Shown here: piece after piece, positions 1-55,979 of the stretch
How the letters are laid out: each line of letters opens with the position of its first letter
How positions within the stretch are numbered: position 1 is the stretch's first letter
From: a virus
Taxonomy: Duplodnaviria > Caudoviricetes
Direction: 5' to 3' (one strand)
IMG/VR virus record: IMGVR_UViG_3300020045_002573
Span: 1 to 55,979 of that record
DNA: 55,979 bases
Translations under genes and position numbers: made by a program
The notes under the pieces: model-generated
Databases searched by the model: none
Told to the model about the DNA's origin: nothing
What the model saw: only the letters and a program-made list of their open reading frames with translations

Positions 1-130
1 CGTCGGTAAGTGGGTTAAACCTCGCCCCATCAAGAACAACGAAAGTGCCTCCACCATATCCATCCCATCTGTAACCCCCGTCTAATCCCGCAGCCTTCGC
101 CGCCAGTTCAAGAAGTTCTTTGTCTGTCAT
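1..130 (-). CDS. Partial small phage protein (runs off the left edge)
   Basis: ATG at 130 overlaps the stop of 127..591 (ATGA). Reads MTDKELLELAAKAAG...FNPLTD, a common phage small-protein N-terminus. Not in the ORF track. Confidence 0.6.
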   Translation of the reverse strand, partial: MTDKELLELAAKAAGLDGGYRWDGYGGGTFVVLDGARFNPLTD

Positions 131-591
131 GGCTTCTCCAGTTCTTCGGCAAGTCTGTAGAGCATCTGACATACGCCTACGCGGGTTATGTGCGGGTGCC
201 CTTCTTCAAATTTCTCGGCAGCCTTCCGCAGAGTCTCAGCATCACGCTTCCGCAGGGCTTCGGCACCGAGAGACGGGGTGGCGAGTGCTTCCTTTGCATA
301 TATGCTAATCAAGTCAAGCACGCCAAAGTACCCAACTGCGTCACGTTCCGTCATTGCTTTGAGAGCAACACGCTTTACATCTTCAAACGCAGCACGCAGC
401 GCCTCGTTCTCCGCTGCGATCTTCTCAATCGTGTCCAACTGCTGACGGCCAATCTCAGTGGCTACGCGGAGTTGTTCTGCCAGTTGCTGATCCTTGATCG
501 CTGCGCAGGCTTGCCAAGCCCACTCTGACACCTCAATTTCTGCGCCCTTCAACAACGACCCTCTGATGTATGTGCTGAATTCTTCGCTCAT
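127..591 (-). CDS. Hypothetical phage protein (coiled-coil, WQACAAIKD block)
   Basis: 154 aa ORF in an ATGA-coupled chain. Confidence 0.7.
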   Translation of the reverse strand: MSEEFSTYIRGSLLKGAEIEVSEWAWQACAAIKDQQLAEQLRVATEIGRQQLDTIEKIAAENEALRAAFEDVKRVALKAMTERDAVGYFGVLDLISIYAKEALATPSLGAEALRKRDAETLRKAAEKFEEGHPHITRVGVCQMLYRLAEELEKP

Positions 592-893
592 GCTCGCTCC
601 TTCATTGCTTTGTCAATTTCTTCCGGTGTTGGGCCGATCCAAACATACGTGGAACCAATAGGCTCACTAGGCTCGAAGCGATCAATCAAGGCCCGCAGTT
701 CGGCGTTCTCCGCTGCTAGCGTGTCACGGTCTGCGCTGTAGCTTTCCTCGACGCGGAGATTGGCTTCCAACACCTCGATCCTTGCATCCTTGATCGCTGC
801 GCAGGCTTTCCAGACGACTCCTGCAAACACTTCATCGCTGATGTTGAATTGCTGTGGATTCGCCCACTTTTCGAATGCTTCCCTATCGCTCAT
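588..893 (-). CDS. Hypothetical phage protein
   Basis: 101 aa; MSDREAFEKWA start typical of phage accessory genes; ATGA-coupled. Confidence 0.7.
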   Translation of the reverse strand: MSDREAFEKWANPQQFNISDEVFAGVVWKACAAIKDARIEVLEANLRVEESYSADRDTLAAENAELRALIDRFEPSEPIGSTYVWIGPTPEEIDKAMKERA

Positions 894-1282
894 GTTTGCT
901 CTTTCATTGCGTCATCAAGTTCTTGACCTGCCCTGTACTCCCAAACGCCATGCAGGTCGTGTGGTGTTCCTACCCTCTTATCAAGCACATTACCAACTGG
1001 CTGATCCGGGTGCCTCAGCCACCGATACCGTTCTGCGTCCTTCCGCAGTTCGGCGTTCTCAGCACTCAGGATCGCATTAGCTTCACGCTCAGATTCAAGC
1101 GTGTTGCCTGCCTCTTTGAGTTCTTTAATACGCTGACGAAAATCCGTGTTGATGCTTTTTAGGGAGGAAACCAATGCACGTAGTGGTCGATTGCGAGCTA
1201 TCTCTGTTTCCAGCTCGGCACGCAGACGCTCGATTTCGTTTGGGGTTGCTGGTAGATCGCTTCCACAAGGCTTGTCCATCAT
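890..1282 (-). CDS. Hypothetical phage protein (Ead/Ea22-like C-terminal motif)
   Basis: LRKDAERYRWLR...ELDDAM motif. Confidence 0.65.
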   Translation of the reverse strand: MMDKPCGSDLPATPNEIERLRAELETEIARNRPLRALVSSLKSINTDFRQRIKELKEAGNTLESEREANAILSAENAELRKDAERYRWLRHPDQPVGNVLDKRVGTPHDLHGVWEYRAGQELDDAMKEQT

Positions 1283-1506
1283 TTCTCCTTTTGCACGCTG
1301 GCGATTGCCCGCTCACAAATCCCTATCGCTTCTGATCCAGGCGACCAGCGTTTTACGTTCTCAAGCGCAGCCAGAAGCTCGTCGCGCTGCTGTTCCAACT
1401 CACGCCAACCTTTCGTCGGAGTGCATGTGTGCACGCCGTGATCGGTAACGTGCTTGAGGCAGCGTTCGCAGATACCGCTCTGGTGTTTGTTGTGATCGCC
1501 GCTCAT
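1279..1506 (-). CDS. Hypothetical phage protein
   Basis: AGGAG RBS upstream; QQRDELLAALE motif. Confidence 0.7.
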   Translation of the reverse strand: MSGDHNKHQSGICERCLKHVTDHGVHTCTPTKGWRELEQQRDELLAALENVKRWSPGSEAIGICERAIASVQKEK

Positions 1507-1566
1507 GGTTATCTCCTGTTATCGGTTAGATGCCCCCATTATACCGGGGATCATTCAAGAAATAAA
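1507..1566 (-). promoter_or_regulatory. Sigma70-like early promoter with conserved leader and RBS
   Basis: Minus strand TTTATT-17-TATAAT(1538-1543)-GGGGGCATCTAACCGATAACAGGAG-ATG; the same leader recurs at 9586 and 18790. Confidence 0.65.
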
Positions 1567-1570
1567 GCTA

Positions 1571-2050
1571 TCATTTATGTCGAGTTTCGTACAGGTATCG
1601 CGCCATCAGCAGAGCTTCGGCTCTATCACTATGCTTTTTCAAGTGCAAGTGAGCCCTAGGAAACAACCGTATCGCCAATGCTCTTGACTCTTCCTTGTCC
1701 CTACCTAACTTGAAGTGCTTTTTCCACACCGCCGGAGTTACCAGGAAGACCGGCATGTTAGCAATAGCGACTACGGACCGACAACAGCCATAGCTGTCCC
1801 CGAAACTGAACCCGCTAGAGCTACCCTGACCGGGCATAGCGCTGACGCGTTCGAGGAGCACCTCGCACTTTTCTTTAGGATCCTGAGCTTCTAACAGGAG
1901 ACGGTAAAAGCTGGAAGGGTTGATCTCCATCTTCACCGAGCCGGAACCCTTGAGTGACGTAGGAATGTCGAACAGTGATTCATACTCACCGTTGCGGAGT
2001 ACTCCTACGGCACCTGTCAATCCAGGGTCAATTCCAATTGTCAGACACAT
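1571..2050 (-). CDS. RuvC-like Holliday junction resolvase
   Basis: GIDPG, LERVSAMPGQG..S.FSFG, PAVWK and DRAEALL motifs. Confidence 0.85.
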   Translation of the reverse strand: MCLTIGIDPGLTGAVGVLRNGEYESLFDIPTSLKGSGSVKMEINPSSFYRLLLEAQDPKEKCEVLLERVSAMPGQGSSSGFSFGDSYGCCRSVVAIANMPVFLVTPAVWKKHFKLGRDKEESRALAIRLFPRAHLHLKKHSDRAEALLMARYLYETRHK

Positions 2051-2053
2051 GAT

Positions 2054-2890
2054 TCAATTCCTATTGTAATCACCACACGCTAACTTCTGCATGTCATTAG
2101 ACAGAATCACTCCGGTCAGTCCGCACGCCCAGGCTCCCTCATTTTTACAGACGACAACTTCGGTACAGGACCGGCAGGTGCGAATAGGTGTCTTACCGTT
2201 GATACAGACGTCTTTCATATCACACCACTTGCAGCCGAACGCTTTACCGTCGGTTGAAATACCCTGCGGAGCTATCGTAGCATTTACCAAAGTGATAATC
2301 TTGCTCTTGATACCTTCTTGAACCGCCGTGTCCGGGCGAATACGCTCAATGTGATAGTCTTCGTCATTCTTACACAACGCGACATACAGAGCACGTTTCA
2401 AACCTGAGAACAGCATACCCGCTTGCATCTGAGCGTAGTGAAGAGGTTTAGCGGTCTGAACACCCTTCTTCTTGACTTCGGTGAAACTGCTCAGACTGTG
2501 AGTCTTGATTTCAAGATCGTGAGGAGTCTTCTCGGCACCGGGGACACCCTTGATCACTCCGTCGAGCTTACAGACTAGGTGGCCGGTTGAATCTACGAAG
2601 GTAGGCTGTTTTCCGTCTTCGTCTCGGTCCCAGACCTGATACCCGGCTAGCTTCAGGTCATCCAGGATACGGTCTTCCTGAAGGTGTCCGGTACGGAACA
2701 GACGTAACATCCGCCCACCGAACTTCTTGTCGTCATAGGCTCTCCAGGAGTACCAGAGGGATCGTAGACATTCCTCGCCAATACTAGAGGCACCTAACCG
2801 AGCTAAGTATAGGTCTTTAGCCTCTTTGGCTTCGATTGCGGCGTAGATTGTATCTACCATTGATACTTCAGGTTGTGGTAAAGCTGCCAT
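2054..2890 (-). CDS. PD-(D/E)XK Cas4-like phage exonuclease
   Basis: LGASSIGEECLRSLWY, LDG...LEIKT, QMQ motif and a C-terminal Cys cluster (CKWC, CRSC). Confidence 0.8.
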   Translation of the reverse strand: MAALPQPEVSMVDTIYAAIEAKEAKDLYLARLGASSIGEECLRSLWYSWRAYDDKKFGGRMLRLFRTGHLQEDRILDDLKLAGYQVWDRDEDGKQPTFVDSTGHLVCKLDGVIKGVPGAEKTPHDLEIKTHSLSSFTEVKKKGVQTAKPLHYAQMQAGMLFSGLKRALYVALCKNDEDYHIERIRPDTAVQEGIKSKIITLVNATIAPQGISTDGKAFGCKWCDMKDVCINGKTPIRTCRSCTEVVVCKNEGAWACGLTGVILSNDMQKLACGDYNRN

Positions 2891-2917
2891 TCTTGTTCTC
2901 CGTTATGTAAGATTGAA

Positions 2918-3148
2918 GTTAGCGCCACCAACTACACCGGTGTCACGGGTCATACCCTATAACGCTAACATTGAAGAGGGCTCAGGTAGAGGGTCGACCG
3001 AGAAACTCCCAATCTATTGAAACCCGTTAGAACCCTCTTCAATGTTCCACCTTCTCTTACCCGGAAGGCGGTTTAGGTGCTCTATTGACACCCTATATCA
3101 ACAGAGCTTGCGGCGATTTAATTAGCTAGGTCATAGGTTACCTCCTAG
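2918..3148 (-). ncRNA. Candidate structured RNA / multi-hairpin intergenic element
   Basis: Intergenic; perfect 14-bp inverted repeat AACATTGAAGAGGG (2967-2980/3033-3046) plus several adjacent hairpins. Confidence 0.35.
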
Positions 3149-3164
3149 TTAGAAATTGAATAGG

Positions 3165-3692
3165 TTAATCGTCCCAAGGGTTCTTCTTGCCGCCGGAAGC
3201 CGGAGCCTCTTTCTTAGGTTCAGGTTTCGGTTCATCCCGAGGAGCTTCTTTAGGTGGATCCTCTTTCTTGGGCTCGGGCTTCGGAGCGTCACCTTCCGGC
3301 AGCAGGAAGGACTTGATGATGTTCTTGTCCTTGTAGCCTCCGGTACCCTTTTCGATACCGAGCACCGCCGAGAACGGACGATCCAGGAGCATATCGGAGT
3401 CCTTAGCGTTAGGCTTTCCACACGCACGCGCCCAGCCGGCAACTTGCTCACGACCGATCTTCTGAGCCTTGTCGCTACTGTTCACGATGTTGAAGTTCTG
3501 CCAGATCTTACGCTTGGCGTGTTCACCCTTCACGATTTCAAAGGTCGTGGCGAGATACGTGCCGCCTTTGGCGGTTTCCTTGTCTTCACACTCGGTAGCC
3601 TTCAAGACTACCTCGGTGCCTTCCGGAATGATTTCAAAATCACCGCGATCGGTTACTTCAACTTCTTCTACGTCGAATCCAAAACGTGCCAT
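3165..3692 (-). CDS. DUF669 family single-stranded DNA-binding protein
   Basis: F..IPEG...GEHAKRKIWQNFNI...KN.IK; Pro/Lys-rich linker and terminal NPWDD; adjacent to a Sak4-like ATPase. Confidence 0.8.
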   Translation of the reverse strand: MARFGFDVEEVEVTDRGDFEIIPEGTEVVLKATECEDKETAKGGTYLATTFEIVKGEHAKRKIWQNFNIVNSSDKAQKIGREQVAGWARACGKPNAKDSDMLLDRPFSAVLGIEKGTGGYKDKNIIKSFLLPEGDAPKPEPKKEDPPKEAPRDEPKPEPKKEAPASGGKKNPWDD

Positions 3693-3702
3693 GTTATTTC
3701 TC

Positions 3703-4440
3703 CTAGAGTTTTACGGGAATGACCTTGCAGACATCTGCGAGGGTGAGTTCAATGTTGTTGGGACAGCTGTAGCGATTCTTAGCCAGGAAAGCCGCGTTTT
3801 CTACCAAGTGAAGCACTCGCTCATCCGTGCTGACACCCTTTGCCAGTTTCTTGTTGAATCCGGCATCTTCCTTCTTGATGATGACCTTGAAGGCGGCAAA
3901 CCCGAGAACATCAACCCACTCTTGAAGTAGAGCATTACAGCGATTGGGAAGCTTAGGTTGATAGCGATCGTATGATTCGGTCATCGGCGACTCGAACTTC
4001 ACGATACTGGCGTGAGCCAGGAGAATGACATTCATGTTACGCTTGCGACGCAGAGCATCCATACCTTGAAGGATTTCGCGGAAACTCTCAGCCACGAGCA
4101 TTTGACCCTTACCATAGGCGAGTTCCTTTTCATCATGGGTGGCTTCTACGTCTTCCACTATCAACGGTTCAACCAGCCAGTCGACTGAATCGAGGACCAC
4201 TGTTTTGAAATCGTGATCTTCTTTCAAGAGGGTCTTGATGTTTTCCACCACGTCTTTGATGTGAGTAGCACGCGGGAAACTGGTAACATCAATACCGTCG
4301 ATGCCGTCTTCGGTTGAGATGAAGATTGGATTGGGGAACTGGCTAGCAATCGTACTTTTACCGATGCCGTGAGTACCGTAGATGCAGATGCGTGGAGGTA
4401 GTTCTTGCTTACCGACTACCAATTTGTCTTTCCAACTCAT
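3703..4440 (-). CDS. AAA_24 / Sak4-like recombination ATPase
   Basis: Walker A YGTHGIGKST, TEDG, Walker B VVLDSVDW, AKNR motif. Confidence 0.85.
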   Translation of the reverse strand: MSWKDKLVVGKQELPPRICIYGTHGIGKSTIASQFPNPIFISTEDGIDGIDVTSFPRATHIKDVVENIKTLLKEDHDFKTVVLDSVDWLVEPLIVEDVEATHDEKELAYGKGQMLVAESFREILQGMDALRRKRNMNVILLAHASIVKFESPMTESYDRYQPKLPNRCNALLQEWVDVLGFAAFKVIIKKEDAGFNKKLAKGVSTDERVLHLVENAAFLAKNRYSCPNNIELTLADVCKVIPVKL

Positions 4441-4501
4441 AGTTATTACTCCTTTGGTTATTACCCGCTTCGATAGCGAGTAAGGTAATTATACACCCAA
4501 A

Positions 4502-4843
4502 TTATTCAATAATTGCCTCCTGGTAAGAAAAATTTAGTTTCAATGGGACATAGTCGAAGTTATTTCTATCCCACCGCAAAATATTGATTTCATCGTCGTA
4601 TTCCAACGCTACGGACATGCAGATTCCACACAACGCAGGATCACCCACCAACAAGAGATAGTCACCCGGTTGCCAGTTGGACAACACTCGGCGAGCGTGT
4701 TCAATCAACTTGTCTCCGTTGTAATTCTTACCCACCGAGGAGAACACATCCTTCAATACTCCGAACTTCTCTGCCGCGTTCATGTTCTTACGGGTGTCGT
4801 TATAAACCACCCAGCACGTTTGCTTGTTTCCAAAATTGCTCAT
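4502..4843 (-). CDS. Hypothetical protein next to the DNA polymerase
   Basis: 113 aa; ATGA-coupled to the polymerase; DYLLLVGDP motif. Confidence 0.7.
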   Translation of the reverse strand: MSNFGNKQTCWVVYNDTRKNMNAAEKFGVLKDVFSSVGKNYNGDKLIEHARRVLSNWQPGDYLLLVGDPALCGICMSVALEYDDEINILRWDRNNFDYVPLKLNFSYQEAIIE

Positions 4844-6681
4844 GATTTTACCTTCCTAGGTTTCCTGGTTTTAGGAGGAGGCGTAACCAGAGCGATTTGT
4901 TCTTCAGTGAGGAAATCTTTACACCCAAGGTTAATCGCTATTGATATGGCTTCCTTTAGATAATAATTATAGTCCAAATCGATAGGATGGGTTACTTTAT
5001 TTTCTATCACCATACACGCCTTGGCCCCATCGGTCTTCGGCACCTTGTTTCCATTCTTACGATATGTCAGAGGAGGTAAAATCTCGGTAGTTTGATACCA
5101 ACGGACCACTTTGCCAAGGTATTCTTCCCCTTGAACCCCTCCGCCCGTAACCGAACGCGCCGAGATGAAATCCGTGAAAGGCGCAGCCTTGATAGTTTCC
5201 ATGAATGGAACCCCTTTAGCGAGCCATTCACATACCGCCACTGCGCACACAGAGGCTGTTGGATTCTTCTTAAGGTCAAGAGGCGCATATATTCCTTTCG
5301 CTTTCACTTTACGGTCAGTCTTCACAGCTACGTAGTTATTGACATCCTTCATCGCCAATACGCGGTAGGGCGTGTATTCAAAGTCGAAACCGGACTTCTC
5401 CGAAAAGGCCGAAACCACGTTTTCTACCGTTTGTTTGAGCGTCTTAGGGTAAGCCATAGCTATACCGTCGGTGTTGGCCGAAAGCGCCACTGCACCCACC
5501 TTCTCCAGCTGTTCTATGAGCATTAGCAGCGTTAGCTGGCCGGTCAAAGTGATAAACAAACCGAGCTCGGGATTGTAGAGAGACGACCAGCGTGACAACA
5601 GCTTCCCGAAAGTACCGTTGATAGGTACTTTGAGGTTCTCGGCCATTTCCTTGTCGCCCGAGCTCTTGGCATCCAACCGACGGTAATAGACTTTGCTGTA
5701 CTCCCGAGTCAATTCCATATCGGTGTTTTCCAACTTGATACCCCACTTTACCCAGATACTCGGATAGAATGATGCGGCATCAATATCTTCTACGACATTG
5801 TATTCGTCTGCCAGGTGACATACCTTCTTGTCATGAGTGGAATGAATACCTCCCACGCCGAGCTGATAGGTTCCATTGTTGAGCTTGACAACCTGCTTAC
5901 TCAGGAATTCCGGCAGTTCTACGTGCCCGGTCTTCGAGTTCATAGGGTAAACGGTATCAGCTATACGAGCACATAGTTCCTGCAAGTGAGGAGCCTCAAA
6001 AGAGATATACTCCGGCAACGTGTAGGCGATAGACGGAGGCACCTTCGGCTTGGCTTTGCGACCTCCGAGCCTCTTTATGAACGCGGTTTCAGCCATCTGC
6101 GTGTCAGACTTACTACGTAGATCAATCCCATATTCCTTGCTCATTGACACTCGTAGCAAGAGTTGCTTTTCCAACCGTTTGAACAGTTCCTCCGTAGTGT
6201 CAAGGTCATTCTCGCAATACCGATCCACCTCTTCACATTGCTCATCTGTCAATGATTCGATATCGTGCTCGTACGGTAGGTCTTTCAGCCACCTCATATG
6301 CATACGTGCGCCGTAAGCCTTCAAACCTACGAAACTCGGCGCTACCTCAATCAAGTCAATGTGATCGAACTTCAATGGTGGAAGGCCGAACCGACGCTCT
6401 ACCTCCCACGGTTGCATCTCGTGTTCAATGATAGAGTTAGCGATCATCTTCACCGTATGAACGTCTTTACCGGACAATACGGCAGAAATGATCGGAGCAT
6501 CGAACTTGATACCGTTGAACGACACGAAGGTACAACCGGAGTTCATCACCTCCCGCAAACGAGAGATGGCGTCTTCCTCGTGTAGCCAAATCGATATGAT
6601 GTTCCGGTTCTCTAGCACCCTACCCTTGAACAGTAGTCTTCCACCTAAAATCTCGGTGTCGAATACGATAGTCTTGCTCAT
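4840..6681 (-). CDS. Family B DNA polymerase with 3'-5' exonuclease
   Basis: Exo I FDTE, Exo II FNGIKFD, Exo III YCENDL; polymerase motifs DAASFYPS, KVPINGTFGK, NTDG. Confidence 0.88.
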   Translation of the reverse strand: MSKTIVFDTEILGGRLLFKGRVLENRNIISIWLHEEDAISRLREVMNSGCTFVSFNGIKFDAPIISAVLSGKDVHTVKMIANSIIEHEMQPWEVERRFGLPPLKFDHIDLIEVAPSFVGLKAYGARMHMRWLKDLPYEHDIESLTDEQCEEVDRYCENDLDTTEELFKRLEKQLLLRVSMSKEYGIDLRSKSDTQMAETAFIKRLGGRKAKPKVPPSIAYTLPEYISFEAPHLQELCARIADTVYPMNSKTGHVELPEFLSKQVVKLNNGTYQLGVGGIHSTHDKKVCHLADEYNVVEDIDAASFYPSIWVKWGIKLENTDMELTREYSKVYYRRLDAKSSGDKEMAENLKVPINGTFGKLLSRWSSLYNPELGLFITLTGQLTLLMLIEQLEKVGAVALSANTDGIAMAYPKTLKQTVENVVSAFSEKSGFDFEYTPYRVLAMKDVNNYVAVKTDRKVKAKGIYAPLDLKKNPTASVCAVAVCEWLAKGVPFMETIKAAPFTDFISARSVTGGGVQGEEYLGKVVRWYQTTEILPPLTYRKNGNKVPKTDGAKACMVIENKVTHPIDLDYNYYLKEAISIAINLGCKDFLTEEQIALVTPPPKTRKPRKVKS

Positions 6682-7040
6682 TTTGCTAAGCGCCAGTGGG
6701 TGATGTTTTTGAATTCATCGATATACCACGTTACTTGGCTGGCGCGTACTGATCTATACTCTTCCCCATCAGCCCATTTCACATCAATCTTAGTGTCGCC
6801 GTCTACAGGACGTTGTCCAGTGTTCTTCGTCCAAGGCCGTTTGTTCTTGGCACGACGGTTCCAGGCTTCGATGGCTTCGCGCACAGTCGGTCGTGCTCCG
6901 CCGACAGCCCCGCAGCCTCCTTTATTGAAGTTGCAGTTAGCTATTTTTGAGTTTGAATTTTCATCATCCTCATAGAGATCGCCGATTGTGATGACATCTA
7001 TCTGGTCTGATCCACAGAACGGACATTTCTTGAGTTTCAT
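6678..7040 (-). CDS. Lar-like restriction alleviation protein (Zn ribbon) with C-terminal extension
   Basis: LKKCPFCGS...CGA.G...EAIEAWNRRA signature. Confidence 0.75.
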   Translation of the reverse strand: MKLKKCPFCGSDQIDVITIGDLYEDDENSNSKIANCNFNKGGCGAVGGARPTVREAIEAWNRRAKNKRPWTKNTGQRPVDGDTKIDVKWADGEEYRSVRASQVTWYIDEFKNITHWRLAK

Positions 7041-7216
7041 GATTCATACATCCATTGGTTGTAAGGGTTGTCACGCTCAAGCTCTTCTGCCGGGTAGCCT
7101 GCAGGAACTAGAGGCTCGAAGCAACATTCGTGTTCGTAACAGTACGGACCTTCGTCTGGAGGCATTTCATTATTGCTGTGCTTCTTGCACTTGATGTTGT
7201 AGCATTCGATGGTCAT
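7037..7216 (-). CDS. Small Cys-rich hypothetical protein (59 aa)
   Basis: MTIECYNIKC...NPYNQWMYES; fills the gap exactly with ATGA overlaps on both sides; not in the ORF track. Confidence 0.6.
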   Translation of the reverse strand: MTIECYNIKCKKHSNNEMPPDEGPYCYEHECCFEPLVPAGYPAEELERDNPYNQWMYES

Positions 7217-8160
7217 GGCTTCACCCAGCTCAGTAATGTAGTGATAGGTACTTCGAACCCGGCTGCATTCTTGTGTCCGCCACCACCGAAGGCTTTGGCG
7301 ATAGCGCTCACGTCGTAGTCACCGTTGCTGCGCAGGCTGCAGCCGCACTTGCCGTCCTTGCGGATAGACCAGAGCAGACCGAACGTACCACTCTGATTGG
7401 CTAGCTCGTGACCTACGTCGCTGGATAGATGGGCTGGGCAGTTGGACATGAGGCCGGAGAATGAGGTGTAATGTGGAATGTCTCCGCAGTGACCTGACTC
7501 CCATCCAGTAATAGTGCTGAAGTCTACAATCGTGCAGTCCATCGCCGTTCCCTTGACCACAGTTTGTACGTTCTGGTCGTGGGCGCGGAGGATAGCCTTA
7601 CCCGCCTTGTACATCGGCGTTAGGTCTGAACACGCCAGATCTTCCCATTGCTCGAAGTTCCACGGGGTTCCTGACCATAACGCCTTATTCAACTCCTTTG
7701 TGCCATCGAGTTTGAACTGCCAGCGGTCATAGTCGTCGATGTGGCTAATCAGTGCTGGGATTACAGTACCTGGATTGAAATACTCCCAGGCGATTAGTGC
7801 GCCAGAGCGATTGTTGTCCAGGATAAAATGACTACCATCAACATAGATAGCTTCATACTTCTTGCCCTCCACCATGTAATCTACCGCCGCGCCACCCAAC
7901 AGCGATTCAAACGCGGTTTTGTGATGGTCAAAAAACACAACCTTCTTGGCGATAGCCGTCAGTACCACTAGGGTTTTAGAAGGTAAGCTGAAGTCCAGAA
8001 TGTAAACGTCGCGACCTCTACCGTCTTCGGTATTCCATTTCTCAGCCTCATCGTAACGCATCGGCAGGTACTCAGCCTCATCGCCTAAGACCGTCCAGGC
8101 TGCGAACGCTGCGCCAAAGCCGTCAGTGCAGTTGGCGTGATAGATAACTAGCGGTTTCAT
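7213..8160 (-). CDS. DHH/DHHA1 phosphoesterase
   Basis: YHANCTDG, ILDFS, FDHH, DDYDRW, SLRS and GGGHKNAAG motifs; start moved to the ATGA-coupled ATG at 8160. Confidence 0.85.
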   Translation of the reverse strand: MKPLVIYHANCTDGFGAAFAAWTVLGDEAEYLPMRYDEAEKWNTEDGRGRDVYILDFSLPSKTLVVLTAIAKKVVFFDHHKTAFESLLGGAAVDYMVEGKKYEAIYVDGSHFILDNNRSGALIAWEYFNPGTVIPALISHIDDYDRWQFKLDGTKELNKALWSGTPWNFEQWEDLACSDLTPMYKAGKAILRAHDQNVQTVVKGTAMDCTIVDFSTITGWESGHCGDIPHYTSFSGLMSNCPAHLSSDVGHELANQSGTFGLLWSIRKDGKCGCSLRSNGDYDVSAIAKAFGGGGHKNAAGFEVPITTLLSWVKP

Positions 8161-8654
8161 TGCTCTTCCTCCCATTCTATTTTGATGGTGGCGACATAAA
8201 AAGTATCCACCTCTCTCTTGGCGAGTTCCTCTGTATCATGAGCATACTGGCCAATCTCGCCACCCTTGTAGATGTTAATCCACCCTTCCCTCCTAACCTT
8301 ACGGGGAGATTTAATCCAGGATAGGTTCTCTAAGAACGCTCCCGCCGTGTAGTCTTCGGATTGGACTATTACACCTTTCTCGTATTGATCTACTGCCGTA
8401 ACGGTATCTCTCGCACGGTGATACAGCGTGTCACCTTTATATACAGGCTTATCCTCCACCCAGGCTAGGGGTTTCATACGAAACTCATTCACGTTGGTAG
8501 GTATCATGAACACATTTTGTACATCTTTGACCAATATCTTACCTGTGGTGTCGGGGCCGTCGATATACGTATATTCGTGATTCCCGCACATCAACTTAAC
8601 ACCGGCCATCGCAGCTATCGGATCGAACCGTTTCAATTTACTGAAGTCCATCAT
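8157..8654 (-). CDS. Hypothetical phage protein
   Basis: REGWINIY...ATIKIEWEE C-terminal motif common in phage small proteins. Confidence 0.7.
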   Translation of the reverse strand: MMDFSKLKRFDPIAAMAGVKLMCGNHEYTYIDGPDTTGKILVKDVQNVFMIPTNVNEFRMKPLAWVEDKPVYKGDTLYHRARDTVTAVDQYEKGVIVQSEDYTAGAFLENLSWIKSPRKVRREGWINIYKGGEIGQYAHDTEELAKREVDTFYVATIKIEWEEEQ

Positions 8655-9091
8655 TCGCCTCCTTGATTCACGTAGGCTGAAGTAGCTTCACCTTCATTCT
8701 CTTCCTCGAACTTTTCGATGATCTCTTTGAGCTGAGCGTGAGCCTCGTACAGCTGATCAATACGTTTCCAGTGCATGATCAAATCAATGATGCAACGGTC
8801 GCGATGTACGATCTTGTTGTCTTCAATGAATCGGTTGAACATACCGTCCTTGCGATTCACGCTACGGAGAATACCCACACCTTGCTGAACACTCTCGATA
8901 CGCTTCTCCACAATGTGAAGAGCTTTTTCAAGGTCTTGAACCCCGTTCTTCTTACGCCACCGAGTCACGTATTTGGATGCGTTGTATTCCAGATTAGGTA
9001 CGCTAGCGCCGATACAATAATCCCAGTGACCTATTCCACCTTTAGGAACCTGGTAATGGGTTCCAGCTACCTGACGAGAATTAGCGTTCAT
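8651..9091 (-). CDS. DUF3310 (SaV / T7 gp1.7-like) protein
   Basis: QVAGTHY...KYVTRWRKKNGVQDLEKA signature. Confidence 0.8.
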   Translation of the reverse strand: MNANSRQVAGTHYQVPKGGIGHWDYCIGASVPNLEYNASKYVTRWRKKNGVQDLEKALHIVEKRIESVQQGVGILRSVNRKDGMFNRFIEDNKIVHRDRCIIDLIMHWKRIDQLYEAHAQLKEIIEKFEEENEGEATSAYVNQGGE

Positions 9092-9579
9092 TTCACTTGC
9101 TCCTTGATGTTATCAAAAAACTGCTTTTCGGTTCCTACTAGATTCATACCTTCAGCGTAACTGATATAGCGATCAAATACCAACGCCATCTTCGTATTGC
9201 CACGTTGAATCTCTTCCATACAGAATAACGCACCCTGACCGATATCCGCCAGCTTCAGGATACGAGCCTCGGCCGGAGTCAAAGCCTCTGGACCCCAACC
9301 TGAATGTTCCAGGATAGTCTCCTCGATAGCATTCACCTGATCACCGATACCGAACATCCGTTTACTTGGCGCGGGGATGTCTCCGGTTTGATGCTCGGCG
9401 AGGTCATGAACCAGAGCCGCGAACACCAAGTTGATGGAAGGCGTATCCGGCGACAACATACACGCCAACAAAGCCACTCCATGAGAGTGATGACCTACGG
9501 TTTCCGGTACCAGGGTAGTCACGGTATGATAGCGACGGACGTTAGCGCCATCTAGAAGGAATTGCACTTGAGGATTCAT
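9088..9579 (-). CDS. HD-domain deoxynucleotide hydrolase (YfbR-like)
   Basis: VRRYHT...ETVGHHS...LVHDLAE..TGDIPAP.K...LKLAD. Confidence 0.82.
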   Translation of the reverse strand: MNPQVQFLLDGANVRRYHTVTTLVPETVGHHSHGVALLACMLSPDTPSINLVFAALVHDLAEHQTGDIPAPSKRMFGIGDQVNAIEETILEHSGWGPEALTPAEARILKLADIGQGALFCMEEIQRGNTKMALVFDRYISYAEGMNLVGTEKQFFDNIKEQVK

Positions 9580-9640
9580 TCATTTCTCCTGTTATTTGTT
9601 AAGTGCCCCCATTATACCTGAACAGGGGCACCGAGGCAAC
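9580..9640 (-). promoter_or_regulatory. Sigma70-like promoter with conserved leader
   Basis: Minus strand TTGCCT-17-TATAAT(9611-9616)-GGGGGCACTTAACAAATAACAGGAG; a GTGCCCC/GGGGCAC inverted pair brackets the -10. Confidence 0.7.
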
Positions 9641-9642
9641 AA

Positions 9643-10644
9643 CTATTTTACCTTAGCCTTCTCTCGGCGTTCGATCCATTGAATCGTAGCGATCCGCCAG
9701 TCTGGGTCATGAATCTTTTCAGCCCAGTTCATACCGCTAGAGGTCTTCTCCTTACGGCTCTTGCTCACCATCGCCATAGGATAAGCGGTGTAACGGAAGA
9801 AGTCGGGGTAGACTACGTCGTAAAGGAAAGGGTTATCGCAGAAAAGCTCGGCGTTATTCAACCAATCTTTCCATTTACTATTGTCTAATCTAGAGCAACG
9901 ACTCATCATAGGTGTGGAATTGACAACTCCTCGCTTGTAGTAATCATACTCGGTGTCAATAGGTGGGTTTTCCAGGTGTTTCTTAGCGTCGTACAACTCC
10001 GTGTAGAGGTGAAGGTTGTTGCTGAATTGACGATACTCGCCTACCTCAACGTCGGTGGCAATCGCTACGAACTCCATCATGAAGCTGAAATGAACCGCGT
10101 TGGCGCCGTAACACCCGTACCAGATGTCATTGGAGCGGTTCAATACGGTCATGTTCAACTTACCGTTACGAATCTCAAAGAACACTTGAGTGTTGCACGC
10201 CATGTCCTTAGTATTCTTGGTCAGGTCCGCTGGATCCCACATTTGCATCACGGCTCGGCGCGTCTTGGGATCCTTCTTCAAGAGTTTGATGATCTCCGAT
10301 AACTGATCCACTCCGAAATGCTCACGCCAACGGTGACCATACGCGGCATTGAACACTTCACCATCATCGGAGTATTGACCTATTCTGGAATTGAACAGTT
10401 CCGGGAACTTGACATCCCGACGACCCGCCATCATCCAAATGGATTCCATCAGGTGAAAGATCGGGTTAGCGTCACGCTCCGGCCAGAACAACACCCGTTC
10501 GCAAGGCTTCTCGTATATAGTCATCACCGGCTCCGGGAATACCAGGACCGGGCCGTTGCGGGACTCTTCCTCTACTCCCATGACACGTAGCTTCCAGAAG
10601 GCTTCAGCGATACCTTCATTCACATTTCGGACGCGAATTTCCAT
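9643..10644 (-). CDS. Thymidylate synthase-superfamily enzyme, probable dUMP hydroxymethylase
   Basis: RRAV.QMWD, catalytic Cys in DMACN, RSND, GANAVHF (Asn at the dUMP-specificity position), NLHLY; located beside hypermodification genes. Confidence 0.82.
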   Translation of the reverse strand: MEIRVRNVNEGIAEAFWKLRVMGVEEESRNGPVLVFPEPVMTIYEKPCERVLFWPERDANPIFHLMESIWMMAGRRDVKFPELFNSRIGQYSDDGEVFNAAYGHRWREHFGVDQLSEIIKLLKKDPKTRRAVMQMWDPADLTKNTKDMACNTQVFFEIRNGKLNMTVLNRSNDIWYGCYGANAVHFSFMMEFVAIATDVEVGEYRQFSNNLHLYTELYDAKKHLENPPIDTEYDYYKRGVVNSTPMMSRCSRLDNSKWKDWLNNAELFCDNPFLYDVVYPDFFRYTAYPMAMVSKSRKEKTSSGMNWAEKIHDPDWRIATIQWIERREKAKVK

Positions 10645-10645
10645 G

Positions 10646-10822
10646 TTATTTCCTTTCCCGGTTAGCCCACAGGCTATAGCTTTTAACCACTATGAATAGA
10701 GGCCATAAGAGACCTACTACGAATGACGCCCAAATGTCGATAGGATCACGTGGGTCTTTTAACTCACGGAACATGAGCATTAACGTCAATAGAGCGTAAA
10801 TCAGTATATAGTTATATTCCAT
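10646..10822 (-). CDS. Small membrane protein (58 aa)
   Basis: AGGAG RBS; MEYNYILIYALLTLMLMF...VVGLLWPLLFIVV with two hydrophobic stretches; not in the ORF track. Confidence 0.55.
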   Translation of the reverse strand: MEYNYILIYALLTLMLMFRELKDPRDPIDIWASFVVGLLWPLFIVVKSYSLWANRERK

Positions 10823-10831
10823 GTTATTCTC

Positions 10832-11737
10832 CTAGTAAGCGGTCTCATGAGTATATGTGGATTTAGGAGACCCTTCAAGATTTAACGCTTTCCAGTACTT
10901 GAAAAGCTCACACATGCAGTTTTGAATATCGTGAAGTGATACGTTATCCAGGTCCAACTGTTCAGCTACTTCTTTCCAGATCACAACTAGAGCTTGATTG
11001 AAGTCTTCTTGTTTCCAAAGGTGACCTAGCTTCTTACCGTAAAGACGATTGAGTCCGCGCTGACTTCCGGGACCCATAGGTGCCCAAGTATAAAGGTCTT
11101 TCGCATGACCTAATTCATCAAAGTAGTACGTCAGGTCGGCGGCAACTTGCCCTGACATGAACGAACTGAACCCATAGTGCTCGGTAAGCGCCGAAACAAG
11201 GGCTTCTACGCGGTTCTCGGCCGCCGCAGCACGTATTCTAGGCGCATCTTTAGCTAACGGTAACAGGAACTTGCGAGCTACCGTCTCGACCTTACTAGAA
11301 CCCTTCTCGTGACCTGGAAATTGCATGTACGCACTTCCCCAGACCTTCAAACCTTGAGCCTTGAGATCATCCAGCACCACGATGAATACGTCAGGGTTAA
11401 AGTCTTCGGCGTTTTGCGGTATGGCGCCATTTACCAGCAAAGCTATTATTGTTGGGGGCCAATTGATATACCGAGCAATAGCGGATACGAACCAGAGATC
11501 TTCACCGTCGTTCATCTTGTATTGATTGAACATGTTAGCGATCATCCACTGAGACATCTTGTCGTCTCGCCGGCGGACATTACAGAAGCGATATTTAGCG
11601 AGTATTGGATCAGGAGTCCAGGGAGCCGGCAGGTTACGCTCTTTCTGCAGCCGAATGACCTCACGCTCGTATACCCAGTAGAGCACGTCGTCTATACAAG
11701 GGTTACCTGGAACCGGAGTGTTGAAGGGATTAGCCAC
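10832..11737 (-). CDS. aGPT-Pplase1 / 5-hmdU DNA kinase helical-domain protein
   Basis: PWTPDPILAKYRFCNVRR.DD signature, F.SGQVAADL, GPGSQRGL, QNCMCE..KY. Confidence 0.82.
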   Translation of the reverse strand: MANPFNTPVPGNPCIDDVLYWVYEREVIRLQKERNLPAPWTPDPILAKYRFCNVRRRDDKMSQWMIANMFNQYKMNDGEDLWFVSAIARYINWPPTIIALLVNGAIPQNAEDFNPDVFIVVLDDLKAQGLKVWGSAYMQFPGHEKGSSKVETVARKFLLPLAKDAPRIRAAAAENRVEALVSALTEHYGFSSFMSGQVAADLTYYFDELGHAKDLYTWAPMGPGSQRGLNRLYGKKLGHLWKQEDFNQALVVIWKEVAEQLDLDNVSLHDIQNCMCELFKYWKALNLEGSPKSTYTHETAY

Positions 11738-12305
11738 GTTCGGCTCCTTTGAAAATAGCCATCACTTCCTCATAGGCGTTAGTGTGGTCAATCGCTCGTA
11801 CGTCGTAACCGAGTTTATCCAGAGCCTTTGCCGTAGACATGGTCTGAGTCCATTTGTCGCGGGTATTCTTCTCATTCAGCGGGCGCTCATCACCTCGAGC
11901 TAGACGACGTGCCTTGACACGCTCGATACAAGTTTCGACAGGTGTCGTGAGTATGGCGAAGCAAGCCTTACCCGTTTCTTGAATAGTTTTAGTTACAGCA
12001 CCCTTGGGTCCAGCCGCCGAAGCCAGGAGACCTTCCATGAGTACATGACCTCCTTCTTTCCAGAACCCTACAGCTCGATCAGCCGCAGTTTGTTGTTCGT
12101 TTATAGCGTCACACCCTCCGCATTTTGTTTCATATTTACCCACTAGATAAATTGGATGATTAAGATTGGCATCCACCTTATAACCTAGAACCTTACCAGC
12201 GGAATCAAGTACTTTTTCATGAGGAAAGTTATTCAGGATAGTAAAAGCAATCGTCGATTTACCTGATCCCGAAGTTCCACGGATGCTGCAAATAATATTA
12301 GACAT
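11730..12305 (-). CDS. P-loop kinase, probable 5-hmdU DNA kinase component
   Basis: IRGTSGSGKST Walker A, GKY...CGGCD, LMEG, C.ERV.ARR..RG; overlaps the aGPT-Pplase1 gene. Confidence 0.8.
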   Translation of the reverse strand: MSNIICSIRGTSGSGKSTIAFTILNNFPHEKVLDSAGKVLGYKVDANLNHPIYLVGKYETKCGGCDAINEQQTAADRAVGFWKEGGHVLMEGLLASAAGPKGAVTKTIQETGKACFAILTTPVETCIERVKARRLARGDERPLNEKNTRDKWTQTMSTAKALDKLGYDVRAIDHTNAYEEVMAIFKGAERG

Positions 12306-13047
12306 TTTGATTCTCCTTTGCGCGTTGATGTTGAAGTATTGCTTTTTCTCTAATCTTTTGCTTTGTTTCTTCAGATCTCTTTTGTCCTCTTGTTTTAGCC
12401 ACTATTTTAGCTATGGTTTCGGGATTTCTAGCTCTTATTTTTTGAGCTTCCAACTGTTCTGGTGTTCTTTTCTTACCTATCAGCTTTGCCACTCTCTTTG
12501 CAATGAGCTCTTCGGGCTGCTTTTTACCTAGTTTCGCGGCAGACATCTTAGCTCTGGTTTCTGGGTTCAATGCCGAAGTTTTTAGCTTCAAATTTGCTGC
12601 TCTATCAGGATTATTACGGTACGATTCCTGCGTCGCTTCGGAATGCTTCTTTCTATTTTCTTGGTCTGAAAAATGTAAAATCTTGCTAGCTGAGTTTTTA
12701 GCCCTAACTTCACTTCTTTTAGCCGGGTTACTTTCACCTGTCATTCTAAGTCTTAGGATTTCCTTCCACCTAATTCTTAATGAGCTGTAAACTTTAGCCC
12801 CGTATTGACGATATCCACTCATAAGATTTACAGCTTCTACCAGACTATCATTATCTGGATAAATTTTCACCAATAGTAGGTGAGCCAAAAAATGAACACG
12901 AGCGGGAACATAAAAAGCATTTCCCTTCACATAGGTTCCACCAAAACATCCCGGTAACTTTCTATGTCTTTCGGTATATACCCCAAATGGCTTTTTCCAA
13001 GACCCGTATTTTTCAATCAGATTATTATAAAGATGTTGATAATTCAT
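12298..13047 (-). mobile_element. Free-standing HNH homing endonuclease with NUMOD3 repeats
   Basis: MNYQHLYNNLI...ERHRKLPG..GG...N...ARVHFLAHLLL.KIYP followed by repeated (H/R)SEET..K(M/I)S units; AT-rich; has its own promoter. Confidence 0.8.
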
Positions 13048-13059
13048 TTGATTAATCCA

Positions 13060-13111
13060 AGTGGTTTGCTTAGTTTAATTATACCTGATCTATACAAGAA
13101 AGCAAACCACT
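13060..13111 (-). promoter_or_regulatory. Promoter nested in a 12-bp inverted repeat upstream of the endonuclease
   Basis: AGTGGTTTGCTT (13060-13071) / AAGCAAACCACT (13100-13111); minus strand TTGCTT-16-TATAAT, with the -35 in one arm and the -10 in the loop. Confidence 0.6.
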
Positions 13112-13115
13112 AAAT

Positions 13116-14150
13116 TTAGTCATCAAAAACAAAAGGTACTCTACCCGTTTCGCGGTACAGATTTTGCAGCTTCTTGGACAGCGTCTTTGATCCATATTGC
13201 GGATGCGAAGGGTTGCATTCAATCCGTAAAGATTCAGGTAGATACTTTTTACGCGCCTCCCAGAACATGGTCAAATCCAACGAAGGGTTCTTTTCAGCGG
13301 TTTCAAGTAGCCGTGAGTACAACATGTCATTGTACACGGAAGGATAGCGACGGTTAGGGCGGTGCCATGACTTGTAGCAGCATAGAGTTGATTCTAGAGT
13401 TTCATACCCCACGTCGCCGATAAAGTCTTTACCTTTGAATCTTTCTTTAGCTTCACTCAGTAACTTTTCACCTTCAAGCTCTAACCAATTCAACATCTTC
13501 GGTGTGTATTTACCGTCGAAGTCCGGATTTAACTTATCATGCCAATCGAGTTCCTCGTGTCCTAATAGGATACACAAACCGTTTCGGTGTGATTTGGAAC
13601 CGGAGATATCTTTCAGCATAAGGGTGTCATATTCGAAATTCAACACCCCGCGTCCGGCTATCTTGACAAACTCTAACCCTGACCAAGCTCCTAGGCGACC
13701 TAGTGAATGAAGTTCATTGCGTACTCGATTCCAAAGGGTAGTGAAGTCCCCTGTATATAAGGCTTCTAGGGAACCGTACTCTTTCACTTTTTTACCCAAT
13801 ATACCTATCGCCTTGGGGCATTCCACTTTTTGCCATTTTCTATCGCTATCAAAAGGCAAAGAGTGCCAGTTTTCATTGAACCACGTATTGAATTGTATCC
13901 AATCTTCATCTGTTTTAGGAGGTTCTGGTAACTGCTCCAATATAGCGACTGTGGTAGGAAAATATTGAGTCAGGGAATTGATAGAAGCCGCCCACAACCT
14001 CTGTTCAATACCCCAATTCAGCTTCTCCGAAAAGTAAGGAATCAGTTGATAAACCGCTCCAGGGTGGGCGCGGTACTTCAAATGAAACTCGTAGAAGTGT
14101 AAAAAGGTTTCTCTACGATTCTCTTTGAGTCGGTAATCCGTATCGGTCAT
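13116..14150 (-). CDS. Amino acid:DNA transferase (aGPT-Pplase2 family)
   Basis: DYRLKENRRETF..FYEFHLKY..HPG, GR..AW..LE, SGSKSHRNGL, TLESTLC.YK...RYP.VY.D; cluster context. Confidence 0.78.
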   Translation of the reverse strand: MTDTDYRLKENRRETFLHFYEFHLKYRAHPGAVYQLIPYFSEKLNWGIEQRLWAASINSLTQYFPTTVAILEQLPEPPKTDEDWIQFNTWFNENWHSLPFDSDRKWQKVECPKAIGILGKKVKEYGSLEALYTGDFTTLWNRVRNELHSLGRLGAWSGLEFVKIAGRGVLNFEYDTLMLKDISGSKSHRNGLCILLGHEELDWHDKLNPDFDGKYTPKMLNWLELEGEKLLSEAKERFKGKDFIGDVGYETLESTLCCYKSWHRPNRRYPSVYNDMLYSRLLETAEKNPSLDLTMFWEARKKYLPESLRIECNPSHPQYGSKTLSKKLQNLYRETGRVPFVFDD

Positions 14151-14689
14151 TTCTTCACCCCGCTTACCGACAAATCTTGATTATATCGACCTCGTATCCC
14201 GTAGCCTTTATTTTCTGGCACAGGTAAGCTTCTATGAAAAATCATCTGCCCGATTCTACAACCGTCATCTAGCCGAATAGTGTGCCATTGAGTTAGGTTT
14301 TTCAACTCTAAGGTTAGAACGCTACCATGCCAGTAAGGGTCACACCAAGTAGCTAGAGCGTTTTCTAATCCAATTCTAGCACCAGAGCTATTCAACTTAA
14401 ATTCAGCAGAGATGTCCGCAGGTAGGTTAAACTTCTCTGTAGTATGAGCTAGTATGAATTCACCCGGTCGTAAATCATAAAAGTTTCCAGTTATGTTTTT
14501 CTTCTCCATATTCAAAGAATGTTTATCTTTTAGGGATACGGTCTGATTACCCTCGCTAGATCTCTCCACCAGGATATTGGCGCCTAAATGTACATCTATA
14601 CTAGTGCCGTTTACATCTTCTAGCTTTACTCCCTCTACAACACCTTTATCCACCAACTCGCATAATTCCTCATAACTTAGTAAGCCCAT
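14147..14689 (-). CDS. dcd: dCTP deaminase (trimeric dUTPase superfamily)
   Basis: SIDVHLG, LRPGEFILAHT.E, SSGARIGL, DP.WHG..TLEL, RIGQMIF, GRY.QD. Confidence 0.82.
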   Translation of the reverse strand: MGLLSYEELCELVDKGVVEGVKLEDVNGTSIDVHLGANILVERSSEGNQTVSLKDKHSLNMEKKNITGNFYDLRPGEFILAHTTEKFNLPADISAEFKLNSSGARIGLENALATWCDPYWHGSVLTLELKNLTQWHTIRLDDGCRIGQMIFHRSLPVPENKGYGIRGRYNQDLSVSGVKK

Positions 14690-15654
14690 CACGCCACCTC
14701 CTTAGCAGTATTGGTATAGAACTTCTCAATTACTTTCATATCTGGTGCCGAACCCACGATCCAGAACAAAGTCTTGTTGTCCGATTGAATCCACCCATTC
14801 TCTTTCAGCCAGCGAATCATTTTGGCCTCGTATACCGGATGGAAGGTAATACCGTCAAAGCTCTCTTTGAAATGGTCGGTATACTTAGCGTATCCGGTTT
14901 CATGTAGACTGTAATACTTCAATACGAACGGTAGGTTGTCCGGATCAACACCGATGTATTTCAGACGCGTATTGAGCCATTCCCGCTTATTAGGGCCGAT
15001 CTCCATAGCGAATACGGTCTTCACATCTTTAGGATCTCGGTTCAATCCCAGGATAAGCGAACAGATGGAATTACAAGATCCGGTCGGCATGATGACGGTA
15101 GTTACCCCTTTCGGAATGTTATCCACCTGACGAGCACCTACCTCATGGAACTTCCTCACCGTTTCCGCATCATATTGCGTGTGATCCACTGTTATACCAT
15201 AATGCACGACCAGGGAATCGGGACGCGTGAGTTCATCCACTCTTCGCTGAAGTATTGGGTTATAAGGTCCGGAGGCGTACTCGAACGAGGCTCCGAATCC
15301 ATGAGCAATCGCAGGACTTGCGTGTCCCAAGACTGTCTCGGGTTTGGAATAGACGACCAGTCGGGAGGGGAGTCCGTAGTGGGCTCCAACGATAGCCGAC
15401 ATGAGGAGTTGGGGTGATTGAAGAGAGGCACCGGACAAGACATGAGTTTTACCCTCACGGAAACGGTTCATGTACCAAATCAACTGACGACACTTGGAGC
15501 CGTTGGGGCCACCATAGCCCAAAGGAGCGAAGCTGTCCTCACGTTTGAACCAAATACCCTGATGGTTTTCCACCGGAGTCAGGTCGCCCAGGTGCTCTTC
15601 CCATTTGATCTGGTCGCGATCAAGCGATAACGTTTGAAATATCGAAGTGGTCAT
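14689..15654 (-). CDS. Fold-type II PLP-dependent enzyme, probable DNA aminoacyl-base decarboxylase
   Basis: LTPVE...FKRED...GGPNGSKCRQ (PLP lysine), SPQ, PTGS, HPVYEAK, LFWIVG; located in the hypermodification cluster. Confidence 0.8.
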   Translation of the reverse strand: MTTSIFQTLSLDRDQIKWEEHLGDLTPVENHQGIWFKREDSFAPLGYGGPNGSKCRQLIWYMNRFREGKTHVLSGASLQSPQLLMSAIVGAHYGLPSRLVVYSKPETVLGHASPAIAHGFGASFEYASGPYNPILQRRVDELTRPDSLVVHYGITVDHTQYDAETVRKFHEVGARQVDNIPKGVTTVIMPTGSCNSICSLILGLNRDPKDVKTVFAMEIGPNKREWLNTRLKYIGVDPDNLPFVLKYYSLHETGYAKYTDHFKESFDGITFHPVYEAKMIRWLKENGWIQSDNKTLFWIVGSAPDMKVIEKFYTNTAKEVA

Positions 15655-15811
15655 CAGTTTCTCCAGGTTGTATTAGTGTGACTTCGGTAACTTTCACCAG
15701 TTCGGTATTGATAGCGGCTTCGGTCTGTTTACGCGCTTCCGTATACGAAACCGCATCCACCAGCACCTTCTTGGTCATCTCGAATCGCAATGTAACTTCA
15801 TACGTATTCAT
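15620..15811 (-). CDS. Hypothetical protein
   Basis: Short ORF with an ATGA-coupled start (MNTYEV). Confidence 0.55.
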   Translation of the reverse strand: MNTYEVTLRFEMTKKVLVDAVSYTEARKQTEAAINTELVKVTEVTLIQPGETDDHFDISNVIA

Positions 15812-15984
15812 GGTAGATAACTCCAAGTTAGAGACAGAATAGAGTAAAGCATGAGTAGAGCTCCTATGATTGCCACTGGTAGCCAGATAAACTTGTCTCG
15901 GGTAGAGGTGTAAAACGGCGACTCTAACAGCTCAGAACCGACTTTACCTATTAACCATAACACCGCGCCAAGTGTGAAGATCAT
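15808..15984 (-). CDS. Small two-TM membrane protein (58 aa)
   Basis: MIFTLGAVLWLIG...IWLPVAIIGALLMLYSIL; ATGA overlaps on both sides; not in the ORF track. Confidence 0.6.
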   Translation of the reverse strand: MIFTLGAVLWLIGKVGSELLESPFYTSTRDKFIWLPVAIIGALLMLYSILSLTWSYLP

Positions 15985-16223
15985 AATATCACCTTATCAA
16001 TTTGACAACAATTACGCCAGTCTAACCTGGCACGATTAGGACATATAGCTTCTACTCTACCTACGAAGATGAAAGACATCAAATGAATAATACTCTCATC
16101 CTGGTGTAATACATCAGTTAGGGCTATATTCCTAGGTTCTTCGGTAGGAGAAGCTTCATATTCCCCTTTGACCGTAAGATTCACATCTTCAATCTGGTAA
16201 TTGAAGGAGAATGAGCGCATCAT
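15981..16223 (-). CDS. Hypothetical protein
   Basis: ATGA-coupled ORF. Confidence 0.55.
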   Translation of the reverse strand: MMRSFSFNYQIEDVNLTVKGEYEASPTEEPRNIALTDVLHQDESIIHLMSFIFVGRVEAICPNRARLDWRNCCQIDKVIL

Positions 16224-16507
16224 ACAAACCTCGCAATCTCGCACGGATTACCTGTACGTGCTATATCTTCTAACCGAGGGAACACGGTGATAAACAACCG
16301 CTGAACCCACTCCGGAGGATCAGTTTCCATCTCCTCAAGCCCCTCTTCAGTACCGTACTCCCAGCCGGTAGTGCCTAACACCTGATCCACCTTGTCGAAG
16401 ATGACGGCCCGTTGGTAGTACGGTTCCTCGTAATCGGTAACAGCGCACGAGAACAATACGGAAGTATGAGTTTCTTCAATAGTGATAATGCTAGCATCGT
16501 AGATCAT
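16220..16507 (-). CDS. Hypothetical protein
   Basis: 95 aa; ATGA-coupled; GAGG RBS. Confidence 0.6.
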   Translation of the reverse strand: MIYDASIITIEETHTSVLFSCAVTDYEEPYYQRAVIFDKVDQVLGTTGWEYGTEEGLEEMETDPPEWVQRLFITVFPRLEDIARTGNPCEIARFV

Positions 16508-17376
16508 GACATGTCCTCCTTAGAGCGAATACCTTTGAATACCGGAAAGCGGGGTAGGTCTTTAACGCCGATGGCGAAGCTCTTGATCATCGCGTATTGA
16601 CCTAGGTACTTTTCCTTGTGGTCCCAGATTTCCTTCCTTTGCGCATCATCAAAACCTGTTCCGCAGTTGAATGAAACACCCTCAGATAGCTCCAACACCA
16701 ATGCGCCAAGGTCACCTTTACCCACCTTGTTTTCCTGATGAGAGCTTCTTTCAGTATATCCCAGGGCGTTAATAGTAGCCTCATTTCCATTGAACATCCT
16801 CTCTTCGAACCCGATGATCTTGTATTCAGCGTCTTGAAACCGCTTTACCTTACCCAGGATACCTTCTTTCATCGTACTGCGACCCTGCTTGTACTTACCG
16901 TCGAGACTGCGCACCATAATACCCTCAGCCCCATTGGAGAGCATCTCTTCTTCAATCTCAAGCAAACCCGCTTCGTCATAAACCTTAACGTGACCAACTA
17001 TCATAGTGTGATAGAACTGGTAGGGTAAGCTGTTGAGACGTTCGGCAAACGGTAGACTTTCCATATCAATTCGGTCAAATATATAGAACTTGAAGTCCGG
17101 CTCGCCGTCCGCGGACATGACCCCGGAGTTGGTCTTGAGGTAGCAGTCTTTAGCAAACGGATCTCCGACTATCAACTCGCCATCGAGACCGTTGTATTCG
17201 GGCTTACCTATACAAGCCTGTACGTAAGTGTTGCGGATCGGTTTAAGGCTCCTCGAGTACGCTACACCATCTATCACGATACAGCGAATACCGTCCAGTT
17301 TGACGGACACCATGACAGGGTAATTGATCTTAGATGTGTCTTCGATCGTGTGTGCCAAAAGAGGCTTGAATGTCAT
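16504..17376 (-). CDS. ATP-dependent DNA ligase
   Basis: Motif I KLDGIR, LDGEL, YIFD, EGIMVR, KVK, GTGF, PRFPVF. Confidence 0.92.
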   Translation of the reverse strand: MTFKPLLAHTIEDTSKINYPVMVSVKLDGIRCIVIDGVAYSRSLKPIRNTYVQACIGKPEYNGLDGELIVGDPFAKDCYLKTNSGVMSADGEPDFKFYIFDRIDMESLPFAERLNSLPYQFYHTMIVGHVKVYDEAGLLEIEEEMLSNGAEGIMVRSLDGKYKQGRSTMKEGILGKVKRFQDAEYKIIGFEERMFNGNEATINALGYTERSSHQENKVGKGDLGALVLELSEGVSFNCGTGFDDAQRKEIWDHKEKYLGQYAMIKSFAIGVKDLPRFPVFKGIRSKEDMS

Positions 17377-17696
17377 TCTTTCACCCATTTGTAAGTTAGA
17401 GTTTTGCGGTTACTACCCACGGTAGGTACCGGCTCACCGACCACCACATATCCCCGTGGGATCAGTATCCTATTCATAGTGTTATTAACACTCGTGGTGG
17501 ATCTATTTATCACCTTGGCCAATTCAACGGCTGACATCACTCCTTTACCGGTCATCGCTCTACGGTAGAGGTCCGTAGGTTTTTCTTTGCGTTTGCGGCC
17601 GTCTACCAGCTTAGCCCGGACGACTACCGGAGCTCGAGCCTTAGTCGGGCTCAGATGCTCCAGATCTTTCAGCAGAGAGGAAAACAGAGAGCTCAT
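17373..17696 (-). CDS. Putative winged-HTH DNA-binding protein
   Basis: MSAVELAKVINRSTTSVNNTM..L...GYV pattern. Confidence 0.5.
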   Translation of the reverse strand: MSSLFSSLLKDLEHLSPTKARAPVVVRAKLVDGRKRKEKPTDLYRRAMTGKGVMSAVELAKVINRSTTSVNNTMNRILIPRGYVVVGEPVPTVGSNRKTLTYKWVKE

Positions 17697-17698
17697 AA

Positions 17699-17971
17699 TC
17701 AGAACTTCGTAACGCGAACTGTGATAGAGGACGAGGTCTTGTAGCAGTCAGCCAGGACTTCTTCGCCGAACTTGGCTTTGAGCAGGTCATTGTTCAGACG
17801 GTGAGTTTCGCTCAGAGTAACCGTCACCTGACCTTTAGCCGTGCGGTGAGCACCTTCACCCAGGGCGATAATCTGATCCTTGCGCTCGGCGAGTTCAAGT
17901 TCCAGCTTCTTGATCTTGGAATTGAGAGCGATGTACTCATCGATCATCGTGCGGGTTTCGAGTTCAGTCAT
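17699..17971 (-). CDS. Hypothetical phage protein
   Basis: 90 aa; AGGAG RBS; N-terminal coiled coil. Confidence 0.7.
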   Translation of the reverse strand: MTELETRTMIDEYIALNSKIKKLELELAERKDQIIALGEGAHRTAKGQVTVTLSETHRLNNDLLKAKFGEEVLADCYKTSSSITVRVTKF

Positions 17972-17980
17972 GATATACTC

Positions 17981-18502
17981 CTATTTGTCTAGAAGGTTAA
18001 GTATCGAAATCAGCTTTGGATAGAACTCGGCGGCGCTCTTTCCATCCATCGCAAGAACCTCGTCAGGTGTCTTGTTTCTCCACTCTTCAAAAGTGAAGCA
18101 TTTGCATCCGGCAATCAGCACGTTGTCAGCAACAACTGTCGTGTAGCTCATTCCAGTTATCACAATAGGAGTCTTCGACACCCACGCATCGCCAGACACC
18201 CACGCATCGCCAGACACCCACGCATTGCCAGTCACCCGCGCATTGCCAGACACCTGCGCATTGTCATACACCTGCGCATTGTCATACACCTGCGCATTGT
18301 CATACACCTGCGCATTGTCATACACCCGCGCATCGCCAGACACCCACGCATCGCCAGACACCTGCGACAGATTCGATTCGTTTTCGATCCAGCCGCCACA
18401 ATCGCCAGATGACACCACACCAACGATTGTCACAAGGGCGCGAATCCGCTTTAGCGTGCGCCTGCCCACAACCATCTCTTCGCCTGTAAATTCGTATTTC
18501 AT
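17981..18502 (-). CDS. Hexapeptide-repeat (left-handed beta-helix) phage protein
   Basis: MKYEFT...L.RIRA...GGWIE.E.NLSQ followed by about 10 (S/Y)(G/D)(D/N)A(W/Q/R)V repeats. Confidence 0.8.
   Translation of the reverse strand: MKYEFTGEEMVVGRRTLKRIRALVTIVGVVSSGDCGGWIENESNLSQVSGDAWVSGDARVYDNAQVYDNAQVYDNAQVYDNAQVSGNARVTGNAWVSGDAWVSGDAWVSKTPIVITGMSYTTVVADNVLIAGCKCFTFEEWRNKTPDEVLAMDGKSAAEFYPKLISILNLLDK
18177..18368. repeat. 18-bp coding tandem repeat
   Basis: Variants of ACACCTGCGCATTGTCAT / ACACCCACGCATCGCCAG in tandem. Confidence 0.9.
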
Positions 18503-18519
18503 GATATACTCCTCAGTTA

Positions 18520-18783
18520 TTAGTTAGTTGATTCACCAGAGCCGCCGCAGAAACCGCAACGCGTACCGTCATACATACCTTCGCCAGAGCCGTTGCAGTC
18601 TTTGCAAATGTTAGGTTCATCCTCGTCTTCATCTACTTCGCATTGGCAGTCGTCGCAGTGACCTTGAAGATTCAGATTGACGGCGTCATACCACTCACGG
18701 CAGTGTGAGCACATCTGATAACCTCGCTCCAACATCTCTTCTTCGGTGTTGATCAACTCGAATTCAAGGTTTTGAGTATTCAT
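18520..18783 (-). CDS. Small Cys-rich Zn-finger protein (DnaJ-like CxxCxGxG repeats)
   Basis: CSHC, CDDC, CKDCNGSG, CGFCGGSG; AGGAG RBS. Confidence 0.7.
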   Translation of the reverse strand: MNTQNLEFELINTEEEMLERGYQMCSHCREWYDAVNLNLQGHCDDCQCEVDEDEDEPNICKDCNGSGEGMYDGTRCGFCGGSGESTN

Positions 18784-18854
18784 TTTCGGCTCCTGTTATT
18801 TGTTAGATGCCCCTATTATAGTTCATGGGGGGCAAAGAAGTAAAGCATTATTTT
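18784..18854 (-). promoter_or_regulatory. Early promoter (copy of the 19824-19862 repeat) with conserved leader
   Basis: Minus strand TTTACT-18-TATAAT(18815-18820)-AGGGGCATCTAACAAATAACAGGAG. Confidence 0.7.
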
Positions 18855-18990
18855 GCCTCCTCCTCTTTCTTGGGTTTCCCGCCGCAAGATTCCTTTCATG
18901 AATATCAACATTACTGATCGGAGTAGAGGAGAAGGCGAGGTGGTTGGTCATTTCTTCATGAGATCTCCTTTCCTTCGAGTTTGGTCATGA

Positions 18991-19767
18991 TTAGGCAAGA
19001 TTCACGAGTTGGAACTTACGCTCATTGATCTCGACGATCTCCGGGCGACCTTCTTTGGCAGCGGAGTACAGCTTAGCCGTGAGTCGGTCTTGCTGACCGG
19101 AGGTCATCCACGTCGGGTTCTGTTTCCACATCTGGTACGCGTTGCTCCACTGACCCAGCGGGAGCATTTCATCGGTAGAATCATCAAAGGCTTCAATAGT
19201 ACGATTGAGTTTGAGAGAAGACTTCATAGTGTCAGCCTGAGTTTCGGACTTGGCGTGTTCTTTGTGCTCGACTTTAGCCTTGGCGCCAACTTCTTTGCCC
19301 GTTTCAATCCAATAGACCGTGCTACAGTTGTGGCAGAAACACTGGTCATCACCCTCTACCGTACCTTCTTTACCGTTGAAGGTTTGGTCTTCGGACTGAC
19401 CACACTTCGGGCAGGATGGATACATGGAATCGTAGTCTGTGCGAGGAGCCGTTACCAACATCTCTACTAGAGTGTGAGGCTGATCTTCCACAGGTTCCGT
19501 AACTTCTTCCATGGGTTCAACCGTCTGGGCAACTTCTTCCGGGGAGACAACTTCTTCCGGGGAGCCCATCACATCAACCGAAAACCCCTCACAGTTGGTT
19601 TCATCTTGCAGGCATTCAGCTTCTTCCAGCCAGAAGGAGAACGTGCCGTCATCGTGTTCAGTGATGAGTTCTTTGGCATGCTGCAGAGCGATTTCACCAA
19701 TCTTGGAGATGGCGCGGCGAGCATTGGCGCGGCTGGAGTAGGACTTGAGGGTTTTGGTGGCAGTCAT
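18991..19767 (-). CDS. Hypothetical early protein with Zn ribbon
   Basis: 258 aa; YSSRANARRA N-terminus, CPKC...CHNC; GGAG RBS; first gene after the leftward promoter. Confidence 0.75.
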   Translation of the reverse strand: MTATKTLKSYSSRANARRAISKIGEIALQHAKELITEHDDGTFSFWLEEAECLQDETNCEGFSVDVMGSPEEVVSPEEVAQTVEPMEEVTEPVEDQPHTLVEMLVTAPRTDYDSMYPSCPKCGQSEDQTFNGKEGTVEGDDQCFCHNCSTVYWIETGKEVGAKAKVEHKEHAKSETQADTMKSSLKLNRTIEAFDDSTDEMLPLGQWSNAYQMWKQNPTWMTSGQQDRLTAKLYSAAKEGRPEIVEINERKFQLVNLA

Positions 19768-19823
19768 TTGAATCTCCTTCAGTTATCGAGTTATCGGTAG
19801 TAGGTTTTTGCAACCGTGAAGCC

Positions 19824-19917
19824 ATTATAGTTCATGGGGGCAAAGAAGTAAAGCATTATTTTTGGGTCGAGGTAAATTATTTTTGCCTTGGCTTCAGAGT
19901 GGGGGCAGAGGTATAAT
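19824..19917. promoter_or_regulatory. Divergent promoter region
   Basis: Leftward TTTACT-17-TATAAT (19824-19852) and rightward TTGGCT-18-TATAAT (19888-19917) at the switch in gene orientation; both spacers contain GGGGGCA. Confidence 0.7.
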
Positions 19918-20057
19918 GGGCCAGGCTGCAAACCCATGCCTGGATAGGCCAAGTGCGAAGGTGCCGCGAAGAGACCGATAGCTATAGCTTACTATTGACA
20001 ATTGTGATAATCCGTTCTAGAGCGTTCTCGCCAGTTCTAGAACCATTGAAAGAACCT

Positions 20058-21584
20058 ATGAAACTATCTATGAAGCTCAGACCCTACCAACAAGAAGCGG
20101 TGGAGGAATGCTGGCAAGCCTTGCGCCGAGGAGAACACCCCGTGATTGCTCTACCTACCGGCAGTGGAAAGTCACTTGTGCTGGCGGAGGTGGCGCGCAA
20201 GATTCTGGACAAGGGAGGAAGGGTTCTCATAGCTACCCACGTGAAAGAATTGGTGGCGCAGAATGCCGCCGAGTTTCAAGGGCTGACCGGTATTGAACCG
20301 GGTATCCTGTGTGCAGGGTTGGAACGAACCGACAAAGGTCACGCCGTGTTGTTCGCTTCGGTTCAGTCCCTCTACGGTCCGGCCAAGCGGGGTGAGATAG
20401 AACCGTTTGACTTAATAATGGTTGATGAATGCCATTTATGCGCCGACAAGAGTAGTGATGCCAAGTTCTACCCCACGGTGTTTGCGGCCTTTCCAGATGC
20501 TCGACGTGTTGGACTTTCAGCCACACCTTTCCGCATCGATGGTCCGGTATATGGTGAGGGCAAATACTTCACGGACAAGTGTTACGATGCTGATGTGATT
20601 CAATTAGTCAAGGACGGCTACCTGGCTCCGTTGGTGGGTGTCAATGCCGCGCTCACTCTCAATATTAAAGGGCTCAAGAAGATCGCCGGAGACTACGATC
20701 AACGCTCAGTGGAAGAACAGGAGACCGACGCGTGGCTGGAAGCGGTCGCCGAGAGTGTCAAGGAGTTGTCCGAGGGAAGGAAACACATCGCGGTCTTCTG
20801 CCCTACGGTATCCGTGGCCGAACGCTCGGCGGCAATCTTCACCAAGACGGGAATGACAGCTTCAGTCGTGGTGGGTGAAACGGAAGACAGATCCGACTTG
20901 CTGGACTCCTGGAAGGCGGGAGACTTTCCGGTCATGTGCTCGGTAAATGTTCTTTCAACGGGTTTCAACTTCAAGGCTTTGGATTGTATCGTCTGTATAC
21001 GCCCTACCACCTCTCTTGGACTTTGGCAACAAGTTTTGGGCCGTGGAACTCGCACCAATGAAGGTAAGAAGAACTGTCTCATCCTGGACTATTCAGGTAA
21101 CCTGGCGCTCCACGGCGGTATCTGCGTTGGTATGGAAGACTGCTACACTCAAGTGTCGGACGGAGTAATCAAAGTCAGCCCGAAACCCAGGAAGCCTTCC
21201 GGTAACAAACGCTCGGTACAAATCACAGATCAACTCACCAACCTGGATCCCATGCTAGCTAGTCCGGGAGGCGCCAAGGTGCGAGTCCGCGGAGTATCCT
21301 ACATAGTAATCAGCAGCAAGAGTCAAGAAGGTAAGAGCCTCCTGATGGTTCAATACGATTGCCTGGTGGAAGGGGGAGCGCATGTCACGGCTTCGCAGTT
21401 CGTTTGTGTGGAGTATTCAGGGTGGGCGCGCAAGCAAGCGGAGGATTGGTTTGCTCGACGACGAGCCACCGCTCCATTCAAGGCTGAGCAAGCTCAGACG
21501 ATGAGTTGGGGTCTCCCAACACCTAGAGAACTGACTATCAAGAAGAATGGAAAGTACATGAATGTAATCCACGAGCACTTCTGA
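20058..21584 (+). CDS. Superfamily 2 DNA helicase (RadD/YejH-like)
   Basis: LRPYQ, PTGSGKS, DECH, SATP, TGFN, QVLGRGTR. Confidence 0.9.
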   Translation: MKLSMKLRPYQQEAVEECWQALRRGEHPVIALPTGSGKSLVLAEVARKILDKGGRVLIATHVKELVAQNAAEFQGLTGIEPGILCAGLERTDKGHAVLFASVQSLYGPAKRGEIEPFDLIMVDECHLCADKSSDAKFYPTVFAAFPDARRVGLSATPFRIDGPVYGEGKYFTDKCYDADVIQLVKDGYLAPLVGVNAALTLNIKGLKKIAGDYDQRSVEEQETDAWLEAVAESVKELSEGRKHIAVFCPTVSVAERSAAIFTKTGMTASVVVGETEDRSDLLDSWKAGDFPVMCSVNVLSTGFNFKALDCIVCIRPTTSLGLWQQVLGRGTRTNEGKKNCLILDYSGNLALHGGICVGMEDCYTQVSDGVIKVSPKPRKPSGNKRSVQITDQLTNLDPMLASPGGAKVRVRGVSYIVISSKSQEGKSLLMVQYDCLVEGGAHVTASQFVCVEYSGWARKQAEDWFARRRATAPFKAEQAQTMSWGLPTPRELTIKKNGKYMNVIHEHF

Positions 21585-21741
21585 TTTGGCTTTTGATTCA
21601 AAATCGAGTATGCTAATACGGTGGTGTCTTCCGGTCGCCACCGTTAGGTCGCTCCCAGCATTTGAATCCTCGGGAGTTAGCTAATAGCTCTCGAGGGTTC
21701 TCCCTTACACCGGACACAATAACTAACCGGACAAGAAGAAT

Positions 21742-24222
21742 ATGACCAATAGTAACGTCGTGAAGATGGCTCCAAAGGCTCTGAATTCTACTCAGGCCTG
21801 CGCTCGTCTCAGGGAAGAAGGTTACGATGAACTGAAGCATCAAGAGTTGGTGCGCAAGACTTACCACGAATTGATAGAAAATGGGCTGCGTCCGGTATTG
21901 CTTCACAAAGCACTCAAACGCCCAGTAGGAGACGAATGGCTCAAACGTCCAGTCCCTCACGTAAGTGACTTCTTAGGGTACCATAACATCGGTATCTTCA
22001 CGGGAGAAGCGGGTGGAGGCATTTGTGATATTGATATTGACATCGAAGAACTTATAGACGTATTACCCCATTTCCTTCCCGACACTCCATATAAGTTCGG
22101 ACGCTTCTATGGTACTGGAAAACAAAAGCTAGGACATTGGTTATACAAGGTGTCCGACTCCGGCAAAGGAGTGATGGAGGTAAAGAACCCATACGGTAAA
22201 GGGGCGGTAGAAGTAAGAACCGAAGGGCGGCAAACTATGTGCCCTTCCAGCGTATTCGTAGATCACGAAATAGGCTTTCAAGTTGATTGCGTCCGCTGGG
22301 CAGATAACTCCTCTGCTATCCCCAAAGGAACTATCACTGAAACCACTCGAGCCTACCTGTATTTGTGCGCTAGAGTAGGGGCCGCCTCTCACTTCGCTTT
22401 GGAGCAATTCAAAGGCGGCAAGTTTCATGATGACATGTTGTACTGGTGCGGCTTCCTGGTCGCCGCCGGAGTACCCGACGAGCTGATTGAAAAGTCGGTT
22501 CGGTATATCGCCAAACACTCAGGTCAGACCGGACTTGAAGACCGTCTCAGCTCTCTGGAATCCACCAGAAAGGTCTATACGGAAACGGGCAAGGTAGCCG
22601 GCATAGGCTACCTGTACAATTCCGATCGCTGGCCCAAACCTTTGTGCAAATGGCTCTCCAAGACCATGAAACAAGGGGACAAGGATCTAGAGGATGAACG
22701 CCCTCAGGTTCGTATAGTAACCTCTCGTGAGCCGCAATGGTTAGATATCACGCTGGAGGCAATGGTCTCTACCCAGAAGTTCTATCAGATGGCCGGGCAA
22801 GCCTGCGTGGTGACCAAGAACGAAGGCAAAGCTCATATAGTTCCTCTGGACAAAAGTGTTAATGCGTCCTCCTGGCTTACTCGAGAGATACGCTTCACAC
22901 AATCCAACATGGACAAAGCCACAGGGGTTATCACGGATCAGGATATCAAATGCCCTACGTCTCTGGCGTTGGAAATAGCGGATCCTTCCACATACAAAGG
23001 TGAGCTGCCGGTACTATTGGGAGTCAGTAACACTCCATTGATAACATCCAAAGGCAAGGTGATAGAAGAAGCCTGGGCGTACGATAGCGAATTGAAACTA
23101 TTCTTCGCCTCCGAGTTCCCCGTACAACCCATGTACCACGATGAAGCTCTACCTATATTGAACGAGATACTAGGAGACTTCCCCTTCGTAGGTAAACGCT
23201 ATCGAGCCGCTGCGTTGTCGGCTATCCTCACGGCGGTCGTCCGCCCCGTTCTCGATATATGCCCGTTGTACGTCATTACGTCCTCGCAATACTCCGATGG
23301 TAAGTCAGTTTTGAGCGGTCTAATTGCTGCGTCTTGTGGTGTAGAAGCCTCGATGGCCGCGCTCACTAGGGGTGGCTCAGACGAAGAGCAAGAGAAGCAA
23401 CTCTCGGCCATTCTCAGCCGTGGCCGTAGGGTGGTTACGTTAGACAATCATGACGGTGAGTTCCGCAGTGCCGCTCTGACGGAGACTCTTACCTCCACTA
23501 ATCCCGAGTTCCGAGTCCTAGGAAAGAATGAGACTCGATCGGTTCCCAACAAGACTATGTTCCTCCTCAACGGGGTAAACACTACTCCCGCCCTGGATCT
23601 TCAGACTCGTAGCGTATTTGTACGCCTAGCTCGTACGTCGGTAGATCCCGATAGAAAGTTCAAACACCCGGATGTCGTGGGATACGCGCTAGCCAATAGA
23701 GCCCGATTAGTGAGTGCTTCCATCAGTCTTATCAAATGGTCCATGGATCAAGGAGACGGAGATTGGAAACCCAACCATCGATTCAAGATCTGGGACTATA
23801 TGATTCGCCGTGCGGTGATGCTGGCATGTGGTGTGGATATTGCTCCTCCCGTAAGTGAAGATGAAGACCGTACCATAGATTCATCGGAAGAGTCTCGTTA
23901 CAACTTCCTGGAGTTTGCCCTCCACCTCTGGGTGACAGGGTTGCGTAGTGCTAAAAGCAAATCCGGCAAGTACTTTACCGCAGCGGATATAGCTCAGAGA
24001 ATAGGAGTGGAATCTCCGGAAGAAACCTGGGTGACTACGCTAAGCAAACGTCCTAGGCAAGATTTGACTCAACGATGTGGCGTGGCTATGAACATTGTCA
24101 AAGAATATCCCTTTGCCGATAAGATGGGGGCAGTGTGGAGACTTACTAGCTATGTGGTAGATAAACGCTCGGCATACCGATTTGAGCAAGTCGGTGGGGG
24201 CAGTACAAATGAGGGGGGCTAG
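21742..24222 (+). CDS. Primase-polymerase fused to a helicase/ATPase-like domain (replication protein)
   Basis: Prim-Pol motifs NIGIFTG...DIDID, HWLY, EVR...QTMCPSS; C-terminal degenerate P-loop (SDGKS), VTLDN, RVLG, LNG.N. Confidence 0.75.
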   Translation: MTNSNVVKMAPKALNSTQACARLREEGYDELKHQELVRKTYHELIENGLRPVLLHKALKRPVGDEWLKRPVPHVSDFLGYHNIGIFTGEAGGGICDIDIDIEELIDVLPHFLPDTPYKFGRFYGTGKQKLGHWLYKVSDSGKGVMEVKNPYGKGAVEVRTEGRQTMCPSSVFVDHEIGFQVDCVRWADNSSAIPKGTITETTRAYLYLCARVGAASHFALEQFKGGKFHDDMLYWCGFLVAAGVPDELIEKSVRYIAKHSGQTGLEDRLSSLESTRKVYTETGKVAGIGYLYNSDRWPKPLCKWLSKTMKQGDKDLEDERPQVRIVTSREPQWLDITLEAMVSTQKFYQMAGQACVVTKNEGKAHIVPLDKSVNASSWLTREIRFTQSNMDKATGVITDQDIKCPTSLALEIADPSTYKGELPVLLGVSNTPLITSKGKVIEEAWAYDSELKLFFASEFPVQPMYHDEALPILNEILGDFPFVGKRYRAAALSAILTAVVRPVLDICPLYVITSSQYSDGKSVLSGLIAASCGVEASMAALTRGGSDEEQEKQLSAILSRGRRVVTLDNHDGEFRSAALTETLTSTNPEFRVLGKNETRSVPNKTMFLLNGVNTTPALDLQTRSVFVRLARTSVDPDRKFKHPDVVGYALANRARLVSASISLIKWSMDQGDGDWKPNHRFKIWDYMIRRAVMLACGVDIAPPVSEDEDRTIDSSEESRYNFLEFALHLWVTGLRSAKSKSGKYFTAADIAQRIGVESPEETWVTTLSKRPRQDLTQRCGVAMNIVKEYPFADKMGAVWRLTSYVVDKRSAYRFEQVGGGSTNEGG

Positions 24223-24553
24223 CAGAAAAATTAAGGGGGGCTATGGGGGCAAGTGGGGGCAGTAAAATAAGTTTTTGAATAAAGCTAAAGAAAACAAAGG
24301 CTTGTAAGTAAGGGGGGCTCAGGTGGTGAGGGGGGCTCTTTACACGACCTATATTTTTAAATTTTTTTTATCTATCTATCTCTCAGTTTAGCCCCCCTCA
24401 CCCCCCTTAAAAAGAGGGGCAATAGAATAGAGTAAAATGGGGGCAATTTAGGGGCAAATGGGGGCACAAATTAAGGGGGGCTCTGGTGCTTTTAGCCCCC
24501 CTATGGAGCCCCCCTTAGTCGACAGCCCCCCTCACTTGTTTTAGGGGTATAAT
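24196..24553. repeat. G/C-tract iteron array, probable replication origin
   Basis: Nine AGGGGGGCT copies (5 top strand, 4 bottom strand), about 7 GGGGCA copies and an AT-rich tract near 24349-24375, directly after the primase gene. Confidence 0.7.
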
Positions 24554-24589
24554 TGAGCATTGAATAAGTGCTATTTAGGAGACATCGAA

Positions 24590-25513
24590 ATGGCTGAAAT
24601 GAATTACAAACACCGTGGAAGTCTTTCCATGTATCCGTCGCCGTCGTGTGCAAAGTTCGATCACTTGCCGCTGGATCAGCGCGTCAAGATTGCGCAATAC
24701 CGCGTGCCGTCTTTCCGACCGACAGGAGTGATTCCCACTCACGACGAAACATACACGCAAGAATGGTGGAATAGTTTGACGGGAGATGAACAGAGCGCCG
24801 CCTTCTGGTCCGCCATGTTTCCTCATCGGATTGATCCAGACTTCGTGAGCCGTCGTCTGGTAATGGCGATTAACTTCTACGGAACCGTCGAGCCTTGGAA
24901 CGCCTGGTCATGGTACGAAGGATGCCCTACCCACCTTAGGACGCGTATCGATGAGGCGCTTAGGGCAGCCCCTAGCGCACTAGAAGCAAAGTCCTCGAGC
25001 TCCCTTTACAAGCGTGTGGCGAGTGTCTGGGGTGATCGTCCGATTATGCGCCACGATGAGGACATGGAGCACTTTCATTGGATGGAAGAGTGGGTGTTTG
25101 AATACGAGACGCAACAACTGATCGACATAGTGATTGAATTGGCTCCGGAGATACAGCATGAGCGGAGACTATTGAATCAAGCCATGGGTCTGGATATTGA
25201 AGCGGGTAAGATACCGAGTCAAGCGGAAGGATTGGACGATACACAAGCTGCGACCGTGAGATGGCTTCAAGCCTCGGGTGAGATGCCGCTGGAGTTCCTG
25301 GCTAGGACTTACCGATCCGAGAACTTCAAGATCACCGATCGTATTTCGGCGGCTCGCACTCTGATGGATTATGTTCACAGGAAGGTGCCGGTCAAGACTG
25401 AAGTGGAATCCAAGGATATCACCGAGCCGAAGCTGGATTCAAAGCTGCTCAAGGGATTGAATGAGAAAGAACTTGACCTGCTGGAGAAACTCTTGTCCAA
25501 GATGAGTAAGTGA
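24590..25513 (+). CDS. Probable terminase small subunit with long N-terminal extension
   Basis: AGGAG RBS; C-terminal MPLEFL...RISAA...DYVHRK motif; directly upstream of the large subunit. Confidence 0.6.
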   Translation: MAEMNYKHRGSLSMYPSPSCAKFDHLPLDQRVKIAQYRVPSFRPTGVIPTHDETYTQEWWNSLTGDEQSAAFWSAMFPHRIDPDFVSRRLVMAINFYGTVEPWNAWSWYEGCPTHLRTRIDEALRAAPSALEAKSSSSLYKRVASVWGDRPIMRHDEDMEHFHWMEEWVFEYETQQLIDIVIELAPEIQHERRLLNQAMGLDIEAGKIPSQAEGLDDTQAATVRWLQASGEMPLEFLARTYRSENFKITDRISAARTLMDYVHRKVPVKTEVESKDITEPKLDSKLLKGLNEKELDLLEKLLSKMSK

Positions 25514-25514
25514 G

Positions 25515-27080
25515 ATGAACCATACCAGCCCCATTATACTGCTAGACAGTATACGTAAGGAGCGAGAGGTAAGAGCAGCTGAAGCCTCCCTGGCGGAGTT
25601 CGCTAAGCAAGCGTGGCACGTGTTGGAACCTGCTACCGCGTTGAAGTGGGGCTGGGCCTTGAATGCTATCTGCCTTCACCTACAAGCGGTGAGCGATGGG
25701 GATATCACTCGACTACTGATGAATGTTCCACCGGGCTCCATGAAGTCCCTGCTGACTAACGTCTTCTGGCCGGCATGGGAGTGGGGGCCGTTGGACAAAC
25801 CTCACATGCGATTCCTCAGCACGGCTCACAAGCAGGACCTGGCGGTGCGAGACAATATCAAGTGTCGCCGCCTGATTCAGTCTCCGTGGTATCAAGAGCG
25901 TTGGCCGATGACGTTGATGGGAGACCAGAACGCCAAGACCAAGTTCGAGAATGACAAGACCGGCTTTCGTGAGGCGATGGCCTTCACCTCCATGACCGGC
26001 TCTCGTGGTGACCGTGTAACCCTGGACGATCCGCTCAGCGTGGATGACGCCAACAGCGAGGCGGCTCTATCTGCGTGTGAATCGACCTTCCGTGAAGCCC
26101 TACCTACCCGCTTGAACGATGATGCCACCTCGGCTATCGTAGTGATCATGCAACGACTACACGAGAAGGATCCTAGTGGTATCATTCTGAGTGAGAGACT
26201 AGGATACGAGCACCTATGCCTACCGATGGAGTACGAGGCCGACCGCAAGTCCGTGACGTCCATAGGCTTCACTGACCCGAGGACCCAGGAAGGTGAGCTA
26301 TTGTTCCCTGAGCGATTCAACGCTAAGACCGTGGAGTCCTACAAGAAGACGCTAGGTGAGATGGCTTATGCGGGTCAGATGCAACAACACCCTGCTCCTG
26401 CGGGTGGTGGTATACTGAAGGTCAATCACTTCCAACTCTGGCCCCATGACCGTGAGCTACCTGTAATAGAGTTCGTGGTGCAAGGTTACGACACGGCGTA
26501 TACAGAAAAGACCACCAATGACCCTACCGCATTCCAAGCATGGGGAGTCTTTACCTATGCTGGTAAACGTGGAGCAATATTGTTGGACGCTTGGGCAGAT
26601 CACATGACGTTTCCAGACCTACACGCTAAGATGGTGGAGGAATGGCATAGTGTATATGGTAAAACCGGGGAGCGTAAAGGTAAGAAGGCGGATGTGATGT
26701 TGGTTGAAGCTAAGGCTTCAGGGTTATCATTGATTCAATCGTTGCGGCAGTCCAACCTACCTGCCGTGGCGTACAATCCGACTACGGACAAAGTGAGTAG
26801 AGCGCACCAAGCGGCTCCAATACTTGAACTTGATTGTCTTTACATCCTTGAATCAGCAAAGGATCCAGGAAAGCCAGTTACTTGGGCTCGTAGTTTTGTG
26901 AGTGAATTAGAGAAGTTCCCTAATGGAGCGCATGATGATCAATGCGACGTGTTTTCCATGACTATGATTTACCTGCGCGACAACTCCTGGTTAGAACTGG
27001 ATAGAGCTGACGATGATGAAGTAACTGAAATTGATTACTACGCTCTCAAGAAGCGGAAGATGAATCCTTACGCATGTTGA
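25515..27080 (+). CDS. terL: Terminase large subunit
   Basis: LLMNVPPGSMKS, TG.RGD...DDP, IMQRLHE.D, YDTA, VEAKASG, FPNGAHDDQCD. Confidence 0.93.
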   Translation: MNHTSPIILLDSIRKEREVRAAEASLAEFAKQAWHVLEPATALKWGWALNAICLHLQAVSDGDITRLLMNVPPGSMKSLLTNVFWPAWEWGPLDKPHMRFLSTAHKQDLAVRDNIKCRRLIQSPWYQERWPMTLMGDQNAKTKFENDKTGFREAMAFTSMTGSRGDRVTLDDPLSVDDANSEAALSACESTFREALPTRLNDDATSAIVVIMQRLHEKDPSGIILSERLGYEHLCLPMEYEADRKSVTSIGFTDPRTQEGELLFPERFNAKTVESYKKTLGEMAYAGQMQQHPAPAGGGILKVNHFQLWPHDRELPVIEFVVQGYDTAYTEKTTNDPTAFQAWGVFTYAGKRGAILLDAWADHMTFPDLHAKMVEEWHSVYGKTGERKGKKADVMLVEAKASGLSLIQSLRQSNLPAVAYNPTTDKVSRAHQAAPILELDCLYILESAKDPGKPVTWARSFVSELEKFPNGAHDDQCDVFSMTMIYLRDNSWLELDRADDDEVTEIDYYALKKRKMNPYAC

Positions 27081-27128
27081 ACTTAAGGTATAATAAACGC
27101 TCGATTCGCCACCTTCTAAGGATATAAC

Positions 27129-27392
27129 ATGACCTCGATAGCCGAAGCCCTAGACCAAGACGACAATGAGCTAGAAAACGCCATAGAAGCCACCCCCGAG
27201 GGTGGTAAACGCTCACTCCGTGCCTGTGTTAATGCTCACTGTCGCGATTGCATCTACGATGAACATGCGAAGGGTGCCGGCAATTGGCGCCAACAGATTG
27301 CCGCCTGTACCGTGACCAAGTGCGCGTTGTATTCAATCAGGCCTGTATCTAAACCGAAGCCAAGGAAGAGGTTGCCCGAATCCGAGGAATGA
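27129..27392 (+). CDS. Small Cys-rich hypothetical protein
   Basis: CRDC...C...C.LY..RP pattern; TATAAT upstream. Confidence 0.7.
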   Translation: MTSIAEALDQDDNELENAIEATPEGGKRSLRACVNAHCRDCIYDEHAKGAGNWRQQIAACTVTKCALYSIRPVSKPKPRKRLPESEE

Positions 27393-27400
27393 TTTATAAT
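27372..27400 (+). promoter_or_regulatory. Sigma70-like promoter
   Basis: TTGCCC-17-TATAAT upstream of 27429. Confidence 0.5.
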
Positions 27401-27428
27401 CAGGAGCATTCCACTTAGGTATTGAATC

Positions 27429-28136
27429 ATGGGTGATACTTCTGAACAAATGCAGGCGCGTCCCCGCTTGTCGGTTGGAGCCTTACGGAGATTGAATCTG
27501 CTAGGGGGTAACGACAAGAGACCTTCAATAGAGAACTCTTCCTCAGTTCAGAAGTATCGAGCCCAAGAAGCTCTTTCACCCGTGATAGACGCTATAACTG
27601 CGGTGTCGCCGTTGAGTGCTCTGTTCCAACTCGCTTCGTATAGTCCTGAAGCTGAGGCGGTGATGAGGATGAAACCTATCGCTCGTAGCGGTCCTATACG
27701 TCAAGTGGATAAGTTTCATACATCCGAGTTAGACGATTTGCGAGATATATTGCAGAGTTATCTAAAACCAAAGAGTCTTCCTCCGTCTTATCAAACAAAC
27801 CTAACTCAGGGTTTGCATGCCCTAGAAAACGAACCTAACGCTGTAGGGTATCTGTTTAGTAATGCTGAAGGTATTCCTCAAACTTATGCTACAGTGTTAC
27901 CTTCTGGAAGTCGCGAGGCAGGGGCTTGGTTACCTTCTATTACCTCGTTAGTTGAACAAGGTAATGGTGCGGGTGGTCAAGCGATGCGCGATCTACGACA
28001 TCGATATGGTAAAATATCAGGTGTATCTGCTCCTGAAGCCTCTAATTTTTATCGCAAGATAGGGGCTAAGATGGAAGATAACGGTCTGGATTTTGAGTTC
28101 TACCAAGGTGGTCTAATTCAAATGAGAGGTAAATGA
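27429..28136 (+). CDS. Protein with a possible C-terminal GNAT acetyltransferase-like domain
   Basis: QGNGAG (acetyl-CoA motif A-like) and A.NFYRKIG; ends FYQGGLI. Confidence 0.5.
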   Translation: MGDTSEQMQARPRLSVGALRRLNLLGGNDKRPSIENSSSVQKYRAQEALSPVIDAITAVSPLSALFQLASYSPEAEAVMRMKPIARSGPIRQVDKFHTSELDDLRDILQSYLKPKSLPPSYQTNLTQGLHALENEPNAVGYLFSNAEGIPQTYATVLPSGSREAGAWLPSITSLVEQGNGAGGQAMRDLRHRYGKISGVSAPEASNFYRKIGAKMEDNGLDFEFYQGGLIQMRGK

Positions 28137-29950
28137 TGGGTAGTATACTCGCCGCGATAGACAACGCCAAGAGACAGGCGGCTCGTAGGGCTCGGGACCT
28201 GTACACTGATCCGCGAGGATACTTGCAACAGCTGGCGGACACTCTTGCTAACAGTAACGCAGGTACGGCTCCAGTGATCTCCAAAGGAGAGCTGACTAAC
28301 CGTCGTAAGACCAAAGCTGAGCGCCAGCAGGAGTACTTCGACATGGCGACCAACTCTATCAACGGAGGCCTGGGAGTCATCAAGTCGAAGGGTGGTAATT
28401 GGCTAAGCGGAAGCGTAGAGAATGCGCTGAGCGGGTTGAAGAAAGATACGTTTAGCTACGATATGATACCTATGTTATTGGAAAGGCTAAGAAAAGAAGG
28501 AGTACCTAGCAATCTATTCAAGTTACCTGGTGAAGAGGCTCAACTGGAGAATTTGATAGATCACCCTCTATATCATCCAGTCATGACGAAATTTGTAAAA
28601 GAGCACCCCCTCAATAACTGGATCGAAGGCCCTCTCACCAAGTACGTCCGTAATGATATGGCTACTCCAGGGGACCCAGTGAGAGCGTTGGCTGAGCGAG
28701 GGGTGTTGCATGTTGATCCAGGTGCTTTGAATTTCAGACCGGAGATGCATGGCAAATACCTAGGTCCTGGTCAGACTGCGGTTGCTCAGTCACTACCTGC
28801 TAAGTCGTGGGAGGGTGTCGCAGACAATGTAATAGCTTCGGAACCAGCCTCCACCTATCAGAACTTTGGAAGTTCCAATTTAGGTGAAGCTTGGATTAAC
28901 GCGCTCGATCCTAATACCCCATTCTACCGACCGGCTGAAAAACACCTAGGAGACGACCTAGGTTTCAATCACCTCATAGACGAGCTATCCAATTCAATCA
29001 ATCCTGAATCCGGGCTACCGCGTCACCTGCAGTTCCCCGTTGATCGCCTGAATAAAGTCACTGTACCTCAAGCCGTGGAGCGTGTAGCTCAAATCAATGC
29101 TTGGCGTGCGGCTCAGAAAGCTGAACTCGATGCCCAGAAGGCTAACAACGCGGCGACTCACCTACACAAAGAGTATCCCGATGACCCGCGTGGAATGCGC
29201 TGGGTGGAGTTGAAACAACCTGAGCTGAGTAGTATCAAAGAAGCCCCTAATGAAGACTATATAGGAGCTCAACAGCAGTCTCTCAAAGACGCCCTCAAAT
29301 ACGAAGGCGATACCATGGGCCACTGTGTTGGAGGCTATTGCGACGACGTGGCTTCCGGTAAGTCTAAGATCTACTCCCTGCGCGACAAGAAGGGCCAGCC
29401 TCATGTGACTATTGAGGTGGAGCCTGGAGCAAAGCGATCATTCAGATTAGAGCGCGACTATGGGCGTTTGACACCTGAAGAACGAGCACTGGTGGACACC
29501 TACGAGGGTCCATTGAAACATTACTACCCCGACCAAGCAGGAATCATTACGCCTGAGAGACTTCAAGAGTTGTATGATGCTAGCGCTGAGCCATCCAAGA
29601 TAATCCAAATCAAGGGTAAAGGTAACGCCAAACCGAATGATGACTACCTCCCATTCGTGCAAGACTTCGTCAAGTCTGGGCAGTGGAGCGATGTAGGAGA
29701 CTTGCAGAATACGGGCTTGTATAGGAAAACCGCACTTACGCCAGAAGAGCTATCGGCTTATCAAGGTGGGGACTACCTAACTATGGATGAGATCAAGAAG
29801 CTGAGAGAAGGTAAACCATGGACTCTGATAGATGATCTTCCAGATATGTTCGCATCCGGCGGTTTGATTCAATCTAAAAATGTACAAACTGTCGGTGATT
29901 TATCGGTTATACTAAATCAACTCCGGAATGGAATAACTAACAATGCCTGA
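28133..29950 (+). CDS. PcfJ-like domain protein
   Basis: L.YEG..MGHCVGGY...IYSLRD..G.PHVTIEV...QIKGKGN; ends FASGGLI. Confidence 0.72.
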   Translation: MMGSILAAIDNAKRQAARRARDLYTDPRGYLQQLADTLANSNAGTAPVISKGELTNRRKTKAERQQEYFDMATNSINGGLGVIKSKGGNWLSGSVENALSGLKKDTFSYDMIPMLLERLRKEGVPSNLFKLPGEEAQLENLIDHPLYHPVMTKFVKEHPLNNWIEGPLTKYVRNDMATPGDPVRALAERGVLHVDPGALNFRPEMHGKYLGPGQTAVAQSLPAKSWEGVADNVIASEPASTYQNFGSSNLGEAWINALDPNTPFYRPAEKHLGDDLGFNHLIDELSNSINPESGLPRHLQFPVDRLNKVTVPQAVERVAQINAWRAAQKAELDAQKANNAATHLHKEYPDDPRGMRWVELKQPELSSIKEAPNEDYIGAQQQSLKDALKYEGDTMGHCVGGYCDDVASGKSKIYSLRDKKGQPHVTIEVEPGAKRSFRLERDYGRLTPEERALVDTYEGPLKHYYPDQAGIITPERLQELYDASAEPSKIIQIKGKGNAKPNDDYLPFVQDFVKSGQWSDVGDLQNTGLYRKTALTPEELSAYQGGDYLTMDEIKKLREGKPWTLIDDLPDMFASGGLIQSKNVQTVGDLSVILNQLRNGITNNA

Positions 29951-32567
29951 TACAACGCTTTCAGACGAATCCTCTTTTGGGCTAGATGCGCCTCTTCCTG
30001 GGGTTACTGAGCTTCCCGATGGAGGAGCCTTGATCGAGATGGACGCTGAGCTGGAAGACGACTCCGGCGCAGACGCTGGATTCAATTCCAACCTAGCCGA
30101 AACCCTGGATGAGTTTCAACTCAACGAGATCGCTACCTCCCTACTCGACTTGATCGAGAAGGACAAAGAGGCTCGCACTGAGCGGGACAAACAACAGGAA
30201 GAAGGAATCAGACGTACCGGACTCGGCGACGACGCACCCGGAGGAGCTACATTTGATGGCGCTTCCAAGGTGGTCCATCCGGTACTGGCTGAAGGCTGTG
30301 TAGACTTCTCAGCCCGAGCTATCAAGGAACTGTTCCCCTCTAACGGTCCGGTTCGTACCAAGATCGTCGGCGAGAGTAATGAAGTTTCGCTAGCCAAGGC
30401 TAAGAAGAAGCGGGACTTCCTGAACTTCTACCTCGTCGAGAAGATGCCGGAGTACCGCTCCGAGAAGGAAACGCTACTCACTCAACTTCCTCTAGGAGGC
30501 TCTCAGTACGAGAAGTATTGGCATGATGGCAAGCGGGTGCGGATGGAATTCGTGCCTATCGACAAGATGTTCCTGCCATATGCCGCCAATTCCTTCTACA
30601 CCGCGTCGCGCCGTACTCACGAACAAGAGCGCACGGAAGAGTATATCAACCGTGAAGTGAAGCAGGGTTTCTACCGCGACATCTTCGGACCGAGAGCTAC
30701 CTCCGCGCCTGAAGGTACTAGCAGTTCCAAGGCTAACGAGAAGATTGAGGGCAAGACCGAGTCAGGCTACAACGAAGACGGTATTCGCGTCATCTACGAA
30801 GTGGATTGCACTTGGGACGTAGAGGAAGAAGGCGAATTCAAGCCTTACATTATTCACATTGACGAACCTACTGGTAAGATCGCTGCCATCTATCGCAACT
30901 GGCGCGAAACCGATGAAGGTTCGGAGAAGCTGGATTGGTGGGTGGAAGACAAGTTCCTTCCGTGGCGTGGAGCATATGGTATCGGCTTGCCTCACCTTAT
31001 CGGCGGTCTTGCGGCCTCACTGACCGGCTCTCTCAGAGCCCTGCTGGACTCGGCCCACATCAACAACGCGCCAACCGCCGTCAAGCTCAAGGGTGGTAGA
31101 GCTAGCGGTCAGAACGTGTCGATGGACATCACCTCGGTTACGGAGATAGAAGCTCCTGCTGGAGTAGATGACATCCGTAAGATCATGATGCCTCTGCCGT
31201 TCAATCCTCCTAGCGCCGTATTGTTCCAGCTGCTAGATTGGATCACGACGCAAGCCAAGGGTGTCGTAGCTACCGCCGAAGAGAAGATCGCGGATGCCGG
31301 TTCCAATATGCCGGTGGGGACTACTCTAGCTCTGATTGAACAAGGTAGCCAGGTCTTCAGTTCTATTCATGCTCGCCTTCACGATAGTCAACGCAAGGCT
31401 CTCAAGATCATCTGTCGCCTGATCGCGGACTACCCCGAGAGTATCGCTCAAGACCTTCAGCGCTTCGGCTTGACTCCGGAAGACTTTCAAGCTACCGACG
31501 ACATTGAACCTATCTCCGATCCTAACATCTTCAGCGAGACGCAACGCTTCGCTCAGATGCAATCGGTGATGCAGTTGGCGGCCCAGGACGCCGCAGATCC
31601 TAACATGCATTGGAACAAGCTGGCTCTGCGTCGTCGTATGCTGGAACTGCTACGTGTGGACGGTATTGATGAGCTGCTGCCGAAGCCTCCTAAGCCTTTG
31701 ACCGCCGATCCTCTGACCGAGTCTCTCTCGGCGATGAAGGGTATGCAGATCAAGCCAGACTTCGAGCAAGATCACATTGCACACTTACACGGGCACCTTG
31801 CCTACCTGTCCAGCCCGTTTGTCGTCCAGAATCCCCTAGTTCAGGGGCAAGCTATGATGGCTGTGTTGGCGCACATGCAAGAACACGTAGAAATGCTGAC
31901 GAAGCAAGTTGTGGGCGAGGTGGCGCAGTCCTTCGTAGCGCAGGGTGTTTCACAAGACGCCGCCGCCGCCGCTGGCATTGCGCAGGCTTCGGAGCAGCTA
32001 GCGCAGCAGCTTAGTAAGATCATGCCGGCTATGTTCGGTCTGCTTCAACAAGTTCAGACTAAGATGCCGAAGCCTCCTATGCCTCCGGAAGTCACTGCCA
32101 GCTTGCAAATCGCTCAGATGGACATTGAACGTAAGTCCAAGGTTGATCAAGCTACGTTGCAAATGGATCAACAGAAGTTCCAAGTTGAGAGCCAGATGAA
32201 GCAACAGCAAGCTCAGCTTGATCAGCAGCTACGTATGCAACAGATGCAGATTAATCAGGAACAGGTTCAGGCTAAGTTGCAAGCTGACAATCAGCGTGTG
32301 CAAATGGAAGCCCAGGTTCAGCAGTTTGAGCAAATGTTGGCTCAGCAGAAAGCGCAGTCCGATGATCGCAATAATCAACTGGAAGCTCAGCTTTCCATAC
32401 TCCTGAACAAGATGGACAATCAGCAACATCAAGAGACGGAGATTGCCAAGAACCATGAGGACAATCAAACCGCTATTCAGATTGAGCAGATGAAAGAAGG
32501 CCACAAGTTGGCAGGCGGCATTATAGATAATGTGATGGCTCCCGCTGTAGATCAACCTATTGAATAA
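29943..32567 (+). CDS. Portal protein
   Basis: 874 aa; NLAE, F.GAS.V.HP.LAE, G.YG.GL.H.IGG, PVGTTLAL.EQG, SDPNIFS..QR; Gln-rich coiled-coil tail. Confidence 0.88.
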   Translation: MPDTTLSDESSFGLDAPLPGVTELPDGGALIEMDAELEDDSGADAGFNSNLAETLDEFQLNEIATSLLDLIEKDKEARTERDKQQEEGIRRTGLGDDAPGGATFDGASKVVHPVLAEGCVDFSARAIKELFPSNGPVRTKIVGESNEVSLAKAKKKRDFLNFYLVEKMPEYRSEKETLLTQLPLGGSQYEKYWHDGKRVRMEFVPIDKMFLPYAANSFYTASRRTHEQERTEEYINREVKQGFYRDIFGPRATSAPEGTSSSKANEKIEGKTESGYNEDGIRVIYEVDCTWDVEEEGEFKPYIIHIDEPTGKIAAIYRNWRETDEGSEKLDWWVEDKFLPWRGAYGIGLPHLIGGLAASLTGSLRALLDSAHINNAPTAVKLKGGRASGQNVSMDITSVTEIEAPAGVDDIRKIMMPLPFNPPSAVLFQLLDWITTQAKGVVATAEEKIADAGSNMPVGTTLALIEQGSQVFSSIHARLHDSQRKALKIICRLIADYPESIAQDLQRFGLTPEDFQATDDIEPISDPNIFSETQRFAQMQSVMQLAAQDAADPNMHWNKLALRRRMLELLRVDGIDELLPKPPKPLTADPLTESLSAMKGMQIKPDFEQDHIAHLHGHLAYLSSPFVVQNPLVQGQAMMAVLAHMQEHVEMLTKQVVGEVAQSFVAQGVSQDAAAAAGIAQASEQLAQQLSKIMPAMFGLLQQVQTKMPKPPMPPEVTASLQIAQMDIERKSKVDQATLQMDQQKFQVESQMKQQQAQLDQQLRMQQMQINQEQVQAKLQADNQRVQMEAQVQQFEQMLAQQKAQSDDRNNQLEAQLSILLNKMDNQQHQETEIAKNHEDNQTAIQIEQMKEGHKLAGGIIDNVMAPAVDQPIE

Positions 32568-32576
32568 GGCTTTGTA

Positions 32577-33038
32577 GTGGAACAGACCTGGCACGGGGAT
32601 GAACGTCGAGGAATCCCAATACACATACTGAACCATGTTGATGAGAGACTGGGGCAGCATTCTTTCCGCATCGAGAAGTTACTCATGGACCACACGGACG
32701 ACGAGATGGAACGCTACCAGGAAATCATCAGCCGGATAGACCGGAACAGTGAGGATAGTCAGCGTCGACATGAGGCTACTGCAAAGGCAATAGTGGACCA
32801 TATGAGTAAAACCGACATGATATACGAGCATCTGATCGAAGCCTTTCCTCCGGACGACCGGGGCAAGCCCGACTTCATTGGCCACGCCACTGCGCATAAA
32901 AAGTGGATCACCGAGGCGAAGGACACGAAGGAGCTGCGCGCGTATATACAAAAGGTAGTGCTTGCTGCCGCCACTGTAGGCGTGGCTGGTTGGCTACTGT
33001 CGCTAGCCTGGCAGGGTTTCTTGATGGGGCCTAAGTGA
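32577..33038 (+). CDS. Membrane-anchored protein heading the lysis cassette (possible antiholin/holin)
   Basis: GTG start; W.G.ERR N-terminus; single C-terminal TM segment. Confidence 0.55.
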   Translation: MEQTWHGDERRGIPIHILNHVDERLGQHSFRIEKLLMDHTDDEMERYQEIISRIDRNSEDSQRRHEATAKAIVDHMSKTDMIYEHLIEAFPPDDRGKPDFIGHATAHKKWITEAKDTKELRAYIQKVVLAAATVGVAGWLLSLAWQGFLMGPK

Positions 33039-33244
33039 TGTTGATCTACGGCTGGAGGAAGGTGTTGCGTAAGGCCTGGTCCGTGCGGTTGGCGATCCTG
33101 TCTGGCGCGTTCAGCGCTGCCGAGGTGGTTCTGCCGATGTTCTCGGACGCGCTACCACGCGGAGCCTTCGCGTTGCTCTCCGTGCTGGCCGGGGTTGGGT
33201 CTGCGGTGTCGCGTGTGGTGGCTCAGCCGGAGATGCACAAGTGA
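33035..33244 (+). CDS. Putative holin
   Basis: 69 aa; two hydrophobic segments; WR..L.KAWSVRL...R.VAQ; precedes the lysozyme. Confidence 0.65.
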   Translation: MMLIYGWRKVLRKAWSVRLAILSGAFSAAEVVLPMFSDALPRGAFALLSVLAGVGSAVSRVVAQPEMHK

Positions 33245-33693
33245 CACCCGTTGCAAAGAAGACTGCCGGGTGGCTGGCGGTCTGCGTCGCGATCACTGGG
33301 GCGTCGGAGGGCTTGCGCCTCTACACATACCCGGACGTGATCGGCGTACCTACTTATTGTTACGGTGAAACGCTCGACGCCAAAATAGGGGCTACTTATA
33401 CCCGCGAGCAGTGCGACGAGAAGCTCGCCACCCGACTGAAGGAGTTCGACCGAGCCATTGCCAAGTGCTTGACGCACGAGCTCCCTGACAACCGGCGGGC
33501 GGCCTATGTCTCGTTCGCCTACAACGTCGGGGTGCAGGCCTTCTGCAGCTCCACACTGGTCAAGCTGGAGAACGCGGGAAACTGGCAGGGCGCATGCAAC
33601 CAGCTGCCGAGATGGAACAAGGCCGGTGGTGTCACCTGGCCAGGGCTTACTGCAAGACGGGAACGTGAGAAGGAACTATGTTTGCAGGGGTAG
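33241..33693 (+). CDS. GH24 lysozyme, SAR-type endolysin
   Basis: Catalytic E-8x-D-5x-T (EGLRLYTYPDVIGVPT), FAYNVG, GL..RR..E..LC; N-terminal hydrophobic anchor. Confidence 0.92.
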   Translation: MTPVAKKTAGWLAVCVAITGASEGLRLYTYPDVIGVPTYCYGETLDAKIGATYTREQCDEKLATRLKEFDRAIAKCLTHELPDNRRAAYVSFAYNVGVQAFCSSTLVKLENAGNWQGACNQLPRWNKAGGVTWPGLTARREREKELCLQG

Positions 33694-33780
33694 AGCTGGA
33701 CGCGCTGTCCGTGCTGGCCGGGTGTTGGCTCGGCTTCATGCTCGGGCTGGTGCTCGGCATCATCACAACGAAGGACTGAT

Positions 33781-34230
33781 ATGACTTTCCTACTGCGCGC
33801 CTGGCCGTATCTGTTGGCTGGATTCCTCGGCTTCAACTTCGCCTGGGTCATTCAGCAAAGCCGTCTGGACAAGGCGATCAACGAGCTCACCGAATACGAG
33901 ATGGCCATCGGCCAGCAGATCATCGAGGAGCAGAACCGAACCACCCGACTGAAGGAGGCCACCGAAAATGACTGGTACAAGAACCTTAACGCTCTGCATG
34001 ATTACTACAAGTCTCACCCTGTCCGCGTGTTGTCCCCCTGTGCGTCCATGCGAACCAACACCCTACCCAGTAGCTCCAGCGGCGCTTATGCAACCTCCTC
34101 CAACCCTGAATCTAGTGCCGGTGGAGCTACGACCGAAGTTACAGCTGAAGAATGCGCTGTGACCACTTTGCAATTATTGGAGTTACAAGCATGGACACAG
34201 GCGTTACATCACTCGAACAATGGAAAATAG
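33781..34230 (+). CDS. Rz-like inner-membrane spanin
   Basis: N-terminal TM segment, coiled coil, position after the endolysin, embedded lipoprotein gene. Confidence 0.75.
   Translation: MTFLLRAWPYLLAGFLGFNFAWVIQQSRLDKAINELTEYEMAIGQQIIEEQNRTTRLKEATENDWYKNLNALHDYYKSHPVRVLSPCASMRTNTLPSSSSGAYATSSNPESSAGGATTEVTAEECAVTTLQLLELQAWTQALHHSNNGK
33968..34162 (+). CDS. Rz1-like outer-membrane lipoprotein spanin (embedded, +1 frame)
   Basis: Signal peptide with lipobox LSAC followed by a Pro-rich mature region; GGAGG upstream. Confidence 0.78.
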   Translation: MTGTRTLTLCMITTSLTLSACCPPVRPCEPTPYPVAPAALMQPPPTLNLVPVELRPKLQLKNAL

Positions 34231-34427
34231 ATCACCGAACCGAGGAAAAGCTCCTCGAAATACCTTTGACTTACTGGAGCAACTTTTGGTTACGAGTTAC
34301 TTTACCCAGTTACTGGGCGGCTATTTGGCCAGCTTACAAGGAGTTCCTGTGTCAAGGTCCAACGAACATCAAGGAATGATTCGCAACTCTCCATCCTGGA
34401 GGAGATTTTTCTACAAGGAGTATAACC

Positions 34428-34598
34428 ATGAGTAATCTAGCAAAGCAATTAGGTGGTCAGAGTCAAGCCAAGTGTTACGCCAAGGGCGGTAAGGTGCATG
34501 ACGACGAAGCTCAGGACAAGGCTCTGATCAAGAAGCTGCTGAAGTCTGAGCAGAAGAAGGAAGCCAAACCGATGAAAAAGGGAGGTCGCTGCAAATGA
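34428..34598 (+). CDS. Small basic protein with YAKGGKV / MKKGG motifs (56 aa)
   Basis: AAGGAG RBS; MSNLAKQLGG...YAKGGKVHDDEAQD...MKKGGRCK; not in the ORF track. Confidence 0.7.
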   Translation: MSNLAKQLGGQSQAKCYAKGGKVHDDEAQDKALIKKLLKSEQKKEAKPMKKGGRCK

Positions 34599-34762
34599 AA
34601 TTCCAACTGACAAATCCTGCGGGTTACCAAACGGTGATTGAAACCGCGAAGAGTCATGCTCAACTCGAGCTTGATTTCCCTTCGTGTGACATTCAACCTA
34701 TTCCGGTTACCGAAACTCCTTCGGAAGAAAAGCCCAAAGCTAAGGCCAAGGTCACAAAATGA
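34595..34762 (+). CDS. Small hypothetical protein (55 aa)
   Basis: ATGA overlaps on both sides; GGAGG RBS; not in the ORF track. Confidence 0.6.
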   Translation: MKFQLTNPAGYQTVIETAKSHAQLELDFPSCDIQPIPVTETPSEEKPKAKAKVTK

Positions 34763-34959
34763 GCCACCAAGTTATTAACATATTCATCGGCAAGGCCAAG
34801 ACCGAATTGGCCGAGCACGCTGCCGGAGCTATGTTGATGGGAACTTCCGACCTATTCCAATATGGGGTAGCTGCCGGAAAATACAGGGGTATCTTGTTCG
34901 CGCTGGAACTCCTGGAGCAGTGTATGCGCGATGACCTAGAAAAGGAGCAAAATCTGTGA
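34759..34959 (+). CDS. Hypothetical head-module protein
   Basis: 66 aa; Y...AG.Y.G...A pattern typical of genes just before phage GroES. Confidence 0.7.
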   Translation: MSHQVINIFIGKAKTELAEHAAGAMLMGTSDLFQYGVAAGKYRGILFALELLEQCMRDDLEKEQNL

Positions 34960-35360
34960 ATAAGACAGAGTATATTTCTCAACACTTCCCTGAAGTAGAG
35001 CCGGGAGCCAAACCGTGTGGTAATCAAATCCTGGTGCAACTTCGCACATTGAAGGCCAAGTCTTCGGGTGGGATCATTCTCGCTAACGAGACCAAGGACT
35101 TCAACAACGGCAACACGCAGGTGGCTAAGATCGTCAAGATCGGCCAGATCGCCTTCAAGGATCGCAACAGCGGTGTCACCTGGAAGGAAGGGGCTTGGGC
35201 GGAGATTGGCGACATTATCATTGCTCCTCGCTGGGGTGGTTTCCGCTTTGAAGTGGATATCCCTGGAACAGAGGATGTAGCAACCTTCGCTATCTTCGAA
35301 GACTTCAACGTCAAGATGGTAGTGGAGAGCAACTTCGAAGCCTTTGATAAACTGTTGTAA
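34956..35360 (+). CDS. GroES-like co-chaperonin
   Basis: P.GNQILV...KSSGGIIL...V.IG..A...W.E.GD; AAGGAG RBS with GTG start. Confidence 0.85.
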   Translation: MNKTEYISQHFPEVEPGAKPCGNQILVQLRTLKAKSSGGIILANETKDFNNGNTQVAKIVKIGQIAFKDRNSGVTWKEGAWAEIGDIIIAPRWGGFRFEVDIPGTEDVATFAIFEDFNVKMVVESNFEAFDKLL

Positions 35361-35380
35361 TTTACGCAAGGAGCGTATAA

Positions 35381-36349
35381 ATGACTGATGAAGTAAAAGA
35401 CCTTCCTATTACGGAAGAAGCAGACGGTAGCGTCACTATCGGTAAAGAGGAAACTCCGCCGAAGACAGACGAACCGAATGATCACGATCAAGACCACGAC
35501 GAAGTCATTAAGTCTACGGACGGTGATGAAGCTGGTCATGATGAAGAAACCGCTGAAGAGGCTGAGGAGCGTCGTGAGCGCAACCGGGCTCGTCGGGCTC
35601 AGAACAAAGAATCCCGCAAGAACTACATTGAATCATTGAAGCGTGAGTTGGCCACACGCGACGCGGTAATCAATGATTTGTCTACCCGCGTGGCCTCGGT
35701 TGAGCGCCAAGGGCAGGGTAATCAGATGGCGCAGATTGACCAGGAGCTCAAGCGTACCGAGGACCTGTACAATCACTTCAAGACTATCAACCGCAACGCT
35801 ATTCAATTGGCCGACGGAGCCTCAGCGGTAGATGCGCAGGAGAAGATGTTCGCTGCTCAACAGCGTCACGCCATGCTGACGAACGCCAAGAAGAGTATGG
35901 CGGCTCAAGGTAATCGACCTCGTGCTCTAGATCCGCGACTCAAGCAACATGCAGAAAACTGGATCGCCAACAATCAATGGTATGATCCAACCGGTTCGGA
36001 CATGGATAGCGACATGGTCCTGAAGCTGGACGATCGCATGGTGAAAGAAGGGTGGAATCCAACTACACCGGAATACTGGGAGGAATTGGACTCTCGGGTT
36101 AAAAAATATTTGCCCCATCGCGCCAATTCAAGGTATAATCAAGGCCAAGGTAATTCGCAACCGAAGAATCGTGTTCCGGTTTCCGGAGGTAACAATGACT
36201 CTGGAGGCGCTCCGAAAGGAACGTATAGACTCTCAGCTGAACGAGTGAAAGCTCTGAAGGATGCGGGTGTATACGATGATCCTGTAAAGAGAGCCGACGC
36301 TATCAAGCGTTTTCAAGAATACGACAAATCTCAAGCGAACACCAAATAA
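35381..36349 (+). CDS. Probable capsid scaffolding protein
   Basis: Acidic N-terminus, coiled coil, W...N.W, EYW.ELD.R; position before the capsid genes. Confidence 0.65.
   Translation: MTDEVKDLPITEEADGSVTIGKEETPPKTDEPNDHDQDHDEVIKSTDGDEAGHDEETAEEAEERRERNRARRAQNKESRKNYIESLKRELATRDAVINDLSTRVASVERQGQGNQMAQIDQELKRTEDLYNHFKTINRNAIQLADGASAVDAQEKMFAAQQRHAMLTNAKKSMAAQGNRPRALDPRLKQHAENWIANNQWYDPTGSDMDSDMVLKLDDRMVKEGWNPTTPEYWEELDSRVKKYLPHRANSRYNQGQGNSQPKNRVPVSGGNNDSGGAPKGTYRLSAERVKALKDAGVYDDPVKRADAIKRFQEYDKSQANTK
36110..36139 (+). promoter_or_regulatory. Possible internal promoter for the capsid genes
   Basis: TTGCCC-18-TATAAT inside the scaffold gene. Confidence 0.35.
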
Positions 36350-36361
36350 GGAGCTACGAAC

Positions 36362-36922
36362 ATGACTACCAAAGATACTTTCGGCGATGAGCGCCTCAAG
36401 AAAGACACTGGCACTTCTGTGCGTGGCTCCCGTGATAGCGCGGATACTGATCGCGTACAACAAGACGGCTCGGCTCTCTCGGCTGAGGAGCGGCGTAGGC
36501 TGCTTCGAAACGAGTGGGTTCAGGAAGTTCTCCCTACTCCCCCCAAAGTTGAGGGGTTCCATCACTGTTGGCTGAGTACTACCAATAGCACTGATCCGGT
36601 CTACAAGCGGATTCAGCGCGGTTATATCCCAGTCAAGGCGTCCGAAGTACCAGGGTTTGGTACTCAGTACACAGCGGTGGGTGGAGAGTTCGATGGCTGC
36701 GTCACTTGCAACGAGATGCTGCTCTTCAAAATCCCGGTTCAACTCTATAACGATTTGATGACTATTTACCATCATGATATGCCGATGGAGCAAGAAGCAT
36801 CGATCCGCGAGAATGTGAATCGTAAGAATGACGAGGACAGCAACGGTCGAGCATTGGCCCAGGTCGAAGGGGACTTCAACAACCTCGGGCGCGGATCAAA
36901 CCGTATGCCTTCATTCATCTAA
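36362..36922 (+). CDS. Head-module protein of unknown function
   Basis: LP.PP...G.H.CWLS...GY.PVKA.E motif; AAGGAG RBS. Confidence 0.7.
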   Translation: MTTKDTFGDERLKKDTGTSVRGSRDSADTDRVQQDGSALSAEERRRLLRNEWVQEVLPTPPKVEGFHHCWLSTTNSTDPVYKRIQRGYIPVKASEVPGFGTQYTAVGGEFDGCVTCNEMLLFKIPVQLYNDLMTIYHHDMPMEQEASIRENVNRKNDEDSNGRALAQVEGDFNNLGRGSNRMPSFI

Positions 36923-36933
36923 AGGACTAAATC

Positions 36934-37497
36934 ATGACTACCACTTCTGCTCCGTTTGGCGCAAAAGCTGTGTTTCATCCGAGCGGCACCATCCGCACGG
37001 AAACCTTCTTTCCTACGGCTATCAACGCCTCGGCTTGCTACAAGGGTGACCTCGTCAAGCTGACTGGCGGTACTGATGTCGTCGCTATCGCTGCCGCTAA
37101 TGATGCCGCTATCGGCGTTTTTGACGGTTGCCGCTACACGGACGCTACGGGCAAACCAACGTACTCTCCGTACTGGCCAGCCTCGCTGTCGGGTGTTACG
37201 AACATTGAATGGTATGTCATCACTGACATCAATACCGTGTTCGAAATCCAGGCAGCTGGTTCCGTTGCCGCTACGGCTATCGGCGACTCGGCCGACGTGG
37301 TTGTCGCCGCAGGTAACACCAACACGGGTGTCTCGGCCTCCTACCTCAGTGGTACGCTGAAGGGCGCGGCTGCAGTGGGTAACTTCCGTATCGCGGGTCT
37401 GGGCGGTGCTCTGGACAATGCATGGGGTGACACCTACACCATCGTGCGTGTGACTCTGGGCAAGAGCCAGCGTTTCACCCAAGTTAACTCTATCTAA
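36934..37497 (+). CDS. Probable capsid decoration / minor capsid protein
   Basis: APFG...GD.V...GVF.GC.YTD..G.P...YWP; immediately before the major capsid gene. Confidence 0.65.
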   Translation: MTTTSAPFGAKAVFHPSGTIRTETFFPTAINASACYKGDLVKLTGGTDVVAIAAANDAAIGVFDGCRYTDATGKPTYSPYWPASLSGVTNIEWYVITDINTVFEIQAAGSVAATAIGDSADVVVAAGNTNTGVSASYLSGTLKGAAAVGNFRIAGLGGALDNAWGDTYTIVRVTLGKSQRFTQVNSI

Positions 37498-37510
37498 GGA
37501 GGGCTGACAA

Positions 37511-38440
37511 ATGGCAACCCCAATGCGTAGTTCTGATTTCCGGTCCATCGTTGAGCCGATCCTCAATCAAGCCTTCGACGGTGTATATGACCAGCGTGCC
37601 GATGAGTACAAGCAGATCTTCACGGAAAGCACGGGTATCGCTCGTGCCTACCATGAAGAGCCAATGCTCTACGGTATGTCGTCCGCCCCTGTTATGCCGG
37701 ACAGCAACCCCGTCACTTATGACGCCGGTGGTCAGCTGTTCGTGAAACGCTATCCGTACGAAGTCTACGGTCTTGCCTTCGCGCTGACCAAGGTTCTCGT
37801 GGAAGACGGCGATCATATCCGTATCGGCAGCACCTTCTCCAAGCACCTCGCTCAGTCCATGACCGAGACGCTGGAAACGCTGTGTGCGAACCACCTGAAT
37901 CGCGCTTTCACCAGCACCTACACAGGTGGCGACGGCTCGGCGCTGTGCGTCAACAATCACGCTACCGCTCTGTCGGTTGCGGCGGGTGACGCTTCGGCCT
38001 CCAACCTCCTGGCTACCTCGGCGGCTCTGTCGCAGACGTCGCTGGAACAGATGCTGATTCAGATTCGTCAGGCCGCTGATCCGCGTGGCAAGAAGATTCG
38101 CCTCACGCCGAAGAAGCTGGTCGTGGCTCCGGGTAACATGCTTCAGGCTGAAGTCCTGCTGAAGAGCGTGCTCCGCGCCGGTACAAACAACAACGACCTC
38201 AACCCTGTCAAGTCGATGGGTATGTTGAGCGATGTTGCCGTCCTGTCGCGTCTTACCTCGGCTACCTCCTGGTTCGTTAAAACCGACGCTGACAACGGTC
38301 TGCAAGTCAAGTGGCGTCGTAAGATCGAGAAGAGCATGGAAGGCGATTTCGAAACGGACAGCGTCCGCTACAAATCCACCATGCGTCTCGGCTCGGGCTG
38401 GACTGATTGGCGTACAATCTTCGGTACTTCCGGTACCTAA
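37511..38440 (+). CDS. Major capsid protein
   Basis: 309 aa; strong RBS AAGGAGG; strongly biased codons; P.KLVV.P, EGDFET...YK...R...GW.DWR.IFG; followed by a hairpin. Confidence 0.85.
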   Translation: MATPMRSSDFRSIVEPILNQAFDGVYDQRADEYKQIFTESTGIARAYHEEPMLYGMSSAPVMPDSNPVTYDAGGQLFVKRYPYEVYGLAFALTKVLVEDGDHIRIGSTFSKHLAQSMTETLETLCANHLNRAFTSTYTGGDGSALCVNNHATALSVAAGDASASNLLATSAALSQTSLEQMLIQIRQAADPRGKKIRLTPKKLVVAPGNMLQAEVLLKSVLRAGTNNNDLNPVKSMGMLSDVAVLSRLTSATSWFVKTDADNGLQVKWRRKIEKSMEGDFETDSVRYKSTMRLGSGWTDWRTIFGTSGT

Positions 38441-38449
38441 GTTGTAAAA

Positions 38450-38478
38450 CACCCACCCTGAATTCCTCGGGGTGGGTT
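38450..38478 (+). terminator. Hairpin after the capsid gene
   Basis: ACCCACCC...GGGTGGGT stem; U-tract weak. Confidence 0.5.
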
Positions 38479-38522
38479 ATAATTAAGCACTCCTAAGCTT
38501 TTCAAGAAGAAAGGAATTAAAT

Positions 38523-39269
38523 ATGTCTCATTTTTCTGATGATCTCTACATGGGCCCTGCTGTAGTCGGCGGCTCTAATGTTTCCAGTGGCCCGTCCCCC
38601 ATGACGGTCGGTGTAGGTCCTCTCGGTCGCCACTACTGCTTCGATGTGATTCCCGTCGCCTCTGGTACCACTACTGGGCAGAATCAAATCGCCACCTCGC
38701 AAAACCTTCCTGAAGGTAGCCTCACGCTTACCGCAGGTACGGGTACAACCGCTGGGCGTGATGCGCAAGGTAACGCCCTGGTAGTGCTGGATTGCGAACG
38801 CACGGTTGCCGTCTATTCCGCCGCCGACCATAGCGGTAGCACTCTCACGATCAGCGGTTACGACCGTTACGGTCAGGCGATGAGTCAAGCTATTGCGGGT
38901 CCGAATGCGGGCACGGTTCAGACCACGAAGACCTTCAAGTCCATCAAGTCCATCTCATCCTCGGGCGCTATTGCCTCGGCATGCGTAGTAGGTCTGGGTA
39001 CGGGTATCGGCCTTCCCTACCGCCTCACTGACCTTGGCTACATTCAGTCGGTCATGTACAACCAGACAGCTATCACGATCAGCTCGACGGCTTGCAAGGT
39101 AGCCGATACTACGAGCCCTGCGACCACTTCCACTACCGACGTTCGCGGTTATATTGTCGTCGGGGCTACGGACGGTGCAAAGCGGTTGGTGGTAAATTAC
39201 TCGCTCCCAGCGCTGGCTGTCGGTCCGAACGCTACGCGCATCGGCGCAGTCGGTGTGACTCAAGCCTAG
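38523..39269 (+). CDS. Virion structural protein
   Basis: M.HFSDDL..G N-terminus, SGYD.YGQ.M, DVRG motifs; Thr/Gly/Ala-rich. Confidence 0.7.
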   Translation: MSHFSDDLYMGPAVVGGSNVSSGPSPMTVGVGPLGRHYCFDVIPVASGTTTGQNQIATSQNLPEGSLTLTAGTGTTAGRDAQGNALVVLDCERTVAVYSAADHSGSTLTISGYDRYGQAMSQAIAGPNAGTVQTTKTFKSIKSISSSGAIASACVVGLGTGIGLPYRLTDLGYIQSVMYNQTAITISSTACKVADTTSPATTSTTDVRGYIVVGATDGAKRLVVNYSLPALAVGPNATRIGAVGVTQA

Positions 39270-39318
39270 TATTTGAACAAGTGGGTGGGGAAACTCGCCC
39301 ATTTCGGAGATTGATCTC

Positions 39319-39591
39319 ATGAGTGGAATCGCACCAAAGCTAAGCTACTTCAATCAAGGTACTACCGCTGGAGTACAGATCAAGACCGGACCTGCAGGCT
39401 TGTACGGAATCGTTTCTACTGCTACCGGTGGCTCTTGCATCATTTACGACGGCACCAGCACCTCCGGAACCATCTTGTATTCCAAGACTCTCACGGTTGG
39501 TGATGTGGTTCACTTTGGTGGGTTGGGTATCGCGGCGAAGGCAGGGTTGTTCATCGCAGTTACAGGTACTGTGAATGTAATTTACACCTAA
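39319..39591 (+). CDS. Small structural protein
   Basis: 90 aa; beta-rich; GGAG RBS. Confidence 0.65.
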   Translation: MSGIAPKLSYFNQGTTAGVQIKTGPAGLYGIVSTATGGSCIIYDGTSTSGTILYSKTLTVGDVVHFGGLGIAAKAGLFIAVTGTVNVIYT

Positions 39592-39600
39592 GGTGTCAGA

Positions 39601-40584
39601 ATGAATACTAGCGGTACCGTAGCTACGACTGTCATAGACACCGCTTCAATAATCGAGCATGCTTTTCGTCGGTGCCGAGTGTTGCCGTCCGCCCAGACTC
39701 CAGAGACGGTACTGATAGCTCAAGAGTGTCTCTACATGCTCATGTTGAACTTGGGCAATCGTGGATTGAATCTCTGGGCGGTTGATAAGGTATTTGTAGG
39801 GCTCAAGGCCGGACAGGCTACCTACGAAACTCCAGCAGGCACCCTTGACGTACTCAATGTCATCTTTACCAAACCGCACCTCGAAACGGTGGTTTTTACC
39901 GCTCAATCGGATGGCGGCGAGGTATCGCTTACCTCAGCTAATATTCAGCGTGTGGGGTTTAGCGTTTCGGCCACTTTTACGGGTGCGCTGACCGTAAAAA
40001 CCTCTAGCGACGGCGCAACCTTCACTGACGCGGTGACTCTCAACTCGGCTACCTATTTGGCCGGTCAGTACTACTGGGCCGACCTGCCGGTTGTTGAGCC
40101 TATAGTCGGTATTCAAGTTGTATCTGATTCAGCGTCATACCCCGCCGTTACGGATATCAAGTGCGTTTCAGGTGTGTACGATCTTCCGTGTTCTCAGTGG
40201 AATCGCGACACGTACGCAGCGTTGAATAACAAGACTCAGCCTGGATCCCCGTCTACAAGCTACTTCTTTGAGAAGAAGCTCACACCCACGGTGACGCTCT
40301 GGCCGGTGCCTACCAACTCCGACGACCATATCACGCTGTATCGCCACCGCCAGTCTCAGGATGTAGGCGCGTTGAATCAGCAACTCGAGATCCCGCAGCG
40401 ATGGCTGGATGGAATCATCTGGCTGTTGGCGGCAAGACTGTGTTTTGAGCTACCTAAGGTGGATCCGGCGGTGATTCAGATGGTACTGCCGATGGCCGAC
40501 AAACAGGTGTTTGAAGCTGAAGGTTCCGAGACTGACGGAGCGCCGATCTACATAGCTCCACGTATTGGTGTCTACTCGAGATGA
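39601..40584 (+). CDS. Head-tail adaptor / tail tubular-like protein
   Basis: TSGT...IIEHAFRRC...NRGLNLW and LWPVP...IPQRW motifs. Confidence 0.65.
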   Translation: MNTSGTVATTVIDTASIIEHAFRRCRVLPSAQTPETVLIAQECLYMLMLNLGNRGLNLWAVDKVFVGLKAGQATYETPAGTLDVLNVIFTKPHLETVVFTAQSDGGEVSLTSANIQRVGFSVSATFTGALTVKTSSDGATFTDAVTLNSATYLAGQYYWADLPVVEPIVGIQVVSDSASYPAVTDIKCVSGVYDLPCSQWNRDTYAALNNKTQPGSPSTSYFFEKKLTPTVTLWPVPTNSDDHITLYRHRQSQDVGALNQQLEIPQRWLDGIIWLLAARLCFELPKVDPAVIQMVLPMADKQVFEAEGSETDGAPIYIAPRIGVYSR

Positions 40585-40808
40585 GCTTATTCCTTCCCGT
40601 CGCTAGACACGGCTCAGTGGCGACAGCCGTTTGTCCTAGGTGTCAGAAGAAGATGAACTATTCTGACCTGAAGATGGACCCGAATAATTCGCAGATGTAC
40701 TGCGGTGAGTGCGTGGATATTCTTGATCCTTGGCGAGTTGCAGCGCGTAGCCCGGAAGACATAAGTCTCCAACACCCGCGACCAGACGTGATATTGGGAG
40801 AAAACTGA
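40581..40808 (+). CDS. Small Zn-binding structural-module protein
   Basis: CPRC...C.EC.D..DP...PRPD. Confidence 0.7.
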   Translation: MSLFLPVARHGSVATAVCPRCQKKMNYSDLKMDPNNSQMYCGECVDILDPWRVAARSPEDISLQHPRPDVILGEN

Positions 40809-41437
40809 TGGCCGAGGCACTAACCTACTCTAGCCTGTTGAGCGATGTTACAATCTACGCCGAGCGTAGAGATGAACCCTTCACCACGCAGATTCCACGT
40901 TTCATTATGTTGGCGGAAAATCGTCTGGCGTCCGAGGTGCGAGGACTTGGTGTTCAGAAGTACGTCACGGGCAAGATGAACACCCATACTCTGCCTAAAC
41001 CTGAAGGGTGGCGCGAGACGATCAGCATGAATATCTCTACCGCCTCCGGAAGGGTGTTTCTACAGCAACGAACCTATGACTACGCTAGGACATTCAGCCC
41101 TGATTCAACTGTGAGGGGGTTACCTAGATATTACGCCGATTACGGGTACGAACATTATTTAATTGTACCTACCCCGCTCGCCAACTACGATTTCGAGTTA
41201 TCATATTACGAACGACCTGAACCACTGAGCCTGAATAATCAGACAAATTGGTTCACTCAGTATGCTCCGCAGCTGTTGCTTTACGCCACGCTGTTGGAAG
41301 CTCAACCGTTCTTGAAGAGGCCTGAATTGTTACAACAGTGGCAAGCCTTGTATGACCGAGCCGTCCAAGGTATCTCGAATGAGTCTGCGCGTAGAGTGAG
41401 CTCAGACCGAGCTTCAACATCCCGCACCGGAGAGTAA
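40808..41437 (+). CDS. Phage adaptor / tail tubular protein A-like
   Basis: TY..L...IP.FI.LAE.R, G.P.YY, P.P...Y, TNW....P.LLLYA.L.EA.PFLK. Confidence 0.7.
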   Translation: MAEALTYSSLLSDVTIYAERRDEPFTTQIPRFIMLAENRLASEVRGLGVQKYVTGKMNTHTLPKPEGWRETISMNISTASGRVFLQQRTYDYARTFSPDSTVRGLPRYYADYGYEHYLIVPTPLANYDFELSYYERPEPLSLNNQTNWFTQYAPQLLLYATLLEAQPFLKRPELLQQWQALYDRAVQGISNESARRVSSDRASTSRTGE

Positions 41438-41440
41438 CAG

Positions 41441-43861
41441 ATGACAACTTATTCCAGCGTCTTCGGCGATAACACAATACCGTCGGCGGACAACAGCTTC
41501 GCTGAGGTGGCGCTGTCGGCTGACACCGAGTTCTACTGGCCGGAGCTAGCCACCGGGGATAACCTGGTAGCCGACACGATGGAAGTGACGGCCTCCGCAG
41601 CATACAGCATGAAGTTTCCAGAAGCCTCCTCGGTATCCGTTGGGCGAGCAATAGTCGTACGTAACGCCGGAGCCTACTCAGTAACGGTCACCGACAACGC
41701 AAGTGGTGTGTTGGCCGTGGTGTTAGCTGGCTCTTCTAAGCTGTTTCAAATCACTGACAACTCCACGACTGCGGGTTCATGGGCGGTATTGACACTGGGC
41801 GCAGGCACTTCCGAGGCGGACGCGTACCAGCTGGCAGGAAACGGATTTACCGTAGATGGAACCCGCCTAGTTGTCAATTACCCGGTACAAAATATAGTAA
41901 CCGACTTGACGCTGAACACAACTCATCGTGGCAAGTGCCTGGAGTTTACAGCGGCTAATAAGACACTGACGTTGATGATCGCGTCCGTGGCCGGCTCAGG
42001 CTTTGGATTTACCGTCAAGAACAGCACGGGCGGTAGCGTCACGCTCGACGCAGCTGGATCGGACACACTAGACTCTTACACCACGTTCAACCTGAGCCCT
42101 CTGGAGTCGGTTGATATTGTCAGCTCTGGGTCAAAGTGGGTCATCCTGACTCGTGGTGTCAGCACTATCTTTCAATTCACCAAGCTGGTGAAAGACATCA
42201 GCTCGGCGACGTCGTTTACGCTAACCTCCGCCGAAGCCTCAAATAAGCTGCTTCAATTCATCGGAACCCCTACCGCCGACACTACGGTGATAGTACCCTC
42301 CGTTGTGGCTGTATACTACGTGCAAAACACCTTCACCAATGTCGGCTACAGCTTGACCTTGAAAACGGCAGCAGGTACCGGGGTTGAGCTGGAATACTTC
42401 GACCGCGTGGTCATCTACTGCGACGGTGTGAATGTAGTCCTAGCCCAGAGTACTGATGCCGCCTCCGCAGCAGCGAGCGCAACTGAGGCCTACAACAGTC
42501 AAGTCGCTGCCGGGGTATCCGAAGACAACTCAGCGCTCAGTGCGGCCGACGCGCTTGATTACAAGACCGACGCCGAGGCCTCGGCGCTCAATTCGCAAGA
42601 GTGGGCTACCAAGACTACCGGGCAAGTAGAGGCTACCGACTACTCTTCCAAGGCCTACGCGATAGGCGGTACAGGTATCACCTCCGCTATCGGCGCGGCA
42701 AAGGAATGGGCTATCACGGTCGGTGCGGCGGTAATCTCGGGAGCCTACTCGGCTAAAGAGTGGGCGGTAGGCACCTTCACCAGAGGATCCGCTGGGGGTG
42801 GCTCAGCGAAGGACTGGGCCACTTACCTAGCTGGTACGGTGGATGATTCCGGGTATTCGGCGAAATACAACGCAAATTTGTCGGGCACAAGCGCATCTAA
42901 CGCGGCGGACAGCGCCACGAACGCACACAACTCAGAGGTTGCTGCAGGGTTGTCAGCCAGCGCTGCTCATGACTCCGAGGTGGCCGCTGCTGCCTCTGCT
43001 GCGTCTATCGCCGGAGGTCCTGTCTATAGTGTGAATGGGCGAACTGGTGCGGTGACCGGTGTTCAAGACACCCTCGTCTCCGGCACCAACATCAAGACGA
43101 TCAACGGGCAAGCGTTGCCTGGTTCTGGTGATCTCTTAATAGCAGGTGGTCTAGCTCCCACAGCCATCAAAACCGCCGACTACACTGCAGTCGTCAATGA
43201 CCTCGTTCGCGTCGATTCCACCAGTGCAGCCTTCACCGTCACGCTTCCTAGCTCCCCCGCTGATGGTGACAAAGTGGGCCTGTTCGACACTGCCAACCAG
43301 TGTGGTACGCACGCCGTATTGATTGCTGCGGCAGGGGGCAAGACGGTAGAAGGTGATGCTACGGGGTTGTCGGTAAACATCAACGGCTCGTATGTCGCGC
43401 TGCTCTACAACTCCGCTACGACGAACTGGAAGCTGCAACAGACGCCGATGACGGGGGTGTATCAGCCACTTTCTTCCGCGCTGACAACTTGGGCAGGAAA
43501 GACCGCACCAAGTGGCGATGTGCTTGGTACCACGGATGCTCAAACCCTCACCAACAAAACCCTAACCGGCTACACCGAAACCGTCTATGACCTCTCAGGC
43601 ACGAGCATTGATCCAGCCAACGGGACAGTGCAGACCAAGACGCTATCAGCCAACACTACATTCACCGAGGCAATTGGTGATGGGCAGTCCGTGCTGCTTG
43701 GTATCACCGCATCCAGCTATACCGTTACGTGGCCTTCAATGACCTGGAGCAAGGTCGGTGGCAGCGGTACCGCTCCGACGCTGACTAGCTCAGGTGTCAA
43801 TTGGGTTGTGCTGTGGCAGGTAGGCGGCACGCTGCGTGGTGCTTTCTTGGGGACTGCATGA
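41441..43861 (+). CDS. Tail fiber protein
   Basis: 806 aa; Ala-rich shaft with repeated SAK.WA units; VYSVNGRTG, TNIKTING; C-terminal YTETV...IDPANGTVQT domain. Confidence 0.8.
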   Translation: MTTYSSVFGDNTIPSADNSFAEVALSADTEFYWPELATGDNLVADTMEVTASAAYSMKFPEASSVSVGRAIVVRNAGAYSVTVTDNASGVLAVVLAGSSKLFQITDNSTTAGSWAVLTLGAGTSEADAYQLAGNGFTVDGTRLVVNYPVQNIVTDLTLNTTHRGKCLEFTAANKTLTLMIASVAGSGFGFTVKNSTGGSVTLDAAGSDTLDSYTTFNLSPLESVDIVSSGSKWVILTRGVSTIFQFTKLVKDISSATSFTLTSAEASNKLLQFIGTPTADTTVIVPSVVAVYYVQNTFTNVGYSLTLKTAAGTGVELEYFDRVVIYCDGVNVVLAQSTDAASAAASATEAYNSQVAAGVSEDNSALSAADALDYKTDAEASALNSQEWATKTTGQVEATDYSSKAYAIGGTGITSAIGAAKEWAITVGAAVISGAYSAKEWAVGTFTRGSAGGGSAKDWATYLAGTVDDSGYSAKYNANLSGTSASNAADSATNAHNSEVAAGLSASAAHDSEVAAAASAASIAGGPVYSVNGRTGAVTGVQDTLVSGTNIKTINGQALPGSGDLLIAGGLAPTAIKTADYTAVVNDLVRVDSTSAAFTVTLPSSPADGDKVGLFDTANQCGTHAVLIAAAGGKTVEGDATGLSVNINGSYVALLYNSATTNWKLQQTPMTGVYQPLSSALTTWAGKTAPSGDVLGTTDAQTLTNKTLTGYTETVYDLSGTSIDPANGTVQTKTLSANTTFTEAIGDGQSVLLGITASSYTVTWPSMTWSKVGGSGTAPTLTSSGVNWVVLWQVGGTLRGAFLGTA

Positions 43862-45738
43862 TGCTGGCTGCTAAATTACTGTCGGGCATTGGCGGCGAGG
43901 ATAAGTTGTACGTGGATGACGTCTTTTCAGCCTTTGTTTATGAAGGATCGGCTTCCGCGCTAGAGTTGAACACAGGGTTTAAGCCCGATTTTGGATGGAT
44001 AAAGGATAGGGGTAATACGGCTCCGCATCGACTGTTTGACTCTGTTCGCGGCAGTAATTACGCACTGTATAGCAATGACACCGCAGCACAAGAAATGGTT
44101 AGTGATAGGGCACCTACGTTTAATACAGCGTCAGTTTCTATCCCGTCAAACAATTATACGAATGGTGCTGGGAAGCGGCTTGTAGGTTGGTTCGCTAAGA
44201 AAGCCCCCAAATTCTTCGATGTGGTGACTTATACGGGGGACGACGGCGTGCAGAGCGTCGCCCACAATCTTGGCGTTGTTCCAGGCATGGTGGCGATCAA
44301 AGCCCTTGGCGTAACAGGTAACTGGTTTGTTTGGCACAACGGCATTACCAACACCGAATTACTGAAACTTAATCTGACCGATGCAAAATCCACATCGGCG
44401 GGGATGTGGAATTCAACCACTCCTACAGCGACACACTTTACAGTAGGTGCCTCGGCAGGGAATTCGTCTACAACAACATACGTCGCCTACCTCTTCGCCC
44501 ACGACACTTCAGCAGATGGAATTATTCAGTGTGGCTCATTCACCGCGGATGGCAGCGGCAATGCGACGGTGGATCTGGGGTGGGAGCCCCAGTACGTTCT
44601 GTTTAAGAATATCAGCGTTTCTGAAAGTTGGTTTGCTGTCGATTCGATGCGCGGTTATTCAAATGGTGGAAACGATCCAATCCTCTTGCCAGACCTCAGC
44701 AACGCTGAAATAACAATAACAAACTACGGATACCCTACAGCGACAGGATTCGTTACCGCATCAATGACCGGAACCAGAACCTACATCTACCTCGCCATCC
44801 GCCGCCCCAACAAGCCGCCGACGAGTGGGACGCAGGTTTATAACGCGATTGCACGGACTGGTACGGGTGCTGCTGCTACGGTGAATGGGGTTGGGTTTGC
44901 GCCGGATTTGTTAATCAGCTCTGCACGTAATGCTGTTGCGTACAAAGGCTGGCAAGATAGGTTGCGTGGTGGAAACAGACCGCTTCACAGCGATGCAACA
45001 GAGGCCGAGCAGTCATTAACGCAGAATGTATTGGAGTTCAATAACGACGGCGTGAAACTTGGGACAAATTCCGATGGAGCGTTTACGAATAACAGTGGGG
45101 ATACCTACATCAACCACTTCTTCAAACGCGCTCCGGGGTTCTTTGATGTTGTTTGCGCAACCGCTTCAGCCTATGCCGTAACTGTTTCGCATTCACTAGG
45201 AGTCATTCCAGAGTTAATAATAGGAAAAGACAGGACTGCGGCAGGTCCTTGGATAGTGTGGAACAAGGATGTAGTCGCTACAGACTCCACCTATACGTTG
45301 AAGCTAAACACTACAGGGGCACAAGCCAATAACGGATACCCAATAAATTCTGTTACGGCATCAGCGTTTTATTCGGGTATTGCGTCGCTGAGCTCGTCAA
45401 ATTTGGTGTTTTACCTTTTCGCATCCCTGCCCGGAGTCTCGAAAATAACGAGTTTCGTCGGCAACGGCACAACGCAAAACATCGAATGTGGATTCACAAC
45501 CGGCGCTCGCTTCGTGCTAGTCAAGGCAACAAGCACTACGGGGAATTGGAACGTGGGAGATTCTACACGCGGAATCGTGGCTTCAACGGACCCGTTGCTT
45601 TACTTGAATTCAACCGCCGCTGAAGTGACTGCTGACGATTGGCTCGACCCCTACGCCGGGGGTTTTACAGTCAATGAAACCTCGAATGCCCATGCCAATA
45701 CCAATGGCGTCACGTATTTAGTGCTTGCAATAGCGTAA
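43858..45738 (+). CDS. Repeat-domain receptor-binding / tail fiber tip protein
   Basis: About six repeats of (F)DVV.YTG...H.LG..P....IK...W...(D)...L..N...Y.AY.F; ATGA-coupled to the tail fiber. Confidence 0.7.
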   Translation: MMLAAKLLSGIGGEDKLYVDDVFSAFVYEGSASALELNTGFKPDFGWIKDRGNTAPHRLFDSVRGSNYALYSNDTAAQEMVSDRAPTFNTASVSIPSNNYTNGAGKRLVGWFAKKAPKFFDVVTYTGDDGVQSVAHNLGVVPGMVAIKALGVTGNWFVWHNGITNTELLKLNLTDAKSTSAGMWNSTTPTATHFTVGASAGNSSTTTYVAYLFAHDTSADGIIQCGSFTADGSGNATVDLGWEPQYVLFKNISVSESWFAVDSMRGYSNGGNDPILLPDLSNAEITITNYGYPTATGFVTASMTGTRTYIYLAIRRPNKPPTSGTQVYNAIARTGTGAAATVNGVGFAPDLLISSARNAVAYKGWQDRLRGGNRPLHSDATEAEQSLTQNVLEFNNDGVKLGTNSDGAFTNNSGDTYINHFFKRAPGFFDVVCATASAYAVTVSHSLGVIPELIIGKDRTAAGPWIVWNKDVVATDSTYTLKLNTTGAQANNGYPINSVTASAFYSGIASLSSSNLVFYLFASLPGVSKITSFVGNGTTQNIECGFTTGARFVLVKATSTTGNWNVGDSTRGIVASTDPLLYLNSTAAEVTADDWLDPYAGGFTVNETSNAHANTNGVTYLVLAIA

Positions 45739-45747
45739 GGAATAACC

Positions 45748-46293
45748 ATGCCCTACCTAAACACAGAAACAAACAGCTTCAACATCTCCGAACAAGAGAT
45801 CAAGCTGGCTTATCCAAATACGAGCTTCACAGATCCGTTTGTTCCTTTCGATCCGTTCGTCTTCTACTTCACTGCTCCTCAACCTGAGCACGATCAAGTC
45901 ATTCAGTCTTGCCGGGAGATTGCCCCTGTCCTGACCAGTAAGGGACATTATGAGCAGGAGTGGGAGATTGTCCCCGCGTTCTCTGAATACACGGATGGGG
46001 ATGGTGTTCTACACACAGTTGCGGAGCAGGAAGCTAAGGCGATTGAAGCAGAACGCAAAGCACGGGTGCCGCAGTCGGTTACACCAAGGCAATTCAGGCA
46101 AGCCCTGACGCGACTTGGATTCCGCCAGATAGTCGAATCGGCAGTATCCGCTTCCGATCAGGACACGAAAGACTGGTACGAGTTCGCCACGGAGTTCGTC
46201 CGTACCAACGAGCATATCGTCGCTATGGCCTCCGCGCTTGGTATCACCGAAGAACAAGTGGATGCCGTATTCATTGAGGGGTTCAAGCTATGA
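45748..46293 (+). CDS. Tail fiber assembly / accessory protein
   Basis: YPNTSF...P; C-terminal VPQSVTPRQFR.AL...W.EFAT...D..F. Confidence 0.65.
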   Translation: MPYLNTETNSFNISEQEIKLAYPNTSFTDPFVPFDPFVFYFTAPQPEHDQVIQSCREIAPVLTSKGHYEQEWEIVPAFSEYTDGDGVLHTVAEQEAKAIEAERKARVPQSVTPRQFRQALTRLGFRQIVESAVSASDQDTKDWYEFATEFVRTNEHIVAMASALGITEEQVDAVFIEGFKL

Positions 46294-46805
46294 CCATCAA
46301 CTTATCAGACGCCCTGCAAGGGGCTGCTGCACCGATTCCTGGTACGGGGATTAGCTTTGCTCCTACCGGGAACATCGCTGCTACGAATGTGCAGAACGCT
46401 ATCGCTGAACTAGATACTGAGAAGGGTGATGTGACGCTGGCTGGTGCGCAGACGCTAAGTAACAAGACCTTCACCAACTACACAGAAACCCACTACACTC
46501 CCTCCGCTGGCTCAAGCTTCACCGTCGATCTATCGACAGGCACAGTCCAAGGCTACACGACAAACGCCAACACGACTGTAACGCTGCCCACGCCTGCTGC
46601 TGGTAAGTCCTTTCAAGTCCAGATTGCTTACGGTGGCGCACACACGCTCACATGGGCAGTGACCGGAGGCTCGGCTATCGGCTGGCCTGCAACTGCTCCT
46701 GCTGCTTCAGCGGCATCGGGCAAGACTGACGTGTTCAATTTCAGTTGCAACGCTGCCGGGACCAAGTGGTTAGGAAACGCGTTCGTTCTCGGAGCGACTA
46801 CCTGA
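46290..46805 (+). CDS. Short tail fiber / carrier protein
   Basis: IAATNVQ.AI.EL, QTLSNKT..NYTET, TVDLS.G.VQ; paralogous to the C-terminus of 41441..43861. Confidence 0.65.
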   Translation: MTINLSDALQGAAAPIPGTGISFAPTGNIAATNVQNAIAELDTEKGDVTLAGAQTLSNKTFTNYTETHYTPSAGSSFTVDLSTGTVQGYTTNANTTVTLPTPAAGKSFQVQIAYGGAHTLTWAVTGGSAIGWPATAPAASAASGKTDVFNFSCNAAGTKWLGNAFVLGATT

Positions 46806-48952
46806 TGTTTGCGGCGAATCAAGGAGGTACGCAGGTCGCAACGGCGAGCGCTGCTGAGGCGATTGATTTCGACGGGACGAATGATTACCTGAGTCGGAGT
46901 TCTGATTTGGTGGGGAATGCGGACGGGAAGACTTTTACGTTTTCGTGTTGGGTGTGGGGTGGCGATTTGGGGGCAAACAACCTCCCGATTTATGTAGGTA
47001 CTGATGCGCTAGGTAATACTCGTAACTACATAATTCTTGGCACTGATTCCTTTGGGTTGAAGATAAACATTCGCATGGTTAATTCGTCTTTCTCGAATGC
47101 TATGGTAGCTACAGGTACGGTATCTAACTACATCCCTTCAGGAACATGGATACACATACTAATCTCTGGCGATAACAGTACAAATACACTCAAGTGTGCT
47201 ATTCAAGATGTTGTTGTTACATTGACTGATGATTATTCAAGCACGGACGATATTAAGTTTACGTTTCAGTATCATCGAATCGGTATAGACGCGTCCAACA
47301 AATGCAAAGGCCGCCTCTCCCACATCTTTCTCGACTACACCTACCGCGACCTCTCAGTAGAAGCCAACCGTCGCCTATTCATCACAGCCGACCGCAAGCC
47401 GACTCCAAAGGCTACTTTAGCTGCGCTGAACCCCATCCTCTACATGCCGATGGACGATCCGACCACGGCGCATATCAACGAAGGCACTGGCGGGAATTTC
47501 AACCTCACCGGCACAGTTGCTCGGAGTGGGAGAGGGCCGAATCAGGGGGTTGTGCCTTATAGCGACTTGAATGGGAGTTCGCAGTATTTGAGTCGGACGA
47601 GTTTGACTGGTGTTGCTGACGGTAAGCAGGTAACTATTTCATGTTCGTTTGTTGCAGACAGCATCACCGGAAATGATTACCTAATAAACATAGGAACATC
47701 TGGCGCTGATACGTTTGCTTTACGCAGAGCATCTGGACTACTCCAATTGTTGGCGTTCACGACTGGGCAAAGTTCAACTGTTGTCAGTGTAGACATAACA
47801 AGCAACCTCGTAATTGGTCGAAACTACCACATAGTTGTTTCATTCGATGCTGCCGATACCGGGAAACGCCACGCGTATTTGAACGGACAAACCCCTTCTG
47901 ATATTTCTTGGCACGCATACAACAACTCTACGATAGACTTAACGCAATCCGCATATAGGGTTGGCGCATTCCACAGCGACACATCGTCCAACTGGGACGG
48001 CCGTCTCGGCAACCTCTATTTCAACACCACCTACATCGACCTCAGCATCCCCGCTAACCTAGCAAAGTTCTGCACAGGCACGGGCATAGACTGCAAGCCG
48101 CTACCGCTTGGTGCGAATGGCGAGCTACCCACTGGCTTGTCGCCTTTAATCTACCTGCCGATGTATGGTAACAACGCGGGAAAGAACTACGGGACGGGTG
48201 GCGACTTCACTGTCGTATCAGGGCCATTCGTTGGAGCCAGAGGGCCGGATGAATATTGGGGGAATAAGGCGGATTTTGATGGGAGTACGGGGTATCTGGC
48301 GAGGACGAGTGCGCTGAGTGGGATTGCTGATGGGAAGACGTTTAGTTGTTCATTTTCGTTTAACAGTGACTCAGTAGCTGCCGGCCAGGTTTATTTACTG
48401 AACATGGGAGCTTCAGCCGATGGGCGTGGGTTTTGGGTTCAGAGAAGCGGAAGTGTGCTGCGCTTGTTTGGTTACGACAGCACAGGAGGACAAGTTCTAT
48501 TGTGCTCTTTTGGTACGCTTTCTGCCGCAACCCAATACAGTGTTCAAGCCTGTGTCGATTTGGCAGACGCAGGGAAAAGGTTTGTGTATTTGAATGGGGT
48601 GTCACAATCAGTAACGTGGTCTGCATATACAAACTCGAATATCAGCTACACAACAGCAGATCGCATTAGATTCGGTGCAAGTATCGACACAACCCCCGCC
48701 AATTATTACGACGGCAAACTCTCCGAGTTCTACTTCACCACCGACTACATCGACTTCAGCCAAGAAGCCAACAGGCTCAAGTTCCGTGACTGCTTCGGAA
48801 ACCCGGTAGAACTTCAATCCCAAATAGCCGCAGGAACAATCCCAAATCCCGCTGTATATCTCAGATTCGATCCAGCGAACCAAGGTAAGAATTACGGGAC
48901 GGGCGGTGATTTCACAAAATCAGGAACAATTACAGATGGGGGGAATCTCTAA
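46805..48952 (+). CDS. LamG/concanavalin-A-like triple-repeat receptor-binding protein
   Basis: Three repeats beginning (F/L)(D/N)G...YLSR.S.L.G.ADGK and ending G.L...Y....Y.D.S..AN...N.GTGG.F. Confidence 0.72.
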   Translation: MFAANQGGTQVATASAAEAIDFDGTNDYLSRSSDLVGNADGKTFTFSCWVWGGDLGANNLPIYVGTDALGNTRNYIILGTDSFGLKINIRMVNSSFSNAMVATGTVSNYIPSGTWIHILISGDNSTNTLKCAIQDVVVTLTDDYSSTDDIKFTFQYHRIGIDASNKCKGRLSHIFLDYTYRDLSVEANRRLFITADRKPTPKATLAALNPILYMPMDDPTTAHINEGTGGNFNLTGTVARSGRGPNQGVVPYSDLNGSSQYLSRTSLTGVADGKQVTISCSFVADSITGNDYLINIGTSGADTFALRRASGLLQLLAFTTGQSSTVVSVDITSNLVIGRNYHIVVSFDAADTGKRHAYLNGQTPSDISWHAYNNSTIDLTQSAYRVGAFHSDTSSNWDGRLGNLYFNTTYIDLSIPANLAKFCTGTGIDCKPLPLGANGELPTGLSPLIYLPMYGNNAGKNYGTGGDFTVVSGPFVGARGPDEYWGNKADFDGSTGYLARTSALSGIADGKTFSCSFSFNSDSVAAGQVYLLNMGASADGRGFWVQRSGSVLRLFGYDSTGGQVLLCSFGTLSAATQYSVQACVDLADAGKRFVYLNGVSQSVTWSAYTNSNISYTTADRIRFGASIDTTPANYYDGKLSEFYFTTDYIDFSQEANRLKFRDCFGNPVELQSQIAAGTIPNPAVYLRFDPANQGKNYGTGGDFTKSGTITDGGNL

Positions 48953-49129
48953 ATGATCGACTACAAAGAGCTATTGCGTAAGTACATGCTAATCGTTGCC
49001 GCTGAAGAGGGCGTGTCTCCTGATCGCGTATTAAGTGACTTCGACGCACAGCCAGAAACCTCTGGTGATACGGAGCTTACGCGGGAAGAATTCGACGAGA
49101 TTCACCGCATCTTCGAGGAATCAAAATGA
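48953..49129 (+). CDS. Small hypothetical protein (58 aa)
   Basis: MIDYKELLRKYM...EEGVS; fills the gap with an ATGA overlap; not in the ORF track. Confidence 0.6.
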   Translation: MIDYKELLRKYMLIVAAEEGVSPDRVLSDFDAQPETSGDTELTREEFDEIHRIFEESK

Positions 49130-49614
49130 GCCTATACGCACAAATCAGCAACAACGCAATCGAGCGCATCAATATCACGCTCCCGACAGTCATCAACGGT
49201 ACGACCATTCCTGACGGTGCCACTGGCCTCGAAGCCTTCGGACTTGTGCCGATTACAGGTAGCGAGCCTGCCTACGATCCAGCCCTACAGCGTCTCTCCG
49301 GGCCTAGCTATACGCTGGCAGGGGATACTGTTATCCGGGAGTGGACGGTTGAAGAACTGTCGCGAGAAGAAATCCGGGCAAGAGATATTCCGCAGTCGGT
49401 ATCAATGCGCCAAGCGCGCCTTGCTCTTCTTGCTGCTGGCCTGCTCGATACTGTGCAAGCCGCGCTTGCTGTTGCTTCTCAAGCCGATCAAATCGAGTGG
49501 GAATTCGCCACTGAGGTGAAGCGGGACTACCCGCTGATTCTGAACCTTGCCGCTGGTTTGGGCCTGACTGAACTCCAGCTAGATGAACTGTTTACCGCAG
49601 CGAGCAAGTTGTGA
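49126..49614 (+). CDS. Tail fiber assembly / accessory protein
   Basis: P.YDP..Q.L...W; PQSVSMRQARLAL...EWEFATEV...LDELF; paralog of 45748..46293. Confidence 0.65.
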   Translation: MSLYAQISNNAIERINITLPTVINGTTIPDGATGLEAFGLVPITGSEPAYDPALQRLSGPSYTLAGDTVIREWTVEELSREEIRARDIPQSVSMRQARLALLAAGLLDTVQAALAVASQADQIEWEFATEVKRDYPLILNLAAGLGLTELQLDELFTAASKL

Positions 49615-49678
49615 GACTCATGCTAGCAGCCATAGCGACTGGCTTCTTTGTCGCTGCTGTCATCATTCAGCTCACGCT

Positions 49679-50077
49679 ATGAAGATAATCGAAGAACGCC
49701 ACCCGGGCGAAAGCTGGCTGCAATGGAAGCTAGGCAACCTGCTTACCGTGGATCAGGACATCGTGAAATCCTTCGCCGTGGCGTGGTTGTTCAAGCGCGA
49801 CGGTAAATGGTGCTTCCTGCCTGAGCGCGTCGGCAATCAATCGCTGTTCTACAACGCGGTTTTCTTCGTCCGCTTCTGCTGGCCGTTTGGCCTCTTCTGG
49901 TCTGTCAGGTGGTCAGGCAAGACGGACAGCAAAGCGATTTTCCAGACCGGGATCGGTTTCAAGCTCAATGGTCGCTTCGCTCCGCTGTTTCGCTTCCAGT
50001 CCGACAAAACATCGGCGGCAGGAGTGACGGGACCGAACACGGGGCAGGCAACTGGTTTCAATTTCGGGACTCACTGA
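49679..50077 (+). CDS. Hypothetical protein
   Basis: Trp/Phe-rich ORF, likely start MKIIEE; GFKLNGR motif. Confidence 0.55.
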   Translation: MKIIEERHPGESWLQWKLGNLLTVDQDIVKSFAVAWLFKRDGKWCFLPERVGNQSLFYNAVFFVRFCWPFGLFWSVRWSGKTDSKAIFQTGIGFKLNGRFAPLFRFQSDKTSAAGVTGPNTGQATGFNFGTH

Positions 50078-50078
50078 C

Positions 50079-50450
50079 ATGCCGCTAAACGACGATCAAG
50101 CCGCCCTGCTCACTGGTGGGGGTGATTGCTTTTTGCATTACCACTCTTCGGATCAAGAACTTACTGATCGCAGTATTCGACAGTTCCAGCAGCGGACTAT
50201 GGTCCGGGAGGTCACAGGGGATTACACGGTCACACCTAGTGATAACGTGGTCGTGATTTCTGATGGGGATGTGGTTTTACCCGCCGCCAAAAACGGAATA
50301 GAGTTTATAATTGTGAATAGCGGAGTAACCCCGGTCTCAATCAGTTTCTCTAGCGGAGATACGCTGTTTGGTAACACGTCAGCTACCCTGAGTTCCATTG
50401 GCGACTCCCTACACTTCAAAGCTCTCAAAGGTAAGTGGATAACAATATGA
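50079..50450 (+). CDS. Hypothetical structural protein
   Basis: GGGDC.LHYH; DYTVT..D...V.LPAA..G beta-rich domain. Confidence 0.6.
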   Translation: MPLNDDQAALLTGGGDCFLHYHSSDQELTDRSIRQFQQRTMVREVTGDYTVTPSDNVVVISDGDVVLPAAKNGIEFIIVNSGVTPVSISFSSGDTLFGNTSATLSSIGDSLHFKALKGKWITI

Positions 50451-52018
50451 GTGATCCTAATCAGAGTTCGCAGGATAAACTGGCCAATAACGCGGACGAG
50501 GCGGTTCATACCCTCGTCACGCTCCCCGGCATCAAGCGCGACGGTACTATGCTGGAAGGTGAGTATTGCTCTGATGGCCAATGGGTTAGGTTTCAGCGTG
50601 GGAAGGCCCGCAAGATCGGGGGCTACCGCCGCATTACCGACGGCCTCTCCGGACCGATACGCAAGTTCTCTCTGTGGTCTAGAAAGTACCTGAATGTCTG
50701 CAACGCGTTCTCCGCGCAAGGTATTGAATCAATTCTCACCGACAATAACATGGTGGGTAATGATATAACCGACCGCACGCCAACCGGGTTTGTAACTAGC
50801 GACTTGAACGGCTGGACCGTTGATACTCAATACGACGACGCCGTGGGCACGGCAGGTACTATCGTCCTGGCGCACTGTAATCAATCGATGTTGAACATCG
50901 ACGACGACACCACCACTAAGCCTTACTGGGCTCTGGCCAACTCCGGCACCAGCCAGTTTCAAGTAATTGCTGACGCCCCCGCCGTGTCAGGTGGAGTATT
51001 CTCTCTGGCACCTTACACTGTCCTATTTGGCTCGGATGGATTTGTGGCGTGGTCCGACGTCAATCAGCCGCAAGTGTGGTCCGGCTCGGCTAACTTCGGC
51101 GACGCAGGTAGCGACCGAGTAACCGGCTCTAAGATCGTAGCTGGATTACCGCTGCGCTCCGGTAAGCTTGCCGCGCTGCTCTGGTCACTTGACTCCGTTA
51201 TCCGTATGGACTACGTCGGTGGTCAATCAATCTTCAACTTCTCTACAATCTCCACGCAGTCCAGCATTCTGTCTCAGCACTCGGTTATTGAGTATGACGG
51301 TATCTACTTCTGGATAGGGGTTGATAGATTCATGTACTTTGACTCAGCGGCACATGAACTGCCTAATGACATGTGTCAGAACTGGTTCTTTGACCATCTG
51401 AACTACGAGCAACGCCAGAAGGTGTGGGTAAGCAAGGTACCCCGGTTCGGCGAGATTTGGTGGTTCTACCCGCGAGGCGACGCCACTGAATGTACGCACG
51501 CCGTGATTTACAATGTACGTATGAAGGTTTGGTACGACACCGAGCTTACTCGTTCAGCTGGAGCTTACTCTCAGGTTCGTGTCCGTCCGGTGTGGGCTAA
51601 CAACACCCCCGAGTTCTCCGGTAACTACGGGCTATACCAGCATGAGGTGGGTACGAACGCGGTTGTGGGTGACAATGAAACTGCTATCTACAGTAGCTTC
51701 ACAACTCAGAACTTCGGCCTTCCAACCGGTGGTGTTGGCGACAGCCAGAATGGCCTTAGCCGCTGGACCAGGCTGACTCGCGTAGAGCCTGACTTTCTTC
51801 AACACGGGGAGATGAACTGCACCGTTCTAGGGTACGAGTTTGCACAATCACCTCCAGAGGACGAATCTTCGTATGCTTTCCTCCCGGAAGACGGTAAAAT
51901 AGACATGCGCGAACAACGGAGACACATCCTTCTTCGGTTTGAAAGTAACGTGCTAAACGGTTATTATGAGGCAGGAAAGGTTATAATTCATACCGAACCG
52001 GGCGACAATCGAGGCTAA
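50447..52018 (+). CDS. Tail tubular protein B / nozzle-like protein
   Basis: PGIKRDGT, DGQWVRFQRG..RKIGGY, FGEIWWFYP...EC...VIYN...WY, RVEPDF. Confidence 0.75.
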   Translation: MSDPNQSSQDKLANNADEAVHTLVTLPGIKRDGTMLEGEYCSDGQWVRFQRGKARKIGGYRRITDGLSGPIRKFSLWSRKYLNVCNAFSAQGIESILTDNNMVGNDITDRTPTGFVTSDLNGWTVDTQYDDAVGTAGTIVLAHCNQSMLNIDDDTTTKPYWALANSGTSQFQVIADAPAVSGGVFSLAPYTVLFGSDGFVAWSDVNQPQVWSGSANFGDAGSDRVTGSKIVAGLPLRSGKLAALLWSLDSVIRMDYVGGQSIFNFSTISTQSSILSQHSVIEYDGIYFWIGVDRFMYFDSAAHELPNDMCQNWFFDHLNYEQRQKVWVSKVPRFGEIWWFYPRGDATECTHAVIYNVRMKVWYDTELTRSAGAYSQVRVRPVWANNTPEFSGNYGLYQHEVGTNAVVGDNETAIYSSFTTQNFGLPTGGVGDSQNGLSRWTRLTRVEPDFLQHGEMNCTVLGYEFAQSPPEDESSYAFLPEDGKIDMREQRRHILLRFESNVLNGYYEAGKVIIHTEPGDNRG

Positions 52019-52021
52019 TCC

Positions 52022-53440
52022 ATGGCATACTATTCACCTCAAGTAATAGCAGATTACATCAAAACTAACAATCTTGATGCGGCGGGTGTAGCTGCGGCAG
52101 CCAAGCAGTTTGGGGTTAGCACGGGCGACCTTCAACTCGCGCTCCCGACCATTCAAAAAACTGGAATGTACGCTGACCAGAACCACGACTCGGTTGGCTC
52201 GTGGGGTAATACGGCCGGGCTGGGTAACGCGGTTGATTCGTGGGCTGGCACAACCCCACTGGGCGGTCAAACCGTTAATGGCTACGACTTCAGCGGGTGG
52301 AACGCCAATGACATCAACGGGTACGCAGGTATAGCAAGGGATCGCCAGGTAGCTGCGGGATCAACAGTAGACCTCGAGAACGGAAATAACTCCATAGAGG
52401 CCATGTTGGAGTTTCAAAGGCGTTACCCGACCATGACGTTGGACGAGCAGGGCCGGTATCAGAACGCAGCCGCGAATGACCCCCGCTATCAATGGGCTGT
52501 CAAGAACGCGGCCAATACCTCTGATAAGTTTGACGACATTATCGCCGCCAACCCTACGCTACTCGGTCAATTGAATGACCGCGCGTTTCGGGAAGATAGC
52601 GACCCGGACGCCTTCAAAGATAGCGCGCTAGGGGCGTATTACGCAGGTCAGCTGAAGTCTATGGGTAATAAAGATTTGAATCTTGCGCCCTCACAACTGT
52701 CTGCCGGTGAGAACTGGAATAATTTCATGTCGGCAGAAGCACAGGCTCGGCGTGACCCCGGTCAAGGTATTGATAGCCCACTTGGCATGTTAGCTGCGTT
52801 TGCCGCTATAGCTCTGTCTGGAGGGGCTGCGTCCGGTGCGCTCGGTGCTGGCGCAGGAGCCGGAGCAACCGCTACGGAGCTAGCTATAGACGCTGGGGCG
52901 TTGGGCGGAGGGCTGGGTGGAACAACCTCGATAGCCGAACTAGCCTCAATGGCTGGGCAGGGTGGTCTATTCGGAGCAGGTGGAGTTTACGGGACAGGCT
53001 TGAACACCGGATCTTCTCTGGGCAACACTCTTGCCGAAAAGACCATCTCTAATACCGTGATGAACGGCGGGGATGTAGGTAAAGGTCTAACTAATTCAGT
53101 GATGGGGCTGGGCACCGGGCTGGGTACCGCAGCGGCTCTTGGGTCATTACCATCCGCCGTATCAACCGGGTTGGGCTACGCAGGCACGGCTAGCAAGTTG
53201 GCGGGTGTAGCATCTACCACCAACCGTATATTGAACCCAGCTGAACCACCGACACGGGCTAGCTCCAATGACTCGCTTCAAAATGGGCTGACCTCAATGT
53301 ACTCCACCGCCCTAGGTAGAGCCCCTACTCAGGACGAAATGTCAAAGTGGACAAACATGGCTAATCAAGGCTTCTCTCCGCAAGACATAGTGAATGAGTT
53401 CAAGAAGAGCCCAGAGTTTCTAGCTAGACGTCCTACATAA
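52022..53440 (+). CDS. Internal virion / ejection protein with C-terminal DUF4214-like domain
   Basis: Gly/Ala-rich hydrophobic centre; MY...LGRAP...E...W...G.S..DIV.EF..SPEF. Confidence 0.6.
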   Translation: MAYYSPQVIADYIKTNNLDAAGVAAAAKQFGVSTGDLQLALPTIQKTGMYADQNHDSVGSWGNTAGLGNAVDSWAGTTPLGGQTVNGYDFSGWNANDINGYAGIARDRQVAAGSTVDLENGNNSIEAMLEFQRRYPTMTLDEQGRYQNAAANDPRYQWAVKNAANTSDKFDDIIAANPTLLGQLNDRAFREDSDPDAFKDSALGAYYAGQLKSMGNKDLNLAPSQLSAGENWNNFMSAEAQARRDPGQGIDSPLGMLAAFAAIALSGGAASGALGAGAGAGATATELAIDAGALGGGLGGTTSIAELASMAGQGGLFGAGGVYGTGLNTGSSLGNTLAEKTISNTVMNGGDVGKGLTNSVMGLGTGLGTAAALGSLPSAVSTGLGYAGTASKLAGVASTTNRILNPAEPPTRASSNDSLQNGLTSMYSTALGRAPTQDEMSKWTNMANQGFSPQDIVNEFKKSPEFLARRPT

Positions 53441-53452
53441 ATAGGTGATGAT

Positions 53453-54592
53453 ATGAGTATTTGGGAAGACTTACTAAGCGGTGCCAGCGACTTAGGCGGC
53501 TACTTTACAGGTGGCGACAGTTGGTCAAGTATGACGGATAGCGACTGGAATGACCTGCTAGGGGGAAGTGGCGACTTGTCCGGCACTGGAGACCTGTCAA
53601 CGCTTGACGACTCCGTGTGGTCGCTGGGAGACACGTTTACAGGCGACGTGCCAGACGACGCATGGGATACTGTATTGAACGTAGGTAGCGGAGACGGCTA
53701 TTCCACGCTATCAGACGAAGATCTATTTGCAGCCCTTAGTGATACAGGGCTGCCAGGCTATAACGCGCGCGGCGAGTGGATAGGCGGGGTCACTAGCGGT
53801 GGTGATGGGGGCTCCATATTCGAAGGCCTCGTGAACAACACGACGGACGCGGACGGTAACCCACTCACTGGCGCTGATTACGCAGAAGGCTCTGATATAC
53901 TACCTGGGTATGACGCAGCAGGTAACTGGGTAGGCACCGGCTCCAACGGTAGATCTATATTCGAAGATGAGAACGGCAACTCCGTTATCAGGAACACGGC
54001 TGACGCTAACGGTAACCCTCTGACGGGTGGCCAGTACGGTGGATCAACCCCAGGTGGGCTTCCGGTCACAGGGGGCGGAACAGGTACCCTACCCAGAACC
54101 GGCACGGGTACAAATACAGGGGGTGCGACCCAGCCGCTGTCCAATACCCAAGGTGCTTTGAACTTAGCTGGTCTACTGGCTATGCTCGCTGGGTTGAATG
54201 ACAAGAGTGCAATTGCTACCGCCGAAGCTCAAAAGCTGGGCAAGACCGGCTCGGTTACAATCCATGACATCAAAGCTAACCCGATGGCTTGGAAGCCTAT
54301 GGCTAACGGTGGCGGAGTGCGGGGCGTGTTGTCTCACGTGCGGGCCAACCCTGGCTTGATAGCTGGTCGGCAGAGTGGTCAAGCTGACGGTGTGCCTATC
54401 ATGAGTTCTCATGGCGAGTACATCTTTGATGCGGACACCGTATCCGCGCTAGGTGACGGTAACACCGAGGCAGGTGCAGGACTGCTTGATAGAATGCGCG
54501 AGAATATACGTAAGCACAAGCGTTCAGCCCCGCTATCGTCTGTTCCTCCCAAGGCTAAAGACCCGATGACCTATTTGAAAGGAGCCAAATAA
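53453..54592 (+). CDS. Internal virion protein
   Basis: Asp/Gly-rich low complexity with an internal duplication; C-terminal G..D.VP.M.S.GEY.FDA.TV.ALGDG...AGA..LD.MR domain. Confidence 0.65.
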   Translation: MSIWEDLLSGASDLGGYFTGGDSWSSMTDSDWNDLLGGSGDLSGTGDLSTLDDSVWSLGDTFTGDVPDDAWDTVLNVGSGDGYSTLSDEDLFAALSDTGLPGYNARGEWIGGVTSGGDGGSIFEGLVNNTTDADGNPLTGADYAEGSDILPGYDAAGNWVGTGSNGRSIFEDENGNSVIRNTADANGNPLTGGQYGGSTPGGLPVTGGGTGTLPRTGTGTNTGGATQPLSNTQGALNLAGLLAMLAGLNDKSAIATAEAQKLGKTGSVTIHDIKANPMAWKPMANGGGVRGVLSHVRANPGLIAGRQSGQADGVPIMSSHGEYIFDADTVSALGDGNTEAGAGLLDRMRENIRKHKRSAPLSSVPPKAKDPMTYLKGAK

Positions 54593-55979
54593 TGGCCTCG
54601 TTGAGCGAAATTAAAGACTGGCTCGTGGCTAATCCTACAGCCACCCCCGATCTGATAGCCTCCACTGCCGCCGCAAATGGCGTCACTGCGGCCCAGATAG
54701 ATGCCGCCATGACGGGCACCCCTGGCTGGACGGGCAACACCGCGCAGTCCTACGTGGCGCAAAACCTCCCGACTATGCAGCAGCAGTATGGGACCGACTT
54801 TGGCGTAAGCTATCAGCCTAGCGCCGCTGAACAAGCGATGGCAAAGGCTGCGGCATCAAACACCCCTGGCGTGATGTCTACGGGCTATATTGACAACAAT
54901 GGGCGATTCCAGCAATACCCGACCACACCTACGACGCCGACCACAACCCCGGCGAATATCACCAATATTGCGCCGTCGAATCCGTACGCGCCGACCGACG
55001 TCGGTCCTCCCGTCCCGCCTGGCTACGTTCCCCCGGTAAACAACAACGTCATCTACCCGATCAATCCGGACGGTAGTACTAACCCCAACCCGATTTTACC
55101 AGGAGGCGGTACGACAGGTGGAGGCCTTCCTACGGGAGGCGGTACGACAGGTGGAGGCCTTCCTACGGGAGGCGGTACGACAGGTGGAGGCCTTCCTACG
55201 GGAGGCGGTACGACAGGTGGAGGCCTTCCTACGGGAGTTAGCGCCGAGACACAAGCCTTACTAGATGAGATTGCCAGACTCAACGCGCTTAGGTCTCAGA
55301 CGCCTACCGATACCACATTCAACACGGGTGTTACAACTCAGAACCTGATGCCTGGGTACTATACCGACACCGCCGCCTCGGTTGCGGGTGGTATTCAAGG
55401 TATGTTGGGTAACGGGGGTTACCTGAACTCCGTAATGGACAACTGGTACAACGCGGCGGCGGGTACAGGGCCGCTAGCGTCTTACTCCCAGTACGACCCC
55501 AGTCGTATGCAGGACTTCATGAATCCCTACGTGGATAATGTGGTCAATGAGCAAGCTCGTCTGTCCAATCAGAACCTGTTTGACAAAGTCATTCCAGGTA
55601 TCAATAGTACGTTTGTAGGTAGCGGGCAGTTCGGTTCCGACCGCAATGGGCAGTTCATGAACAACGCAGTACGCGACCAGAACTACAACCTGTCAGGCCT
55701 TCAAGCTACCACGTTGATGAACGCCCAAAACGCAGCCAACACTCAGTACGCTGACTGGACTAAGCAAGGTGCGCTGCAATCGCAACAGGACTTCAGTAAC
55801 TGGCTCACGCAAGCGAACTTCCCGATCAACTCACTGGGCGCGTTGGCCACCGACACGGCGAATATTCGTCCGTCGCAACCCATGGCTACCAACACGACCA
55901 CCTCTACGGCTGACCCAGCGCAGAGTACCTCAGGTCTAACCGCTGCCCAGCAAGCCGCACTAGGGGTAGCAGGATTGAA
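54592..55979 (+). CDS. Partial internal virion (DNA ejection) protein, open to the window end
   Basis: ATG at 54592 after AAGGAG; frame open to 55979; FMNPYVDNVV...G.FGS.R motif; absent from the track because it has no stop. Confidence 0.75.
   Translation, partial: MASLSEIKDWLVANPTATPDLIASTAAANGVTAAQIDAAMTGTPGWTGNTAQSYVAQNLPTMQQQYGTDFGVSYQPSAAEQAMAKAAASNTPGVMSTGYIDNNGRFQQYPTTPTTPTTTPANITNIAPSNPYAPTDVGPPVPPGYVPPVNNNVIYPINPDGSTNPNPILPGGGTTGGGLPTGGGTTGGGLPTGGGTTGGGLPTGGGTTGGGLPTGVSAETQALLDEIARLNALRSQTPTDTTFNTGVTTQNLMPGYYTDTAASVAGGIQGMLGNGGYLNSVMDNWYNAAAGTGPLASYSQYDPSRMQDFMNPYVDNVVNEQARLSNQNLFDKVIPGINSTFVGSGQFGSDRNGQFMNNAVRDQNYNLSGLQATTLMNAQNAANTQYADWTKQGALQSQQDFSNWLTQANFPINSLGALATDTANIRPSQPMATNTTTSTADPAQSTSGLTAAQQAALGVAGL
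55102..55233 (+). repeat. Perfect 33-bp tandem repeat x4 (GGGTTGGGLPT)
   Basis: GGAGGCGGTACGACAGGTGGAGGCCTTCCTACG four times with no spacers, in frame. Confidence 0.95.

Follow-up and report, generated by a model that had tools for sequence, protein, structure and literature searches.

A candidate ViI-type thymidine-hypermodification cassette built on an M6/PaMx11-like gene core in a podovirus-like phage

To characterize the locus, we analysed a window of 55,979 bp that spans all of the record, a whole virus with a G+C content of about 50% and an estimated CheckV completeness of 99%. The cassette lies on the minus strand at 8651–15654, where every named pathway gene is co-oriented, all ORFs are intact and adjoining genes, by their coordinates, overlap by 4–8 nt or stand at most 68 nt apart (Table 1). 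A preliminary description had read this co-oriented run as a thymidine-hypermodification cluster, and the family matches bear this out. The genes that it named are all present, but it omitted a 58-aa ORF, and its 'aGPT-Pplase1' is the PF18723 protein, now called HMUDK_hel. The 58-aa ORF gave no family match at E ≤ 0.01, only weak matches at E 0.01–0.05. Copies of the D3/D4 direct repeats occur at 1503–1545, 9576–9618 and 18780–18822, and a TTGCCT-17-TATAAT element lies at 9639–9611 upstream of the HD gene, in a promoter scan that was overall not above chance. Judged by its homologies, the cassette is a mosaic of an M6/PaMx11-like core (kinase, helical protein, TS homolog, HD and DUF3310-like proteins) and a ViI-type AADT and PLP enzyme; the homing endonuclease gene is an insertion between the AADT and kinase genes, outside the pathway. 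The virus had also been described as podovirus-like, which is supported by an SU10 adaptor domain (PF24175, 9.5e-26) and by a structural module collinear and homologous with that of the cultured podovirus HTVC023P (TerL 29%, portal 31%, capsid 38% and adaptor 28%).

Table 1 Features of the cassette and the DNA polymerase gene
Feature	Position	Strand	Length, matches and location
PLP enzyme, fold-type II, ViI gp226-type	14689–15654	−	321 aa; phrog_3650 2.7e-79
dCTP deaminase	14147–14692	−	PF22769 2.1e-28
AADT (amino-acid:DNA transferase, formerly aGPT-Pplase2)	13116–14150	−	344 aa; phrog_3271 6.9e-61
Homing endonuclease	12298–13047	−	phrog_655 2.8e-28, NUMOD3
P-loop kinase, predicted 5-hmdU DNA kinase (5-HMUDK)	11730–12305	−	PF18748 HMUDK_HMUD1 1e-6
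PF18723 helical protein (HMUDK_hel, formerly aGPT-Pplase1)	10832–11737	−	PF18723 9.1e-40
58-aa ORF	10646–10822	−	between PF18723 and TS genes
Thymidylate-synthase (TS) homolog	9643–10644	−	PF00303 6.3e-23; phrog_5131 1.5e-112
Repeated promoter-like element	9568–9639	−	direct-repeat families D3, D4; directly upstream of HD gene
HD phosphohydrolase, YfbR-like 5′-deoxynucleotidase	9088–9579	−	PF12917 1e-10
DUF3310-like protein	8651–9091	−	DUF3310 1.5e-4; phrog_5839 6.4e-26
DNA polymerase	4840–6681	−	phrog_1252 4.4e-151

The core proteins were compared with their phage counterparts by BLASTP. The P-loop kinase, which scored 28.8 bits against PF18748 (cut-off 27), shares 34% identity with PaMx11 gp49 (E 3e-30) and 28% with M6 gp54 (E 1e-6), and its Walker A motif (G10..G13-S-G-K16..T18) is invariant. 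The helical protein is 31% identical to M6 gp55 (E 2e-37); the PF18723 model is also matched by M6 gp55, PaMx11 gp50 and a 'clade 1' protein of phage Montesquieu, and in SP10 gp186 the PF18723 part is fused to a kinase (Lee 2018, Table 3). The TS homolog, 45% identical to M6 gp58 and 42% to PaMx11 gp51, fell far under the cut-off in all eight NCBIfam thymidylate-synthase models and is predicted to be a dUMP hydroxymethylase yielding 5-hmdUMP, for which the dCTP deaminase (TIGR02274 1.9e-23, 83 bits, under the cut-off of 92.8) is the predicted supplier of dUTP/dUMP. The HD phosphohydrolase (36% identity to PaMx11 gp52, 35% to M6 gp59) is predicted to deplete competing dT nucleotides. The DUF3310-like protein (34% identity to M6 gp61; Pfam DUF3310 22.1 bits, under the cut-off of 24) matches several 'nucleotide kinase' PHROGs, such as phrog_236 (1.9e-10), and possibly moves 5-hmdUMP towards the triphosphate as a nucleotide kinase. 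The best phage matches of the DNA polymerase, at about 38–39%, are in Iggy-like Pseudomonas and Seurat/9g-like E. coli siphoviruses; this polymerase presumably incorporates 5-hmdUTP.

The AADT is 24–27% identical to gp247 of ViI (BLASTP E 3.4e-18), a biochemically proven serine:DNA transferase whose annotation agrees with Table 1 of PMC8989533. ViI alone gave a match among the five characterised phage records searched (ViI, M6, PaMx11, phiW-14 and SP10; E 1.7e-18), and the glycine transferases M6 gp51 and PaMx11 gp46 stood at E > 1 by BLASTP. Searches of Pfam returned nothing even at E 10, the AADT model included, and no PDB sequence matched, even by profile. The AlphaFold2 (AF2) model (pLDDT 90.9) confirmed the predicted fold, with PaMx11 gp46 as the one Foldseek match at E ≤ 1e-3 (8z2m, probability 1.0), and all 36 aligned sequences keep the motif E253-x3-C257. 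We assign the protein as an AADT because of the ViI gp247 match, the PaMx11 gp46 fold match and this catalytic motif, not on the basis of the Pfam model. In the AADT tree it falls within a separate 83-row subfamily without a characterised member, with long branches to ViI. Its donor-site motif, read with the residue roles given in PMC11472151, is LGRLGAWS, compared with FGRLSAWN in ViI and FGPW146IGFK150 in the glycine enzymes. In the pocket region this phage and its close relative L016 carry FDSDRKW and GRLGAWS where the subfamily consensus has WDTDRRY and GRLSTFS, and several aligned positions differ from both ViI and that consensus.

The PLP enzyme is 34% identical to ViI gp226 over 368 columns (E 1.7e-62; M6 gp52, E 0.024; both BLASTP). 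In the search of the same five phage records the ViI match (41%, E 2.8e-50) was the only significant one, those of phiW-14 and PaMx11 being short, with E about 1e-3. In the PLP tree this phage and L016 belong to a 13-row clade with ViI gp226 (SH-aLRT 100), and M6 gp52 is a long outgroup. Lys54 aligns with ViI K92 and M6 K36, and the catalytic residues are invariant in 24 homologs. The match to Pfam PALP (0.0061, 16.4 bits) is under the cut-off of 35, and the AF2 model (pLDDT 91.6) confirmed the predicted fold. Foldseek placed D-cysteine desulfhydrase 4d8t (1.6e-11) and the ACC-deaminase homologue 1j0a at the top, so that the structurally nearest enzymes are beta-eliminating, not decarboxylases. 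ViI gp226, for which 1j0a was likewise the fold template, has been proved to decarboxylate O-SerT in DNA (PMC8989533), and it is solely by this homology that we predict the enzyme to decarboxylate an amino-acid:thymine adduct in DNA.

Alternative tailoring enzymes were sought throughout the record. Radical-SAM family PF04055 gave no match in the whole record (control positive in 14 of 14 genomes), nor did the DAO-type flavin family PF01266, and no Tet/JBP protein was found. The CxxxCxxC motif occurred twice, both times in short antisense or out-of-frame ORFs, and in no credible ORF. The absence of radical-SAM and flavin enzymes, initially proposed for the cluster, thus holds across a record that is about 99% complete. 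Nor was a gene for making an unusual donor found among the scanned ORFs of the genome.

Beyond this phage, the whole cassette is kept on at least four other IMG/VR contigs (L016, L107, L108 and L109), the dCTP deaminase being missing from L016 and from L107–L109. The homing endonuclease is present in L016 (65%) and missing from L107–L109, where the AADT gene adjoins the kinase gene. Gene order is constant among contigs whose proteins have diverged to 39–63% identity, which indicates selection on all cassette members. Among 80 related loci, an adjoining AADT–PLP pair with a ViI-type PLP gene occurs in 39, and homologs of the M6 radical-SAM enzyme, the PaMx11 FAD lyase and the PaMx11 acetyltransferase in none. 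Twenty-five of the 80, all with adequate flanks, have no PLP gene, so the tailoring step is optional in this AADT subfamily.

We put at about one in two the probability that the cassette encodes a functional ViI-type thymidine-hypermodification pathway on an M6/PaMx11-like core, with serine as the likeliest donor and 5-NeOmdU as the favoured product. The activities that we infer would act as follows. Before replication, dCTP deaminase would provide dU nucleotides to the TS homolog, the resulting 5-hmdUMP would be phosphorylated, a step possibly shared by the DUF3310-like protein and host kinases, and the phage polymerase would place 5-hmdU in DNA while the HD hydrolase lowered competing dT nucleotides. 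After replication, the P-loop kinase would phosphorylate the 5-hydroxymethyl group in DNA to give 5-PmdU, Cys257 and Glu253 of the AADT would expel the phosphate and attach a free amino acid by the side chain, and the PLP enzyme (Lys54) would bind the free alpha-amine as a Schiff base, followed by loss of CO2. With serine as donor, O-serinylthymidine would become 5-NeOmdU. Side-chain linkage, already argued in the preliminary description, is expected because PLP chemistry needs a free alpha-amine; Lee 2021 argues likewise for ViI (PMC8989533), and the AADT and PLP homologies agree. The routes that the description assigned to known phages (radical SAM plus PLP in M6, PLP only in ViI, flavin enzyme plus acetyltransferase in PaMx11) also agree with that paper.

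The identity of the donor is where a different outcome is most plausible. With the same architecture and step order, the AADT could attach threonine, homoserine, cysteine or a diamino acid (ornithine, lysine or 2,4-diaminobutyrate) through the side chain, and decarboxylation would then yield either a base not yet described or, by a new route, a known base of the polyamine type. The low identity to ViI gp247, the long branches that separate ViI from this uncharacterised subfamily and the distinctive pocket-region positions shared with L016 are all consistent with such a donor. Many Pplase2 clusters are uncharacterised, and donor choice is set by a few pocket residues (PMC13458397); because swapping two of them can change the preference (Li 2026, PMC13458397), clade-level likeness is a weak guide to the donor. 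Against this, the PLP enzyme resembles its ViI counterpart far more closely (34–41%, E 1e-50 to 1e-62) and shares its well-supported clade, which suggests that the adducts are alike; the donor-site motif follows the ViI pattern, and the scan for donor-synthesis genes was empty. We regard a non-serine donor as quite possible, though less probable than serine.

It is unlikely that the PLP enzyme instead makes or alters the free donor before transfer, or carries out elimination or replacement, leaving an intact amino-acid or amine adduct as the final base. The eliminating activities of its nearest solved folds, the sub-threshold PALP match, the relatives without a PLP gene and the direct transfer of free diamines in phiW-14 and SH-Ab 15599 (PMC8989533; PMC13458397) would fit such a role, but gp226, with the same fold assignment, is a proven decarboxylase, and the enzyme is its clear homolog, keeps the Schiff-base lysine and is encoded next to the AADT in nearly half of the related loci. 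Least probable, and in our view improbable indeed, is a cluster that is inactive or merely swaps T for 5-hmdU with no amino acid attached: the record is a metagenomic contig from an uncultured phage, known here from its sequence, and its AADT fails the Pfam model, but the ORFs are intact, the AADT and PLP catalytic residues are invariant across homologs and the cassette order is kept among diverged contigs.

The favoured ViI-type pathway can be set against several known systems. In Salmonella phage ViI (Ackermannviridae; 5-NeOmdU), the corresponding genes encode kinases gp67 and gp243, the serine:DNA transferase gp247 and the PLP decarboxylase gp226. Like ViI, this phage combines kinase, AADT and PLP enzyme without a radical-SAM enzyme and keeps the Schiff-base lysine and the Glu/Cys pair, but its AADT belongs to a different subfamily, and its kinase, helical protein, TS homolog and HD protein are closer to those of M6 and PaMx11. 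The ViI genes are scattered through a 157-kb myovirus genome, whereas those of this phage lie together in a single cassette of a podovirus-like genome of 56 kb. With Pseudomonas phages M6 (5-NedU) and PaMx11 (5-AcNmdU/5-NmdU), which are siphoviruses of the Mesyanzhinovviridae, the phage shares the order AADT–[tailoring]–kinase–PF18723–TS–HD–DUF3310 with the DNA polymerase further on. The tailoring slot holds radical-SAM and PLP enzymes in M6, FAD lyase and acetyltransferase in PaMx11, and a ViI-type PLP enzyme here, with the further insertion of genes for dCTP deaminase and homing endonuclease; the AADT matches gp51 and gp46 by fold alone.

Mycobacterium phages such as Prince, Lolalove and JAMaL carry a ParB–Tet/JBP–AADT–kinase cassette with the closest named AADT homologs (40–41% identity), of which Prince gp3 scores above the threshold of the Pfam AADT model (35.2 bits). 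They differ in making 5-hmU after replication by a T-dioxygenase, not a TS homolog; no PLP gene lies nearby, and we found no literature report of the product. The cultured Glutamicibacter phage Montesquieu (OV696619) encodes an AADT with 36% identity, and the gene immediately after it is a PLP gene of fold II that bears the annotation 'ACC deaminase'. It also encodes P-loop proteins, a TS/hydroxymethylase and a protein of family PF18723, and stands near this phage in both the AADT and PLP trees, but it has siphophage morphology and infects an actinobacterium. The available text of its description classes the PLP and P-loop genes among auxiliary metabolic genes and gives no base analysis (PMC9331655). 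Pairing of such a cluster with a short-tailed virion had been called unusual, a view that the recurrence of the cassette and of PLP genes without radical-SAM partners among the relatives does not sustain. Related podovirus genes were published in 2022: HTVC023P-type pelagiphages of clades V, VIII and IX carry TS and aG/PT-PPlase1 genes (with or without a 5′-deoxynucleotidase) near PolA, related to those of M6 and PaMx11 (PMC9599517). The main text of that paper names no kinase other than a histidine kinase and no AADT or PLP enzyme for these clusters, and the HTVC023P genome itself lacks PF18723 and the kinase. The setting is thus less unusual than first claimed, since such cassettes recur and related genes are on record in podoviruses.

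Profile searches of the complete record, a linear sequence of 55,979 bp from an uncultured virus (CheckV completeness 99%), recovered the thymidine-hypermodification cassette at 8651–15654 on the minus strand as an uninterrupted run of co-oriented ORFs, in which neighbours overlap by 4–8 nt or are separated by at most 68 nt. Judged by these family matches, the gene list that the preliminary description had drawn from the sequence was correct. Scans of M6 gp55 and gp51, PaMx11 gp50 and gp46, ViI gp247 and the proteins of Glutamicibacter phage Montesquieu (L015, OV696619) revealed that the names aGPT-Pplase1 and aGPT-Pplase2 correspond to the Pfam families HMUDK_hel (PF18723) and ADDT (PF18724), respectively. 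By megablast, the 7-kb cassette region matched none of 50,697 phage records.

Genes of the hypermodification cassette, in order of transcription (PLP enzyme first, DUF3310-like protein last)
Product	Coordinates	Strand	Family match
PLP enzyme	14689–15654	−	phrog_3650, 2.7e-79
dCTP deaminase	14147–14692	−	PF22769, 2.1e-28
AADT, 344 aa	13116–14150	−	phrog_3271, 6.9e-61
Homing endonuclease	12298–13047	−	phrog_655, NUMOD3
P-loop kinase	11730–12305	−	PF18748, 28.8 bits (cut-off 27)
PF18723 protein	10832–11737	−	PF18723, 9.1e-40
58-aa ORF	10646–10822	−	no family match
TS homolog	9643–10644	−	phrog_5131, 1.5e-112
HD/YfbR-like hydrolase	9088–9579	−	1e-10
DUF3310-like protein	8651–9091	−	under the Pfam cut-off; phrog_5839, 6.4e-26

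The amino-acid:DNA transferase (AADT) gave no match to Pfam PF18724 at E ≤ 10, whether the protein itself or the six-frame translation of the genome was searched. The same model detects M6 gp51, PaMx11 gp46, ViI gp247 and Mycobacterium phage Prince gp3; since Prince gp3, which lies above the Pfam cut-off, is approximately 40% identical to the window protein, we read the miss as a limit of the model's sensitivity for this subfamily, in which it also misses the Montesquieu protein. BLAST and HMMER aligned the window AADT with ViI gp247 over approximately 310 residues at E values of 1.7e-18 (residues 4–316) and 3.4e-18. Searching PDB sequences with the AADT, singly and as a 36-sequence profile, found nothing relevant, and the structure of gp46 was reached by fold search only: the AF2 model (pLDDT 90.9) placed the PaMx11 gp46/PUGT chains (8z2m/8z2n) at Foldseek ranks 1–3 with probability 1.0 and TM scores of 0.51/0.59. 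These chains were the only matches at or near E ≤ 1e-3, followed among real folds by the HhH glycosylases AGOG and MagIII, and the model has the all-helical, HhH-glycosylase-like fold of gp46. The motif E253-S-T-L-C257 aligns with E243-T-I-L-C247 of PaMx11 gp46 and is invariant in 36/36 subfamily sequences; the catalytic Cys and the Glu four residues upstream are both reported as essential in M6 gp51 and ViI gp247 (PMC8989533), and Cys247 of gp46 is the proposed nucleophile (PMC11472151). Together, the similarity to ViI gp247, the fold match to gp46, the Glu/Cys motif and the Pfam detection of Prince gp3 argue that the protein is an AADT of a divergent subfamily missed by the Pfam model, with amino-acid transfer as its predicted activity.

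A ViI gp247 query recovered the AADT from none of the four records of M6, PaMx11, phiW-14 and SP10; the AADT clades are too distant for pairwise search. In an AADT tree of 88 rows, three deep groups were resolved, comprising phiW-14/M6/PaMx11, ViI/Vibrio phage 1.244.A and an 83-row subfamily that includes the window. The window AADT pairs with that of L016, a close IMG/VR relative (support 100). L050, Prince and Montesquieu form the weakly supported (80) sister group of this pair, and PLP-bearing rows are intermixed with PLP-lacking ones across the subfamily. Both this tree and that of the PLP enzymes are quick IQ-TREE runs (LG+G4) with SH-aLRT support only, so we read their deep nodes cautiously.

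The PLP enzyme is homologous to ViI gp226 (BLASTP E = 1.7e-62), and in alignments its K54 takes the position of the lysines that PMC8989533 names, K92 of gp226 and K36 of M6 gp52. Its AF2 model (pLDDT 91.6) matched D-cysteine desulfhydrase (4d8t) and an ACC-deaminase homologue (1j0a), the latter being the template reported for ViI gp226 (PMC8989533). The Pfam PALP model stays below its cut-off of 35 for the window enzyme (16.4 bits) as it does for the proven gp226 (30.7 bits). In the PLP tree (36 rows, three of them with one internal stop each from the way ORF boundaries were set), the window and L016 enzymes fall in a 13-row clade with ViI gp226, Vibrio phage 1.244.A and Montesquieu (support 100), and M6 gp52 forms a very long outgroup branch. 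With gp226 homology, the conserved Schiff-base lysine and fold-type II architecture, the enzyme is of the ViI gp226 type and is predicted to decarboxylate a DNA-bound amino-acid adduct.

The kinase belongs with the 5-HMUDK family, exceeding the PF18748 cut-off, matching PaMx11 gp49 (E = 3e-30) and M6 gp54 (E = 1.1e-6) and carrying an invariant Walker A motif, GxxGSGKxT. The PF18723 protein reaches 137.2 bits (cut-off 25) and matches M6 gp55 at E = 2e-37. Its invariant motif, H-D-x-Q-N-C-x-C-E-x-x-K, is similar to the catalytic E-x-x-L-C-C-Y-K of the AADTs; because of this likeness, the 'helical' protein may be an enzyme acting on the modified thymine and not a passive kinase domain. Profile–profile comparison of the PF18723 and AADT family alignments was not significant (probability 0.3, E = 0.23), its best local alignment pairing the Cys-containing motifs. 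Complex prediction for the kinase and PF18723 protein gave no call (score 0.00, mark 0.32), which weighs neither for nor against binding. For the TS homolog, PF00303 scored 81.7 bits and all eight matching NCBIfam thymidylate-synthase models (equivalog type) remained under their cut-offs; judged by sequence, it has a TS fold, is no canonical ThyA, is orthologous to the TS homologs found alongside 5-HMUDK, and is a predicted dUMP hydroxymethylase.

The alternative tailoring enzymes of the characterised pathways were sought across the record. PF04055 had no match in the 99%-complete genome (control positive in 14/14 genomes), and the CxxxCxxC motif, for which the preliminary description had proposed a search of the rest of the genome, occurred in no credible ORF of the record. 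By these searches, the record shows no radical-SAM enzyme such as the glycinyl-thymine isomerase of the M6-type (5-NedU) pathway. The flavin-dependent lyase and acetyltransferase of the PaMx11-type pathway were likewise not found: PF01266, covering DAO-type flavoenzymes, had no match in the whole record, and BLASTP of the 12 cassette-region proteins (7213–15654) against PaMx11 gp47 and gp48 returned nothing significant. The earlier statement that neither a radical-SAM nor a flavin enzyme is visible thus holds for the entire genome with respect to PF04055 and PF01266. No Tet/JBP match was found in the whole record, and no donor-biosynthesis enzyme among the remaining early-region ORFs scanned, whose products serve replication and recombination or are a ligase, a DHH phosphoesterase and a Lar-like protein.

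The cassette is followed, with overlapping stops, by the DHH/DHHA1 phosphoesterase (phrog_4771, 9.6e-73) and a 165-aa protein without a family match (7213–8654). The DHH gene also adjoins the cassette in L016 (48% identity) and may have a further role in the nucleotide pool. The Lar-like restriction-alleviation protein (6678–7040; PF14354, 9.9e-8) represents a second anti-restriction function within the same early operon. A conserved element of 43–72 nt is present in three copies (1503–1545, 9568–9639 and 18772–18843), one of which lies immediately before the HD gene and so divides the cassette; in minus-strand orientation, the element comprises a TATAAT box, a Shine–Dalgarno-like AGGAG and a start codon, and is probably a phage promoter/leader. 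Within a 173-aa ORF (17981–18502), an 18-nt unit is repeated in tandem and in frame approximately 12 times (18160–18384). At the ends of the record, a minus-strand ORF (1–130) exits the start and the last plus-strand ORF (54592–55979), which contains in-frame, Gly/Thr-rich 33-nt repeats (55069–55266), exits the end. No terminal repeat was found in the record; in a test of circular permutation, joining end to start closed this last ORF after 27 more codons.

An IMG/VR search with the AADT yielded 94 relatives, and the loci of the 80 best (40–82% identity) were screened by tblastn at E ≤ 1e-5. Among these best 80 of 94, a ViI-type PLP gene was present in 39 loci, within approximately 300 nt of the AADT gene wherever the distance was measurable, and absent from 25 despite at least 1.2 kb of sequence on both sides; 16 loci were too short to judge. 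Homologs of M6 gp53 (the radical-SAM isomerase), PaMx11 gp47 and PaMx11 gp48 occurred in 0/80 of the same set, a Tet/JBP homolog in 28 and a TS homolog in three. A query with the PF18723 protein added seven loci, and four of the eight loci compared (L016 and L106–L112) carry the cassette in the same order, PLP–AADT–kinase–PF18723–TS–HD–DUF3310: L016, whose AADT, PLP enzyme and kinase are 82%, 69% and 71% identical to those of the window and which has the homing endonuclease and lacks the dCTP deaminase, and L107–L109 (PLP 60–63%, AADT 39%). The 61.5-kb IMG/VR contig L112 encodes a PF18723 protein, TS, HD, DUF3310 and dCTP deaminase (63% identity), whereas the 16.8 kb examined showed neither a kinase nor an AADT nor a PLP gene; it is a 'core only' variant of the kind described for pelagiphages. 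In Montesquieu, the 'ACC deaminase' MONT_41 and 'ABC transporter' MONT_40 genes directly follow the AADT; although described in print as auxiliary metabolic genes, they have the look of members of a thymidine-hypermodification cassette. Nanopore reads of this phage are reported not to have assembled into a single contig (PMC9331655).

Our best reading, to which we assign a probability of roughly 0.5, is that the phage would take the ViI route, built on a core like that of M6, and end in 5-NeOmdU; we infer each enzymatic step from the gene content, homology, folds, catalytic residues, absent alternatives and conservation of the cassette. At the donor-site motif, the window AADT (LGRLGAWS) resembles the ViI serine enzyme (FGRLSAWN) and differs from the glycine enzymes (FGPW146IGFK150); in PaMx11 gp46, Asp24, Trp146 and Lys150 bind the glycine (PMC11472151). 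This likeness is suggestive only, because identity is low (approximately 15% in the MAFFT alignment of the N-terminal pocket region, which is unreliable) and two substitutions can switch a diamine transferase to glycine (Li 2026, PMC13458397); on account of this alignment, derivation of the donor from pocket residues was set aside. A less probable outcome is that the ViI route is kept and another side-chain donor gives a new base. The AADT/PLP phylogeny that had been proposed as a check bears on both readings: the PLP clade includes ViI gp226, and the AADT falls in a group separate from that of ViI. In the main texts of the literature searched, we found no product assignment for this AADT subfamily and reports of 5-NeOmdU only for Ackermannviridae, and many Pplase2 clusters are described as uncharacterised (PMC13458397). 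The subfamily may use a non-serine donor; with its ViI-type decarboxylase, this podovirus-like phage would then carry an undescribed thymidine hypermodification, which might be an amino-propanol ether, a cysteamine thioether or a polyamine-type base formed by decarboxylation on DNA.

That the PLP enzyme acts otherwise than by decarboxylating a DNA adduct is improbable: its fold matches to a desulfhydrase and a deaminase homologue speak for this reading, its homology to gp226 and the conserved lysine against it. We consider it very improbable that there is no hypermodification at all. The cluster is real and well annotated, and it belongs to a known type of system. If the product is 5-NeOmdU, as in our preferred reading, this base reaches beyond the Ackermannviridae; if it is not, the base is new. 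DNA with hypermodified thymidine withstands restriction enzymes and is harder to sequence and clone, and every new AADT donor so far has added a base to those known in DNA and an enzyme to the available tools. The main value of the cassette is that it points to a large AADT subfamily without an assigned donor (over 80 members from metaviromes, together with cultured phages of Mycobacterium and Glutamicibacter) that often travels with a ViI-type PLP enzyme. Because cultured members such as Montesquieu and the Mycobacterium phages exist, the base could be determined quickly.

The virion genes place this system in a podovirus lineage that has abundant marine phages among its relatives. The 209-aa protein at 40808–41437 is an SU10-type adaptor, and the cultured podovirus HTVC023P has homologs, in collinear order, of TerL, portal, capsid, adaptor, fibre repeats and a virion protein. 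Paracoccus phage Pkon1, the best TerL match (57%), was rejected as a guide to classification, being a temperate siphovirus unrelated outside the terminase. The preliminary description had considered the pairing with a short-tailed virion unusual; it has a precedent, since HTVC023P-type clades V, VIII and IX are reported to carry M6/PaMx11-related TS and aG/PT-PPlase1 genes, with or without a 5′-deoxynucleotidase, near PolA (2022, PMC9599517). To these the window adds a kinase, an AADT and a PLP enzyme, which the main text of PMC9599517 does not mention.

Comparison with the characterised clusters by BLASTP split the cassette in two. The core resembles M6 and PaMx11 in the kinase (34% identity, PaMx11 gp49), PF18723 protein (31%, M6 gp55), TS homolog (45%, M6 gp58), HD hydrolase (36%, PaMx11 gp52) and DUF3310-like protein (34%, M6 gp61), and its gene order is common to these phages and the window. 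The AADT and PLP enzyme, in contrast, match their ViI counterparts and have no significant similarity to M6 gp51/gp52 or PaMx11 gp46 (E of 0.024 or worse); across five characterised genomes, the AADT matched only ViI (1/5), and the PLP enzyme matched ViI at 2.8e-50, any match elsewhere being short and at E of approximately 1e-3. With an M6/PaMx11-type core and a ViI-type tailoring pair, the cassette illustrates the modular exchange of hypermodification genes proposed by Lee 2021 (PMC8989533).
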